From positions 2,048,001 to 2,112,000 of the forward strand of contig CBDCXV010000011.1 of NCBI GenBank assembly GCA_965223905.1: a DNA stretch of 64,000 bases. Direction: 5' to 3'. Below are positions 1 to 64,000 of this stretch, piece by piece. The stretch is from Candidatus Latescibacterota bacterium. GTDB taxonomy: Bacteria > Latescibacterota > UBA2968 > UBA8231. Position 1 is the stretch's first letter. Every line of letters begins with the position of its first letter. The translations under genes were made by a program, and so were the position numbers. The notes below the pieces were generated by a model, which did no database searches, was not told where the DNA came from, and was given only the letters and a program-made list of their open reading frames with translations.

Positions 1-133
1 GACTGCCGGCTCGTACCAAGTCCGCTGGGACGCCCGTGACCAGGAGGGCTCAGCAGTGTCGGCTGGGATCTATCTCCTGCGCCTGAACTTTCTCGGCGGC
101 GAGCAGACCCGGCGGTTGGTCCTGCTCAAGTAG
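1..133 (+). CDS. 3' end of a secreted protein with a FlgD-Ig-like C-terminal domain (partial)
   Basis: Frame 2 reads TAGSYQVRWDARDQEGSAVSAGIYLLRLNFLGGEQTRRLVLLK*, homologous to the C-termini of the 39-59 kb paralogs. Confidence 0.8.
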   Translation, partial: TAGSYQVRWDARDQEGSAVSAGIYLLRLNFLGGEQTRRLVLLK

Positions 134-274
134 CTCCTGTATCTGCGTCTATCATCCTCCTTAACGTGGCGGACCTGGGGAAAGCAGCATGAGCGGCAGA
201 TGTACATCTTGTAAACGCAAACTCGCCATGTATCCTTTCAGACACGTAAAATTCGAAAACGCGGGGAGCTGAAT

Positions 275-505
275 ATGAAAGATCCTTCTGTAGAAAAAGA
301 AATTCTCGATGAGATCCATAAATTGGAAGAAGGCCAACAAGCGGAGGTGCTGGAATTCGTTCGTTCGTTAGCAAAATCCGAGATGAAAGGCGTCCCTGGC
401 AAGACTCTGCTGCGCTTTGCAGGAACAATAGATAGAGAAGACTTGGACAAGATGGCTGAAGCGATCCAAGTCGACTGCGGAAGCGTAGATCTCCATGAAT
501 GGTAG
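275..505 (+). CDS. Putative antitoxin (DUF2281/VapB-like)
   Basis: 76-aa acidic ORF (LEEGQQAEVLEFVRSL) overlapping the downstream PIN toxin gene. Confidence 0.75.
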   Translation: MKDPSVEKEILDEIHKLEEGQQAEVLEFVRSLAKSEMKGVPGKTLLRFAGTIDREDLDKMAEAIQVDCGSVDLHEW

Positions 506-893
506 ATACCTACTGGATACCAATATCATCATCGCTCTCTTTGCTCAAGAAGGAATAATTCAGCAACGTCTGGGCCAAGCCGTTGAAGTTTTCTCGTCCA
601 GTATTGTACTTGGCGAACTGTATTATGGCGCTGGGCGATCCATTCGCGTGAATGAAAACATTCAGCGCATAAATGAATTCGCCTCCACAACGGTGGTCAT
701 TGGCTGCAATCAGGAAACGGCTCGACAGTATGGTCGGATAAAGAACGCGCTTCGGGCAGAGGGTCGTCCCATACCGGAGAATGATATATGGATAGCAGCT
801 CAGGCTCTACAGCATCAGTTGACTTTGGTCGCACGAGACGATCACTTTCAAGAAATTGACGCGATTTCTCTTGAACGATGGGAACGCAACTAA
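495..893 (+). CDS. vapC: PIN-domain ribonuclease toxin
   Basis: YLLDTNIIIALF...ELYYGA...GRPIPENDIWIAAQA...LVARDDHF motifs. Confidence 0.92.
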   Translation: MNGRYLLDTNIIIALFAQEGIIQQRLGQAVEVFSSSIVLGELYYGAGRSIRVNENIQRINEFASTTVVIGCNQETARQYGRIKNALRAEGRPIPENDIWIAAQALQHQLTLVARDDHFQEIDAISLERWERN

Positions 894-1391
894 TCTGACC
901 GTGGGACGCCCGCGACCAGCGGGGGTCCTCGATTCCGAGCGGCTTTGCTTCGCGCTCCCCGCGACCGCCTCGGCTTCTTCGAGGTCGTGCCCGACCCCAG
1001 GCCGAACCTGCTGCCGAGCGAGGACACCCACCAGCTCTACTGGCGGGAGCACATCGGCGACGACATGGTGCCGGAGTACGCCGACCCCCACTGCATCTCC
1101 TACCCCATCGATCTGAAGGGGCTTCGGCGTCGGTGTACGTCAACGCCCAGGGGATGTCCCCGCAGAACCGGCTCACCGTGGAACTGCTGGACGAGCGCAT
1201 GCGGACGCTTCCCGGGTACGGCAGGGCCGACTGCCTTCCCGTTGTCCACGGGCTGCGGACGCCGGTCGCCCTGGAAGGGAGCGCGGTCCCTGGAGGGGAT
1301 CGACTCTCCCGTGCGGGTGCGGATCAACTGGGAGTGCGAGCGTTCCGGCGACGTGTTTCTGTACGCGGCGTACGTGGCGAATGACGGCTGA
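894..1391 (+). pseudogene. 5'-truncated, frameshifted remnant of a probable beta-propeller/glycoside-hydrolase-like gene
   Basis: Coherent peptide across two frames (…DPHCISYPIDL / YVNAQGMSPQNRLTVELLDERMRTLPGY…GLRTPV / VRVRINWE…FLYAAYV*). Its 3' end overlaps the AKR start and no 5' part is present. Confidence 0.55.
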
Positions 1392-2265
1392 GATCGAAAC
1401 GCGGAGGATCGGGAAAACCGGGCTGACGGCCCGGGCCGTCGGGGTCGGCTGGGCGGCGATCACCGGCCTGCCGGACAGGGAGTCGACGGCGACGATCCGG
1501 CGGGCAATCGAGGTCGGGTTCGACTTCCACGACACCTCCTCGATGTACGCCGACAGCGAGCGCCGGGTCGGTCTCGCGCTGGAGGGGGGCTGGCGCGAGA
1601 AGGTGATCCTGCAGACCAAGGCCGGGTACCACCGCGGCATCCGCGGGTACGACTACTCCGGTCCCGCCATCCGCTCCTCGGTCGAGAACAGCCTGAGGAT
1701 GCTGAAGACCGACTACCTCGACTCGGTGCTCGTCCACGACCCGGAGGACATCGAGGCGGCGCTCGGTCCGGGCCGCGCCTTCGACGTGCTCCACCGCATG
1801 AAGGAGGAGGGGGTGATCGGGCACGTCGGGCTCGGCGTGCGCGGAATCGCCCAGCATCTGCGCGCCATGGAGGCGGGGATCGCCGAAATCCACCTGACCC
1901 ACATGGACTACACTCTCCTCGACCAGGAGGCCGGGCCGGTGCTGTTTCCGGAGCTGAAGAAGCAGGGGGTCGGCGTCCTCATCGCCAGCCCGCTCAAGCG
2001 GGTGCTCGCCGGGCCGGAGCCGGACCGCGCCGAGGAGCCGGAGGCGCACGCCATGTGGTCCTGGTGCCGCGACCGGGGCGCCAACCTCCGCGACCTCGCC
2101 CTGCAGTTCTGCCTGCGGGCGCCGATCGAGGCCATCGTCCTGACCGGTCCGGCCAGCGTCAGGCAGGTCGAAGAGAACTGGGCCTCGGCCCATGCCGAGG
2201 TGCCGGCCGACCTCTGGGCGGAGTTCAAGGCCGAGTTCGGGATCGTCGAGTACGACGGGTCCTAG
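1381..2265 (+). CDS. Aldo/keto reductase
   Basis: RRIGKTGL…GFDFHDTSSMYADSERRVG…QTKAG…SLRMLKTDYLDSVLVHDP, an AKR signature. Confidence 0.92.
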   Translation: MTAEIETRRIGKTGLTARAVGVGWAAITGLPDRESTATIRRAIEVGFDFHDTSSMYADSERRVGLALEGGWREKVILQTKAGYHRGIRGYDYSGPAIRSSVENSLRMLKTDYLDSVLVHDPEDIEAALGPGRAFDVLHRMKEEGVIGHVGLGVRGIAQHLRAMEAGIAEIHLTHMDYTLLDQEAGPVLFPELKKQGVGVLIASPLKRVLAGPEPDRAEEPEAHAMWSWCRDRGANLRDLALQFCLRAPIEAIVLTGPASVRQVEENWASAHAEVPADLWAEFKAEFGIVEYDGS

Positions 2266-2309
2266 TGCCTGCGGGCGGCCCCCTCATCCACCGGAACCGT
2301 GTCGCTGGG

Positions 2310-2590
2310 TTACGGAGACAGCAAGGCGCGTTTCACGGCCTCCGGCTCTTTCTGGATCACGCGCAGAAGCGTCGCCGCCGGACCGCTGACCCGCCGCGTT
2401 CCCTGCTCCCATTTCCGATACCCGGACAGCTCATGCCCATCAACGGCACTATCTGCGCCTGCGTGAGCTTCGCCTGCTTGCGGACCATTCGCGGCGATAT
2501 GGGGGTGTGAACGATGGCGGGGCCTTCGCCCTTCGCATGGGCGAGGGCTTCGGTGAGGGATTGGATCAGATCGTCGCCGAATGTGCTCAT
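2310..2590 (-). pseudogene. Xre/HigA-like HTH antitoxin, 1-bp frameshift near 2428, no cognate toxin
   Basis: MSTFGDDLIQSLTEALAHAKG…AKLTQAQIVPLMGMS, continuing in a shifted frame as LSGYRKWEQGTRRVSGPAATLLRVIQKEPEAVKRALLSP*. Confidence 0.75.
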
Positions 2591-2684
2591 GTCATCCTCG
2601 TTGCACAGCTTGTCAACCTGACCGGAGAAGGCCGGATCCTCCGCTACCGACTTCAGTACACCCGGACCGTTAGCGGAACTGACT

Positions 2685-3022
2685 TCACTGGTGGCGTATC
2701 TGAATAGTCCAGATTCGGACGGCAGGCTGTCCCAAGCCATCACGCTGCTGGCGACGAACTCGGTTTTCACTGTGTCGGGGACTGATGGGTGAATGCGGAA
2801 CAGGATCACGCCGCAAGGGGCAGGCATACGGTTTCGGTGCACCAGATCTCCAAAGTCCTTGTCGTAGGTGATCAGGGTGCGTCCTTCCCTCGTCGCCAGT
2901 TCCAGCAGGTCGGGGTCTGCTTCCCCCCGGTCGGTTTCCCGCGCCCAGCGCACATCGCAACCAGCAGTACGCAGCCGGACGACAATCTCTTCCGCCATAT
3001 TTTCGTCGGCCAGGACTCTCAC
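2685..3022 (-). CDS. DUF5615 PIN-like (VapC45-type) toxin, apparent frameshift near 2716
   Basis: MRVLADEN…DVRWA…EGRTLITYDKDFGDL…GVILFR. The natural end IWTIQIRHQ* lies in another frame. Confidence 0.8.
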
Positions 3023-3303
3023 GCCTCTTTGCCGTCCATAATGGCGTCAATGTCCTCCCAGGTAACGCTGGACAGCTTCGCGCCGGTGGCGGCATACTCG
3101 CGGCAGGCCCTGATGTCCTCCGGGGTGAGGTGGGAGTACATACGGATGATGTCGGCTTCACTCCGGCCCCCGTCCAGCAGCTCCATAACCAGTTCCACCG
3201 AGATCCGAGTGCCCCTTACCGTTGGTTTGCCTGCCAGAATAAGGGGATCGGTAACAATCCGCTCCTGCCAGATTGGTGACTGATCCTTGTCTTTATCGGT
3301 CAT
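3019..3303 (-). CDS. DUF433 antitoxin
   Basis: RIVTDPLILAGKPTVRGTRISVELVMELL…YSHLTPEDIRAC; overlaps the DUF5615 start. Confidence 0.9.
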   Translation of the reverse strand: MTDKDKDQSPIWQERIVTDPLILAGKPTVRGTRISVELVMELLDGGRSEADIIRMYSHLTPEDIRACREYAATGAKLSSVTWEDIDAIMDGKEA

Positions 3304-3733
3304 GGCCCATCTCCTCTTTTTCCTGGCGCTCCCTGTCAGACCCGGGGGCTGCCCGGTCACGTTGGACTTGGAATCTGCCTTGCTGAAATGCCATCAAAAT
3401 CAGGCTGGAACAATGAGGCGTGCCCCGGCAACCGGATGGAAGCGGACTGAAATAATATACCTCAGCGGGACGCCACCACCGCGGGCAGGCCGGTCTCACG
3501 GACCCGCTCATTGAACCCGGCCAGCGTTTTCCTGAACTGAAATCCGCGAGGAATCCTGAACCGGGTCCGGGCGGTCATGAGACGCGGAGTCGCATCGCCC
3601 AGCCCGTACCGGTACTCTGAACTGGCAAACGACCTGGAAATAAACCACCCAGAAATAACCCTGTTTCACCCCAGTTTCTGTTCAGTTGGAGTACACCTGA
3701 TATTTACGATTTCAATCTACGGAGGAGAATACC

Positions 3734-5472
3734 GTGAAAAACGACCGATTCGTGGTCTCCGCCCTGGTCGACTTCCCCGACGACTGCGGCAACATCGTCT
3801 TTACTCGGGCGCTGGTGGAAAACCTGATCGAGCGTCTGCAGTCGGTGGGCGCCACCAGGGTCTACTGGAACTTCTATCAGGCAGGTATGTGGGAGTTCTT
3901 CGGCGTCGGAAGTAAGGCTACCCGGGAGACACTCAGGAACCTTGGCGAGCCCGTGGCGGTGGGTGCCCGCGCCGCCCGCGAGCGGGGCATGGAGTTCTGG
4001 GCCACCATCAAGCCCTACGAGACCGGCGCCAGCCACTCCAACCCCAGGAACAGCCCCAAGATGCTCGAGTACCCCGGCCTTCCCGGCATCGGCGGCGACT
4101 ACACGGTCGACCCCTGGGTCCTGAACCACCCGCAAATGCGCCTGAAGATTCGCTCCGCGGACCTGCCGCAGGGGCTGGAGACGGTCCCGATCCGCCGCAT
4201 CCAGCTTCGCCAGAAGAACATGGCCCCGGTCCGCATCAAACCTGAGAACATTCAGATCTGGACCAGCGACGACAACGTGGGCTACCGGCGCAAGGACGTG
4301 TCGTTCAACGTCAGCGAATCGGTGGAGACCTGCCCCAGAAAGGTCGTCGAGATCCAGGGCGGTGCGGTGACCGGAAAGGGGGAGTCCGTGCGCGCCCTGG
4401 ACCTGACCGGCCTCGACCTTTTCGACCCCTTCATCGTCGTCACGACGGACTTCGACGACGACAGCGGCACCTTCGCCAACACCGCGCTGGAGATGGTCCG
4501 GGCTTACGGGCCGGAGGAGCGTGAGTTCCCCGTCGTCGTGGCCAGTCACAAAGCCATCTGGCGGCCCGAACGCGACCTGCGCACCGACGACCTGGAGTAC
4601 GACTGCGGCATTGGAGACGTGGTGGTCTGCCTGGACGTGACCAACTCGCGCAACGTTACCCCCGGCTGGTTCGGCACGGGCGCCACCAGGGACGGGGTCA
4701 TCGCCGTCGCCAGGGGGCGCAACGAGTACGTGTCCGGCGCGCTCTGCGAGGCCTACCCGGAAGTGAGGGATTACTGGTTGGACTGGGTGGGAACGTGCAT
4801 CGCCTCGGGTGTCGACGGGGTCGACGTGCGCATATCCAACCACAGCTCCTGGGTCAACACACAGGAGATATACGGCTTCAACGAGCCGGTGGCGGAGGAG
4901 TACGAACGGCGGTACGGCAGCGACCCCGACACAGGGTACTTCGACCCGGAGCTCCTCGGCGCAGTGCGGGGCGAGTTCTTCGACCACTTCCTGCGGGCGG
5001 CGAAGACCCGGCTTTCGGCAGCCGGCAAGAAGCTGTCCGTGCACACCGAGATGGAGGGATTCCGGCCGGATTCCTGCCAGGCCCGATGGAGGTCAATGCC
5101 CAACATCACCTTCAACTGGCGGAACTGGCTGCGGTCAGGCCTGGCCGACGAGGCCACCCTCTTTGGGAGAGCATGGAACGTCGACCGCCTACTCGACGAT
5201 CCCCTGACCCAGGAGATGCTGGGCGAGGCCGCCGCGGCCGGAGTGCCCGTGCATATGAACAATCCGGTCGGCACCATCACGAGGAGATGTCGGACGCCGA
5301 AAAGCTGGAGTACTCATACAGCAAGGGAGGGCTGGGCGGCTACTGCTTCTATGAGACCGCTGCGATGTACGACAGCGAGGAGCCGGTCAGCGCGGACGGC
5401 ACGCTCAACTTCCGCCCCGGCCTGCTGGAGTCGATCCGGAAAAAGGTCGACAGCCTGGGGCTGGGGGGATAA
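3734..5472 (+). CDS. Hypothetical TIM-barrel/glycoside-hydrolase-like protein, frameshift near 5270
   Basis: GGAGGAG RBS before a GTG start; ALCEAYPEVRDYWL…GVDGVDVRISNH…YGFNEP. The C-terminus (GLGGYCFYETAAMY…LGLGG*) is in a second frame. Confidence 0.7.
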
Positions 5473-5750
5473 CCGCAGAGCCTCGCCGTCCGCGCGGGTT
5501 GAACCCTCATTCGCCGATCCGGACGACGTTGGCCACGGTGGCGCGATCCTGGTGAAAAGCTGCCGCGGTAGACGCAGGATACATGCCCGAAATCCCCCCT
5601 CTCGGGGACCTGCCCCTGGATGCCGGTCAGCCCGGGGCAGGCTCCCGGGGTTTTGGCCTCAAAGCAGAATACGTACACTACGGGGGCGATGTTGAGGTGT
5701 GAATCGGGCGAGTGGGTGGGTGAAGTAAGAGGCAACGGAATGGAGGAATT

Positions 5751-6131
5751 ATGAACGCGATCCATATGATAGAAGACCTGAGACAGCGAGCTAATGAAGG
5801 CGATCCGGAAGCACAGTATAAACTTGGCTGGAGGTATTCCGCTGGTCGTGATGTACCCCAAAATGATGAAGAAGCGGTGAAGTGGCTCCGCAAGGCAGCC
5901 GATCAAGGCCTTGCTCAAGCCAAGCATGACCTTGGCGTGATGTATGCAAACGGCCAAGGCGTGCTGCAAGACTATTTGGAGGCCCACATGTGGTGGAATC
6001 TCGCCGCGGCACAGGGTAACGAGGAAGCACGAGAAAAACGCGATATAGTTGCCAGAATATTGACCGCTTCTCAAGTTTAGGATGCTCAGTGCCGGGCACG
6101 CAAAAAGATGGAAGAGATTCACGATGAATGA
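5751..6131 (+). CDS. Sel1-repeat protein; in-frame TAG at 6078-6080 removes the last helix
   Basis: GDPEAQYKLGWRY…EAVKWLRKAADQGLAQAKHDLGVMYANGQGV…AHMWWNLAAAQG. After the TAG the frame continues DAQCRARKKMEEIHDE* and overlaps the next start. Confidence 0.85.
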
Positions 6132-6499
6132 AGAAGAAACATTTGAGGAGACAGTCCAGAACTTCCAGCAGATAAATAAAATTCACTGGAACCTGGAGCA
6201 AAACGTTATTATAACCACTGAGGATAAGCTCAAGCTCTGTCTCTACAAAGCTATTGACCGTCTCGACGCCAAACGGAAGTGGTGGACACCATCGGCTCTC
6301 TTGGTGACACTCGTTCTTGCACTAACCACGGCCGAATTCAAAGAGCAATTCTCTATTTCGCCAGCAACTTGGCAGGCGGTTTTTCTTGATTTTGACAGCA
6401 GCCTCACTAATCTGGGCAGTTGTGGCTATATGGAAGGCGCGCAGAGTCGAGATATCCGTTGAATCGATCGTATCAGAAATTAAGCAGCCACATCAATAA
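6124..6499 (+). CDS. Small two-transmembrane hypothetical protein, +1 frameshift in a T run near 6380-6384
   Basis: …WWTPSALLVTLVLALTT…TWQAVF, then LILTAASLIWAVVAIWKARRVEISVESIVSEIKQPHQ* once one T is removed. Confidence 0.65.
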
Positions 6500-6616
6500 A
6501 CAGGGAACAGCGAGATTGAGAAAGCAGGAAATTCTCAGCACTTCTGGGATGAAATACTCCGGTTATTCAGCTCTTTCAGTCTGTAAATCCCTACGATTCC
6601 TTTCAAGGGTCATGTT

Positions 6617-7966
6617 ATGAAAATTATGAACATCAATTTTCACACATGGTGCCAAAATCATCTTAGCGATCACGACGCCAAATGGTGTCGAGAACTTTAT
6701 CCATGGAATGCATTTTCAGCGATAGATTACTGCGAGAAAAAAATCGGAAGGACACAAAAATTAGAATTAAGTCGGGTCGAGTATTTGGCAACTATACGAT
6801 ACTTCTATATTGGTGAAAAAAATAGAATCCATTATCTGATTGATTTGAAATCAAATCCAACATCCAAACGGACTGCGTGGCAAAATATATTGTGGGACAA
6901 TCAATTCCATCTGGTCGCCAGTTCCGATGGGAATTTCATTACTTTATTTACTGAAAAAAGAGACCCGGCAAAAAGTCTACTAGGATCTTTTATGGGTTCA
7001 GATTTGGACAGAGTCGAAGCCCAAAGGTGCCTACCATACAGCAGCTTACTGTTTCGAACTTTAGTTTCATATCGATCAGAAGAATTGTTCGGCAGGCTGA
7101 ACAATTCGAACCCCTTTGAATGGATACCGGGAGGTCTCCGAGAACTAGATCCCCACCACCAGTTTTCCCAATCAGCTCGTCTAATAACTCCGCTGTGGGC
7201 TAACGAAAGAATCCTTTGGGTAACTTCTGCGTGGACAGAAAAGAACGCACATCGGTTTGCGCTGTACAACGCAAATCAATGCGAAGAATTAGTTGTTGTC
7301 TATTGCCATCCAACATTCTCCTCCCACCACAGATGCTCGTATCCTAAAACCAAGATCACTTCCTTATTGAATTTCGTTTCGACCAGTGATAATCGAAAGA
7401 GGTCGGTCTTCCATCGTCAAGCCAAATTGTTAATTAACAATTTAAGAATTCATGACATAAGGAGTAAAAAGCAATCACTAACCTCTAAAGATATTGCGTC
7501 AGAAATAATGAGAACAAATAACGGAAAAGACATTACTATCCCCGTTTCACTATTACGGGAAGCGAAGTCAGGGCTTGAATTCGAAGTTGCTACATCCCAA
7601 GATGCTGCATATTTCTTTTCCTGCGCTAACTTGCTGAATGCGGCTTTGACTGGTCGGTATGGAATCGGCTCGATTCCTAGGTCATTGCGAAAAGAAGTGT
7701 ATTCGTTCAAGGGCCAAGTAGGAACAGTTGTGGAATCCTTAGTAAAAAACCCTATAGATGGAGTCGAGATCTATTTCGATGAACGTCTATTGTACGTTGC
7801 AATAGATGGAATTCAATTTAGCTTCCACGCCATTCCCCGCACACAGCCGATTAAGAACTTTATCGCAAATAATGCAAACCAGAAACAGCATTGGAGTGGC
7901 ATCCGATTGCAACCTATTTCCCCGTTGGTATTAGACTGGGGGCGAGCCAAATTCGTCGAGAGATGA
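6617..7966 (+). CDS. Hypothetical protein, 449 aa, AT-rich
   Basis: Long ORF with atypical composition; no family recognised; C-terminal motif LYVAIDGIQFSFH…WSGIRLQP. Confidence 0.75.
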   Translation: MKIMNINFHTWCQNHLSDHDAKWCRELYPWNAFSAIDYCEKKIGRTQKLELSRVEYLATIRYFYIGEKNRIHYLIDLKSNPTSKRTAWQNILWDNQFHLVASSDGNFITLFTEKRDPAKSLLGSFMGSDLDRVEAQRCLPYSSLLFRTLVSYRSEELFGRLNNSNPFEWIPGGLRELDPHHQFSQSARLITPLWANERILWVTSAWTEKNAHRFALYNANQCEELVVVYCHPTFSSHHRCSYPKTKITSLLNFVSTSDNRKRSVFHRQAKLLINNLRIHDIRSKKQSLTSKDIASEIMRTNNGKDITIPVSLLREAKSGLEFEVATSQDAAYFFSCANLLNAALTGRYGIGSIPRSLRKEVYSFKGQVGTVVESLVKNPIDGVEIYFDERLLYVAIDGIQFSFHAIPRTQPIKNFIANNANQKQHWSGIRLQPISPLVLDWGRAKFVER

Positions 7967-7984
7967 CGACGACTGATCATTTTT

Positions 7985-8118
7985 GGCTATATCTGGGTTT
8001 TCAAAGGACCATTTATACCATGTACAAAGAGAGATAGTGAGGGCTTCATACTGTTCGGAATCGAGCCGGAATCTGCGCAGGGATATCGAGGTCACCCAAC
8101 CACAGGTAAATCAAATCG
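7985..8118 (-). mobile_element. Remnant right end of a diverged ISL3-family element
   Basis: ggctatatctgggttttcaaa…gggcttcatactgttcggaatcgagccggaatctgcgcagggatatcgaggtc…cacaggtaaatca aligns with 11013-11145 (terminal IR plus the last transposase codons). Confidence 0.85.
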
Positions 8119-8216
8119 TACTGCGCAGCGATGGTAACTAATGGCAACTATCTGACACTCGACCCTGCTTGTGGCGTCAGGCCGGTGCTGATGACAAGGA
8201 GAGGAACGCCGATACA

Positions 8217-8750
8217 ATGCGGGAAACGACTGATGCTGCGAAGGTCCAGGAACTCATGCGGCTTCTCGGTACAGAGGCGCGAGGCAAAGGCCGGATCTAC
8301 CTCGTCGGGGGAAGTTCGGCGGTGTTGCTGGGTTGGCGGGGGACCACCGTCGATGTCGATCTCAAGCTCGATCCGGAATCCATCGGTGTTTTCCATGCGA
8401 TTGCCCGCGCCAAGAATATCTTGAACATAAACGTCGAGTTGGCGGCTCCCGACGATTTTATTCCTCCTCTTCCCAATTGGCGCGAGCGCAGCGCCTTCAT
8501 CGCTCGATACGGGTCGGTCGATTTTTTCCATTACGATTTCTACGCGCAGGCTCTCGCGAAGATTGAACGCGGACATGAACAGGATCTGCGCGATGTCGAG
8601 GCGATGCGCCGAGAACAATTGATTGAGCCGATGCGCCTGATCGAGTTTTTTGACGCGATTGAGCCAAGCTTGGTGCGTTATCCCGCGATTGATGCCGCCT
8701 GTTTCCGCGAGAAGGTGAAAAAGGCGGCGAAGGCGATGGAGGAGCAGTGA
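8217..8750 (+). CDS. DUF6036-type nucleotidyltransferase-fold protein
   Basis: IYLVGGSSAVLLGWRGTTVDVD (GG..DxD NTase motif), …QALAKIERGHEQDLRD. Confidence 0.78.
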   Translation: MRETTDAAKVQELMRLLGTEARGKGRIYLVGGSSAVLLGWRGTTVDVDLKLDPESIGVFHAIARAKNILNINVELAAPDDFIPPLPNWRERSAFIARYGSVDFFHYDFYAQALAKIERGHEQDLRDVEAMRREQLIEPMRLIEFFDAIEPSLVRYPAIDAACFREKVKKAAKAMEEQ

Positions 8751-9058
8751 CCAAGGTGCCGCAAAAAAACCTGCCCGGCGCGGATCTCGTTGTATCGGGC
8801 ATCGAAGCGTTGCAACGCGGTGAGATGACGGTCGAAGCCTTGCTTGTCGCCGTTGGCGCGACACGTCTGCGCGCGGCTGGTTTGCAGGTGCCTCAAGCAG
8901 GGTTGCCGGACCACCCTGAACTCGCGCTCTACACGGCCCTTGGTGCCATGTATCCCGGAGACACCCATTCCCGGTACAACAGCCTCATTCGCCGACTCGT
9001 CAGCTTCGAGCGGGCACTTGAAAGCCAAGCTGTACGCGCCGAAGTGGAGCCGGTATAG
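8747..9058 (+). CDS. Hypothetical helical protein coupled to the DUF6036 gene
   Basis: GTGA overlap with the upstream gene; LPGADLV…ALLVAVGATRLR…HSRYNSLIRRLVSFERAL. Confidence 0.7.
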   Translation: MTKVPQKNLPGADLVVSGIEALQRGEMTVEALLVAVGATRLRAAGLQVPQAGLPDHPELALYTALGAMYPGDTHSRYNSLIRRLVSFERALESQAVRAEVEPV

Positions 9059-11012
9059 ATACATACAGACGGTTCGCCGAGGAGAGAAATGCAGTACTCG
9101 TCCTGCCAAAAAAAACAAACGACCGAGACCTTCGATCCCCTTGGCACCTCGTCGCAATCGACGTTATCCACGACTTGCTGAAAACCGCACTCAAGAGTTG
9201 ACCGCAGCAACCCCGGCACCCCCTCCTTTTGCCTTTCGTTCACCCCCCCATGCACAGCCCGCTTCGAGAGAAAATCCGAGTGGGCAGGTTGGACCAGTGC
9301 CATCGCTGCTGTTCGTCCTGGGGTAGGCCACTAAGCCGCTACAGGATAGGACAATACCTATTCGGCAGTGTATATGGTCCACGTTACAGGAATTCATTTA
9401 GAAGATGAACCTCCTTGTAGGATGGTCCTTATGTCGTGACGGTGGGTTTCTACGAATCGGAGCCTTGTCTGTAAATCTCCCAATTGCAACGGGATTTCAA
9501 GACCGTCCGCGTTTTGAAAATATTCATGCATTCTTCTCATGGCCTCATCATCCTTTTTTACAAACTCCTTGTACCTCGCAGCGCACTCGGGACATAAAGC
9601 GAGAAACTGGGCTTCGTGTTCCTTGGTCAAATAGTCTTTAGAGAGAGCTTCCACTGCTTCAAAGTAGTACTCGCCATCGCGTTTCTTGAACGACATTTCC
9701 TTTTGACAAATTTGACAACACATCTTCCCGCTGGTATTTGTATATTGCTCGCTAAGCCATGTACGAGTGTAGGCGGTCGCCTCAGTTATTCGAACGGACC
9801 TTCTGCGCGGCTCGTAGTCTTTGGTTGCGGCATCGTGAAGTTTTTCGGTAAGTCTTTCCCATCGACGATCAGGGTTTCTCACTGCCCTTGTCGGGAATTC
9901 GGTTTGTCTGAGCTGATCTCTCAGCTCATTTGGAGATTTTCCCTGTTTCCTCAAAAGGTCAAGGATTTCGGCCATTTGTTCCGCTTCGTGGACAGAACTG
10001 AAACCTAGATTCTTGGCTTGTAGGTTCCGTGTAAATTCCTTCGCTTGCGGCCGAGTCTGCTCGTCTCTCGCCTTTTTTGCCGTTTCTCCGAATTCAATCG
10101 TTTTGAGCCACTTCTTTCCTGTATCATATGTGAATCCATCGGGAAGACATTCAATTAGGGCATCTCCGGGACGGACAAAGCTATGCGAATCTCCATTTCC
10201 CTGTGGCACCCATTCTGCCTCTCTCAGATCATGTACGAGGCTTGAGGCTCCGCAATGGAATCCTCGACTTCTGCTTTTTCGGTACCTTGCTTCCAAACAA
10301 CTATCATCGAGCGAGTTCATCGTTCGCCAGATCAGTCGCGACTTATCGAGATCGGGTTTATCGAATAAAACCTTAAATTCAGAAATCGTGTAATCGAGAT
10401 CGATCCAATCGCGGAATCGGTCGCCAGGAGCAGATATCAAATGAGAATATTCGGGATGACTATCTGGAATCATTTGCTCATTGACCTGCAGCTGTGTCTG
10501 AGCACCCACCGCTCTGGCAAATTTCCCAAGTTTTTCCAGGTCAATCCCGAGCTTTGCATAAGCCGAGGAGAGCCCCCATTTGCTTGCCTGTTCACTCCGC
10601 GCTTTGTAGTAGGCGCTCAATCCCGTATCCAGATAGGGTAAATCAAGATAAACCATACCAGGTTTTCCCCACCACGTTTTCCCATCCAGGTTCTTATCAA
10701 TTTTGAAAATATAGAAATCTCGAAACAGGTCTGCCTGACCGTGGTTCTCCTCCACTAATGAGATAAATCTAACAATGTCTTGTTCATGGTTTTCTCCCGT
10801 AAGTGATGTTTCTATATATCGCCGTTTCAGAATCTCCCTTACGCGATCTGTTTCCTGAACTTCACAGACACCTATTTTTTCAAGAAAGTTATAGGCTTTT
10901 TCCTGCAAATTCTGGTCTTTTCCGGACGAATATACGGCTTTGGAGACACGAGGAAATATATCGTCGTTATCCAAATCATCACTTGGAAAGTAGCAGTCTC
11001 TCCCTTTTTTAT

Positions 11013-12476
11013 GGCTATATACGGGTTTTTCAACGTGGTATTTATAGCGTTTCCCCAATGAGATTTTTAGGGTTTCATACTGTACGGAATCGGGCCGGAA
11101 TCTGCGCAGGGATATCGAGGTCTCCGACGCACAGGTAAATCAGGTCGGCAAAGGCATCCAGAGTTTTAAATCCACTGGCTCGATTCTTGACCATGCGGAT
11201 AATGCGATTGAGCCCTTCGGCGGCGGCGTTGGTCAGGTGCGTGTCGACGAAGGCGGTGATGCCGGCCGCCTGCTTGCGCACCGTGTTGACGAACTTGCGC
11301 AGGGGCTGCAGGCGGCTGCGCAGGGCCGCCGTCGTCCACTTCTTGAGGAAGCGTTCGGCGGCCCAGCGCGCCTTGTAGCGCCAGAAGTGCTCGAACTCGT
11401 CCTTCAGGCGCCAGGCGCGGTAGATGCGGCGGTTGGCCTTCTCCAGGGTTTGGAGCGTGCGCCGATCCTTTCGCGAGCGCTGGGCGGAGTGATGCAGCAG
11501 CACCCAGCGCAGGCCCTTGAGCAGCTTGCGGTCCTCGCCACAGGCTTGCCGCCACTGCTCCTTGCGCACCTCGTCGACGGCTTCGTTGAGGGCCTTGACG
11601 ACGTGGAATCGGTCCAGGACCAACTCGGCGTTGGGACCATGCTGCCGGATGGCGCCGATGAAGGTCTCGCTCAGGTCGCAGCAGGCCCAGCGGATGCGGT
11701 CCTTCTGGAAGGCGCTGAGATGGTCCCGGAAAAACGCGTCGATGGTCTTCCGTGCCTTGCCCTTGCCGACCCAGACGACACGGGAGCGTTCCAGGTCGTA
11801 GACCAGGGTAGCGTATTTATGGCCCTTGGCGTAGGAGATCTCGTCGATGCCGAGGGTCTTCAGCCGGCGGATGCGGTGCCCCGTACGCCGGCGCTCGATG
11901 AGCCGGTGCAGCTGGTCGGACAGGGTCGACGGGGCCAGACCCAGCAGGCGCGCGGCGGCGGCCTGCGTCATCCACTGGCAGTACCTCAGCAGCAGGTATT
12001 CGAAGCGGTAGCTGACCTGGGCCGAGGGCGCCGCCCAGGGCACCTCCTCGACGCGACGGCCGTGGGTCGGGCAGCGGATCTCCCGAGGGGCGTGGTGCAA
12101 CCAGAGGGTACGGCCGCAAACGCGGACGTCGCGCCAGCGGCGGAACTCCATGACCTGTACGATCTTGCCGCGGCGCCCACACTCGGGACACCGGCACCCG
12201 TTCCTTTGGGGCTTCACCGCGACCACGACGGCCGCTTCTTCCCCGTGTCCTTCGAAGCACACGCCCACCGCGCGAAATCCCTTGAATTGGAACAGCTTGG
12301 AGACGAACTTCATAGCGGTCATAGGTCGCCTTCCCTTCCCTTTCTTGGGGAGTGCTTGATGGGGATACACCAAGCATAGGGAACGACCTATGGCCTTGTC
12401 ATGTACTCAGATGGACAGCAAGGGCTCAGGTACTTTCCGTACTTACGTTTCGGCGTTGAAAAACCCGGATAGACCC
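11013..12476 (-). mobile_element. Complete ISL3-family insertion sequence
   Basis: 23-bp imperfect IRs (GGCTATATACGGGTTTTTCAACG / GGGTCTATCCGGGTTTTTCAACG, 20/23 match); 8-bp TSD TTTTTTAT at 11005-11012 and 12477-12484. Confidence 0.95.
11075..12373 (-). CDS. ISL3 family transposase
   Basis: CRCPECG zinc finger, LGIDEIS, VLDRFHVVK, TNAAAEGLN…IRMVKNRASGF; the start may be 12322. Confidence 0.95.
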   Translation of the reverse strand: MVYPHQALPKKGKGRRPMTAMKFVSKLFQFKGFRAVGVCFEGHGEEAAVVVAVKPQRNGCRCPECGRRGKIVQVMEFRRWRDVRVCGRTLWLHHAPREIRCPTHGRRVEEVPWAAPSAQVSYRFEYLLLRYCQWMTQAAAARLLGLAPSTLSDQLHRLIERRRTGHRIRRLKTLGIDEISYAKGHKYATLVYDLERSRVVWVGKGKARKTIDAFFRDHLSAFQKDRIRWACCDLSETFIGAIRQHGPNAELVLDRFHVVKALNEAVDEVRKEQWRQACGEDRKLLKGLRWVLLHHSAQRSRKDRRTLQTLEKANRRIYRAWRLKDEFEHFWRYKARWAAERFLKKWTTAALRSRLQPLRKFVNTVRKQAAGITAFVDTHLTNAAAEGLNRIIRMVKNRASGFKTLDAFADLIYLCVGDLDIPAQIPARFRTV

Positions 12477-13984
12477 TTTTTTATAGGTGCCATCACTGAT
12501 GCGAACGATCGCAAGATACCGGAGCTTATATAGGCAGCTTTGTCGTCGTTTCGACAGAAATTCTCCAAGTAACGCATAGAATTCCTGATGCCATTCGTTC
12601 GTTTTCCTCTTCAACCACGTCTCGATCAATTCAGGTTTTTCAGACAGGTGATCTGAAAGATCTTCCTCATCCAATTCGGAAATTTCAAGAAGGGATAGAA
12701 AATTATCTTCACGCTGGTTCCGTTGCGGAGCATTTGCAGCCCATAGAGGCAGAGATTTATCCTCTTCAAGAATCGTAGCCAGATCTTCGTCCTTGAGTAG
12801 TTCAGACAACTGCCTGCTTCCGCGATATATTCCTGGCGCCGCAGCATGGCCACCGTGTTTCATTGGCGTCAGTTTCTCGTTCTTGAACACCTCCACCAAT
12901 TTTTCTTGGATAGGCTTGTAAAATGCCTCCAAGGCGTCGGGGTCATTGGGCAACACTGCCAGAAATGCCACGTCCAGCAATTCCTGGTTACAGATAACGC
13001 TAATAGATTCTGCGACCAAATCTGCAAGATGGTCCCGTAGTTCGTCATTTGCTGGACAATCGCGGACGCTATCGCGGGCAACGGTAGAGGCAAACGGCGC
13101 GTGAAGATGAAACCGCAGTTTTGATGTTTCCTTTTCGGCGGGGAAATAGATACAGACCTTTCCTCTGCCTAATGGCTGGATTCTCCATCCTTGTTCCTTA
13201 CTGCTTTCCATGCCAAAGGCCACAGCAATTCGACATGATTTCAGATCTCCCTCGTCTTCGTCTTTGACATCAACCACTTTTTCAAAGCGAAGATAGTGAA
13301 ATGTATCAGGTGGTAAGTTCTCGGTACGCCAAACAGAAATTTCAATGCGATCTCCATCCTCCTCCATTCGTTCCAGTGATCCCGATTTCGAATCAGGCAG
13401 CCGATATTCTATCTTTCGTATGTTTTTGAGAAAGAGTAATGCGCCTTCATCCAACTGCCGGAGACTTTTCTCAATCTCAGCACAAGCCTTTTCAGGGGGC
13501 TTTTGGGGATTGTCGAATGGAAAAAGGAAATAAGTTCTGTTCTCATCGAGTTTTCTTGGTGACAGACCTTCCGTATCAGGCACAAGCAAGTTCCGGATGC
13601 GAAAATGGTACTCGCCAGACTTAATTTCTGGCGTGGAGGTATAGGCAAACACAGCCTTGAATCCAACGCCAAATTCGCCGATGCTGGTAGAATCATCTTT
13701 TTTGGTAGTATCGCCGATACTTGTTATGGATTTTACATCTTCTATTGAGAAGAGCCGATTTCCATCGTGCTCGAACTGGACACTGTCAGAATTTAGAATG
13801 AATCGGACTTCCGACGCCTCCGCGTCCTCGGCATTCTGAAGAAGCTCGTAGATAAAATGGGCGTTGTCTGGATAGAGGTCCGTCAGCAAACGCTTGATGC
13901 CATCTTCAAAGTCGTTCTCTCGAATAGCTTCGACCCATTTTTTGCGTTTTTCAGATAGTTGCTGGACGGCTTCCAATGACATCG

Positions 13985-16900
13985 CTAATCTCCATCCAGC
14001 TCGATTACGCCATACGCCACCGGCTCGGCGATAATATCCGCCTTCTCCAGAGCAGTTTCCAAATCTTGGATGCGCCGCTTGTAATCTGCCTCAGCAGCCG
14101 CGATTTGTGACCGCCGCATTCGTTGCAGTTTCTCATCGCTGGCCTGAGCGAGTTGCTCCGCTAGCAATGCCATCCGCCCCTGGTGGCTTTTCCACAGACT
14201 TTCCCTGCGATAATCGGCGAGCTCTCCCGTCCGTTGTCGATGATCTTTCTTCGCTCGCGACCACACCGAATAATGCTGCTCGTCGAGGGCGTCCCACACC
14301 GGAGAGCCGCTACCCGGCGGATCAGCAACCGAAGTATCAACCGCTTTTTCAAGCAATTTTCCCAAGTGCGGCGTTACCGCCTCTGACGAGGCTATCGGCT
14401 TGAGCACCAGATCCTCCCGAATGCCGTGGAACTGCCACTGATATACAGCAAATTCATACCGGCCTGTAGGGACCTCGTTGCTCTGTGCCTTCAGCCCGGT
14501 TAACACTCGTTTTCCGGTCTTTAGCGACCGGGCTGCCTGCTTCACCAAGGGATGGAGAGGCGTGATAAACGCAGCGTCAGGATGTTGCCTTGCGCAGTCC
14601 CCCTCCAGGGTTATTGACAAATGGGGATCGCTCCCCTTCAGCCACTTTTCCCATGCCCGGTATTCAGGACCGTTCTTTTCCGGAAGTTCCTGGAAATCGC
14701 GAAACAGGGCAGTTCTCGCCTCCTGCGATAGCCGGAGTGTTTTCAAAGCTTTTTCGCCGAGAATGAATCCCCGTTCCTCTCCGCAGATTCCGTTCAAATA
14801 ATTCGCAACTAGCCTTTGTATAGAGGCAGGGGACAGCCAGAAGCTGGAAGCGTCTTCAACCTCCTTTTTCATCTGGTCTTCAGGCAGGCGGATGCCGAAA
14901 AGCTCCAGCTGCTGCTGTTCGAGTTTTTCCTGTTCCTTTACCAACCGGATTTTGTTATCGGCCAACTGTTGCAGCCTGGCCCTCCGGTCCTCTTCGCCCA
15001 AGGCGTAGTTCTCCGCGATGGTTTTTATCTCCTTGGAGATTTCCCCCAGGATTTCTTCGCTGCCGCCCAAGGCGTTCTCGAACACCCCGATGCGAACCAG
15101 ACAGCGTTCATAGATGTCGGCATCCACTGTTCCCGGGGTGATCAGGTTGACAATGGCTACGGTCTTGCTCTTTTGGCCCACCCGGTCAATGCGGCCGATG
15201 CGTTGCTCGACGCGCATTGGATTCCACGGCAAGTCGTAGTTGACGATGCAGTCGCAGAACTGGTAGTCCAACCCTTCGCAACCGATTTCCGAGAACAGCA
15301 AGACATCGAGCGCGTCGTTAGCTTCTCGCGGCTGCTCAAAACGGCTTCTGAGCACAATGCGATCTTCATCCGGTGTCCCGCCGTGGACCATGCCGACCCG
15401 AAACCCGTCTGTTTTCAGATGTTCGTACAGGTATGAAAGAGTGTGCCGGAAGCTGCTGAACAGCATCACCTTGTTGTTGGGCAAGCGTTGCTTTTCGCCG
15501 ATGATGTTGCGAAGGGCTTCCAGCTTCGGGTCGTGAGGATCAAGGCTGCGCGCCTGTTCAAGGACAGCTTGAATCCTCCCCTGGATGGAGCCGATGGTCT
15601 CCCCGGGCGGGACCGTCCCCATATCGTCGGCTTCCTCCCATTCCAGTTCGTCGAGGTGACGGTTCAGAATGCTCTCGAGGAACGGGACCAGCCCATACAG
15701 GCAACTCGCCGCTTGTCGCCTGATCGTGGTCAACAGGAACTTTACGTTGATGTCGTCGTGTAGCCGGCGAAATATGTCCGCCTGGACCTGGAGCAATTCG
15801 TCGTGGAGCTGTTGCTGGGGGGTAGTGAATGCAACCATTACCGTTTCCGGTTTTCTGACGGTAAACGCACCGATGTCGCGCCGTCGCGTCCGGTTTATGA
15901 TCCCTGCAAAGGTGTGCAATGCCTCCGTATCGGTGATGAGTTGGACCCTTTCGTCGGCTGCTACGCTGCCCTCCGCAAGCTGTTCTTTTATACGGTTGAA
16001 CTCAGGATTTGCCTTGAGCATCGTCTGTCCCCAAGCAGTTGCTGCGGCCTTGTCCAGAGCTTGGGTCGCCTGAGCTGTCCAGTCGGGTGGCTGGGCGCGC
16101 ACCTGGTGGACCGCCTCGTTGATAAACGGATTGGGAGCCGCGATATGCTCGAACGTCTCCTCGTCCAGAATGAGGTCGGGGCGCAACGTATTCAGCAGTA
16201 CGAACAGATCGTGGTTGCCGAGTTGGATCGGGGTGGCAGTGAGAAAGACCACCGCTTCCGCATGGTCGCAGAAAAAACGCACCGCCTTGTGCGCGAAGGT
16301 GTGCTGGTTGCGGATGCGGTGGGCTTCATCGACAATCACGAGATCGAAGCGCGGCGGCGGGTCCAGGTCCAAAAGCCCTTTTCCGCGCCTTCGCGTCCGG
16401 TTGCCTTCGGGACCGTAAAGGAGGGCCTCGTCAAACAGCGAATAGGGAAGAATCGCCTTCTGGTGCCGCTCGGGCCACTCCCCTTCCAGGTTTATCTCAC
16501 TGATGCAGTATCGCAGGGTGGGGCCGTCGAGATGAGTGAATCGCTCGTCGAACCGTTTCATCTCAAGCTCCCACTTGCGCTCGATTACCAGTTGGCGGGG
16601 ACAGACGACGAGCACCGATTGGATTTCCCGCCTTGCCTGCAATTCCCGCAGAATCAGTCCAGCTTCGATGGTTTTGCCGACTCCGACGCCATCGGCGATC
16701 AGCAGTCGCGGACGATCCGATCGGATGAACTTGAGCACCGGGCGGAACTGGTAGGGGATGAAGTCGACCCGTGCTGCGTTCAGCGAATACAGGGTCGACA
16801 GATTGGGATGGCGTATTTGCAGGGCGGTCAGGCAGGCGTGAAACTGTTCGGAAGAGAGGAGCGAGACCGCATCCCCTTGATCGTCGGCCTGCAACTGAGA

Positions 16901-17134
16901 GGCGTAATACGTCTGAACGTTGCTACCGACAAAAACCTTGATGCGGTCTTCGGGGGTCCCCGGGACTACTTCGACAACTGCTCCCTTGACGGATGGGTTG
17001 GACGCGAGGCAAACGAGCTGGCCTGGGGCAAACTCCGCTTGGGGTCGACTGTCAGAAGTTGGTAACTGCAACTCTGCCCCTTCACGGAAGAATTTTCCTC
17101 TCTCGGCCCTGGAAAAATCATATTCCTGTTTCAT
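13985..17134 (-). CDS. SNF2/RapA-like helicase with an N-terminal BrnA-type antitoxin peptide
   Basis: LLIADGVGVGKTIEAG, DEAH, LTATP, EGLDYQF, NYDLPWNPMRVEQRIGRIDRVGQ; begins MKQEYDFSRAERGKFFREGAELQLP. Confidence 0.9.
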   Translation of the reverse strand: MKQEYDFSRAERGKFFREGAELQLPTSDSRPQAEFAPGQLVCLASNPSVKGAVVEVVPGTPEDRIKVFVGSNVQTYYASQLQADDQGDAVSLLSSEQFHACLTALQIRHPNLSTLYSLNAARVDFIPYQFRPVLKFIRSDRPRLLIADGVGVGKTIEAGLILRELQARREIQSVLVVCPRQLVIERKWELEMKRFDERFTHLDGPTLRYCISEINLEGEWPERHQKAILPYSLFDEALLYGPEGNRTRRRGKGLLDLDPPPRFDLVIVDEAHRIRNQHTFAHKAVRFFCDHAEAVVFLTATPIQLGNHDLFVLLNTLRPDLILDEETFEHIAAPNPFINEAVHQVRAQPPDWTAQATQALDKAAATAWGQTMLKANPEFNRIKEQLAEGSVAADERVQLITDTEALHTFAGIINRTRRRDIGAFTVRKPETVMVAFTTPQQQLHDELLQVQADIFRRLHDDINVKFLLTTIRRQAASCLYGLVPFLESILNRHLDELEWEEADDMGTVPPGETIGSIQGRIQAVLEQARSLDPHDPKLEALRNIIGEKQRLPNNKVMLFSSFRHTLSYLYEHLKTDGFRVGMVHGGTPDEDRIVLRSRFEQPREANDALDVLLFSEIGCEGLDYQFCDCIVNYDLPWNPMRVEQRIGRIDRVGQKSKTVAIVNLITPGTVDADIYERCLVRIGVFENALGGSEEILGEISKEIKTIAENYALGEEDRRARLQQLADNKIRLVKEQEKLEQQQLELFGIRLPEDQMKKEVEDASSFWLSPASIQRLVANYLNGICGEERGFILGEKALKTLRLSQEARTALFRDFQELPEKNGPEYRAWEKWLKGSDPHLSITLEGDCARQHPDAAFITPLHPLVKQAARSLKTGKRVLTGLKAQSNEVPTGRYEFAVYQWQFHGIREDLVLKPIASSEAVTPHLGKLLEKAVDTSVADPPGSGSPVWDALDEQHYSVWSRAKKDHRQRTGELADYRRESLWKSHQGRMALLAEQLAQASDEKLQRMRRSQIAAAEADYKRRIQDLETALEKADIIAEPVAYGVIELDGD

Positions 17135-17420
17135 TGTACTGCCTTGCTTCATTGGTGGTTGCCTTGCGTGCGGAGATCAGCCGTATCCGGCCGCTTGAGG
17201 CAGTCTCTTCGCGATACGTATGACAAACGACCAGTAAACTACCTGTCCGATCCAGGCCAAGAGTGATCCACCGGGCCTCGTCCAAGCTGTGTTCCTCGTC
17301 GAACTCAGAGAGCGCTCGCGGATCCTGAAAAACGGTAGCAGCACGTTCGAACGTAATCCCATGGGCCCTGAGATTCTGTTCTGCCTTGCTGGAATCCCAT
17401 TCAAACTTATGCTGAAACAA
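17118..17420 (-). CDS. brnT: BrnT-family (DUF497) ribonuclease toxin
   Basis: FEWDSSKAEQNLRAHGITFERAATVFQDP…EEHS…EARWITLG…RIRLISARKAT..E. Confidence 0.9.
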   Translation of the reverse strand: MFQHKFEWDSSKAEQNLRAHGITFERAATVFQDPRALSEFDEEHSLDEARWITLGLDRTGSLLVVCHTYREETASSGRIRLISARKATTNEARQYNETGI

Positions 17421-17469
17421 ATGAGGCGCACCCCGTCAACCGGACAGAAGTGGGCTGAAATACACCCCT

Positions 17470-20400
17470 TCAGTCCACCACCACCGCCGGAAGGCCGGAC
17501 TCCCGGACCTGTTCGTTGAACGCGGCCAACTCAGTTTCAGCGAAGCGGTCGAGGCGGCCCTGGATCTCATCGAGCTGCGCCGACAGGTCGTCGAACAGCT
17601 CGCGCGCCTGCCGGGGCGGCGCCGCGTCGGCGATCCCGACGACGCTGGCCACGGTGGCGAGCTTGGAGATCAGCTGCCGCGGCAGACGCAGGATGTCGGC
17701 CGGCGATTCGTCACCGATCTGCACGAGCAGCGCCTCGATCTCCGTCAGCTCGTCGCACAGCTTACCGGCGCTCTCGGCGATTTCCCCGGCCCCGCCCTCC
17801 TCCGCCCTTCCCTTCCATTCCAGCAGCTGCCGCTGGATTCTGCGGATGCGGTCGACGGCCTGGTTCCCCTGCTCGACCCGGTCGCGGACCGCGGACCCGA
17901 GCTGGAACTGCGCCTCGAAGTCGGCCTGCGTCGCCGACACGCGCGGGTCCTTGACGACCTCGAACGATTGCTCGAAGGTCGCGTCCCCCACCTTGAGCTG
18001 CACCTGGTACCTGCCCGGGGGGGCCACCTGCCCCTGGCCCTTCCCCGGGGGGGCGACCAGGCCCTTGGGATCGCCGCGGACCGGGCTCTCTTCCGAGATC
18101 TTCTCCGCACCCGGATAGCGCAGGTCCCAGACGAAGCGGTTCAGGCCGGCCTCGGCGGGAGCATGGAGCTCCTGCTTCTGCTTTTCCTTCTCCTCCTCCC
18201 CTTCCCCGTCATCGGCGTCGGGGACGCGGCTATTGAAGCTGCGCACCACTTCCCCCCCCGAGTCGCTGATCGTCAGCTCGATCGGCTCCTCCGGCTCCGC
18301 GGCTAGCGAGTAGTAGATGATCGCCCCTTTCGGCGGATTCTCCCCGGCGTCGAGCCATTTCCGCCCGACCTCGCCGTTGGCGTCCGTTTTAACGTAGTAC
18401 CCCGCGTTGGCTCCCAACCCCATCATGTAGTTCTTGACGCTCTCGTTGTCGCTGCGGAACATCGCCGCGGACCAGTGCAGGGTGTGGCGGATGGTCGTGC
18501 GCGGCGCGTACAGGGAATCGGCGCCCACCGCGGCCCCGGCTGCGAGGGCGCGCAGCGGCGTCAGGTCGTCGAGAATCCAGAAGGAGCGGCCGTGCGTGCC
18601 GGCGACCAGATCGCCGCGGACGATGGCGATGTCGTAGACCGGCACCACCGGCAGGTTGTTGCGCAGGGACAGCCAGGTGCCGCCGTCGTCCGGCGACCAG
18701 GCGATCCCGGTCTCGGTGCCGGCGTAGAGGAGTCCTGCCTGCTTCGGGTCCTCGCGGACGACGCGGCTGATCTCCCCTTCCGGGAAGCCCCCGGCGAGGG
18801 ATCGCCAGGTCTCGCCGTAGTTCTCGGTCTTGTACAGGTAAGCGCCGAAGTCGTCGAGCTTGTAGCGCGTCGCCGCCACGTACGCGGTGCCGGCCTCGTG
18901 GTGGGAGGCCTCGATGTTGGCCACCATCGTCCTCGGCTCGAGTTCCGGTGGGGTGACCTCCCGCCACTCGCCGCCGTTGTCGCGGCTGACGTGAACGAGC
19001 CCGTCGTCGCTTCCGGCCCACAACACCCCGGCCTCGAGCGGCGATTCCGCGAAGGCGTAGATCGTGCCGTATTGCTCGGCGCCGCTGGCGTCCTTGGTGA
19101 GCGGCCCCCCCGACGCCAGCAGGGTCTCGGCCTCGCCGCGCGTCAGGTCCGGGCTGATCGCCTCCCAGCTCGAGCCCTCGTCCCGGGTGCGGAAGAGGAT
19201 GTTGCCCGCGGCGTAGAGCACGTCCTCCTCGTGCTTCGAGAAGGCGATCGGGAAGGTCCAGTTGAAGCGGTACTTGAGGTCGGCGGTGTCGCTGCCGATC
19301 GACTCTTCCGGCCACACGTTGACGAGGCGGATCTGGCGGGTGTGGTGGTCGTAGCGCTGCAGCGCCCCGTTGCCCCCCGGGGAGCTGCCGATGGCTCCGA
19401 TGTAGACGATGCCGGGGTCCTTCGGGTCGACGGCGATGTCGCCGCTCTCCCCGGACCCGACCGGGTAGCAGTGCTGCCAGGAGATGCCGCCGAACTCGGT
19501 GGCGCTCGGCACGCTGATGCTCGAGTTGTCCTGCTGCGTGGCGCAGACCCGGTAGGGGAACTGGCTGTCGACGCTGATGCGGTAGAACTGGGAGGTCGGC
19601 TGGTTGTAGATCGTCGACCAGGACTCGCCGCCGTTGAGGGAAACGCAGGCGCCGCCGTCGTTCCCCTGGGCCATCCGCCGCGGATTGCGGGGGTCGATCC
19701 ACAGGTCGTGGTTGTCGCCGTGCGGGGTCGAGACCTCGCTGAAGGTCGCCCCGCCGTCCGTCGACTTCCACATCTTGAGGTTGAGGATGTAGAGGGTGTC
19801 GGCGTCCTGCGGGTCGGCGAAGACGTGGCAGTAGTAGAACGGGCGGTGGATGAGGTCGCGGTTGCCCGACACCAGGTCCCAGTTCTCGCCGCCGTCGTCC
19901 GACCGGTACAGCCCGGCTTTTTCCGCCTCGACGATGGCCCACACCCTTTGCGGGCGGGCCGGGGAAACGGCGACGCCGATCTTCCCCTTGATGCCCTTGG
20001 GAAGTCCCGGCCTGTCCGAGAGGTCCTCCCAGGTGTCGCCGCCGTCGCTCGTTTTGTGCAGGCCGCTGCCGGGGCCGCCGCTCGACATGTTCCAGAAGTT
20101 GCGGTACGCCTCCCAGATCGAAGCGTAGATGATCCTCGGGTTGTTCGGGTCCATCGACAGGTCGACCGCCCCCGCCCTGTCGCTCTCGAACAGGACCCGC
20201 TCCCACTCTGCACCGCCGTTGCGCGAGCGGTACACCCCGCGCTGGTCGTTGGGGCCGAACAGGTGGCCGAAGGCGGCGGCGTACACGAGGTCGGGGTCGC
20301 CCGGATGAACGCGGATCTTGCCGATGTGGCGGGTATCCTCCAGCCCGGTGTGGCTCCAGGTGCGGCCTCCGTCCGAGCTGCGGTACACCCCGTCCCCCCA

Positions 20401-20682
20401 GGAGATGTCGAGGCGGGTCGCCGTCTCCCCCATGCCGGCGTAGAGGACGTTGGGGTCGGACTCGGAGATCGCCAGGGCCCCGACCGGGGCGCTGTTGAAG
20501 TACCCGTCGGAGACGTTCTGCCAGTAGGTGCCGGCATCCTCCGTCTTCCACACCCCGCCGGCGCAGGCGCCGAAATAGAAGACCGGGGTCTCGGTCGGAT
20601 GGCCGGCCACGGCGACCACGCGGCCCCCGCGCGGCGGGCCTATGCATCGGTACTTCAGGGCTTCGAAAGCTTTCGGGTCCAT
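17470..20682 (-). CDS. VPS10/BNR-repeat (sortilin-like) glycosyl hydrolase
   Basis: YRCIGPPRGGRVVAV, many SxDGGxTW BNR repeats, HGDNHDLWIDP; RBS GAAGGTG before the ATG at 20682. Confidence 0.9.
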   Translation of the reverse strand: MDPKAFEALKYRCIGPPRGGRVVAVAGHPTETPVFYFGACAGGVWKTEDAGTYWQNVSDGYFNSAPVGALAISESDPNVLYAGMGETATRLDISWGDGVYRSSDGGRTWSHTGLEDTRHIGKIRVHPGDPDLVYAAAFGHLFGPNDQRGVYRSRNGGAEWERVLFESDRAGAVDLSMDPNNPRIIYASIWEAYRNFWNMSSGGPGSGLHKTSDGGDTWEDLSDRPGLPKGIKGKIGVAVSPARPQRVWAIVEAEKAGLYRSDDGGENWDLVSGNRDLIHRPFYYCHVFADPQDADTLYILNLKMWKSTDGGATFSEVSTPHGDNHDLWIDPRNPRRMAQGNDGGACVSLNGGESWSTIYNQPTSQFYRISVDSQFPYRVCATQQDNSSISVPSATEFGGISWQHCYPVGSGESGDIAVDPKDPGIVYIGAIGSSPGGNGALQRYDHHTRQIRLVNVWPEESIGSDTADLKYRFNWTFPIAFSKHEEDVLYAAGNILFRTRDEGSSWEAISPDLTRGEAETLLASGGPLTKDASGAEQYGTIYAFAESPLEAGVLWAGSDDGLVHVSRDNGGEWREVTPPELEPRTMVANIEASHHEAGTAYVAATRYKLDDFGAYLYKTENYGETWRSLAGGFPEGEISRVVREDPKQAGLLYAGTETGIAWSPDDGGTWLSLRNNLPVVPVYDIAIVRGDLVAGTHGRSFWILDDLTPLRALAAGAAVGADSLYAPRTTIRHTLHWSAAMFRSDNESVKNYMMGLGANAGYYVKTDANGEVGRKWLDAGENPPKGAIIYYSLAAEPEEPIELTISDSGGEVVRSFNSRVPDADDGEGEEEKEKQKQELHAPAEAGLNRFVWDLRYPGAEKISEESPVRGDPKGLVAPPGKGQGQVAPPGRYQVQLKVGDATFEQSFEVVKDPRVSATQADFEAQFQLGSAVRDRVEQGNQAVDRIRRIQRQLLEWKGRAEEGGAGEIAESAGKLCDELTEIEALLVQIGDESPADILRLPRQLISKLATVASVVGIADAAPPRQARELFDDLSAQLDEIQGRLDRFAETELAAFNEQVRESGLPAVVVD

Positions 20683-20765
20683 CGTTTCACCTTCTGTCGT
20701 CTGTGGGTTTTGCGAGGCGGTGAGGGTATGGCGCCGCTCGCGGTTCGGCAACCTGCCGGCGGCAA

Positions 20766-21353
20766 CTACTCCGCCAGGGGCAGCAGCATGCCGTCCTCGC
20801 CGCCGATCATCTCCGCGGCCCCCCTGAAGAACTCCCGCCCCACCAGTGCCGCGGCCACCGCGTCGAGCTCGTGTCCGCTCATCGAAGCGCGCAGCCCCCT
20901 GACTCCCAGCCGGGCCAGGCCCCTGCGCAGCCCGTCGCGGTCGTGCTGTTGCCGGGGCAGCCCCCAGGTATCGATGGCTCCGCCGGGGTAGCACTCCACC
21001 GGCACCAGGCCGGCAGCCTCGATCTGCGACTTCAGCCCGAGCCCGCGCTCGGTCAGCATGCGCATCGGGCCCAGGGTTATCGGGAAGAAGCGGATTCCCC
21101 GCCGCTGCAGCTCGCGGTCGCACGGCCTGAAGTGTTCCCCGTTGCGATCTTCGATCTCACGCCGGCCCGGCGGCAGGCTGAGCGGCGCGTCGATCGGCAC
21201 GAGGTCCGGGCCGGCGGCGAGGATCAGTTCCAGGATTTCGGCGTCGTCGAAGGCGTGCTGCGTGCAGGCGCGGTCCCCGGTCAGGATGCAGATGCCGGTC
21301 GGTCTCGCGGGTGAGCCGGCCAGGTCGATGCCGGCGACGACCAGCGGTTTCAT
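20766..21353 (-). CDS. DUF429 family predicted nuclease (RNase H fold)
   Basis: VVAGIDLAG…IDAPLSLP…RPCDRELQRRG…VECYPG…HELDAVAAA. Confidence 0.82.
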   Translation of the reverse strand: MKPLVVAGIDLAGSPARPTGICILTGDRACTQHAFDDAEILELILAAGPDLVPIDAPLSLPPGRREIEDRNGEHFRPCDRELQRRGIRFFPITLGPMRMLTERGLGLKSQIEAAGLVPVECYPGGAIDTWGLPRQQHDRDGLRRGLARLGVRGLRASMSGHELDAVAAALVGREFFRGAAEMIGGEDGMLLPLAE

Positions 21354-21700
21354 TGCGTACCTGTTTTCATCTTGGCCTGACCCCGACGCAGCGGGGATGC
21401 CCGGCTTTCCGCCCGAATCGACTTGTTCACGCCGCGTCGAGTTCCGCACATTAGCAGCTCATTCACCATCGTTTCGTCGCTTTCCCGGGAACAGACGAGG
21501 GGCGCGAAAGGATAGGGGCAAGCAGGGCAAGAGCAACGCCTGCCGGCAGATCACAGGCGGCAGATATTCCGTTCATTAGCATGGGGACCAGGCATCAATC
21601 GCGTTCCCGGATCCGTACACCAGGAGAACGGGGACTTTCAGGTCGCCGGAAGCAGAGTCTGAAAAGATGGAAGCATCCTCCGGCGAGATCGAGGGATCGA

Positions 21701-22891
21701 ATGGCTACATACTCCGATGAAGAACTCGAGAAATTGATGACGGATCTGGAGTCCGACTTCGTGGAACGAAAGGAGTCTGCAGCCGATGGCGTGAAGATCC
21801 GGCGCAATATCTGCGCCTTCGCCAATGATCTGCCGGGAAATGGCAGACCTGGAGTCATTTTTGTGGGGGTGCGGGATGACGGCTCCTGCGCCTCGTTGCG
21901 GATCGACGACGAGCTGTTGAACCGGTTGGCGAACATCAGAGGCGAGGGTGACGTTCAGCCGCTTCCGTCGATGACGGTACAGCGCCGGGTTATCAAAGGC
22001 TGTGAAGTTGCCGTGGTAGCGGTCGAGCCGTCGGCCGATAGGCCGGTGCGTTACCGCGGCCGGGTTTGGGTACGGGTCGGTCCTTCCGTTCGCGGAGGTT
22101 CCGTGGAGGACGAGCGCCGGCTGGGCGAACGCCGCCGCGCCGCAGACCTGCCGTTCGACATGAGGCCCGCTGCTGGCGCGACCATGGCGGACCTCGATTT
22201 GCGCTTCGCCCAGGAACACTACCTTGCCAACGCCATCGCACCCGACGTTCTGGACCGGAACGCCAGACCGCTCGAACACCAACTGCGTTCCTTGCGGCTC
22301 GTCCGGGAAGACAGGCCGACGTGGGGCGCAGTGCTTGCCTTTGGAGAGGATCCGCAGGCATGGGTGCCTGGGGCGTACATTCAGTTCCTGCGCATCGACG
22401 GCACGGAGATTACCGACCCGATCCTGGACCAGAAGCAGCTCACCGGGCGGCTGGACGACGTTCTTCGCCGGCTCGACGAGCTTTTCGACCTGAATATTTC
22501 GGTGCGTACCGAGGTTGCGGGCGTGATCCGGGAAGAGCGACGCCCGGACTATCCGAGCGATGCGCTGCGGCAACTCGCTTACAACGCCGTCATGCATCGC
22601 AGCTATGAAGGCACCAACGCACCGGTAAGGATTCGTTGGTTCACCGACCGTGTCGAAATCGTCAGCCCCGGCGGATTGTACGGCAGAATCACACCCGAAA
22701 ACTTCGGCACCGGTGACACCGACTACCGCAACCCTCTGTTGGCTGAAATCATGTATCATCTGGGGTTCGCGCAACGCTTCGGTCTCGGCGTGCCGTTGGC
22801 TCGCCAAGCCCTTGCCGATAACGGCAATCCACCCCCCGAATTCGGGTTCGAGCCTACCCTCGTCACCGCAACGGTGAGAGCCGCGCAGTGA
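21701..22891 (+). CDS. Schlafen/AlbA_2 domain plus RecG-C (HATPase_c_4) protein
   Basis: LESDFVERKES…ICAFANDLPG…GVIFVGVRDDG; ALRQLAYNAVMHRSYE…VEIVSPGGL…YRNPLLAE. Confidence 0.88.
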   Translation: MATYSDEELEKLMTDLESDFVERKESAADGVKIRRNICAFANDLPGNGRPGVIFVGVRDDGSCASLRIDDELLNRLANIRGEGDVQPLPSMTVQRRVIKGCEVAVVAVEPSADRPVRYRGRVWVRVGPSVRGGSVEDERRLGERRRAADLPFDMRPAAGATMADLDLRFAQEHYLANAIAPDVLDRNARPLEHQLRSLRLVREDRPTWGAVLAFGEDPQAWVPGAYIQFLRIDGTEITDPILDQKQLTGRLDDVLRRLDELFDLNISVRTEVAGVIREERRPDYPSDALRQLAYNAVMHRSYEGTNAPVRIRWFTDRVEIVSPGGLYGRITPENFGTGDTDYRNPLLAEIMYHLGFAQRFGLGVPLARQALADNGNPPPEFGFEPTLVTATVRAAQ

Positions 22892-23898
22892 AGAGCATCG
22901 CAGTATTCAACAACAAGGGTGGGATTGGGAAAACATCCCTCGTTTACCATCTCGCCTGGATGTACGCCAGTCTGGACTACAACGTACTTGCGGCAGATCT
23001 CGACCCTCAGGCGAATCTCACAAGTATGTTCCTGGACGACGACGCAATGGAAAAGCTGTGGGCTGAAGATAACAGAGGCGGCACGATCTACACCGCTCTC
23101 CAGCCCCTCCTGGACGGCGAAGGGGACGTGATGAAGCCGTATGTGACCGAGCCGGCGCCGGGAATCGGGCTGGTTGCGGGCGACCTGTTGTTGTCCGGGG
23201 CTGAAGACGATCTCTCGAGTCAGTGGCCGGACTGTCTCGACCGGAAGCCCCGCGCGTTCCGCGTACTATCGGCCCTGTGGCGAGCCCTGCGGATGGCCGC
23301 GGCAGAGACGGCAGCCGACCTGGTCCTGGTGGATGTCGGGCCGAATCTCGGTGCCCTCAACCGGGCGGCCCTGATAACGGCTGACCACGTGGTCGTACCG
23401 CTGGCGCCTGATTTGTACTCGCTGCAAGGGCTGCGCAACCTCGGGCCGACGCTTCGCCGGTGGAGACAGGAGTGGTTGGACCGCCGGGAACGCAACCCGG
23501 TGCAGGACCTCGACCTTCCCGGTGGAGACATGCGTCCGACAGGCTACGTGGTACTGCAACATGCCGTGCGTCTGAACCGGCCGGTAATGGCGTATGAACG
23601 CTGGATAGGACGTATTCCGGGCGCGTACCGGAACTTCGTGCTCAGCGAGTCCGCCGGAAATCCCGTTGCAACGGACAACGACCCGCATTGCCTGGCCACT
23701 CTCAAACATTTCCGAAGCCTGATGCCGCTCGCCCAGGAGGCGCGCAAACCGATGTTCGCCCTGAAGCCGGCGGACGGGGCGATCGGCGGGCATGTCAATG
23801 CCGTGCGGACCTGCTACCGCGACTTTCGAGCCCTCGCCCGTGAGGTGGCGCTACGATGCAAGGTGCCGAGTCCCGATTTCGAGGCGGTGAGCCAATGA
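22888..23898 (+). CDS. ParA/Soj-family ATPase
   Basis: IAVFNNKGGIGKTS…DLDPQANLT…VDVGPNLG; overlaps both neighbours. Confidence 0.9.
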   Translation: MKSIAVFNNKGGIGKTSLVYHLAWMYASLDYNVLAADLDPQANLTSMFLDDDAMEKLWAEDNRGGTIYTALQPLLDGEGDVMKPYVTEPAPGIGLVAGDLLLSGAEDDLSSQWPDCLDRKPRAFRVLSALWRALRMAAAETAADLVLVDVGPNLGALNRAALITADHVVVPLAPDLYSLQGLRNLGPTLRRWRQEWLDRRERNPVQDLDLPGGDMRPTGYVVLQHAVRLNRPVMAYERWIGRIPGAYRNFVLSESAGNPVATDNDPHCLATLKHFRSLMPLAQEARKPMFALKPADGAIGGHVNAVRTCYRDFRALAREVALRCKVPSPDFEAVSQ

Positions 23899-25484
23899 CC
23901 GAACCGGAAACCGGCATCCCCAATCCGGGAACGGACGCCGCCGGGCGCAAGCTGCCGATCGGCATTCAGACCTTCCGCACGATCCGCGAGGAGAACTGTT
24001 ACTACGTCGACAAGACCGCCTACCTGCACCGGCTCGTGGAGGGCGGCAAGCACTACTTCCTTTCGCGGCCGCGGCGCTTCGGCAAGAGCCTGTTCCTCGA
24101 CACCTGCAAGGAGCTGTTCGAGGGGAACGAGCCGCTCTTCGAGGGGCTTTACATCCATCCCCGATGGGACTGGTCGGTCCGCCATCCTGTCGTGCGCCTG
24201 AGCTTCGGCAGCGGCAACTTCAAGGAGCCGGGCTACGTCAAGGCGAACCTCATGGCGCAGCTGGACGCCGTTGAACGCCGCGCGAACCTGGCGTCGAAAT
24301 ACGAGACGGAGCCCGAGCGGTTCGCTTTTCTCCTGGAAACTCTGCACGACCGGGCCGGGCAGCCGGTCGCGGTGCTCATCGACGAGTACGACAAGCCGAT
24401 TCTCGACGCCCTCGAGGAGCCGGAAACGGCCCGCACCAACCGCGACTTCCTGCGCGGCCTCTACGCGGTCGTCAAGGACTGCGACGCCCACATCCGCTTC
24501 ACCTTCATCACCGGGGTGAGCAAGTTCTCCAAGGTCAGCCTGTTCTCCGGCCTCAACAACCTCTCCGACATCACCCTGGACCCGCGCTATTCCGCCCTCT
24601 GCGGATACACCGAAGAGGACGTCGATGCGGTGTTCGCCCCCGAGCTTTCCGGCCTCGACCGGGACGAGATCCGCGACTGGTACAACGGCTACAGCTGGCT
24701 CGGGGACGACAAGGTCTACAATCCCTTCGACATCCTGCTGCTGTTCGACAAGCGCCGCTTCGGCGCCTGGTGGTTCGAGACCGGCACGCCGGCGTTCCTG
24801 GTCGAGACGTTGATGGACCGCGGAGTGAGCTCCGTTTCGCTGGACGGCATGCTCGGCAGCGACGCCCTGCTCTCCAGGTTCGACGTCGAGGACATGGCGA
24901 CCGAAGCGCTGCTGTTCCAGACCGGGTACCTGACCATTGACGCTATCGAGCCTCGCGGCGGAAGGACCTTCTACCGGTTGGGCTACCCGAACCGGGAGGT
25001 CCGGCAGAGCCTCAATGAGAGCCTCCTGAACCATCTTGCCGGGGATTCGAGCCGCGGGGAGGAGCACAGCGCCCGGTTGTACGACCTGCTGATGGTCAAC
25101 GACTTCGCCGGGCTGGAGACCCTGTTCCGGGCGTTCCTTTCCGGGATACCCTACCAGTGGCACACGAACAACGACATCGCCGGGTACGAGGGGTACTACG
25201 CCAGCGTCTTCTACTCCTGCTTCGCCGGCCTCGGCCTCGATGTCATCGTCGAGGACAGCACCAGCCACGGGCGCCTCGACATGGCGGTGCTGTTCAACGG
25301 CAACGTGTACCTGTTCGAGTTCAAGGTCGTGGAGCTGACGACGGAGGGGGCGGCCATGGCGCAGTTGAAGGAACGGCGCTATGCCGACAAGTACCGTGCC
25401 CGCGGCGAGCCGATCCACCTGGTCGCCGTGGAGTTCAGCCGCGAGAGCAGGAACATCGTGACTTTCGAAGTGGTCCCCGCATGA
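23895..25484 (+). CDS. AAA-ATPase-like protein with a C-terminal PD-(D/E)XK nuclease
   Basis: KLPIGIQTF…YYVDKT…FLSRPRRFGKS…LIDEYDKP…GRLDMAV…LFEFK. Confidence 0.92.
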   Translation: MTEPETGIPNPGTDAAGRKLPIGIQTFRTIREENCYYVDKTAYLHRLVEGGKHYFLSRPRRFGKSLFLDTCKELFEGNEPLFEGLYIHPRWDWSVRHPVVRLSFGSGNFKEPGYVKANLMAQLDAVERRANLASKYETEPERFAFLLETLHDRAGQPVAVLIDEYDKPILDALEEPETARTNRDFLRGLYAVVKDCDAHIRFTFITGVSKFSKVSLFSGLNNLSDITLDPRYSALCGYTEEDVDAVFAPELSGLDRDEIRDWYNGYSWLGDDKVYNPFDILLLFDKRRFGAWWFETGTPAFLVETLMDRGVSSVSLDGMLGSDALLSRFDVEDMATEALLFQTGYLTIDAIEPRGGRTFYRLGYPNREVRQSLNESLLNHLAGDSSRGEEHSARLYDLLMVNDFAGLETLFRAFLSGIPYQWHTNNDIAGYEGYYASVFYSCFAGLGLDVIVEDSTSHGRLDMAVLFNGNVYLFEFKVVELTTEGAAMAQLKERRYADKYRARGEPIHLVAVEFSRESRNIVTFEVVPA

Positions 25485-25506
25485 ATGAAGTGGTCCCCGC
25501 ATGAAT
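25467..25506 (+). repeat. Perfect 20-bp tandem duplication at a gene junction
   Basis: GAAGTGGTCCCCGCATGAAT twice (25467-25486, 25487-25506). Confidence 0.9.
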
Positions 25507-27606
25507 ACTGAACCCATCGCATCCACCGCCGGCCGCGTGCGCGTGAGCGCCGACGTCGGCGGCACTTTCACCGACGTCGTCCTCGTCGACGGCCGCGGCT
25601 CGGTCTGGACCCACAAGGTTCCGTCGACGCCGCCCGACTTCGAGCGCGCCGTGCTCGAGGCCACCCGGCACCTGCTAGAACGGTCGGGGACCGCGGCCTC
25701 CGAGGTCGGCGAGGTGGCGCACGGAACGACCGTGGCGACCAACGCCGTGCTCGAGCGCCGCGGCGCGCGCACCGCCCTGGTGACCACCGGCGGCTTCCGC
25801 GACGTCCTCGAGCTGCGCCGCATCCGCGCCCCGCAGATCTACGACCTCTTCTGGGACAAACCGCCGCAGCTCGTCGAGCGCAGCCTGCGCCTCGAGCTGA
25901 GCGAGCGCGTCGCCGCCGACGGCGAGGTGCTGCGGCCGCTCGTCGAGGAGGAGTTGCGCGCCGTCGGGGAGCGGCTGTCGGGCGAGGAGATCGAATCGGT
26001 GGCGGTCTGCCTGCTGCACTCCTACGCCCACTCCGGGCACGAGCAGGCGGTCGGCGACTATCTGAGCCGCGAGCTGCCCGGGATCCCGGTCTCGCTATCC
26101 CACCAGGTGCTGCCCGAGCGCAAGGAGTACGAGCGCACCGCGACGACGGTCGTCAACGCCTACGTGCGCCCGGTGATGAAGGGCTACCTCGGGGCCCTGG
26201 GGGACGGCCTGCGCGGCATCGGCTGCGACGCCCCGCTGCTGATCATGCAGTCGGCGGGCGGCCTGACCCCCGAGGCGGACGCCGTGGAGCGGCCGGTTTT
26301 CGTCCTCGAGTCCGGGCCCGCGGCCGGGGTGCTGGCCGCGGCCGCGGCGGCCGAAGCCGGGGGGATCGGCAACGTCATCACCCTCGACATGGGGGGGACG
26401 ACGGCGAAGGCCTCGATGATCGAAGGAGGGCGGGTCGGTTACAGCCCGGAGTACGAGGTCGGCTCCACCCTGTCGGCAGGGAGCCGGCTGATGGGGGGCG
26501 GCGGCGAGCTGATACGCGCCCCCAGCCTCGACATAGCCGAGGTCGGGGCGGGGGGCGGCAGTATCGCCTTCCTCGACGCCGCCGGCGGCCTGCGGGTCGG
26601 CCCGCGCAGCGCCGGGGCGGTTCCCGGCCCGGTCTGCTACGGCCGCGGCGGCACCGAGCCGACCCTGACCGACGCCGACGTCGCCCTCGGGTACATCCGC
26701 CCGGGAGCGCTCGCCGACGGCGAGGTCCGCATCGACCCGGAGGCGGCCGCAGCGGTGATCGCCGACCGGGTCGCGGCGCCGCTCGGCCTCGACCTGCTCG
26801 CCGCGGCCGAGGGGATCCACCGCATCGCCAACGCCCGCACCATGCGCGCCCTGCGCTCGGTCTCGACGGAGCGCGGCCGCGACCCCCGCGACTTCGCGCT
26901 GATCGCCTTCGGAGGCGCCGGCCCGGTCCACGCCGCGGGACTGGCGCGCGAGCTGGCCATCGGCACCGTCATCGTCCCTCCGAACCCGGGGCTGTTCAGC
27001 GCCGTCGGGCTGCTCTGCTCCGGGGTCGAGCACCACGAGGTCCGCAGCTGCCTGCTCTCCGGGGAGCAGTTGACCCCTCATGCCCTGGCGGCGATCCGCG
27101 GCGAGATCGACGCCGCCCTGAAGCAGCGCTTCCGCTCCGAGGGGTTCGCGGAGGATGAGGTCGAGCTGCTCTGCTCCGTCGACATGCGCTTCAAGGGACA
27201 GGCCTCCGAGATCCGGATCGAGCTGCCGGGGGCCATCGACCCCGAGGTGATCCCGCGGCTGTCCGCGCACTTCGAAGAGGAGCACGAGCGCCTGTACGGG
27301 CACCGCTCCGACCCGGACAACCCGATCGAGGTGATCGCCGTGCGCGGCATCGGACGCACCGAGGGAAGCGGCCTTCCAGGACGGACCGAGCCCACCGGCG
27401 CTGCCGTGGAAGGGGGTGAGCGCTCTGCGTATTTCGGCGACCTCGGGTCGATCTCCACCCCGGTGGTGGCGCGGGGCGACCTCGATCGATGGGCGGACGG
27501 GCCGTTGCTGATCGACGAGTACGACTCGACCATCGTCGTCCCCCCCGGGGCGCGGGCCCGCCGCGACGACCGGGGCAACCTCCTTATAGAGACCGGTCCC
27601 GCATGA
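25501..27606 (+). CDS. Hydantoinase/oxoprolinase family subunit A
   Basis: DVGGTFTD, HGTTVATNA, ESGPAAG, DMGGTT, GPRSAGAVPGP. Confidence 0.93.
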   Translation: MNTEPIASTAGRVRVSADVGGTFTDVVLVDGRGSVWTHKVPSTPPDFERAVLEATRHLLERSGTAASEVGEVAHGTTVATNAVLERRGARTALVTTGGFRDVLELRRIRAPQIYDLFWDKPPQLVERSLRLELSERVAADGEVLRPLVEEELRAVGERLSGEEIESVAVCLLHSYAHSGHEQAVGDYLSRELPGIPVSLSHQVLPERKEYERTATTVVNAYVRPVMKGYLGALGDGLRGIGCDAPLLIMQSAGGLTPEADAVERPVFVLESGPAAGVLAAAAAAEAGGIGNVITLDMGGTTAKASMIEGGRVGYSPEYEVGSTLSAGSRLMGGGGELIRAPSLDIAEVGAGGGSIAFLDAAGGLRVGPRSAGAVPGPVCYGRGGTEPTLTDADVALGYIRPGALADGEVRIDPEAAAAVIADRVAAPLGLDLLAAAEGIHRIANARTMRALRSVSTERGRDPRDFALIAFGGAGPVHAAGLARELAIGTVIVPPNPGLFSAVGLLCSGVEHHEVRSCLLSGEQLTPHALAAIRGEIDAALKQRFRSEGFAEDEVELLCSVDMRFKGQASEIRIELPGAIDPEVIPRLSAHFEEEHERLYGHRSDPDNPIEVIAVRGIGRTEGSGLPGRTEPTGAAVEGGERSAYFGDLGSISTPVVARGDLDRWADGPLLIDEYDSTIVVPPGARARRDDRGNLLIETGPA

Positions 27607-29330
27607 GCGCCATCGATCCCATTACCCGGGAAATCATCCAGAACGCCCTGGCCGCCACCGCCGACGAGATGGCCGTCGCCCTCTACCGCACCGCCTACTC
27701 GACGGTGGTCCGCGACTGCCTCGACTACTCGACCTCCCTGTGCGACGCCAACGGCGACATGATCGCCCAGGGGGTCACCATCCCCCTTCATCTCGGCGCC
27801 GTCCCCTACGCCATGGAGACCCTGTTCGCCAAGTTCGAAGGCGACATGGAGCCCGGGGACGTCTTCATCATGAACGACCCGTTCGACGGCGGCATGCACA
27901 TCCCCGACATCTTCATCGTCAAGCCGATCTTCCGCGAGGAGGAGAGGATCGGGTTCGCGGTCAGCACCGCCCACCACCTCGACCTCGGCGGCCGCCTCCC
28001 GGGAAGCTCCGCCTGCGACAACACCGAGATCTTCCACGACGGCCTGCGCATCCCCTGGCTGAAGCTCCATCACCGCGGCGTCCCGGACGACGCCCTCTAC
28101 ACCTTGCTGCGCGCCAACGTACGCGTCCCCCGCATGACCCTCGGCGACCTCAACGCCCAACTGTCGGCCTGCCACATCGGCGAACGCCGCATCCTCGAGC
28201 TGGCCGCCAAGTACGGGGTCGAGACCTTCAGGAGCTGCGCCGCCGACCTCATCGACTACACCGAGCGGCTGGTGCGCGCCGAGATCGCCTCCTGGCCGGA
28301 CGGCAGCCACACCTTCACCGACTACCTCGACAGCAACGGCGTCGGCGGCCCGCGCGTGAAGCTAAAAGTGACGATCACCGTCGAGGGGGACTCGCTCACC
28401 GCCGACTTCCGCGGCACCGACCCGCAGGCGCCCGGGGCGATCAACAACTCCCTCTCCTTCACCGCGTCGGTCGCCACCCTCTGCGTGCGCTCGGTGTTCC
28501 GCGAGGAGATCCCCAACACCGCAGGCATGTTCCGCCCCATCCGGATCGTCACCGAGCCGGGCACCGTGGTCCACGGGGTGATGCCGGCGGCCTCGTCGAT
28601 GCGCGGGATCACCGGCTTCCGCCTCGTCGACACCATGTTCGGGGCGCTGTCGGGGATCGTCCCGGACCGGGTGATGGCCGCCGGCGAAGGGGGCAACTCG
28701 CTGGTGATCATCGGCGGCGAGCACGAGGACAAGTCCCCGTACGTCTACTTCGAGCTCATCTGCGGGACCTGGGGCGGGCGCCCGGACCGCGACGGCATCG
28801 ACGGCATCACCAATCCCGCCAACGTCGCCAGCAACGTCCCGGTCGAGCAGGCGGAGTCGGAGTACCCCCTTCGCATCGAGCGCTACGGCCTCGTCGACGA
28901 CAGCGGCGGCGCCGGGAAGTACCGCGGCGGCATGGCCATCGAGCGCGAGTGGACCCTGCTGAGGGACGACGCCCACCTCGCCATCCGCTCCGACCGCCGC
29001 GACCACCTGCCGTACGGGCTGTACGGCGGCCTGCCGGGATCGCCGTCGAACTCGATCAGGCGCGGGCCTGGCGGCGACGAGGTGCTGCCGACCATGATCT
29101 CGACCCGGCTTGCCGCAGGGGAGAGCCTCTACCACCGGCAGCCGGGAGGCGGCGGCTGGGGCGACCCGCTGGAGCGGCCGCCGCAGGAGGTCGCCCGGGA
29201 CGTCGGCAACGGCAAGGTGTCGCTGCAGTCCGCCCGCCGGGAATACGGGGTCGTCCTCGACGATGGCTTGGCGGTGCTCGAGGAGGAAACCGACAGGCTG
29301 CGCAGCGAAATCCGCGCTTCCCGGGGATGA
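27603..29330 (+). CDS. Hydantoinase B/oxoprolinase family subunit
   Basis: IDPITREII…RTAYSTVVRDCLDYS…NDPFDGGMHIPD…DSGGAGKYRGG…GGGGWGDP. Confidence 0.93.
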   Translation: MSAIDPITREIIQNALAATADEMAVALYRTAYSTVVRDCLDYSTSLCDANGDMIAQGVTIPLHLGAVPYAMETLFAKFEGDMEPGDVFIMNDPFDGGMHIPDIFIVKPIFREEERIGFAVSTAHHLDLGGRLPGSSACDNTEIFHDGLRIPWLKLHHRGVPDDALYTLLRANVRVPRMTLGDLNAQLSACHIGERRILELAAKYGVETFRSCAADLIDYTERLVRAEIASWPDGSHTFTDYLDSNGVGGPRVKLKVTITVEGDSLTADFRGTDPQAPGAINNSLSFTASVATLCVRSVFREEIPNTAGMFRPIRIVTEPGTVVHGVMPAASSMRGITGFRLVDTMFGALSGIVPDRVMAAGEGGNSLVIIGGEHEDKSPYVYFELICGTWGGRPDRDGIDGITNPANVASNVPVEQAESEYPLRIERYGLVDDSGGAGKYRGGMAIEREWTLLRDDAHLAIRSDRRDHLPYGLYGGLPGSPSNSIRRGPGGDEVLPTMISTRLAAGESLYHRQPGGGGWGDPLERPPQEVARDVGNGKVSLQSARREYGVVLDDGLAVLEEETDRLRSEIRASRG

Positions 29331-29461
29331 CCCCCTTGCCGGCCAGGTTGGGAAAGATTCCTTACAGGCCCTGCCGTTGCACCCCTGCCAGGGCGATGGA
29401 CTCTCTCGCACCGCGCCCCTGGGGCCGCCTTTATCCCGTTTAAAGAGAGGATACTTGCGTC

Positions 29462-31039
29462 ATGCGCTTTTTCAACACGAGCGGCCCCATCAAGCCCGAA
29501 AGGCACTACTGCATCCCGCCGTTGGAACGCCTGGATATGGCCGAGGTGCTCGGACTGGTCCGGGACGAGAAGTACTTCGTCCTGCATGCGCCCCGGCAGA
29601 CGGGCAAGACCTCGGCGCTGCTGGCGCTGTGCGACCTGCTCAATGCCGAAGGCTATTACCGCTGCGTGTATGTCAATGTGGAAGGTGGGCAGGCCGGGCG
29701 CGAAGAAGTCGAACAGGTCATGCGCACTATTTTGGGCGCGCTGGCACTGCGGGCGAACTTGACGCTGGGCGACGAGTTTTTACTTGAGGTCTGGTCGAAT
29801 ATCCTCGCCGAGTTTGGGCCGCACGCTGCTTTGCAGGCGGCGTTGACGCGCTGGGCGCAGGCTGATCCCAAACCGCTGGTGCTGCTCATCGACGAAATCG
29901 ACGCGCTGATGGGCGATTCGCTGCTGTCGGTGCTGCGTCAGTTGCGCGCCGGCTACGACCTGCGTCCGGGGGGTTTTCCGCAGAGCGTGGTGCTGTGCGG
30001 GGTGCGCGACGTGCGCGATTACCGCATCCACTCCCGTTCGGCCAATGCGGTAATCGCCGGCGGCAGCGCGTTCAACATCAAGGCGCGCTCGTTGCGCTTG
30101 GCCGACTTCTCGCGGGAGGAGGTGCGGGCGCTGCTGGCCCAGCACACCGGGGAGACGGGACAGGCGTTCACGCCCGAGGCGCTGGACGCGATCTGGACGC
30201 AGACGCAAGGGCAGCCGTGGCTGGTCAACGCGTTGGCCGAAGAAACCTGTTTCCGGGACGGTGCCGACGCGACCCGGGACCGTCCGATCACCGCCGACGC
30301 GGTCCGCCAGGCGCAAGAGCAACTCATTCTGCGCCGGGAGACGCACCTCGACCAGTTGGCCGACAAGCTGCAGGAAGACCGCGTACGGCGCGTGGTGGAG
30401 CCGCTTTTGAGCGGCGGCGAGGGACGCCGTTTTACCGACCGCGACATCGAGTATGTGCGCGATCTGGGGCTGCTCGCCCAGGATCGTCCGCTCCGCATCG
30501 CCAATCCGATCTACGCCGAAGTCGTGCCGCGTGAACTGACGTGGGTGACCCAGGAGGAGTTCGATCACGAGAATGCCTGGTACGTGGATGCCGGGGGCGG
30601 CTTGAACGTAGTCTCGCTGCTGACGGCGTTCCAAAACTTCTTCCGCGAGCACTCCGAGCATTGGGTCGAACGATTCCAGTACAAGGAAGCGGGTCCGCAA
30701 CTTCTGTTGCAGGCGTTTTTGCAGCGCATCGTCAACAGCGGCGGGCGCATTGAGCGGGAGTATGGCTTGGGGCGCAGGCGCACGGACCTGCTGATCGTGT
30801 GGCCGCAGGGCGAGCGCGCGCGGAAGATCGTGATTGAGTGCAAAGTGCTCCACAAAAGTTTGGAGCAGACTTTGGCCGAAGGGGTGGAGCAGACGGCTGG
30901 CTACATGGATCGCTGCGCCGCGGAGGCGGGGCATCTGGTGGTCTTCGACCGACGCGCGGACCGGCGTTGGGAGGACAGGCTGTTCCGCTGCCGGCGGGCG
31001 GCCGACAGCGGAGTCGAGATCGACATTTGGGGCATGTGA
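29462..31039 (+). CDS. AAA-like ATPase with a C-terminal PD-(D/E)XK-like domain
   Basis: MRFFNTSGP…YFVLHAPRQTGKTS…LLIDEID…REYGLGRRRTDLLI…IECK. Confidence 0.88.
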   Translation: MRFFNTSGPIKPERHYCIPPLERLDMAEVLGLVRDEKYFVLHAPRQTGKTSALLALCDLLNAEGYYRCVYVNVEGGQAGREEVEQVMRTILGALALRANLTLGDEFLLEVWSNILAEFGPHAALQAALTRWAQADPKPLVLLIDEIDALMGDSLLSVLRQLRAGYDLRPGGFPQSVVLCGVRDVRDYRIHSRSANAVIAGGSAFNIKARSLRLADFSREEVRALLAQHTGETGQAFTPEALDAIWTQTQGQPWLVNALAEETCFRDGADATRDRPITADAVRQAQEQLILRRETHLDQLADKLQEDRVRRVVEPLLSGGEGRRFTDRDIEYVRDLGLLAQDRPLRIANPIYAEVVPRELTWVTQEEFDHENAWYVDAGGGLNVVSLLTAFQNFFREHSEHWVERFQYKEAGPQLLLQAFLQRIVNSGGRIEREYGLGRRRTDLLIVWPQGERARKIVIECKVLHKSLEQTLAEGVEQTAGYMDRCAAEAGHLVVFDRRADRRWEDRLFRCRRAADSGVEIDIWGM

Positions 31040-31079
31040 CGGCCGCGGTCCCACCATCCTGGCGCCGATGCCCCCCTCC

Positions 31080-31827
31080 GGCGAATCGTGTCCTCAATTC
31101 CAGGACCGGCTCCCTCCTTGATCCGTCCGACCTGGACTTCCGCATCTGGCTGGCCTGGCACGACGACCCGGCTCGCCTCTACGCCGCCTTCCTCGCCAGC
31201 GATGACGCGTACCAGAACACCCACGACTACAATGCCAGTTCTCCCCAGATTTTCCTGCATGACAGCATCACCCTGGTGATTGATGGAGATCACGGTGGGG
31301 GTCCGGGCTGCGGGGATTGCATGCTCGAAGAGGGGGTGGAACGTGGGCCGAATCAGTTGTATGACGCCATCGCCCGCACCTCTTCAGGCCCGATTTTGGA
31401 TGATTGGTATTCCAGAAATTTGCCTGGAGAAGAATTTGCCTCGACGGTCCGGCCTCCCTACGGAGACGGGGGCGGTGGGGTGTTCGGAGAAAACCCGACC
31501 ATCAGCGCCATCGAACTCTACGTCACCCCGTTCGACCGCCTGGCGTACGATGACATCGAGGGGAGTGTGGCGAGCGATCTGACCGCCGGGCAGGTCATAG
31601 GCTTTGCGATTCTGGTACATGATTGGGACGACCGTCATGATGTGAGAGCCTGGGTACCCGAAGCCATGTTTCCCGGTTCCCCGCCTGCACTCATCCGGAT
31701 TTTGTCAGTTCAAGCAGACAGTTTTCTCGACGGCATTCTCCTTCCCGCCGACCCGGGCGGACCGGAAGACACCGCGGTCGAGTCGGTCTCCTGGGGCCGA
31801 ATCAAGGCCTCCCTGGAGATCGATTAG
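31080..31827 (+). pseudogene. 5'-truncated secreted-type (CBM9-like) protein with a TAVE..SWGRIK C-terminal motif
   Basis: DPSDLDFRIWLAWHDD…DSITLVIDGDHGGG…IELYVTPFD…DTAVESVSWGRIKASLEID*; no start codon or signal peptide after the AAA gene. Confidence 0.6.
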
Positions 31828-32041
31828 CCTGTCCCCCCGCTGCCTCCGGCCCTGGCTGGCTGACCCACTGGCCAGACGACGACGGTCTGAACCCGATCCG
31901 CAGGTCTGGCCTGCCCGCGTTCCCCTCGGCCGGCTCTCTTCTTACTCTTGCTCCTCGACTGGCAGCGGCATGCCGCCACCGGCGGATGCCGGCCAGGGAG
32001 CCCGTCACCTTGCCGGCTCAGCCGGCTCCCGAAAGGATGAG

Positions 32042-32788
32042 ATGATCGAAACAGCGGATATCGAACGTCCCCCGAAGGACTTGATCGAGTCGCTTGGCAC
32101 AATCAGCAGCGCCACCGCCAGCGGCGAGCTCGCCCGTCTGGGGATCCGCGACCCCCACCTGAGCGGCTGCATCGCGCGCACCCCGGGAAGGCGCGTCGTC
32201 GGCCCGGCGCTGACCCTGCAGTTCATGCCCAAGCGGGAGGACCTCTACGACGTCGACGAGTACGCCGACCCGGAACGGCAGCTGCACCGCCACGCACTCT
32301 ACCACACCCGGCCCGGGGACATCGTCGTCGTCGACGCGCGCGGCAGCCTGTCGAGCGGCGTCTTCGGAGACATGATGATGACCTTCTTCAAGGGGCGCGG
32401 CGGCATCGGCGCCGTCATCGACGGCTGCGTCCGCGACTTTCCCAAGGTCCGCAACCTCGGGCTCGGGCTGTGGCTGCGCGGCGTCACCCCGAACTTCCAC
32501 ACGCAGACCGACATCTTTCCGTACGCCGTCAACGTGCCGATCGCCTGCGGCGGCACCATGGTCGTTCCGGGAGACATCGTCGTCGCCGACGACGACGGGG
32601 CCACCGTGGTGCCGTCGGCCCTCGCCCCGGAGCTGGTCGAGAAGGCGACGGCCCACGAGGAGTGGGAAGATTTCAGCCGCATGAAGCTGGCCGAGGGCGG
32701 CCACCTGCGGAAGTACTACCCCTTGAGCGAAGAGGGGCGCGCCGAGTACGAGGAGTGGCTCGAGGCCGGGGGCCCGAGGCCCGAATAG
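32042..32788 (+). CDS. RraA/HMG-aldolase family protein
   Basis: VVGPALTLQFMPKRED…VVVDARG…GVFGDMM…VIDGCVRD…GDIVVADDDG. Confidence 0.88.
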   Translation: MIETADIERPPKDLIESLGTISSATASGELARLGIRDPHLSGCIARTPGRRVVGPALTLQFMPKREDLYDVDEYADPERQLHRHALYHTRPGDIVVVDARGSLSSGVFGDMMMTFFKGRGGIGAVIDGCVRDFPKVRNLGLGLWLRGVTPNFHTQTDIFPYAVNVPIACGGTMVVPGDIVVADDDGATVVPSALAPELVEKATAHEEWEDFSRMKLAEGGHLRKYYPLSEEGRAEYEEWLEAGGPRPE

Positions 32789-32879
32789 CTGCTCGCGGCC
32801 GGGACCGGGCCGCCCCTTGGCGGCCGAACCGTTCACTTTACCACCACCGAGACAGAGACCGGGAGAAGGAAGCACCGCC

Positions 32880-34355
32880 ATGCGCATCGCCACCGGCTGC
32901 ATCGGCCACGAGACCAACACCTTTTCCAAAGTTCCCACCACCCTGGAGAGCTTCGAGCAGGGGACCTACGAGACCGGGGAGGGCATCGTCGACGCCTTCG
33001 CCGGGACCGGCACCGTCACCGGCGGCTTCATCGACGGCGCCGGGGAGCTGGGGATCGAGCTGGCGCCCCTGCTCTGGACCTTCGCCACCCCTTCGGCGAC
33101 CATCGAGCAGCCGGCGTACGAGACCCTGAAGAAGCAGTTTCTCGAGCGCCTCGAGGCAGCCCTCCCGGTGGACGGGGTCCTGCTCGACCTGCACGGGGCC
33201 ATGGTCACCGAGGCGCACGAGGACGCCGAGGGGGACCTGCTCGCCGCGGTGCGCGAGGTCATCGGCCCGCTGCCCCTGGTGACCACCCTCGACCTGCACG
33301 CCAACATCACCGCGGCGATGGCCGCCCACGCGGACGCCATCGTCGGCTTCGACACCTACCCGCACGTCGACTGCCACGAGCGCGGCCTGGAGGCCGTGCG
33401 GCTCATCAGAGACACCGCGGCCGGGACGGTCTCCCCGGAGACGGCCTACCGCCAGCTGCCGCTGCTGACGGGTCCGCCGGCGCAATGCACGATGAAGCAG
33501 CCGATGAGCGGCATCGTAGAGCAGTTGCACGCCCTCGAAGCAAAGCCCGGGGTGCTCACTGCCACCCTGTCGATGGGGTTCCCGTTCTCGGACATCCGCG
33601 ACGCCGGGGCCTCGGTGCTGGTCGCCGCCGACGGCGACCGGCAGCTCGCCGAGCAGTGCGCCGGCGAGTTCGCGGAATACCTGTGGGAGCGACGCGCCGA
33701 GCTCGTCAGCGACCTGGTCTCCGTCGAGGAGGCGATCGCCCGTTCCCGGGCAAGCGAGGGGAAGCCGTTCGTGCTCGCCGAGGGCTCGGACAATCCCGGG
33801 GGCGGCGGCCCCTGCGACGGCACCCACGTGCTGAGGGCATTCATCGAGGCCGGGGTGAGCGGCGCCGTCGTCGCCATCATCGCCGACCCGGAGTCGGTAG
33901 ACCTCGCGTTCCGGGCCTGCCCCGGCAACCGCGTCGCCCTGCGCATCGGCGGCAAGACCGATCCCCTGCACGGCGAGCCGGTGGAGGCGACGGCGTACGT
34001 CAGGCGGATCTCCGACGGCCGCTTCGTCCACAAGGGGCCGATGGGGCGCGGCAAGTCCGGCTGCCTCGGCCGCACCGCGGTGGTCGAGGCCGGCGGCGTC
34101 ACCGTCCTGCTGACCGAGGAGCGGGTGCAGCCGTACGACGCCGAGGTGCTGCGCTCCAACGGTATCGCGCCGGAGGAGTGCGAGCTGATCGCCCTGAAGT
34201 CGGCCGTCCACTTCCGCGCCGACTACACCCCGATCGCCTGCGAGATCCTCGACGTCGACACCCCGGGGGTGCACAGCCCCGACCTCTTCAGCTACGACTA
34301 CCGCAAGCTGAGACGGCCGATCTTTCCGCTCGACAAGGATGTGAGTCGGGGGTAG
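32880..34355 (+). CDS. M81 family metallopeptidase (MlrC-like)
   Basis: HETNTFS, LDLHGAMV, LDLHAN, YPHVD, DNPGGG, LKSAVHFRA. Confidence 0.92.
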   Translation: MRIATGCIGHETNTFSKVPTTLESFEQGTYETGEGIVDAFAGTGTVTGGFIDGAGELGIELAPLLWTFATPSATIEQPAYETLKKQFLERLEAALPVDGVLLDLHGAMVTEAHEDAEGDLLAAVREVIGPLPLVTTLDLHANITAAMAAHADAIVGFDTYPHVDCHERGLEAVRLIRDTAAGTVSPETAYRQLPLLTGPPAQCTMKQPMSGIVEQLHALEAKPGVLTATLSMGFPFSDIRDAGASVLVAADGDRQLAEQCAGEFAEYLWERRAELVSDLVSVEEAIARSRASEGKPFVLAEGSDNPGGGGPCDGTHVLRAFIEAGVSGAVVAIIADPESVDLAFRACPGNRVALRIGGKTDPLHGEPVEATAYVRRISDGRFVHKGPMGRGKSGCLGRTAVVEAGGVTVLLTEERVQPYDAEVLRSNGIAPEECELIALKSAVHFRADYTPIACEILDVDTPGVHSPDLFSYDYRKLRRPIFPLDKDVSRG

Positions 34356-34676
34356 CGGACCGGCGGAAGGAACCGGTGCGGGCCGCCGGGGCCAAGGTCA
34401 GGTGGAGGACCGCCGGGCAGGGGGGCGGCGGCTGGCGGCGGCCGCGCCTGGTATGGCATGGTCGCAGCAGGAGCAGGGTGTGAGCCGCCAATGCCTGCGG
34501 GAGGAGTACCGCGGTTCCAGGCAAGCACCGTCGCGCCGGAAAGCCCCGGACCCCCGAGTGGGGACAGTAAGGCCAGGTATTGGATTGCATGGCCCGGCAG
34601 TAGTCAGCCGCCCGGCCAAGCAACGGCCGCAGGTGGCCGGGCGCGGACCTGGCTGTGGAACGGACGCACGCCGCGG

Positions 34677-36515
34677 TCAGCCGTTGAAGACGTTGTTGCG
34701 GATCCCGAAGACGTTGTCCGGATCGATCGCCTGCTTGGTCCGGCGCAGCACCTCGATGCTGTTGGGGCTCTGGATGCGGGCGACGAACCCCTGGCGGATC
34801 TTGCCGATGCCGTGGTGGTGGGAGAGCGATCCGCCGTTGTCGAGAATCGCCTGGCGCAGGCGGCTCTCGATCTCGTGAAACACCTCGTCCGGAGCCTCGA
34901 GTCCCTTCCCTGAAAACCCCATCGTGAAGTAGATGCAGACCCCGGTGTGGTAGGTCTGGGTGACGCGGTAGGCGAGGTAGGGGGTCCCGGCGACGCCGCG
35001 GGCAGCGCACTGACCCGACAGCTCGGTCTCGACCGCGGCGATCACGTCGTGGATCCTGCTCCAGGGCACCGAGGTCTCGAAGGTCTCGGCGACGATGTTG
35101 AACTGGTTGAAGAAGTCGCGCAGGTAGGCGATGCCGAAGGTCAGCATGTACCCGCGCTGGCCGTTCCTCTCCCCTCCGTCGAGGGCGCCGAAGCGGGCCG
35201 CGGTGGCGTAGATCACCCTCCTCTGGTGCTCGACCTCGGTCCGGTTCCCCTCCATCACGACCGTGCAGGCCGCCATGGTGCGCGGGTCGAACTTCTTGAC
35301 CCGGGTGAGCACGAACTTCTGCAGCCGGTCGGCGATCCCCTTACCGAAGCCGGGCGCCGGCTTCAGCGCCTGGCTGAAGCGCAGCTCGAAGTTGCTGACC
35401 AGGCGGATGCTCGCCGGCAGCACCCCGGTGCCGCGCAGCTCCTTCAGGAAAGAGACGCCGTTCTCGAAGCGCGGGAACACCAGCAGCCCGTAGCGGCGCA
35501 CCTCGGGCAGCGGGTGGATCTTGAGAACCGCCTTGGTGATGACGCCGAAGTTTCCCTCGCTGCCGAAAAGGAAGACGCGCGGCTGGATGCCGGTGGAGTT
35601 GCGCGGGGTCGCGTGCCGGGTCTCGATCTCCCCGGTCGGGGTCACCAGCGTCGCCTCGAGGACGATCTCCTCGATGTTGCCGTACCTGTTCTTCTTCATG
35701 CCGCTGGCGTTGGTCGAGATCCAGCCGCCGAGGGTCGACAGCTCGAGGCTGTCGGGGTCGTGCCCGGAGGTGAACCCCCGCGCCCCGAGCTCGCGCTCGA
35801 GGTCCTTGCCGTAGATCCCGCACTCGACGCAGGCCTGCAGGTTCTCGGTGTCGACCCAGAGGACGCGGTTCATGCGCCGCATGTCGACGGAGACGATCAT
35901 GCGCTCCTCGTCCGGCGGGCAGGCGAGGGCGCCGCTGACGTTGGTGCCGCCGCCGTAGGGGACGAGGCAGACGCCGTGCTCGTGCGCCAGGCGCAGGATG
36001 TCGGCGACCTCCTCCTCGCTCTGCGGATGGAGCACGAGGTCGGCGGTCCGCTTCAGACCGCCGATGTACTGCAGCCGGTAGACCTCGTCGACGCTGAGCT
36101 GGCCGTGGCTGTGGGTGAGACGCGCCTCCTCGCCGGCGTCGATCTGGTCCGCTTGCAGGCGCTCGGAAACGGCTGCGAGGAAGGCCTGGTTGGTCCTGGG
36201 TTCGGGGAGCGGCTGCCGCGGCAATTCCGGGATCACTTCATCCGGCGTGAACGGCACCCCGAGGACGTCCTCGGCGAACGGCACCAGGTGCGGCATGCTG
36301 TACCCGGCCAGCAGGTAGCGGCCGCCGGTCATGCGCACGCTGCGGGGGCCGTCGAACTCGATGCGGGTGTCGGTGTACCCCCACTTGTGCATATGGCGCT
36401 CGCCGTGGGAGACGTCGTAGTAGGCATCGAGCCCGCCCGGTTTCCTGCCCCTGCCGAAGTACAGCAGGAGCAGGAGAAAGAGGGCGACCGCGAGCAGAGG
36501 CAGTATCTCCATCAC
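34677..36515 (-). CDS. Alkyldihydroxyacetonephosphate synthase-like FAD oxidoreductase with an N-terminal membrane anchor
   Basis: VPYGGGTNVS, GHDPDSLELSTLGGWISTNASGMKKNRYGNIEE, ETFETSVPW, RVTQTYHTGVCIYF, GGSLSHHHGIGKIR. Confidence 0.88.
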   Translation of the reverse strand: MMEILPLLAVALFLLLLLYFGRGRKPGGLDAYYDVSHGERHMHKWGYTDTRIEFDGPRSVRMTGGRYLLAGYSMPHLVPFAEDVLGVPFTPDEVIPELPRQPLPEPRTNQAFLAAVSERLQADQIDAGEEARLTHSHGQLSVDEVYRLQYIGGLKRTADLVLHPQSEEEVADILRLAHEHGVCLVPYGGGTNVSGALACPPDEERMIVSVDMRRMNRVLWVDTENLQACVECGIYGKDLERELGARGFTSGHDPDSLELSTLGGWISTNASGMKKNRYGNIEEIVLEATLVTPTGEIETRHATPRNSTGIQPRVFLFGSEGNFGVITKAVLKIHPLPEVRRYGLLVFPRFENGVSFLKELRGTGVLPASIRLVSNFELRFSQALKPAPGFGKGIADRLQKFVLTRVKKFDPRTMAACTVVMEGNRTEVEHQRRVIYATAARFGALDGGERNGQRGYMLTFGIAYLRDFFNQFNIVAETFETSVPWSRIHDVIAAVETELSGQCAARGVAGTPYLAYRVTQTYHTGVCIYFTMGFSGKGLEAPDEVFHEIESRLRQAILDNGGSLSHHHGIGKIRQGFVARIQSPNSIEVLRRTKQAIDPDNVFGIRNNVFNG

Positions 36516-36644
36516 ACTTCACATCCTTCCCGGAGGGTGGGCCGGTTGTCGATGGACGGGGACCTGAATATAGGCAACCCAGGGTCTCTTCCATTTACGC
36601 CGCCGGCCGCCTGGAAGCGACCGAGAAGGGATGGTGCCGCCGGC

Positions 36645-37343
36645 TCACTTCAAAATCTGCAGCACCTCCCCAAGGGCCCGGACCGCCCGGTCCGCCTGCG
36701 GCGTTGCCCCCTTCGAGGTGAACTCCAGCGTCTGGATGGTGCGCATGCCGAACGCCGCGGCCCCGGCGATGTCGGTCTCGGGATCATCGCCGATCATCAC
36801 CGTCTCCTCCGCCCGGACGCCGGCCTGCTCGAGGGCGATCTCGAAAATTCGCGCCGCCGGCTTCTCGGCGCCCGCCTCCTCGCTGGTGACGAGGGCGTCG
36901 AACAGGCCATCGAAACCCAGGGCGGAGATCTTTCCCAGCTGGGGCAGGGTTGTGTGGTTGGAAACCAGGACCAGCGAGTGCGAAACCCTCAGGCCTTCCA
37001 GCACTTCGAGGGCATCCGCCTGCGGCTGCATGCGCTCGTAGAACGCCGCCCAGTAGCGGCCGTACATCCGCCGCACCAGGTCAGACAAAGCCGGATGCCG
37101 TCCACCGGCGATCTCCTCGACCATGCGCTTGAAGAAGAGGGCCCGGTTGTGGGAGGCGGCCTGCCCGCGCAGCTCGGAAGCCAGCTGTCCGCGGACCTCG
37201 TCGTGAAGCTCCTGAAACTCCACCGCCGGCAGATCGAAGACGCTGCCGAGGACCTCCCGGGCAGCGGCGAGCCCAACCCTGTTGCAGGGCGCGTACTCGT
37301 ACAGGGTGTCGTCGAGATCGATCAGTACCGCCTTCGGTTTCAT
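36645..37343 (-). CDS. HAD-superfamily hydrolase (IA)
   Basis: DLDDTLY, LVSN, EKPAARIF, MIGDDPETDIAGA. Confidence 0.9.
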   Translation of the reverse strand: MKPKAVLIDLDDTLYEYAPCNRVGLAAAREVLGSVFDLPAVEFQELHDEVRGQLASELRGQAASHNRALFFKRMVEEIAGGRHPALSDLVRRMYGRYWAAFYERMQPQADALEVLEGLRVSHSLVLVSNHTTLPQLGKISALGFDGLFDALVTSEEAGAEKPAARIFEIALEQAGVRAEETVMIGDDPETDIAGAAAFGMRTIQTLEFTSKGATPQADRAVRALGEVLQILK

Positions 37344-37629
37344 GTCCCGCCCCGTGACCTGGCGCCTACGTCGTCGTTCCGAGCCTGGCTGCGTGCCCCG
37401 ATCGGAGTTCCCTGACCGAAGCTGCCGAGGGTGAAGTAGCCGGTCTCTCTTTCGAAACCTGACGCCCGCCCCAATCGCGGTCCCTGGCCGAAACTGCCTC
37501 CGCCCGAAGCCCGATGGTTTTGCGGCCCCAGCTGCGGGCCCAAATCGCCTGCCCGAAGCGGGCCGGGGCGCAAACAGCCGACCGCTCCGGACCTGCCCGC
37601 TGGATTTGCCATGGTTGCCAGCCCCGGCC

Positions 37630-38598
37630 TCAGTCGAGCTGCGCGTGCTCGGGGAGGATCTCCTGGCGGAAGCGGAACACCTGGGGGTCGCCGGGATCGA
37701 CCTGCACCCGCACCCAGTGCATGTGGGGGGAGCCGAAGACCTCGAGCCGCGTGAAGTTGTCGAGACGGCGCCCGCTCTCCGGTCCGGTGAGCGGCTTGTC
37801 GATGCGGAAGTAGTGGAAGTCCCCGTGGACGAGGAGGACGGGCCTGCGGTATGCCGAGGTCTCCCGGGACAGCACCCGCAGGAACCTGGTATACGGCCCC
37901 GGCGGGTCCGCGGTCTGGTCGGTCTCGAAACGCGGATTCCCGTGCATGGCGATCAGCAGGGCGGGAGCGTCCGTCTCCCGGGCCACGCGGAACCCCTCGC
38001 GCATCCAGGCGATGGCCGCGTCCGTGCGCCGCGCCACCTCGGCGTCGTCTTCCGGGGTGCGCGCCGGGAAGCCGGCCAGGGCGTTTTTGCTGCCGACGAG
38101 GTGCAGAGCAACGAAAACCACTCCTTCACGGCTCCAGCGGAGATGTTCGGGGAACTCCGCCCAGGCAGGGTCCGCGGCCTGGGAGACCAGCGCCAGCGAG
38201 CCGCCTCCGAGCACCCGCCCCGGCGGCGTGAAGAACAGGGCGCGCAGCCTGGCCAGCCGTTCCAGCGGCTTCCTGGCCCCGGATCTCTCGCGGTGGCAGT
38301 CCGTCCACTCGTTGTCTCCCGGAAGGAGCACGAAGGGATGGCGGAAGCGCGAGAACATCCGCAGCCGCGACTCCAGCACGGCGTCGGCGCAGGAGCTCCC
38401 ACCCCCCTTGATGTCCCCCACGTGCAGGACGAAGGCGAGGTCCTCGGCATCGATGCGCTCGCGCAGCAGGGCGAAACGCAGGCTGTCCGTCTCTCCGTAA
38501 GGCAGGTCGCCGATGGCGGCGAACTCGAAACCGGAAGCCGCGATCGGGGCGACGCAACAAAGGACGAGGGCGACGACAGAAGGGAGAAAGGGGCGCAC
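37630..38598 (-). CDS. Secreted calcineurin-like metallophosphoesterase
   Basis: Signal-like N-terminus; AAIGDLPY, LHVGDIK, PGDNEWTDCH, VHGDFH. Confidence 0.82.
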   Translation of the reverse strand: MRPFLPSVVALVLCCVAPIAASGFEFAAIGDLPYGETDSLRFALLRERIDAEDLAFVLHVGDIKGGGSSCADAVLESRLRMFSRFRHPFVLLPGDNEWTDCHRERSGARKPLERLARLRALFFTPPGRVLGGGSLALVSQAADPAWAEFPEHLRWSREGVVFVALHLVGSKNALAGFPARTPEDDAEVARRTDAAIAWMREGFRVARETDAPALLIAMHGNPRFETDQTADPPGPYTRFLRVLSRETSAYRRPVLLVHGDFHYFRIDKPLTGPESGRRLDNFTRLEVFGSPHMHWVRVQVDPGDPQVFRFRQEILPEHAQLD

Positions 38599-38678
38599 GG
38601 AATCCTCCGAGGATTGGTGAATGTTCTGATGGATCGTGGTTGGAGCCCGTAGAGAGACGGCCGCTCCGAGCAGGGCTC

Positions 38679-38999
38679 TCAGGGAACACCTTCCCACTCT
38701 TCTCCATAGTGAAAGGTGATCTCCTCGTCCGTGCGGATGGCGCGCAGGGCATAGAGATGATCCCCGTCGAACTCGGCGTTGGGACGGCCCGAGTGGTTGA
38801 GGTAGCGCAGCCCGTTCCTTCCCAGGCGGCCCGCCATGGTGCCGTCCTCTCCCTCGACCCAGAGCACGTGGGTTCCGTCGCGGTCGGTGGGGACCCCGGA
38901 GTACACGCCGATCAGCTCGCCGCGGGGAATTCTGCGGGCTGCGAATACCCCCTTGCCGTGGATCGGGCTGGGACCGGTGTAGTAGCTGCGTGGAGGCAA
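38679..38999 (-). CDS. SET-domain protein (lysine methyltransferase fold)
   Basis: SPIHGKGVFAARRI, RYLNHSGRPNAE, ALRAIRTDEEITFHYG; start uncertain (TTG). Confidence 0.85.
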   Translation of the reverse strand: MPPRSYYTGPSPIHGKGVFAARRIPRGELIGVYSGVPTDRDGTHVLWVEGEDGTMAGRLGRNGLRYLNHSGRPNAEFDGDHLYALRAIRTDEEITFHYGEEWEGVP

Positions 39000-39195
39000 T
39001 GCGGCAAATCCTGCTGAAGCGGGAACAGGCCATCCCCTGGCCGAATCAAGACGAACTACTGTAGCGATCGCCCCGGAACTCCTGCAAGGGGAAGGGCGGT
39101 TCGCTGCCGACGTCACCTGCATGGAATAGGAATAAATGCGTGATGACCGTACTATCCCGGCTAATGCAATCGTTTACATACAGGAGCCTGACCCA

Positions 39196-42100
39196 ATGAA
39201 AGCCCTATTTCTTCGCTCCGCCCTTTTCGCCCTGCTCGCCCTCGTTCTCACACCGCCGGCGTTCCTCCATGCTTCGCCTTCACTTGCCGACGGCTTGCAT
39301 TTCTGCGCCCCTCTCGATTACGAGCAGTGGCGCCGCGATCACCCCCGCCCCGCAGCCAAGCGGTTGGCCGATCTCGACACCGGCGAACCCCGCACCGTGC
39401 GCCTCTTCTACTTCCTGCCCAACGACCGCCCGTATCAGGCCGGTGTGGTCGATTCCATGAAAACGGCGATTCGCCAAGTCCAGACCTTTTTTGGCGAGCA
39501 GATGCAGGCGCACGGGTTCGGGTACAAAACCTTCCGCTTCGAGACCGACGACCAGGACGAACCGCTGGTTCACCGCGTGGATGGGCAACACCCCGACAGG
39601 CACTATGTCGAGGGCACGTTTGGGGCTATGTACGAAGAGATGAAGGAGGTATTCGATCTCTCGGCGAATATCAACGTTCTCCTCATCGACAACAGCACAA
39701 ACAAGATCAATAGAAAATACTCCGGAACAGGGGCTCGGTGGTCGAAACATAGTGGTCATGCGTCACTGACCGACCTGTTTATCTGGCAGATCATTGCCCA
39801 TGAGCTCGGACATGCCTTCGGCTTGCCGCACGATTTCCGCGATGATGCGTACATCATGTCGTATGGATTTGACCCGAGCCCTTCTCTATCTGTGTGCAGT
39901 GCCGAATTTCTGGCCGTGCATCCCTACTTCAATCCCGATGTTTCGATGACAGAGTCTGAGGGGCCGGCAATCGAGCGCCTTTCATCGCCTGCCTATCCGG
40001 CCGGCTCGGAGAGTGTTGCGATCCAGCTCAGAGTCAGCGATGCAGATGAACTACACCATGTGCGCCTAAACGTTCTGACCAGGGACACACACACCTTAGA
40101 TGCAGGATTCGAGGAACTGAAGTCATGCCGTGGATTGGCCGGCGAGGAAGAAGAAGTCGTTGAGTTCGAGTACGACGGCGTAATTCCCTCCGGAAAGGAT
40201 TATGGCTTTACGGACCTGTCCGACCCTCCCATACATCCAATCTTCATTGAGGCAGTCGATACTGACGGTAATATTGGATGGACCTTTTTCAATATCTGGG
40301 AGATTTCGCCACAACATATCGCAACCATCGAGGGGCATACGAGTGGGGTCCGCTCTGTGGTGTTTTCACCCGATGGGACGACCCTCGCTTCCGGTGCAGG
40401 GGATGGAATCAAGCTGTGGGACGGTTCCACGCGAACCACTACCGCCACCCTGTCCGGCGGCACCGCTTCGGTGTCCTTCTCACCCGATGGCAGGATCCTC
40501 GCCTTCGGGTCCGGGCTCGACATCGAACTGTGGGACGTGGCGACGGACCGGAGTATCGCCACTCTCTCCGGGCATACGCACCCGATCCGCTCCCTGGCCT
40601 TTTCGCCAGACGGCGCGATGCTCGCCTCGGGGGCCCCGGAGGCCATCCGACTGTGGAACCTGGAAACGCGGACAAGTACCGCGACCCTTCCCGCCGGCGC
40701 CGCCTCGGTGGCCTTCTCCCCCGACGGGGCGACTCTCGCCTCCAGCTCCGGAGATGGAGTCCAGCTCTGGGACGTGGCGACGCAGACCGATGTCGCGACT
40801 TACCGGCATAGCGGTGGGGTCACCGTCGCGTTTTCACCCGACGGCACAAAGCTCGTTTCGGGTTCCTTCGATCTCACGGTCATGCTGTGGGACGTGGCGA
40901 CGGGCGAGAACGTCGCCGTCCTCGGAGGACATGATCAGCCCGTCAGATCGGTGACCTTTTCAACCGACGGAACCCTGCTCGCTTCCGGGACGAACCTGGC
41001 GGTGAATTTGTGGGACCCGGTGACGAAGGGCAGGCTCGCCGTGCTGCAAGGTGAGAGCAGGGGGGCCAACACCCTGGCCTTTTCGCCAGACGGCACAACC
41101 CTGGCTGGGGGAACTGAGGACGGCAGGATCGACCTGTGGGACGTATCCAAGTGGCTGCAGCCCCGTCCTCGAATTCTGGTGAAGGTTTCCGGCGACGACC
41201 AGCAGGGCACGCCCGGTTCAGAGTTGGCGAACCCTTATGTCGTCGAGGTAAGGGATCAGTACGACAATCCCCTGCAGGGGGTTCAGGTCACGTTTTCGGT
41301 CACCGCAGGGGACGGCACCCTCGGCGGGAGGTTCACGCTTGAGAAGGCGACGACCGACGCCGACGGCCGGACTCAGGCCGTCCTGACTCTCGGGCCCGGC
41401 CCGGGAACAAACACCGTCGAGGCAACGGTTCCCGGGCTCGAGCTGGTGACGTTCGGTGCGGTGGGGGTCGGAACGACCTCTGCACCCGTCATGGAGGGTG
41501 ATCTGCATACCTGGCATCTGCCCGACGGCGCCGTTGCCCGCCTGGGAAAAGGACGCATAAGCCGAGGAGACAGGGCGATTGCCTTTTCTCCCGATGGTCA
41601 ACTCCTCGGCGTGGGGAGTGAAACCGGTACTTGGCTTTACGACGTGATGACTTCTCGTGCAGTCGCCCTGTTGCCCATTGGGTACGCGGTCATGTCGGTT
41701 GCGTTTTCGCCCGATGGGTCCAAGCTCGCCTCCGCCCGATTGCTGTGGGACGTGGCTACCGGCTCCCATACCCCTCTCGAATCCTTCTATTCAGTGGCGT
41801 TTTCACCCGACGGGACAATGCTCGCCTTGGGAACTTATGACAGCAAGATCAAGCTGTGGGACACTGCTGCGGGCACCACTACCGCCACCTATGAACATCG
41901 GGGCACTGTCTACTCAGTGGCGTTTTCGCCCGACGGCACAAAGCTCGTTACGGGCAACATCGAGGGCAGGGTCATGTTGTGGGACCTGGCGACTGGGACT
42001 CATGCAACCTTGGAGGGGCATAAGGACGTGGTCCAGTCCGTGGCCTTTTCGCCCGACGGGACGACTTTCGCTTCCGGATCCGACGACCACACGGTCAGAC

Positions 42101-44673
42101 TTTGGGATGCCGAGACGGGCACTCATATCGCCACGCTCGAGGGACATACGAGCTGGGTCTTCTCCGTGGCGTTTTCGCCCGATGGGAAAATCCTTGCTTC
42201 CGGGGCGTCGGATGGCACCGTCAGACTGTGGGACGTAGCGACGAGGACCAATTCCGCCACCTTCGAGGGACATACAGGTTGGGTCAGGTCAGTGGCATTT
42301 TCACCCGACGGAACTACTCTCGCTTCCATGGCGACGGATGGCAGGGTCAGGCTTTGGGAGGTGGCAACGGGCAGCGCCTCCACCGTAACGGATGAACATA
42401 GTGGCTGGGTCAGAGACGTGGCATTTTCACCCGATGGAACAAAACTCGCTTCGGGTTATGACTTCAAAAAGCTTGAGTTGTGGGACGTGGCAACGGGTGC
42501 CAATACCGCCACCCTCGAGGGCCACACACAGAGGATCAATGCTGTCGGGTTTTCGCCCGATGGAACCATCCTGGCCTCGGGATCTTCGGATGGCACCGTC
42601 AGACTGTGGGACGCGGCTACCGGTTCCGATATCGCTTCTCTTGAAACGCATGGATCCAGAAATTGGGTCAGCAATCTGGCCTTTTCCCCCGATGGAACGA
42701 TGATCGCTTCGGGACATGGTAATGGCACGGCCAAATTGTGGGACGTGGCCACGGGCGCCAATACCGCCACCCTCGAGGGACATACGTACCCGGTCTACCC
42801 TCTGGTATTCTCGCCTGATGGGAAGATCCTCGCTTCCGGTGACGCGATTTTCATTGATGGCGGGTCGTCGGATCCAAAGATCAGGCTGTGGGACGTGTCG
42901 ACCGGCACGAAGACCGCGACGTATGAATTGGATACGGATTGGATATACTCCATATCGTTTTCGCCAGAAATGACGCCCATTGCTCTAGGGGGATTCGGGG
43001 ATGGTACAGCCGAGTTGTGGGATCTGGCAACGGCCACCAGGATTGCCAAACGTTCCGAGACGCGTTTGATCTACTCCGCGGCATTTTCACCCGATGAAAG
43101 CATGCTCGTTTTCGGATCATCTTCCTGGAATCGTCCAACGGTCGAACTTTGGGATATCGGGGCTGAAACACAGATAGCGACCCTCTACGGTCATGGGGAT
43201 CAAGTCAGTACTGTGGCATTTTCGCCCGACGGAACGACCTTCGCTTCCGGGTCCCGGGACGGCACGATTCTGCTGTGGGATACGCAGCTTGTCCTGCCCC
43301 ACCCCCGCACCCTTACCAAGCTCTCCGGCGATAAACAGCAGGGATTGCCTGAATCAACGTTGCCCCAGCCGTTTGAAGTTTCCGTGTTGGACCAGAACGG
43401 GGACCCTCTTCCCGGGGCGACCGTCACGTTCACGGTCACCGCCGGCGGAGGTTCCCTGTCGGCAACCACTGCAACTACCGATGCCAACGGCCGCGCCGCC
43501 GCTACCCTGACCCTGGGAAGCGCTCCCGAAAGAAATACAGTTGCGGTAAGGGTAGCCGAGCTGAAACCGGTGATCTTCGGCGCCACTGCTCAGGCGGTTC
43601 CGACAAGCCTGACCAAGCTCTCCGGCGATAAACAGGAGGGACCGGCCGGAGCTGCCCTGTCCGCGCCGTTGGTTGTTGTAGTCCGGGATCAAATCAACAA
43701 TCCGTTCGAAGGTGCCCAGGTCACCTTCGCGGTTACCGCCGGCGAGGGAACTCTCTCCGCAACCACCGACACAACCGATGCCAACGGCCGCGCTGCCAGC
43801 GCCCTGACCCTGGGCAGCCTGCCGGGGGCCAACACCGTCTCGGTAAGGGTGGCCAAGCTGAAGCCGGTTGCCTTCATCGCCACCGGGCAGGCGATTCCCC
43901 AAAGCCTGACCAAGCTCTCCGGCGATGAGCAGCAGGCAGCGCCCGGGGCTTCGCTGCCCCAGCCGTTGGTGGTTTCGGTGGTCGATCAGAACGGGGACCC
44001 GTTTCCCGGGGCCGCCGTCACCTTGGCGGTAACCGCCGGCGACGGGACCCTCTCCGCAACCTCCGTCACCACGGATGAAAACGGCCGCGCCGCCAGCACC
44101 CTGACCCTGGGAAGCCTGCCGGGAACGAACACCATCGCAGTATCCGTGGCCGGGCTCGACCCCGTGACCTTCACCGCCACCGCGGAAGCCACCCCCGACT
44201 TCGACGGCGACGGCGAGACCGGCTTCTCCGACTTCTTCCTCATGGCCGACGCCTTCGGCGGCAATGACCCCCGCTTCGACCTCGACGGCAGCGGCAGCGT
44301 CGACTTCGGCGACTTCTTCCTCTTCGCCGACCACTTCGGACAGCCTGCCCGGGGCAAGCTGATGGCCCTGGCACGGGAGATGATCGGCCTGCCGGACGGA
44401 CCGCAGCTGCAGCAGAACGCCCCGAATCCTTTCAACAGCGAAACCCTCATCTCCTGGTTTCAGCTGAGACCGGGTTTCGCGCGAGTGGAGGTGTTTGCCC
44501 TGACCGGGCAGCGGGTGGCGGTGCTGCACCAGGGGCCGAAGAAGGCGGGGGTCCACCGCGTCCACTGGAACGGCCGCGACAACCGGGGCCGTCCCCTGGC
44601 CAGCGGGGTATACCTGTACCGATTGGTCACTACCGAGAGCGTCCAGACCCGCAAACTCACCCTGCTGCAATAA
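39196..44673 (+). CDS. Array slot 1: secreted metzincin peptidase-WD40-Ig-WD40-Ig(n)-EF-hand/dockerin-like-FlgD protein
   Basis: Signal peptide, HELGHAFGLPHD…IMSY, many SVAFSPDG…LWD repeats, KLSGDxQ Big_1-like repeats, DFDGDG…DLDGSG pair, QNAPNPFN…SGVYLYRL…TRKLTLLQ. Confidence 0.92.
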   Translation: MKALFLRSALFALLALVLTPPAFLHASPSLADGLHFCAPLDYEQWRRDHPRPAAKRLADLDTGEPRTVRLFYFLPNDRPYQAGVVDSMKTAIRQVQTFFGEQMQAHGFGYKTFRFETDDQDEPLVHRVDGQHPDRHYVEGTFGAMYEEMKEVFDLSANINVLLIDNSTNKINRKYSGTGARWSKHSGHASLTDLFIWQIIAHELGHAFGLPHDFRDDAYIMSYGFDPSPSLSVCSAEFLAVHPYFNPDVSMTESEGPAIERLSSPAYPAGSESVAIQLRVSDADELHHVRLNVLTRDTHTLDAGFEELKSCRGLAGEEEEVVEFEYDGVIPSGKDYGFTDLSDPPIHPIFIEAVDTDGNIGWTFFNIWEISPQHIATIEGHTSGVRSVVFSPDGTTLASGAGDGIKLWDGSTRTTTATLSGGTASVSFSPDGRILAFGSGLDIELWDVATDRSIATLSGHTHPIRSLAFSPDGAMLASGAPEAIRLWNLETRTSTATLPAGAASVAFSPDGATLASSSGDGVQLWDVATQTDVATYRHSGGVTVAFSPDGTKLVSGSFDLTVMLWDVATGENVAVLGGHDQPVRSVTFSTDGTLLASGTNLAVNLWDPVTKGRLAVLQGESRGANTLAFSPDGTTLAGGTEDGRIDLWDVSKWLQPRPRILVKVSGDDQQGTPGSELANPYVVEVRDQYDNPLQGVQVTFSVTAGDGTLGGRFTLEKATTDADGRTQAVLTLGPGPGTNTVEATVPGLELVTFGAVGVGTTSAPVMEGDLHTWHLPDGAVARLGKGRISRGDRAIAFSPDGQLLGVGSETGTWLYDVMTSRAVALLPIGYAVMSVAFSPDGSKLASARLLWDVATGSHTPLESFYSVAFSPDGTMLALGTYDSKIKLWDTAAGTTTATYEHRGTVYSVAFSPDGTKLVTGNIEGRVMLWDLATGTHATLEGHKDVVQSVAFSPDGTTFASGSDDHTVRLWDAETGTHIATLEGHTSWVFSVAFSPDGKILASGASDGTVRLWDVATRTNSATFEGHTGWVRSVAFSPDGTTLASMATDGRVRLWEVATGSASTVTDEHSGWVRDVAFSPDGTKLASGYDFKKLELWDVATGANTATLEGHTQRINAVGFSPDGTILASGSSDGTVRLWDAATGSDIASLETHGSRNWVSNLAFSPDGTMIASGHGNGTAKLWDVATGANTATLEGHTYPVYPLVFSPDGKILASGDAIFIDGGSSDPKIRLWDVSTGTKTATYELDTDWIYSISFSPEMTPIALGGFGDGTAELWDLATATRIAKRSETRLIYSAAFSPDESMLVFGSSSWNRPTVELWDIGAETQIATLYGHGDQVSTVAFSPDGTTFASGSRDGTILLWDTQLVLPHPRTLTKLSGDKQQGLPESTLPQPFEVSVLDQNGDPLPGATVTFTVTAGGGSLSATTATTDANGRAAATLTLGSAPERNTVAVRVAELKPVIFGATAQAVPTSLTKLSGDKQEGPAGAALSAPLVVVVRDQINNPFEGAQVTFAVTAGEGTLSATTDTTDANGRAASALTLGSLPGANTVSVRVAKLKPVAFIATGQAIPQSLTKLSGDEQQAAPGASLPQPLVVSVVDQNGDPFPGAAVTLAVTAGDGTLSATSVTTDENGRAASTLTLGSLPGTNTIAVSVAGLDPVTFTATAEATPDFDGDGETGFSDFFLMADAFGGNDPRFDLDGSGSVDFGDFFLFADHFGQPARGKLMALAREMIGLPDGPQLQQNAPNPFNSETLISWFQLRPGFARVEVFALTGQRVAVLHQGPKKAGVHRVHWNGRDNRGRPLASGVYLYRLVTTESVQTRKLTLLQ

Positions 44674-44751
44674 AGGCTTAGTGGTGGCAACAACCCTTTC
44701 ACGATCGACCCTCCCGCAAAAGCAAACGTTGGCATACAGGAGCCTGACCCA

Positions 44752-46061
44752 ATGAATGCCCCCGTTCTTCGTTCCGCCCTTTTCGCCCTGCTGGCTCTCG
44801 TTCTCTCGCCGCCGGCGTTCCTCCATGCTTCGCCTCCACCTGCCGACAGCCTGCAATACTGCCTGCCGCTCGATTTCCAGCCGGAGCAGCACGACACCAA
44901 TGCCGCGGCCAAGCGGCTGGCGGATCTCGACACCGGCGAACCCCGCACCGTGCGCCTCTTCTACTTCCTGCCCAACGACCGCCCGTATCGGCCGGACGCG
45001 GTTCAGAGGATAAAGGACGAAATCCGCAACATTCAGACCTTCTACGGCGAGCAGATGGAGGCCCACGGGTATGGATACAAGACCTTCCGCTTCGAGACCG
45101 ACGACGAGGGGGAGCCGCTGGTTCACCGGGTGGATGGGCAACATCCCGATAGTCACTATCTGGGCGGAACGTGGGCTCTGGTCGGCGAGGTTGAACAGGT
45201 GTTCGATCTGTCGAAGAGTATCGCTGTCTTCGTCATCGATAACAGCAACAACCGGATCAACAGGACTGCGGCCGGATCGGCGACCTGGAGCTCGAAACAG
45301 AGCGGAGTCCTTTTGGTGCCGGAGGAATTCAGCTGGCAAACCCTGGCCCATGAACTGGGACACACCTTCGGTATGGGACACGATTTCCGCGACGATACCT
45401 ACATCCTGTCATTCGGGCGGAGTGAGCGAAGGTTTCTGTCTGCTTGCAGCGCCGGATTTCTGGCCGTTCATCCCTACTTCAATCCCGATGTTGGAGTCGA
45501 GTGGGCAGAGGCGCCGGCCATCGAGCTCCTTTCGGCACCTGGGTATCCGGAAGGCTCGGAGAGCGTCTCGATCCGGCTCAGACTCAGCGACGCGCATGGC
45601 CTCCATCTAGTTCGCTTGAGGGTTCCCACGAGAGAGACGCACAACCCCGCCTATGATAGAGGAGGCTGGGAACTGAAGTTGTGCCGTGGAATGATGGGCG
45701 AGGAAGAAGCCGAGATTGAAATCGAATACGACGGCGTGGTCCCTTCGGGCAGTGACTGGGGCTTTACGGATCTTTCCGACCCGAAAGTGCATCCGATTTC
45801 CCTCATCGCGGTCGACAGGGACGGAAACAGGGCAGGCATCAGTTTCCATCTGTGGAAAGTGTCGCGGCAGCATCTGGCCACCTTCGAGCTTGCGGAGAAG
45901 GTCCATGCGCTGGCCTTTGCGCCCGGTGGCGCCACGCTGGCCTCCGGGTCGGGAGAGGGCACCGAGCTGTGGGACCTGGAGACGCGGAACAGGTGCCACG
46001 ACCTCCGTGCCCGGCGAGGCCCGAAAGCGCCCAGACCCGCAAACTCACCCTGCTCCGGTAG
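44752..46061 (+). pseudogene. Array slot 2: paralog with an intact peptidase domain, collapsed by a large internal deletion and frameshift
   Basis: HELGHTFGMGHD. After the first WD40 repeat (~45990-46020) the sequence jumps to the family's last codons ESAQTRKLTLLR* (46022-46061), out of frame. Confidence 0.82.
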
Positions 46062-46136
46062 GCACCCGGAAAACGGGCCCCCACAGCCCTTGGGTCGAGG
46101 CTCATGGATTACCGCGAAACCGCAGGAATCTCACCC

Positions 46137-46250
46137 ATGGAAGCCCCCCTCAAACTCACCCTGCTCCGGCAGGCAGGAAACACAGCTGTAACACCCCTCC
46201 AAGCCCGGCCCTTGGATACTTACCGAAACTTCAGGAGCCCGACTCCATGA
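46137..46250 (+). pseudogene. Array slot 3: empty cassette (family start fused directly to family end)
   Basis: CAGGAATCTCACCC-ATG GAA GCC CCC CTC AAA CTC ACC CTG CTC CGG CAG (MEAPLKLTLLR), with CAG where paralogs have TAG; reads on to a TGA overlapping the slot-4 ATG. Confidence 0.7.
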
Positions 46251-49200
46251 AAGCCCTTCTGATTTTTTCCTTGCTCGGAGTGGTTCTGCTCCCGCCGGAA
46301 TTCGTCCATGCTTCCCCTTCACCTGCGGACAGCCTGCATTTCAGCACGTTCACCTCAACGGCAGGAGATGGCACCTTCAGCGGGAGATTCAAGCTTGAGA
46401 GGGCGACGACCGGTGCCGACGGCCGGGCACAGGCCGTCCTCACCCTGGGACACGATCCGGGAACCAACACCTTCGAGGCAGCGGTTCCCGGGCTCGAGCT
46501 GCTGACGTTAAACGCGGTGGGGGTCGGAACGCCATCTACTCCTGAAATGGAGGGTGATTTCCAGAGATGGCATCTACCCCCGGGCGCCATTCTCCGTCTG
46601 GGAAAAGGACGGATTGGTACGGGGGACAGGGTTGTTGTCTTTTCGCCTGATGGCCTACTCCTCGCCGTCGGAAGCGAAATCGGCGTCTGGTTGTACGAAG
46701 TGGCCACTTCCCGAGAGCTTGCGCTGCTGCCTGCGGCCCCTGTCGCGGCCGTAGCGTTTGCCCCGGATGGGTCGATGCTGGCCTCCGCCGGGTCGTACGG
46801 AGATCGCACCGTCAAGTTGTGGGACCTGGCGACAGCGAACCTTTTGGAAACCATCGATCTCGAGGCCGATGCATTGGCGTTTTCACCTGACGGTACAACC
46901 CTGGCCTGCGGGTCGAAGTATGGAATCGACCTGTGGGACCTGGCGACGGGCACCAGGACGTCAACCATCTCCCATGAGCAAAATGCATGGGGGATTAATT
47001 CGTTGGCCTTTTCGCCGGATGGCACCACCCTGGCTTCCGGATCATGGTCGGATTATTTCGTCAGACTGTGGGACGTGACCACCGCCACCCATACCGCATC
47101 CCTGGACGGTCATGCGAATGAGGTTGAATCTGTGGCGTTTTCGCCCGACGGAACTACCCTTGCTTCCGGATCCCGGGATCGCACGGTCAGGCTGTGGGAC
47201 GTGGCCACAGGTGTCAATTCCGCCACCCTCGAGGGCCATATGGGCTTTGTCTACTCCGTGGCGTTTTCGCCCGATGGCACGACCGTCGCTTCCGGGTCGT
47301 GGGATGATGCAGTCAGGCTGTGGGACGTGGCCACCGGTGCAAACACCGCATCCTCCGAGGTCCATTCAGGCCGGGTCTATTCCGTGGCGTTTTCGCCCGA
47401 AGGAACTACCCTTGCTTTCGGGTCAACAAGTGATGGGACCGTCAGACTGTGGGACGTGGCCACAGGTGACGCCCATGCCTTTGCGAAGGGGCACAAGGGA
47501 TGGCTCAATACCGTGGCTTTCTCGCCCGATGGGACAACCATTGCATCCGGATACGACCATAAGACGATCGAGCTGTGGAACGTGGCGACGGGAGCCAGTA
47601 CCGCGGTCTTGGAGGGCCACAATTCAATAATCAATGACGTATCGTTTTCCCCTGACGGAACCATCCTCGCTTCCGGCTCGTCGGATAACACCGTCAAGCT
47701 GTGGGACGTGGCGACGGGAGCCAATACCGCCACCCTGGATACGCGCGAGCACCGTAGTTGGGTCGGCATCGTTGCCTTCTCTCCCGATGGAACGAGGATT
47801 GCTTCGGGACAGGGCAACGGCATCGCCAAGCTTTGGGACACGGCAACGGGAACAAATGCCGCCACTCTCAGGGGGCATACGAATCCGGTCAGTGTCCTGG
47901 CTTTTTCGCCTGACGGAACAGTCCTAGCCACCGGTGAAGGGCCGGACCTTGTTACCGAAACCTCCTCTGCTCCAATGGTCAAACTGTGGGATGTGGCGTC
48001 GGGGAACAATACCGCCACATTCGAATTGCCTACCGATTCCATAATCTCATTGTGGTTTACGCCCGATGGCAGGCCCATTGCTTCCGGTGGGCTGGGAGGG
48101 TGGCCTAGTGAAACGGTAGAGTTGTGGAACCTTGCGGATAACACCCTTATCGCCACCCTCTCCTTCGAAGAGTTGTGGGTTTACTCGATGATGGTTTTTT
48201 CGGGAACGGATGTCGACCAGATTGACCTGTTCGAGGTACGGGGGCTGGCCAGCGGAACCTACATCGCCACCCTGGGAGCCCACAGGGGTTTGATCACGGG
48301 TACGGTGTTCTCGCGGGACGGAAGAACCTTCGCTTCCAGTTCCGGAAATGGCACGATTCTGCTGTGGGATACGAAACTTTTTCTACCCCATCCCCGGACC
48401 TTGATCAAGTTCTCCGGCGACGACCAGCAAAGTCCCGCAGGGGCCGCTTTAACCAAGCCCTTGGTGGTTATGGTACACGACCAGTACGGGAACCCCCTTC
48501 CCGGGGCGATCGTCACTTTCGCCGTCACGGCCGGGGGAGGTTCCCTGTCGGCAACCACCGCCACCACCGATGCCGAGGGCCGCGCCGCCGTCACCCTGAC
48601 CTTGGGTAGCGATCCCGGGAGAAACACCGTCGCTGCAAAGGTCGCCGAACTGAAACCAGTGATCTTCGGGGCAACAGGGAAGGCGATTCCCCGAACCCTG
48701 GCCAAACTCTCAGGCGATGAGCAGGGAGGGCCGGCAGGAACGGCTCTGGCCGAGCCGTTTGTAGTCGAGGTCCGTAATCAGGACAACAATCCCCTCGAAG
48801 GTGCCCAGGTCACATTTGCCATCACCGCTGGAGGTGGGACGCTCTCGGCAACCACGGCCACCACCGATGCAAACGGCCGCGCCTCAAGCACCCTGACCTT
48901 GGGAACCGAGCCTGGAACGAACGTCGTCGCGGCAATCGCCGCGGAACTCGATCCGGTGACCTTCACCGCCAGCGGGGCGGCCATTCCAAAAAGCCTGACC
49001 AAGATCTCGGGGGATGAGCAGGAAGCCCCGGCTGGGGCCTCTTTGGTCGAGCCCTTCGTTGCCGAGGTCCGTGATCTGGACAACAATCCCCTCGCCGATG
49101 TCCAGGTCACCTTTGCGGTAACGGCCGGAAGCGGGACGCTCTCGGTAACCACGGCCACTACCGATGCCGATGGCCGCGCTTCCACCACCCTCACCTTGGG

Positions 49201-49759
49201 GCTGACGGGAGCCAACACCGTCACCGTATCCGTGGCCGGGCTGGAGTCCATCACCTTCACTGGCACCGCCAAGGCAACCCCCGACTTCGACGGCGACGGA
49301 GAGACCGGCTTCTCCGACTTCTTCCTCTTCGCCGACGCCTTCGGCGGCAGCGACCCCCGCTTCGACCTCGACGGCAGCGGCAGCGTCGACTTCGGCGATT
49401 TCTTCCTGCTCGCCGACCACTTCGGGGATCCGGCCCGCGGGAAGCTGCTGGCCCTTGCCCGGGAGATGATCGGCCTGCCGTACGGCCCGCAGCTGCAGCA
49501 GAACGTCCCCAATCCCTTCAACAGCGAGACCGTCATCTCCTGGTTCCTGCTGCGGCCGGGACCGGTGCGCGTGGAGGTGTTCGCCTTGACCGGGCAGCGG
49601 GTGGCGGTCTTGCACGAGGGGACCGGGAAGGCGGGTGTTCACCGCGTCCACTGGGACGGCCGCGACGATCGGGGCCGCCACTTGGCCAGCGGAGTGTACC
49701 TGTATCGACTGGTCACTGACGAGAGGGTCCACACGCGCAAGCTCACCCTGCTCCGGTAG
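46247..49759 (+). CDS. Array slot 4: secreted WD40-Ig-EF-hand-FlgD paralog lacking the peptidase and first propeller
   Basis: RBS AGGAG; MKALLIFSLL…ADSLHF joins directly to TAGDGTFSGRF, which lies mid-Ig-domain in slot 1. Confidence 0.88.
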   Translation: MKALLIFSLLGVVLLPPEFVHASPSPADSLHFSTFTSTAGDGTFSGRFKLERATTGADGRAQAVLTLGHDPGTNTFEAAVPGLELLTLNAVGVGTPSTPEMEGDFQRWHLPPGAILRLGKGRIGTGDRVVVFSPDGLLLAVGSEIGVWLYEVATSRELALLPAAPVAAVAFAPDGSMLASAGSYGDRTVKLWDLATANLLETIDLEADALAFSPDGTTLACGSKYGIDLWDLATGTRTSTISHEQNAWGINSLAFSPDGTTLASGSWSDYFVRLWDVTTATHTASLDGHANEVESVAFSPDGTTLASGSRDRTVRLWDVATGVNSATLEGHMGFVYSVAFSPDGTTVASGSWDDAVRLWDVATGANTASSEVHSGRVYSVAFSPEGTTLAFGSTSDGTVRLWDVATGDAHAFAKGHKGWLNTVAFSPDGTTIASGYDHKTIELWNVATGASTAVLEGHNSIINDVSFSPDGTILASGSSDNTVKLWDVATGANTATLDTREHRSWVGIVAFSPDGTRIASGQGNGIAKLWDTATGTNAATLRGHTNPVSVLAFSPDGTVLATGEGPDLVTETSSAPMVKLWDVASGNNTATFELPTDSIISLWFTPDGRPIASGGLGGWPSETVELWNLADNTLIATLSFEELWVYSMMVFSGTDVDQIDLFEVRGLASGTYIATLGAHRGLITGTVFSRDGRTFASSSGNGTILLWDTKLFLPHPRTLIKFSGDDQQSPAGAALTKPLVVMVHDQYGNPLPGAIVTFAVTAGGGSLSATTATTDAEGRAAVTLTLGSDPGRNTVAAKVAELKPVIFGATGKAIPRTLAKLSGDEQGGPAGTALAEPFVVEVRNQDNNPLEGAQVTFAITAGGGTLSATTATTDANGRASSTLTLGTEPGTNVVAAIAAELDPVTFTASGAAIPKSLTKISGDEQEAPAGASLVEPFVAEVRDLDNNPLADVQVTFAVTAGSGTLSVTTATTDADGRASTTLTLGLTGANTVTVSVAGLESITFTGTAKATPDFDGDGETGFSDFFLFADAFGGSDPRFDLDGSGSVDFGDFFLLADHFGDPARGKLLALAREMIGLPYGPQLQQNVPNPFNSETVISWFLLRPGPVRVEVFALTGQRVAVLHEGTGKAGVHRVHWDGRDDRGRHLASGVYLYRLVTDERVHTRKLTLLR

Positions 49760-49799
49760 GCCGCCTCGCCATGGATTTCCTTCCCAAGTGCTTTGTTAA

Positions 49800-49970
49800 A
49801 GAGTCGGCATTGAGTTTTGGACCTTTACCAGCTTCGCATGTTCAAGATTTCAATGTCGCCATATGAGGTACTCCTGCATGCGCCGGCCGACTTCCCGATG
49901 GTCCTTGGGTTGCTGTTCTTGATGACGAAGTAGATGCGTTGCCTCCGGTAACCGCGCCGAATGGCCTTAA
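49800..49970 (-). mobile_element. Possible degenerate transposase C-terminal remnant (IS630-like)
   Basis: Frame-split peptide RIYFVIKNSNP / KDHREVGRRMQEYLIWRH resembles IS630 transposase ends and replaces the usual ~75-bp spacer. Confidence 0.3.
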
Positions 49971-49985
49971 CCGAGACTATACTTC

Positions 49986-52900
49986 ATGACGATCCCAAAT
50001 CTTCGATCCGTTCTTTTCGTTTCTTTAATTCTCTCTTTCCCGCCGACTGCTGGAAAAACAGCCAGTAATGATGTGGGAGTTGGAACCCCTGGTTTGGAAA
50101 CCATGGGAGGTGACTTCCAAACGTGGTTATTGCCTGACGGGGCAATCATTCGTCTGGGAAAGGGAGACATTAGTTCAGACGATAAGGCGGTTTACTTTTT
50201 TCCTGATGGTCAACGACTCGCTGTGGAAAGTACTGCCGGGATTTGGCTGTATGATGTGCAGACGTTTCGTCCACTCGCACTGATGCCAACCTATCTGAGA
50301 GGATTGGCTGGTAGGGACAAAATTTCGTATACGCCGGATATGACCACTCTCGCTTTTGGATTTGGGTATTTTATCCAGTTATGGGATGTTGCCACCCGAA
50401 CCAATACTTCCACTTTCTATTTTCAGGACAGAATCACTTCTGTTGCCCTTTCATCGGATGGGACAATCCTTGCGTCCGGGGTTTCCTCTGGAGCGATCAA
50501 GTTATGGGACCTAGAAACGGGAGCCGATACTGCCATCCTGGACCATGGGAGCAGGATAACGTGTTTGGCTTTTTCCCCGGATGGGACAACTCTCGCATCT
50601 GGGGGGGCAGAGAAAAATCTGGTCAAGCTGTGGAATGCTTCAACCGGAGCCAATACCTCCACCTTAGAGGGGCATGGAGGCACGATCACATCTCTGACAT
50701 TTTCCCCCGATGGGACAGCCCTTGCCTCCGGATCACATGATCAAACTGTAAGAGTGTGGGATGTTGGGACCGGGACTAATACCGCCATTCTGGAAGGGCA
50801 TGGGTACATAGTCACCTCGGTGGCCTTTTCCCCCGATGGGGGAAACCTGATTTCCGGGGAAGATGCGGTTACGGACACAGGACTGGAAGATGCTGCTGTC
50901 AGGTTATGGAACGTCGTGACGGAAACCCAGATTGCCACATTTTCTCCGCATGGATATCACATCTCTTCGGTGGCATATGCCCCCGATGGGACAACCATTG
51001 CTTCTGGATCCTCTTCGGATGGTACGGTCAAGCTATGGGACATAGCCACTGGGAACTCTGTTTCCCTTCCCGGGCATACTAATGAGATCACAACGTTGGC
51101 ATTTTCACCGGATGGGACGACCATCGCTTCTGGATCCTGGTCGGATGGTACGGTCAAGTTATGGGACATAGCCACTGGGAACTCTGTTTCCCTTCCCGGG
51201 CACACGGATGACATCCTCACGGTGGCTTTTTCCTCCGACGGGGCAACTCTCGCCGCCGGAACGGGTCGCGCCATTAAACTGTGGAATACAGAGATCAGGG
51301 AACCGATCGGAACCCTGAATGGGCATATGTCTCGGGTTCGTTCCGTGTCGTTCTCCCCCGATGGCGTCACCTTGGCCTCCGGGTCAAACGATAATACGGT
51401 AAAGCTGTGGGATGTAGCATCCGGAAAAAATATCGCTACTCTTGAAGGACATACGGATGTGGTCCATCAGGTATTGTTTTCACCCGACGGCGCCACCCTT
51501 GCTTCCGCAGGGAGAGATGGCACCGTCATACTTTGGCACGTAAGGACCAGGAACCGGATCGCAGCCCTGGAAGGGCCTATGTATGGAGTTAATTCGGTGG
51601 CCTTTTCTCCCGACCTTCCCATTCTGGCGGCCGCGTCAAATGATGGAACGATCAAACTGTGGAATATGGAAACCTTGGTAATCGTCGCTACTTTTGACGG
51701 ACATTTAAATGCCGCCAATTCAGTGTCCTTTTCTCCTGACGGCACCACTCTTGCCTCTGCAGGAGGGAAGGCCATACTGTGGGATGTAGAAAGTGGCGAA
51801 CAGATCGTTGGCCTGGATGGGCATGTGTTTGAGATCAATTCGGTTTCCTTTTCGCCCGACGGCTTCATCCTGGCTACCGGGTCACAGGACGGCATGATCC
51901 TGCTTTGGGATTTGCAGCCGCCGCAACCTCAGACGGTGGCAAAGCTCTTCGGAGATGATCAGCAAGGGCTTCCCGGCTCCACTTTGCCCGAGCCATTAGT
52001 GGTTTCGGTGCTGGATGAAAACGGAGCAGCGTTTGATGGGGCAGTCGTAACCTTTTCCGTCGCCGCCGGTGGGGGGACCCTCTCGGCAACCACGGCCATC
52101 ACCGATGCCAGCGGCCGCGCAGCTGTCACCCTGACCCTGGGCAGCGATCCCGGAAGAAATACGGTCGCAGTAAAAGTCGCCGACCTGAAGCCGGTGATCT
52201 TCAGTGCCACTGCCCAGGCGATTCCGACAAGCATCGCCAAGGTCTCAGGCGACGAGCAGGAAGGGCCGGCCGGAGCCGCGTTGGTTGAGCCTTTCGTTGT
52301 TGTGGTCCGGGATCAAATCGACAATCCCTTCGAAGGGACCCAGGTCACCTTCACGGTCACCGCCGGCGACGGAACCCTCTCCTCAACCACCGCCACCACC
52401 GATGACAAGGGCCGCGCAGCCAGCACCCTGACCCTGGGGCTGCCGGGAGCCCACTCCGTCACCGTATCCGTGGCCGGCCTCGACCCTGTGACCTTCACCG
52501 CCACCGCCGAAGCCACCCCCGACTTCGACGGCGACGGCGAAACTGGCTTCTCCGACTTCTTCCTGTTCGCCGACGCCTTCGGCGGCAGTGACCCCCGCTT
52601 CGACCTCGACGGCAGCGGCAGCGTCGACTTCGGTGACTTCTTCCTCTTCGCCGACCACTTCGGGGATCCGGCCCTGGGGAAGCTGCTTGCCCTGGCCCGG
52701 GAGAGGATCGGCCTGCCGGACGGCCCGCAGCTGCGGCAGAACGCCCCCAACCCCTTCAACAGCGAGACGGTCATCTCCTGGTTCCTGCTGCGGCCGGGAC
52801 CGGCGCGCGTGGAGGTGTATGCGCTGACCGGGCAGCGGGTGGCGGTGCTGCACCAGGGTCTGAAGAATGCGGGAGTCCACCGCGTGCACTGGGACGGGCA

Positions 52901-52997
52901 TGACGATCGGGGCCGCCCCCTGGCCAGCGGGGTGTACCTGTATCGGCTGGTGACTGACGAGCGCGTTCAGACCCGGAAACTCACCCTGCTGCGGTAG
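49986..52997 (+). CDS. Array slot 5: WD40-Ig-EF-hand-FlgD paralog with a different N-terminus
   Basis: Unrelated leader joined at VGVGTP…WLLPDGAIIRLGKG; same C-terminal module as the other slots. Confidence 0.9.
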   Translation: MTIPNLRSVLFVSLILSFPPTAGKTASNDVGVGTPGLETMGGDFQTWLLPDGAIIRLGKGDISSDDKAVYFFPDGQRLAVESTAGIWLYDVQTFRPLALMPTYLRGLAGRDKISYTPDMTTLAFGFGYFIQLWDVATRTNTSTFYFQDRITSVALSSDGTILASGVSSGAIKLWDLETGADTAILDHGSRITCLAFSPDGTTLASGGAEKNLVKLWNASTGANTSTLEGHGGTITSLTFSPDGTALASGSHDQTVRVWDVGTGTNTAILEGHGYIVTSVAFSPDGGNLISGEDAVTDTGLEDAAVRLWNVVTETQIATFSPHGYHISSVAYAPDGTTIASGSSSDGTVKLWDIATGNSVSLPGHTNEITTLAFSPDGTTIASGSWSDGTVKLWDIATGNSVSLPGHTDDILTVAFSSDGATLAAGTGRAIKLWNTEIREPIGTLNGHMSRVRSVSFSPDGVTLASGSNDNTVKLWDVASGKNIATLEGHTDVVHQVLFSPDGATLASAGRDGTVILWHVRTRNRIAALEGPMYGVNSVAFSPDLPILAAASNDGTIKLWNMETLVIVATFDGHLNAANSVSFSPDGTTLASAGGKAILWDVESGEQIVGLDGHVFEINSVSFSPDGFILATGSQDGMILLWDLQPPQPQTVAKLFGDDQQGLPGSTLPEPLVVSVLDENGAAFDGAVVTFSVAAGGGTLSATTAITDASGRAAVTLTLGSDPGRNTVAVKVADLKPVIFSATAQAIPTSIAKVSGDEQEGPAGAALVEPFVVVVRDQIDNPFEGTQVTFTVTAGDGTLSSTTATTDDKGRAASTLTLGLPGAHSVTVSVAGLDPVTFTATAEATPDFDGDGETGFSDFFLFADAFGGSDPRFDLDGSGSVDFGDFFLFADHFGDPALGKLLALARERIGLPDGPQLRQNAPNPFNSETVISWFLLRPGPARVEVYALTGQRVAVLHQGLKNAGVHRVHWDGHDDRGRPLASGVYLYRLVTDERVQTRKLTLLR

Positions 52998-53072
52998 GCG
53001 CCCCGACAACCCGGTGCCACCGCCCCTGAGCCCGCAGCCCATGGATAGGGAAAACCGAAGGAGCCCCACCCC

Positions 53073-56000
53073 ATGAAAGCCCCCGTCATTCGTTCCGCCT
53101 TTTTCGCTTTGCTCGGTTTCCTTCCAGCACCCCCGGCGCTCGTTCATGCATCACCTCCACTTGCCGACAGCCTGCATTTCTGCAAGCTGCTCGATTTCGA
53201 TCAGGAGCGGCTCGATACCAACGCTGCGGCCAAGCGGCTGGCGGATCTCGACACTGGCGAACCCCTGACCGTGCGAATGATCTACTTCCTGCCCAACGAC
53301 CGGCCGTACCAAGCCAGTGTAGTCGATTCCATGAAGACGACGATCCGTCAGATCCAGACCTTTTATTCCGAGCAGATGCAGGCGCATGGCTACGGCGAGA
53401 AAACCTTCCGTTTCGAGACCGACGACCAGGAAGAGCCGCTGGTTCACCAGGTCGATGGGCGACACCCGGATAGTCATTATTCCGACGAGGGGAAAAGTGT
53501 TATTGCCGAGATAGAAGAAGCATTTGATGTCCTTAAGAATGTTTACTTCATCGTAATTGATAATGATCACCATACAATCAACCCTGGCAGCAGGGTGCTG
53601 GGTATCGCACACTCGCTCGGGAAAAATGGTGGAATGGCATTGGTTACTGATGAATTCAGCTTTGCAATCGCAACACATGAGCTTGCACATGCCTTCGGGG
53701 TAGTTTGGCACGATTTCCGGGATGGAACTTATATCATGTCATATGGTCCGGGATGGAACGAGTTATCCCCGTGCCATGCGGAATTTCTGACTGTGCATCC
53801 CTACTTCAATCCAGGTGTGGAAGCCCAGGCCGCCCCACCTCCAACCATCGAACTCTTGTCGCCGACTACGTACCCGGGCGGAACAGAGAGCGTTTCCATA
53901 GAGATGAAGGTCAGCGATTCTGATGGACTTCATCAGGTGTACCTGTTCACCGGATCGAATGAATTGAAGGTGTGTCGTGGATTTGCCGGTGAAACAGAGA
54001 CCGTCGTCGAATTCGATTATGATGGCGTCATACCATCCAATCCACGCAGAAATTTTTCCACCCTTGCTTTACATTCGCTTCGCGTCGCCGCAGTCGATAC
54101 TGAAGGGAATGTGGGCTGGACGTCTTTTGAACTTCGGGAGCTTTCCAGGCAGCACATCGCCACCCTCTCCGGTGTGAGTGCGGTCCGATCGGTTTCGTTT
54201 TCGCCCGACGGGACTACCCTCGCTTGCGGAACAGAGGATGGCGTAGAGATCTGGGACGTTGCAACACGCCAAACCCTCACCCTTCTCGAGCAATCAGGCA
54301 AGGTAATGTCCGTTGCGTTTTCATCCGATGGAACCAAGCTCGCCAGCGGATCAACGTACGGCACGATTGAGCTTTGGGAGAATTCGACCTGGAGCAATAT
54401 CGCGACTCTGGAATCGCAAAACCCCATCTATTCGGTTGCCTTTTCACCCTCCGGCACAACCGTCGCTTCGGGAACCAGTGCAGGAATCGAGCTGTGGGAC
54501 GTAGAGTCGCGGGCGAATATCGCCACCCTTGAAGGACATACAGGCCGGGTCTCTTCTGTGTCGTTTTCACTGGACGGGGCCATGCTGGCTTCCGGGTCGG
54601 AGGATGGTACGGTCAAGCTCTGGGATCTTCCCGCCGGAACCCATACCGCCACCCCCGAAGGACATGCTCAGCCGGTCTTTGTCGTGGGATTTTCGCCTGA
54701 GGGAACCTTGCTGGCTTCCGGGTCGGAGGATGGTACGGTCAAGCTCTGGGATATCGAGAAACGAGCGATCATCTCCACCCTATACAACAGGACAGGAGTT
54801 ACTTCGATTTCATTCTCACCTGACGGGGCAACCCTCGCTTCCGGTTGCCAGGATAACACGATCAAGCTGTGGGACGTTTTGACAGAGGAATATGTCACCA
54901 CCCTCGCCGGCCATACCGGGTGGATTTCTTCGGTGGCGTTTTCACCCAACGGGGTAATGCTTGCTTCCGGGTCGTTGGACAACACGATAAAACTGTGGGA
55001 TGCCTCCGAACGGATGCAGCCTCGTCCCCGCACGATTGTGAAGATCTCGGGCGACAATCAGGAGGGTACCGCCGGTTTGGATTTGGCGGATCCTTATGTG
55101 GTTGAAGTCAGGGATCAGTACGGCAATCCGTTGCAAGGGGTTCGGGTTTCTTTTTCAATCAAGTCAGGTGGAGGAAAGCTCGGTGGGAGGTCCGATGAAG
55201 AAGTCGCAGTTTCCGATGAAGACGGCAGGACGCGGAGCATCCTCACCCTTGGACCCAATCCGGGGAACAATACCGTGGAGGTATCTGTCCGCGGGCTTGA
55301 GCCTTTGATCTTTCACTCGGTGGGAATCGGAACTCCTGGTTCTCTTACAGTGGGTGAAAATCAGACATGGCATTTACCCGAAGGAGCGATCGCACGATTG
55401 GGAAAAGGACGCCTCAGTCAAGTGGACAAGGCGATTGCCTTCTCACCCGGAGGCCAGCGCCTCGCGGTGGTAAGCAGCCTCGGCATCTGGCTATATGATG
55501 TGACGACCCTTCGTCCTATGGCACTTCTTCCCGCTGATCTGGCCTCGAGAGGGTCCCTGGCGTTTTCCCCGGACGGAACAGCACTCGCTTTCAGCGACCG
55601 TCGTACAATCAGACTGTGGGACCTTGCGACAGCTGAAGTCATCGCAACCATGGGGGGGAGATCGGCTTCTCCTCCGGCTTTTTCACCGGACGGAAATACC
55701 CTCGCTTCCGGGTTATGGGATGGTACGATCGAGTTGTGGGACGTGGCGACAGGAGAACCCGTGGCCACCCTGGAGGGGCATAGGGATGGAGTCCTCTCCG
55801 TGGCCTTCTCCCCTGATGGTACGGCGCTCGCTTCCGGGTCATGGGATCGTCAGATCCGGCTGTGGGACCTGGGAACAGGGGAAACTACCTCAACCCTGAA
55901 GGGGCATGGGGACCATGTCGAGTCCGTGGCGTTCTCCCCTGACGGGACCCTGCTCACTTCCGGGTCATGGGACGGAACTGCCCAGGTATGGGATGTGGGG

Positions 56001-58802
56001 ACCGGGCGCAATACCATCCTGTTCAGGTCGGGTCGCTTTGTCGAGTCCGTGGCATTTTCTCCGGATGGCAGAACAATCGCTTTTTCGTTGTCAATTGGAA
56101 CTGTTTTTGTATGGGATGTGGCGACGGCAACCAATACGGCCATCCTGGAAGGACATAAGGGTTGGGTCACTTCTGTAGCTTTTTCCTCTAATGGGACCCT
56201 CGCTTCCGGATCGTGGGAGGATGGTACAGTCAAGCTGTGGGACCTCACGACGGGGAAAGCCGCCACCATAGGGGGATTTACGGATGGTGTCCAGTCTGTC
56301 GCTTTTTCACCCAATGCGACAACCCTCGCTTCCGGATCAGCGAATTACGATTACACGATCAACCTGTGGGAGGTGGCGACAGGATTGAACACCGCCTCAT
56401 TTGACGGGCATAAGGGACTGGTTAAGTCCCTAGCGTTTTCGCCCGACGGAACGATCCTTGCTTCCGCTTCATCGGACATGGCCGTCAAGCTGTGGGACGT
56501 TGCCACCGGTACCAATACCGCCACTCTGGAAGGGCATACCGGTCGGGTCACCTCTGTGTCAATTTCCCCCGACGGAACCACCCTTGTTTCCGGTTCGGAA
56601 GACCGGGTAGTCAAGCTGTGGGACCTGGCCTCGCGTACAATTACCGCCACTCTGGAAGGGCATACCGGTCCGGTCACCTCTGTGTCAATTTCCCCCGATG
56701 GATCAACACTTGCCTCCGGTTCTGAGGACCGAACAGTCAGACTGTGGGACGTGCCGACCCAGACCAATTCTGCCACTCTGGAGGGGCATACAGATGAGGT
56801 TCTCTCTGTGGCTTTTTCTCCTGACGGTACAACTCTTGCTTCCGGAGGGGCAAACGATCTTCCGATTCGTATATGGGATTTGGCCTTGAGGAAACCTGCC
56901 CACCTCCTCAGGGAGAATACCGACCAGGTCAACTCACTAGTGTTTTCGCCGGATGGCACTTCCCTCGCTTCCGGGGGAGGGCGCACGATTAGGATTTGGG
57001 ACGTGGGGAAGGCAATCAATACCGCTTTCTTCGAGCATACGTCTATCGTCGAAACCGTGGCGTTCTCGCCCGACGGGACGGTCCTTGCCTCCGGAGGAAC
57101 TGATGGCACGGTTCTGCTGTGGGATGTGGAGCTTCTTCTTCCGCAGCCCCGGGTTCTTGTAAAGCTCGCAGGCTTTCGCCAGAAAGGTCTTCCCAAGGAA
57201 CAATTGGCTCCGTTTGTCGTTGGAGTCAGGGATCAGTACCGCAATCCGTTCGAAGGTGCGGAGGTCACCTTTCTAATCGCTTCTGGAGGTGGTACGCTGT
57301 CCCGTACTACCGTCATCAGCGATGCCAACGGCCGCGCCTCCACCACCCTTACCCTAGGCCCCGATTCCGGGGCAAATACCGTAGAAGCATCTGTCGCCGG
57401 GGCGGACCCGGTGATCTTCAATGCCACCGGAATCCCCCTGACTCTGAAAAAGGTCTCCGGCGATGAGCAGAAGGGACCGGTAGGGGTTCAATTGGAGCAC
57501 CCTTTGGTGGTTTCCGTACTGGATCAGGATGGGAATCCGTTCTCGGGGGTAAATGTCACCTTTGCTGTCACTGGTGGCGGAGGGACCCTGTCAACCACCA
57601 TCGCCACTACCCAAGGAAACGGACGCGCCGCGAGCATCCTCACCTTGGGGTCCAATCCCGGGACAAACACCGTCGAAGTTTCGGTGGCTGGAGGGGCCCA
57701 CCTGACTTTCACTGCTGTTGCGATGGGGATTCCCAAGACCCTGACCAAGCTCTCCGGCGATGAGCAGCAGGGACCGGCAGGGGCCGCTTTGGCCGACTCC
57801 TTCGTGGTCGAGGTCAGAGACCGAAACAACAATCCGCTCGAAGGTGCCCAAGTCACCTTCACGGTCACCAAAGGGGAAGGGACCCTCTCCACAACCACCG
57901 CCATCACCGATACCAGCGGACGTGCTGCAAGCGCCCTTACCCTGGGAAGCGAGCCGGGGATCAACATAGTCTTGGCAAGGACCCCCATGCTCCTGCCGGT
58001 GTCCTTCACCGCTGTCGGTATTGCGGTTCCCCAAAGCCTGACAAAATTCTCCGGCGATGAGCAGCAAGGACCGGCCTGGGCTCCGTTAGTCCATCCGTTT
58101 GTCATTGTTGTCAGGGATCAGCAAGGCAAGCCTCTCGAAGGGGCCACTGTCACTTTCGCGGTCACCACCGGCGGTGGGACTCTCTCGGCCACCACGGCCA
58201 CCACCGATGCCGACGGCCGCGCCGCCACTACCCTCACTCTGGGCCGGCCAGGGGCCAGCACCGTCACCGTATCCCTGGCCGGCCTCGACCCCGTGACCTT
58301 CACCGCCACCGCGGAAGCCACGCCCGACTTCGACGGCGACGGCGAGACCGGCTTCGCCGACTTCTTCCTCTTCGCCGACGCCTTCGGCGGCAGCGACCCC
58401 CGCTTCGACCTCGACGGCAGCGGTTCAGTTGATTTCGGGGATTTCTTCCTCTTCGCCGACCACTTCCGGGATCCGGCCCGCGGCAAGCTCCTTGCCCTGG
58501 CCCGGGAGATGATCGGTCTGCCCGACGGGCCGCAGCTGCAGCAGAACGCCCCCAACCCCTTCAACAGCGAAACCCTCATCTCCTGGTTTCAGCTGAGACC
58601 GGGTTTCGCGCGAGTGGAAGTGTTCGCCCTGACCGGGCAGCGGGTGGCGGTGCTGCACCAGGGATCGAAGAAGGCGGGGGTCCACCGGGTGCACTGGGAC
58701 GGGCGCGACGATCAGGGCCGGCCCCTGGCCAGCGGGGTATATCTGTACCGATTGGTCACAACTGAGAGCGCTCAGACCCGCAAGCTCACCCTGCTGCGGT
58801 GA
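53073..58802 (+). CDS. Array slot 6: full-length metzincin-WD40-Ig-WD40-Ig(n)-EF-hand-FlgD protein
   Basis: Signal peptide, HELAHAFGVVWHD…IMSY, WD40 and Big_1-like repeats, TRKLTLLR*. Confidence 0.92.
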   Translation: MKAPVIRSAFFALLGFLPAPPALVHASPPLADSLHFCKLLDFDQERLDTNAAAKRLADLDTGEPLTVRMIYFLPNDRPYQASVVDSMKTTIRQIQTFYSEQMQAHGYGEKTFRFETDDQEEPLVHQVDGRHPDSHYSDEGKSVIAEIEEAFDVLKNVYFIVIDNDHHTINPGSRVLGIAHSLGKNGGMALVTDEFSFAIATHELAHAFGVVWHDFRDGTYIMSYGPGWNELSPCHAEFLTVHPYFNPGVEAQAAPPPTIELLSPTTYPGGTESVSIEMKVSDSDGLHQVYLFTGSNELKVCRGFAGETETVVEFDYDGVIPSNPRRNFSTLALHSLRVAAVDTEGNVGWTSFELRELSRQHIATLSGVSAVRSVSFSPDGTTLACGTEDGVEIWDVATRQTLTLLEQSGKVMSVAFSSDGTKLASGSTYGTIELWENSTWSNIATLESQNPIYSVAFSPSGTTVASGTSAGIELWDVESRANIATLEGHTGRVSSVSFSLDGAMLASGSEDGTVKLWDLPAGTHTATPEGHAQPVFVVGFSPEGTLLASGSEDGTVKLWDIEKRAIISTLYNRTGVTSISFSPDGATLASGCQDNTIKLWDVLTEEYVTTLAGHTGWISSVAFSPNGVMLASGSLDNTIKLWDASERMQPRPRTIVKISGDNQEGTAGLDLADPYVVEVRDQYGNPLQGVRVSFSIKSGGGKLGGRSDEEVAVSDEDGRTRSILTLGPNPGNNTVEVSVRGLEPLIFHSVGIGTPGSLTVGENQTWHLPEGAIARLGKGRLSQVDKAIAFSPGGQRLAVVSSLGIWLYDVTTLRPMALLPADLASRGSLAFSPDGTALAFSDRRTIRLWDLATAEVIATMGGRSASPPAFSPDGNTLASGLWDGTIELWDVATGEPVATLEGHRDGVLSVAFSPDGTALASGSWDRQIRLWDLGTGETTSTLKGHGDHVESVAFSPDGTLLTSGSWDGTAQVWDVGTGRNTILFRSGRFVESVAFSPDGRTIAFSLSIGTVFVWDVATATNTAILEGHKGWVTSVAFSSNGTLASGSWEDGTVKLWDLTTGKAATIGGFTDGVQSVAFSPNATTLASGSANYDYTINLWEVATGLNTASFDGHKGLVKSLAFSPDGTILASASSDMAVKLWDVATGTNTATLEGHTGRVTSVSISPDGTTLVSGSEDRVVKLWDLASRTITATLEGHTGPVTSVSISPDGSTLASGSEDRTVRLWDVPTQTNSATLEGHTDEVLSVAFSPDGTTLASGGANDLPIRIWDLALRKPAHLLRENTDQVNSLVFSPDGTSLASGGGRTIRIWDVGKAINTAFFEHTSIVETVAFSPDGTVLASGGTDGTVLLWDVELLLPQPRVLVKLAGFRQKGLPKEQLAPFVVGVRDQYRNPFEGAEVTFLIASGGGTLSRTTVISDANGRASTTLTLGPDSGANTVEASVAGADPVIFNATGIPLTLKKVSGDEQKGPVGVQLEHPLVVSVLDQDGNPFSGVNVTFAVTGGGGTLSTTIATTQGNGRAASILTLGSNPGTNTVEVSVAGGAHLTFTAVAMGIPKTLTKLSGDEQQGPAGAALADSFVVEVRDRNNNPLEGAQVTFTVTKGEGTLSTTTAITDTSGRAASALTLGSEPGINIVLARTPMLLPVSFTAVGIAVPQSLTKFSGDEQQGPAWAPLVHPFVIVVRDQQGKPLEGATVTFAVTTGGGTLSATTATTDADGRAATTLTLGRPGASTVTVSLAGLDPVTFTATAEATPDFDGDGETGFADFFLFADAFGGSDPRFDLDGSGSVDFGDFFLFADHFRDPARGKLLALAREMIGLPDGPQLQQNAPNPFNSETLISWFQLRPGFARVEVFALTGQRVAVLHQGSKKAGVHRVHWDGRDDQGRPLASGVYLYRLVTTESAQTRKLTLLR

Positions 58803-58919
58803 GGGGTATCCCAGGCTGAATCATCCGAGTATACTTCCGGAGCGAAGAGGCCGGGACGGAAGTAGGCACTCTTGCCAGGTTCAGGGAAAGTTTTCCTGCC
58901 TGCCCATTTGGAGGTTCCC

Positions 58920-59469
58920 ATGACGACCGCCGCCTTGATGACCGCAGACGAGTTGTTGTTGATGAAGGACGATGGTTTTCGCTACGAACTCGTCCGGGGA
59001 GAGTTGAGAAAAATGAGTCCGGCCGGCCATCGACACGGCAGAATCGCGCTCAATCTGACAGGGCCGCTTTTCCAGCACGTAAGGAAGTGGGATCTGGGAG
59101 CTGTATATGCGGCTGAAACCGGCTTCAAACTGGCCGCGGACCCCGATGTGGTGCGAGCCCCGGACGCGGCTTTCGTCCGGCGAGAGCGGGTCGAGGCGGT
59201 GGGCCAGACCCTAAGGATTCTGGCCGGGTGCACCCGACCTGGCCGCCGAGGTCCTCTCACCCGGCGAAACCTCCGCGGAGGTGGAGGACAAGATCGCCGA
59301 CTGGCTCGACGCCGGCACCCGCCTGGTCGTGGTGGTCGATCCGGACGATCAAACGGCAACCCTGTACCGCTCGCGCAAGGACATCCGCGTCCTGACCATC
59401 GACGGCGTAATCGATGGCGGGGAGGTTGTGCCCGACTGGACTCTTCCGGTGCGGGATATCTTCCTCTGA
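58920..59469 (+). CDS. Uma2 (DUF820) endonuclease, frameshift near 59210
   Basis: MTADELL…RYELVRGEL…AAETGF…VRAPDAAFV, then in a shifted frame GFWPGAPDLAAEVLSP…WLDAGTRLVVVVDP. Confidence 0.85.
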
Positions 59470-59527
59470 AGCTGAACAGTCCTGTGTTGCGGTGGGACCG
59501 GGCGCAATTCATCCAGGGGAAAACAGT

Positions 59528-60088
59528 ATGACCACACAACCGCAGAGCCGCGCTTTCACGGTCGGGGAATACAACCGCATGGCCGAGGCGGACATCCTTA
59601 CCGAGGAGGATCGCGTTGAGCTCATCGCAGGTCAGATCGTCGCCATGAGTCCTATCGGGAGCCGACACGCCGCTTGCGTAAAACGTCTCAACCTGATGAT
59701 GGGGAAATCAGTCGGCGATTCCATGCTGATCGGCGTCCAGGATCCCATAGTCCTCGGAAAGTACTCCGAACCGGAGCCCGACCTGGTTCTGCTGCGTCCC
59801 CGCACCGACTTCTACGCAACGGCCCATCCGTCGTCTGCCGACGTGCTGCTTGTCGTCGAAGTCGCCGATACCTCGGCCACCTACGACCGCGAGGTCAAGC
59901 TGCCGCTCTACGCTGGGGCCGGCCTCACCGAGGTGTGGCTGATCGACCTGCAGGAAGGCAGCATCGAGGTGTACGCCCGTCCCCATGGCGGCGCGTACCA
60001 GGAGCGCGTCGAAGTCACGGCCGGCGCCATCCTCACTTCGCCGACGATCCCCCAACTCTCATTGGCCGCCGCGGACATGTTGGGCTGA
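59528..60088 (+). CDS. Uma2 (DUF820) endonuclease
   Basis: FTVGEYNRMAE…RVELIAGQIVAMSPIG…SEPEPDLVLL…LVVEVADTS…KLPLYA. Confidence 0.9.
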   Translation: MTTQPQSRAFTVGEYNRMAEADILTEEDRVELIAGQIVAMSPIGSRHAACVKRLNLMMGKSVGDSMLIGVQDPIVLGKYSEPEPDLVLLRPRTDFYATAHPSSADVLLVVEVADTSATYDREVKLPLYAGAGLTEVWLIDLQEGSIEVYARPHGGAYQERVEVTAGAILTSPTIPQLSLAAADMLG

Positions 60089-60239
60089 GGTCACGTCCCC
60101 TTCTCACGCCCGATTCGGGAACGTAACCACGGCCCCCATAAATCGCTGGTCTCCACCATCCCCCAGCCGCAACCCGGATGGGCAGCAGCAGCTGACACCC
60201 CAGGCACGCCCTTGGCTCAAGGGCCGCGGTCTTTGCCCG

Positions 60240-60350
60240 CTGCTCGGGGGCGAGGATGGAGTTTCCTCCGTGGCGTTTTCCCCGGATGGCACCCTCCCCG
60301 CTTCCGGGTCGGATGATGGCACCGTCCGCATATGGGACGTGGCAAAGGCA
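60240..60350 (+). pseudogene. Orphan single WD40 repeat remnant
   Basis: LGGEDGVSSVAFSPDGTLPASGSDDGTVRIWDVA with no surrounding gene. Confidence 0.7.
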
Positions 60351-60407
60351 AACCCTGGCCAGGTTCTCGGCTTATCTTCTGAATGGCCCAATCGAAACAG
60401 AGGTGGT

Positions 60408-60716
60408 ATGACGGAGATACTGGAAAGCAGACTCGACGCTATAGCACAAGCCTGCAGACGGCATGGCGCAACCCGACTGGACGTTTTCGGATCGGCTTTG
60501 CGGGATGACTTCAAACCAGGTCAGAGCGACGTGGACCTACTGGTAGAACTTGGTCCGATGGAGCCGTATGCCCGGGTCGATGCCTACTTCGGACTGCTTG
60601 AAGATCTCAGGGACATTTTGGGAGGACATGTCGACCTGGTCGTTTCAGGAGCCCTGAAGAACCATTATATCGCCCGCGACATTGAGCGAACGAAGCAGTT
60701 GCTGTATGCCGCGTGA
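60408..60716 (+). CDS. Minimal nucleotidyltransferase (MNT) antitoxin
   Basis: RLDVFGSALRDDF…SDVDLLVE…VDLV; RBS GAGGTGG. Confidence 0.88.
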   Translation: MTEILESRLDAIAQACRRHGATRLDVFGSALRDDFKPGQSDVDLLVELGPMEPYARVDAYFGLLEDLRDILGGHVDLVVSGALKNHYIARDIERTKQLLYAA

Positions 60717-61107
60717 CGAGAGGGCGTACCTGTCTGACGTGATCGAAGCGTGCGACGCGATCTCCGACGCAGTCCGGGACCTTGATCTCCAAGGCTACGA
60801 AGGCAACCGGCTCGTCCGGTCCTCGGTAGAGCGTGAGTTCATAATCATCGGGGAAGCTCTAGGGTCCCTTGGTCGCATGTCAGAGGAGATCTTCGGCAGC
60901 ATCACCCGAGCTCGCCGAATCGTGGACTTCCGAAATCAGCTGACTCATCAGTATCCAACTGTTGACGACGCTATTGTCTGGGCAATCATCGAGCGGGATG
61001 TTCCGGTGCTCCACCGTGAATGTGTGGGTCACCTTCATCGTCTAAGTACTCCCGATTTGGATACTGGGAACGACAGCCCCGATGGCAACCGTGAAGCAGA
61101 TTGTTGA
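60706..61107 (+). CDS. HEPN (DUF86) ribonuclease toxin
   Basis: YLSDVIEAC…SVEREFIIIGEAL…FRNQLTHQY (RxxxxH)…IVWAII. Confidence 0.9.
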   Translation: MPRDERAYLSDVIEACDAISDAVRDLDLQGYEGNRLVRSSVEREFIIIGEALGSLGRMSEEIFGSITRARRIVDFRNQLTHQYPTVDDAIVWAIIERDVPVLHRECVGHLHRLSTPDLDTGNDSPDGNREADC

Positions 61108-61200
61108 AAGGTACAGGTGTACCTGCCACGCTCAAGGGAGGTTTTTTCCAGCCTTCCCTTATGGGGCTTTCCATTTCAACTGACGCTTGAGTTCTCCATC

Positions 61201-61878
61201 TCAGCCCCCCGGCCGCGGTTTCATCCCGGCCAGCAGCCTGCGGCGGTACTCCTCGCTGCCCAGCTCGTCCAGCCTGGCGCACTCCTCCTCCGACAGGAAG
61301 GAGGGGGTGCCGACCTGCAGTGCCCGCCACTGGATATCCGCCTGTTCCTCGATGGCGAGACTGCGGTAGAGCGCCTCCTTGATCGAGGCGCCCACGGTGA
61401 TGCTGCCGTGGTTGCGCAGCACCATGCCGACCACGCCCGGATCGGCGAACCCGTCGGTGACCGCCGCCGCCAGCTCCGGCGTGGTCACGGTTACGTAGTC
61501 GATATGCGGCACGTTGGCCCCGAGGTACACGTAGTAATCGGCGAACATCGGCCGCAGGTCGTGGCCGGCCGCGGTCAGGGCGATGGCGGTGCGCGGATGG
61601 GTGTGGATGACGGCCTCCAGCTCCGGGCGCGCGCGGTAGATCCCGAGGTGCATCAGCACCTCCGACGAAGGGCGTCTGCCGGGACTGACGATCTCCCCGC
61701 TGTCGATGTCGACGCAGGGATAGTCGGCCGCGGCCGCCTCGCCGAGGGAAAACCCGCTCGGCGAGATCCACATGCCGCCCCCCTCGCGGGCGCTGACGTT
61801 GCCGCCGGCCCCGGTGACGAGGCCGCTTTCGCTCAGGCCCCGCGCGGTTCTCACCAGCTCTTCGAGTATGGCGCTCAT
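61201..61878 (-). CDS. Class II aldolase/adducin family (FucA-like)
   Basis: GAGGNVSAR, RPSSEVLMHLGIY, VIHTHP, LRNHG. Confidence 0.9.
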   Translation of the reverse strand: MSAILEELVRTARGLSESGLVTGAGGNVSAREGGGMWISPSGFSLGEAAAADYPCVDIDSGEIVSPGRRPSSEVLMHLGIYRARPELEAVIHTHPRTAIALTAAGHDLRPMFADYYVYLGANVPHIDYVTVTTPELAAAVTDGFADPGVVGMVLRNHGSITVGASIKEALYRSLAIEEQADIQWRALQVGTPSFLSEEECARLDELGSEEYRRRLLAGMKPRPGG

Positions 61879-62248
61879 TTCCACGTTGCTCCGATGTAGG
61901 GTTGACGGCTTCCTCGCGCGCAACTCCGTCTGAACGAGTGCCTGCGCCCACTATTCCGCGTGATTCGGCCGCCGCTGCATCTTGAGGGGAAAAATCGCGG
62001 TTTCAATCCAAACCCCTTCATCTGTGCGATTTTTCCCCTCAATCCCGGCTCCCCGCGTTGCCTTCGCTCGCCGTACACCCCCGGTACGACTCGCTCGGGC
62101 GCTTTGCGAGCCGGGAGCTTCGGCACCTCCTTCGTACGCTTAACACGCACGGGCACCAGGTCGCTGGTTTCCTCGGACCTGCGCGCCCAAGCACCAGACC
62201 AGGTCGTTCCGGCAAAATGCCCGTTGCGGCAAAAGCCCGGATCGAATT

Positions 62249-63706
62249 TCAGCCGGCTTCCAGGTATCCCCGTTTTTCCAGCGCTTCCCTGAAGGCGGCG
62301 TAGCGCTCGTCCAGTGCGGCACCGCGGCCCCTGTCCGGGGCGAAGGTGCGCTCGGTCCGCACCATGGCCCGGGCTGCCGGCCACAGGCCCCCTAGCATTG
62401 CCGACGCCGCCAGGACCGCGCTGCCGAAGGCGGACTCCGGACAGACCGGCCGGTGAACGCTGCGGCCGGTGGCGTCGGCGCGCAGCTGCAGCCAGACATC
62501 GCTCCGCGCCGCGGCCCCGGTCGCGTACACGGAGCCGTCGCCGGCCCTGGCGGCGGCGTCGAGCACCTCGTACGCCAGTCGTTCCGTGAAGGCCACCCCC
62601 TGCAGATTGGCGGCGTACTGTTCCAGGGAGGAGGCCGGCTCGGGATCGCAGAACCCCTCGGCCCCGGCACAGGCGAACGGGAACCGCTCCCCGGTGCGCG
62701 CCAGGGGGTATGCGACGAGATGGCTCGGAAACAGGGACGCCGCCTCCCGGTCGAGCCCCGCCGGGTCCCGTCCGGGAAACTGCGCCCCGATCCACTCACC
62801 GCCGGTGTTGCTTGCGGCGCCGGGCAGCCAGTACCCGCCCGGCAGCTTGTGCGAGTACACCAGCCCGTCCGGGGAACCCGCGGGGCGGCAGGCGAGGCGC
62901 TTGAAGACCAGGGTCGTCCCCAGGGTGGTGTTGTCGTCCCCCGGCCGGTGCGCCCCCGAGGCTAGGAATCCCGCGGTGCCGTCGGTGGCCCCCGCGACGA
63001 CCTCGGCCGCTGCCGGCAGCCCGGTGGCGGAGGCGGCCGCGGGCGACAGCTCGCCGAGGCGGGCGCCCGGAGCCACCACCTCCGGCAGCCTCTCCCGCAT
63101 CCCGCCGCAGGCATCGACCCAGTCCGGCCAGCGCTCTTCGAAGAGATCGTACCCCGTCTTCAGGGCGTTGCTGTAGTCGCTGACTCCGCAGCGGCCGCAA
63201 AGGCGCGCGGCGATGTAGTCGGCCTGGTGACAGAACCAGCGCGTCGCCGCGACCGTCTCCGGTTCGTGCCGCAGCAGCCAGAGGATCCGGGCTGCGGCGA
63301 ACGACGATGCGAAGCGGTACCCGTGGCGGCGGCAGTGGTCGGGAGCGAGCGCGCACAGCTCCTCCGCCTCGGCGCCGGCGCGGGCGTCGTTGTACATCAG
63401 CGCGGAGCGCACGGCTTCGCCCGCCCCGTTCAGACAGACCAGAGTGCCCGAGGTCCCGTCGACCGCCAGGGCCGCGACTGCCTCCGCCCGCCTCCCGAGC
63501 TGGCCGGCGACCTCGGCCAGGCAGACCTGCGCCGCCTTCCACCAGGACTCCGGGTCCTGCTCGTGCCATCCTCGGGGCAGTCCTCCCCGAGGCGGCGGGA
63601 AAGGCTGCTTCGCTGCCGCGGCGATCTCCCCCGAGGCGGCTACCGCGAGGGCGCGCACGCCTCCGGTCCCGGCGTCGATACCTATCGCCAGCCTGTCATC
63701 CTGCAA
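62249..63706 (-). CDS. FGGY-family carbohydrate kinase
   Basis: IGIDAGTGGVRA, EQDPESWW, DGTSGT, LMYNDAR, GATDG, TTLGTTL. Confidence 0.92.
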   Translation of the reverse strand: MQDDRLAIGIDAGTGGVRALAVAASGEIAAAAKQPFPPPRGGLPRGWHEQDPESWWKAAQVCLAEVAGQLGRRAEAVAALAVDGTSGTLVCLNGAGEAVRSALMYNDARAGAEAEELCALAPDHCRRHGYRFASSFAAARILWLLRHEPETVAATRWFCHQADYIAARLCGRCGVSDYSNALKTGYDLFEERWPDWVDACGGMRERLPEVVAPGARLGELSPAAASATGLPAAAEVVAGATDGTAGFLASGAHRPGDDNTTLGTTLVFKRLACRPAGSPDGLVYSHKLPGGYWLPGAASNTGGEWIGAQFPGRDPAGLDREAASLFPSHLVAYPLARTGERFPFACAGAEGFCDPEPASSLEQYAANLQGVAFTERLAYEVLDAAARAGDGSVYATGAAARSDVWLQLRADATGRSVHRPVCPESAFGSAVLAASAMLGGLWPAARAMVRTERTFAPDRGRGAALDERYAAFREALEKRGYLEAG

Positions 63707-63864
63707 TCCGGTTGCTCCCCGTTCAGGTTTCCACCTATGCTACGCAACCGCCCGGCACCGTTCCAAGGACAGGGAAGCCTGGAAGCCGCTCCTGCAGGCG
63801 GTACATCCTGGACGCCGGGGCCGCCGCCCGGATGATCTGCAACGGAGTTCACAGAAAGGACGAC

Positions 63865-64000
63865 ATGGCAAAGACAGCGGTAATCTCCGGCGTTGGCTCC
63901 GGTCTGGGAGCGTCGCTGGCGGTCAAATTCGCCGACGAGGGGTACGACACCGCGCTGCTGGCGCGGTCGTCCGGTTTCATCAACAGCCTGGCGCAGCAGC
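63865..64000 (+). CDS. SDR-family oxidoreductase (partial)
   Basis: MAKTAVISGVGSGLGASLAVKFADEGYDTALLARS; RBS AAGGA. Confidence 0.82.
   Translation, partial: MAKTAVISGVGSGLGASLAVKFADEGYDTALLARSSGFINSLAQQ

Follow-up and report, generated by a model that had tools for sequence, protein, structure and literature searches.

An in-frame start-end fusion in a Latescibacterota surface-protein array looks like an ordinary deletion remnant

We analysed a window of 64,000 nucleotides (C11:2048001-2112000) from a 7.9-Mb Latescibacterota genome, G000. A tandem array of surface-protein paralogs in this window comprises six slots, and in the third the opening codons of a family gene are fused in frame to the last six codons of the family. 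Slot 3 is most probably the remnant that short-homology deletion left of a paralog in a decaying and shuffling array, with no selected role for its ORF. In kind, the remnant has the look of ordinary gene decay and not of a programmed cassette.

The array spans 39196-58802 on the plus strand. Its paralogs share a domain order of signal peptide, Zn metallopeptidase-like domain (Metallopep and Reprolysin matches), WD40 propellers, Big_1 and FlgD_ig-like tail; the family assignments for peptidase and tail come from the copies in slots 2 and 6. Paralog tails within the array are 87-90% identical, and the tail domain has 144 tblastn matches across the genome. By domain and paralog comparison, slot 1 (39196-44673, 1825 aa) is a full-length paralog composed of signal peptide, Zn-metallopeptidase-like domain, WD40 propeller, Big_1, further WD40 propellers, three Big_1 domains, a DFDGDG repeat and the FlgD_ig-like tail. 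Slot 6 (53073-58802, 1909 aa) is also full length, and in slot 5 (49986-52997, 1003 aa) the signal peptide is joined directly to the linker after Big_1, without a peptidase domain.

Spacer 1-2 (44674-44751) measures 78 nt and carries an AGGAG ribosome-binding site, and spacer 5-6 (52998-53072, 75 nt) served as the intact reference for the two spacers that flank slot 3. Of these, spacer 2-3 (46062-46136, 75 nt) matches the reference at 50/75 positions (z = 7.4) and spacer 3-4 (46173-46246), which has an intact AGGAG for slot 4, at 47/74 (z = 5.4); the alignment scores were reached by none of 500 shuffles. The two match each other at 45/74 positions. Both are thus homologous to an intact spacer, but the preliminary description of this region had called them intact themselves, which is not quite the case: the Shine-Dalgarno sequence of slot 3 is weakened, and spacer 3-4 has 74 nt where the others have 75-78 nt.

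Slot 3 begins with an ATG at 46137-46139. Five start-like codons, M-E-A-P-L (46137-46151), are followed in frame by K-L-T-L-L-R (46152-46169), the last six codons of the family, and the former stop codon (46170-46172) now reads CAG, which completes a 3' remnant at 46152-46172. The resulting ORF of 37 aa (46137-46250) ends in a TGA (46248-46250) that overlaps the slot-4 ATG (46247-46249); an alternative in-frame ATG at 46104 would give a 48-aa version. The first 15 nt of the slot are identical to the slot-6 start at 13/15 positions (24 such sites in 15.85 million genome positions) and to the slot-4 start at 11/15. The last 22 nt are identical to the slot-2 end at 21/22 positions (3 such sites in 15.85 million genome positions) and equally to the slot-4 end, the closest pairing of ends. 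The fusion of start-like codons to the last codons of the family, the likeness of this start to paralog starts and the change of the stop to CAG with the ensuing overlap had all been proposed beforehand, and each is borne out by the sequence.

The ribosome-binding site of slot 3 is weakened to -4.3 kcal/mol, compared with -6.6 to -8.5 kcal/mol for slots 1, 2, 4 and 6, and a residual AGGA site is present. Codon 2 of the mini-ORF is Glu in the window; of four paralog starts that were compared, three have Lys at this codon. We found no Pfam match for the 37-aa ORF and no exact copy of it in the protein collection. Neither a sigma-70 promoter nor a terminator was found in 45900-46400, and an Rfam search over 38800-61300 returned a single chance match below threshold. 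None of the 24 runs listed with the sequence is an RNA dataset, from which nothing follows about expression. The gene ends at 46160-46173, 46049-46062 and 49747-49760 can fold into a 5-bp hairpin with a UNCG-type loop, in which the C that replaces T in the slot-3 stop gives a G-C pair instead of G-U (-8.9 versus -6.9 kcal/mol). The hairpin is probably incidental, given that the last codon it needs occurs in just 12 of 42 domains.

The joint at 46151 is crossed without gaps by one contig in each of four runs out of four, from four studies. Contig X1 (45276-48147), possibly the source of the window sequence, has no letter that differs from the window; the contigs of the remaining three runs differ at none (X3, 46011-46251), six (X4, 45817-47204) and two (X8, 45847-46255) letters. 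The CAG and the 74-nt spacer are unchanged in X1 and X3. No loose end or alternative joint lies at the slot-3 joint among the 24 loose ends and 15 joints listed for the contigs, from totals larger by 881 and 195 rows, and minority alleles may therefore exist. Two ENA proteins with strain differences, P0007 and P0008, read through the same joints in the slot-2 frame, and the fusion is thus present in several strains; as protein sequences, they are compatible with either TAG or CAG at the old slot-3 stop. Both have E for K at the point where, read back from the protein, codon 2 of the mini-ORF would be Gly. Since contigs from all four runs bridge the joint, the structure of slot 3 is not an assembly artefact, and neither is it a product of chance.

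Beyond what had been described before, the genes on both sides of slot 3 are deletion derivatives as well. Alignment to full paralogs reveals that slots 2, 3 and 4 are each internally deleted, with the three joints lying within 330 nt. In slot 2 (44752-46061), the signal peptide and the peptidase domain are kept, and the first WD40 repeat is kept in part. The frame shifts by 1 nt near 45985, the final 13 codons and their TAG are joined on out of frame near 46020, and the ORF continues in another frame to 46191 (479 aa). A full-length slot-2 allele, P0012 (1853 aa), is 92% identical to it over 412 aa. P0012 carries on past the slot-2 joint and its final 12 residues are the same as those of slot 2, and the slot-2 deletion is therefore proven. 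The peptidase part of slot 2 has a dN/dS of 0.20 versus G002, and most of its divergence therefore arose under selection. The cut gene (44752-46191) still encodes a signal peptide and the complete HExxH peptidase domain, but neither propellers nor a sorting tail. P0007 and P0008 show that this cut form exists in other strains, and a free peptidase may still be made from it.

At an in-frame joint near 46345, slot 4 (46247-49759, 1170 aa) passes from its signal peptide straight into the middle of the first Big_1 domain, and the peptidase domain and first propeller (~2 kb) are gone. The last 60% of this Big_1 domain directly follows the signal peptide (46247-46606). The joint is common to P0002 and P0005, and such proteins are 90-99% identical by segment. 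Residues 34-110 vary by 10% between strains and the rest by 1-3%, which suggests that the Big_1 half-domain is unconstrained. Among 25 candidates of 643-2048 aa we found the deleted form of slot 4 and no full-length allele. We also considered that slots 2 and 4 might be one gene with an inserted piece and rejected this: the middle of P0012 is just 49-59% like slot 4, and slots 2 and 4 are therefore separate genes.

The flanks of slot 3 are colinear with intact paralog starts, ends and spacers while the interior is missing, as it is in slot 2 when compared with P0012. We infer that slot 3 was formerly a full member of the array, probably of ~5.5 kb. One or more illegitimate, RecA-independent deletions, using few shared bases at most, would have joined codon 5 to the sixth-last codon; with paralog ends as stand-ins for the parent sequence, the joints share ~1-4 nt. 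Later drift would have weakened the ribosome-binding site, altered the second codon and removed the stop. The event would be one of three adjacent deletions, in slots 2, 3 and 4, in an array that is also shuffled by homologous recombination between paralogs, and the 37-aa ORF and its ATGA overlap would be by-products, presumably without function.

Several observations fit this history. The ends are alike at 21/22 positions and the spacers at 45/74 (Fisher p = 0.0014); this is the pattern of separate paralogs, and it suggests, with the parent missing, that the coding ends were constrained until recently. Possible signs of decay in slot 3 are the weaker ribosome-binding site, the lost stop and a codon 2 that differs between strains, in a stretch whose 36 nt are too short for a rate test. 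Spontaneous deletions of 2-67 kb in Salmonella show homology of 4 bp or less in 11 of 30 cases (PMC3386194), a range into which the ~1-4 nt estimated from paralogs would fall, and small microhomology deletions in bacterial pseudogenes are reported to lean to multiples of three (PMC6054270). Slot 3 is like the deletions and remnants described in these two papers in its multi-kb loss, apparently few shared bases, in-frame joint and later point changes; it differs from them in being extreme, with less than 1% of the gene left, both termini kept between homologous spacers and the parent allele not in hand.

Other observations sit less easily with deletion and drift. Both breakpoints lie within ~25 nt of the gene ends, and by our arithmetic one random deletion in 5.5 kb would place them so near about 2 times in 100,000; we assume that they need repeated trimming between genes in use or one multi-jump replication event. 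The joint is in frame and its read-through extends to the slot-4 start. The slot-3 stretch of X3 differs from the window at 0/241 nt, which is too short for significance, while the other listed X3 contigs differ by at most 7 letters each. Finally, a strain with a full gene at slot 3, which the preliminary description had suggested looking for, was not found: none of the 145 proteins collected can be assigned to slot 3.

From species to species, the array locus is unstable: no array is present there in G001, and G002 has one gene interrupted by 15 kb of other genes. In G001 (L027), both array flanks (window 39092-58876) are joined directly, at a short G run shared by both sides. The paralogs are mosaic, as shown by sliding identities versus a G004 gene and by two further proteins: P0047 is 98% identical to slot 2 in residues 1-55 and 62% in the peptidase domain, and P0012 gives 69% and 95%, respectively. 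In the lpl cluster of Staphylococcus aureus, gene end, spacer and next gene start form a unit of evolution (Tsuru and Kobayashi; PMC2568036). That cluster likewise consists of tandem paralogs for surface or secreted proteins that vary between strains and include mosaic genes, and the mosaic paralogs described here fit its recombination model. The slot-3 joint itself is not homologous: crossovers in lpl fall in a conserved central region and yield whole chimeric genes, whereas slot 3 joins a non-homologous start and end and leaves no gene.

Further features of the surroundings may be recorded here. The first of the Uma2 genes after the array (58920-59470) is apparently frameshifted near 59210, its Pfam match covering profile positions 2-82 of 172. 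A short repeat of ~85-190 nt at 61930-62125 has dozens of copies in G001, G002 and G004. A low-GC stretch (6000-17150), possibly a defence island, harbours genes for an ISL3 transposase, a sacsin-domain protein and an SNF2 helicase, along with two ORFs that have no Pfam match. G000 has a second, larger array of the same family (C11:1317337-1362316), whose gene content differs in G001 and G002. WD40 and other eukaryotic-like proteins have been reported in sponge-associated Latescibacterota (PMC12993501), members of the same phylum in which WD40 genes are likewise expanded; the main text of that paper makes no mention of 'pseudogene', 'FlgD' or 'T9SS'. We found no paper on the slot array in openly accessible journals.

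The remnant might have been recruited as an upstream ORF (uORF) that starts at 46137 or 46104, runs through the CAG, stops at the ATGA and allows re-initiation on slot 4. We regard this as possible but unsupported and, overall, unlikely. The in-frame joint, the lost stop, the overlap (46247-46250) and the residual AGGA site speak for it, as does the identity of the CAG and the 74-nt spacer in X1 and X3. Overlaps of the ATGA type do couple translation of uORFs in Sinorhizobium (PMC13285730), and the uORFs described there likewise combine a short ORF, a Shine-Dalgarno-like site and a stop over the next start; the slot-3 ORF differs in its apparent origin from a deleted paralog, its weak ribosome-binding site, its drift and its putative translation.

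Nevertheless, the overlap is weak evidence for coupling. Spacer 3-4 stays open in 42% of 5000 shuffles, which with a one-in-three chance of the right frame makes an overlap expected in ~14% of cases once the stop is lost. A 4-nt overlap requires merely an A after the start codon (PMC3887535). The starts of slots 1, 2, 4, 5 and 6 all read ATG-A, with slot 3 as the exception, and read-through in the right frame must therefore stop on the start. Moreover, slot 4 owns an intact ribosome-binding site, that of slot 3 is weaker and predicted to be paired (fold z = -1.5, not significant), and codon 2 of the mini-ORF varies between strains. The earlier idea that the remnant keeps translational coupling has to be given up: intact junctions have spacers of 75-78 nt and their own ribosome-binding sites, so any coupling would be new.

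A second alternative, which we consider quite improbable, is that gene ends are preferred breakpoints of a recombinase-free deletion and replacement process that empties or swaps whole genes and spares end-spacer-start units. The arrays would then be integron-like cargo sites, and slot 3 would be the cleanest product of this process, possibly reused as a coupling uORF. We still allow for this reading because both slot-3 breakpoints lie within ~25 nt of the ends, three joints fall within 330 nt, orphan 3' ends of the family exist, a HicAB pair sits at such an end in G012, and one codon near the gene end is biased.

Nine orphan 3' ends were found in four of the six genomes examined (G000 four, G001 three, G002 one, G012 one), whereas G004 and G019 yielded none. 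The left edges of these ends are located 19, ~22, 41, 60, 61, 63, 63 and 80 nt before the end; one end gave no alignment, and two are probably orthologous. The cluster of edges at 61-63 nt coincides with the point at which wobble-rich codons give way to conserved bases, and the alignment itself may have produced it. Ends of 19-80 nt with the rest of the gene gone are located at C1:1650411-1650472 and C2:554-616 in G000, and at L045:2285-2347, L046:1530-1589, L039:6000-6078, L049 near 3446-3530 and L051:10776-10796. Two further candidates (G001:C3:3945343 and G019:C1:3066180) were dropped as intact divergent domains. The suggestion that the C2 end is an alternative haplotype of C1:1702290 was unsupported, its flank matching a second C1 copy 2 kb away.

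In G012, a family gene end and a second, 20-nt copy of it enclose a pair that reads in translation as HicB-HicA-like (L051:10186-10796). In G001, an orphan gene end with a spacer resembling that after slot 6 immediately precedes a nucleotidyltransferase-HEPN pair elsewhere in the genome (L045:2285-2500); in the window, the post-slot-6 spacer is separated from the nucleotidyltransferase-HEPN pair (58780-58850, 60408-61047) by two Uma2 genes and a lone WD40 repeat (60265-60345). As for the codon bias, the fifth-last codon is CTC in 35 of 42 domains, and elsewhere CTC makes up just 24 of 370 Leu codons. When the gene end was tested for additional nucleotide conservation, 43 domains picked on residues 1-82 gave p = 0.09, and we make no claim of such conservation; an earlier test (p = 0.025, 25 domains) was set aside, its ends having been picked by DNA motif and thus biased.

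It is very improbable that slot 3 never held a gene and that an end-spacer-start unit was duplicated in tandem or copied in, which would give the same layout. Two junction units are indeed adjacent, 111 nt apart, and their ends form with slot 4 the closest pair (21/22); moreover, units of this kind are known to evolve as such in paralog clusters (PMC2568036). However, the similarity between spacers 2-3 and 3-4 is 61%, and both are nearer to spacer 5-6 (50/75, 47/74) than to one another. The unused end copy has a single change while the spacers have diverged (p = 0.0014), which argues against a recent spacer duplication. The slot-3 start shares more positions with slot 6 (13/15) than with slot 4 (11/15), and a closer donor spacer was not found in the genome.

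Recombinase-driven, integron-like excision of gene cassettes is largely refuted and, as the origin of the slot, highly improbable. In integrons, the tyrosine recombinase IntI lies next to the cassette array, and attC sites are imperfect palindromes that have RYYYAAC and GTTRRRY cores and form a long hairpin. The array resembles integron cassettes in its co-oriented genes, related spacers, content that varies between genomes, and toxin-antitoxin and Uma2 genes beside or inside the arrays; the nine orphan ends, three of which start 61-63 nt before the end, could also be read in this way. It differs from them in lacking an attC structure, a nearby integrase and a common crossover point, and its genes are paralogs with their own ribosome-binding sites.

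Folding of the junction DNA gave no significant hairpin (z = -1.53 to +1.05 against shuffles; four junctions, both strands), and the GTT core is absent from spacers 2-3 and 3-4. A recombinase search that covered PF00589 and PF00239 returned 19 tyrosine recombinase (PF00589) matches in G000, of which those on C11 lie at 196-384 kb (nearest, C11:384376); none is within 1.7 Mb of the array, at 2.09 Mb. The one resolvase-family match (PF00239) is on C10 and none is on the array contig; an ISL3 transposase lies 34 kb upstream of the array. The joints fall at unrelated positions: two are ~22 and 41 nt away from the gene end and the third is within Big_1, and other orphan ends start at 19, 60-63 and 80 nt. 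Exact patterns of the start-end fusion occur in one of 76 family genomes, one of 132 class genomes, many of them incomplete, and in none of the JGI metagenomes; peptidase-domain relatives were likewise absent among 273 candidate stretches from JGI metagenomes. Moreover, excision in slot 3 destroys the gene and neither moves nor restores it. The term 'empty cassette' used for the slot before is therefore unsupported. What stands of the near-complete excision of a multi-kb gene is a paralog remnant without its interior, with homologous spacers and ends and slot 2 as precedent; excision as a programmed process is unsupported.

A collapse of repeats during assembly would be conceivable in an array whose paralog tails are 87-90% identical, but the gap-free contigs from four runs and the shared joints in strain-differing ENA proteins refute it, and its probability is negligible.

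We return to slot 3 as a deletion remnant. Its importance would be greater if breakage were targeted to gene ends or if slot 4 were under the control of the remnant, for either of which the evidence is thin. As an ordinary scar, it is a warning that such remnants escape annotation and resemble cassettes. It also gives a clear picture of how large WD40 surface-protein arrays shrink and change their domain content in uncultured Latescibacterota: slot 4 has lost its peptidase in frame and is still open, slot 2 has been shortened, and slot 3 has been emptied.
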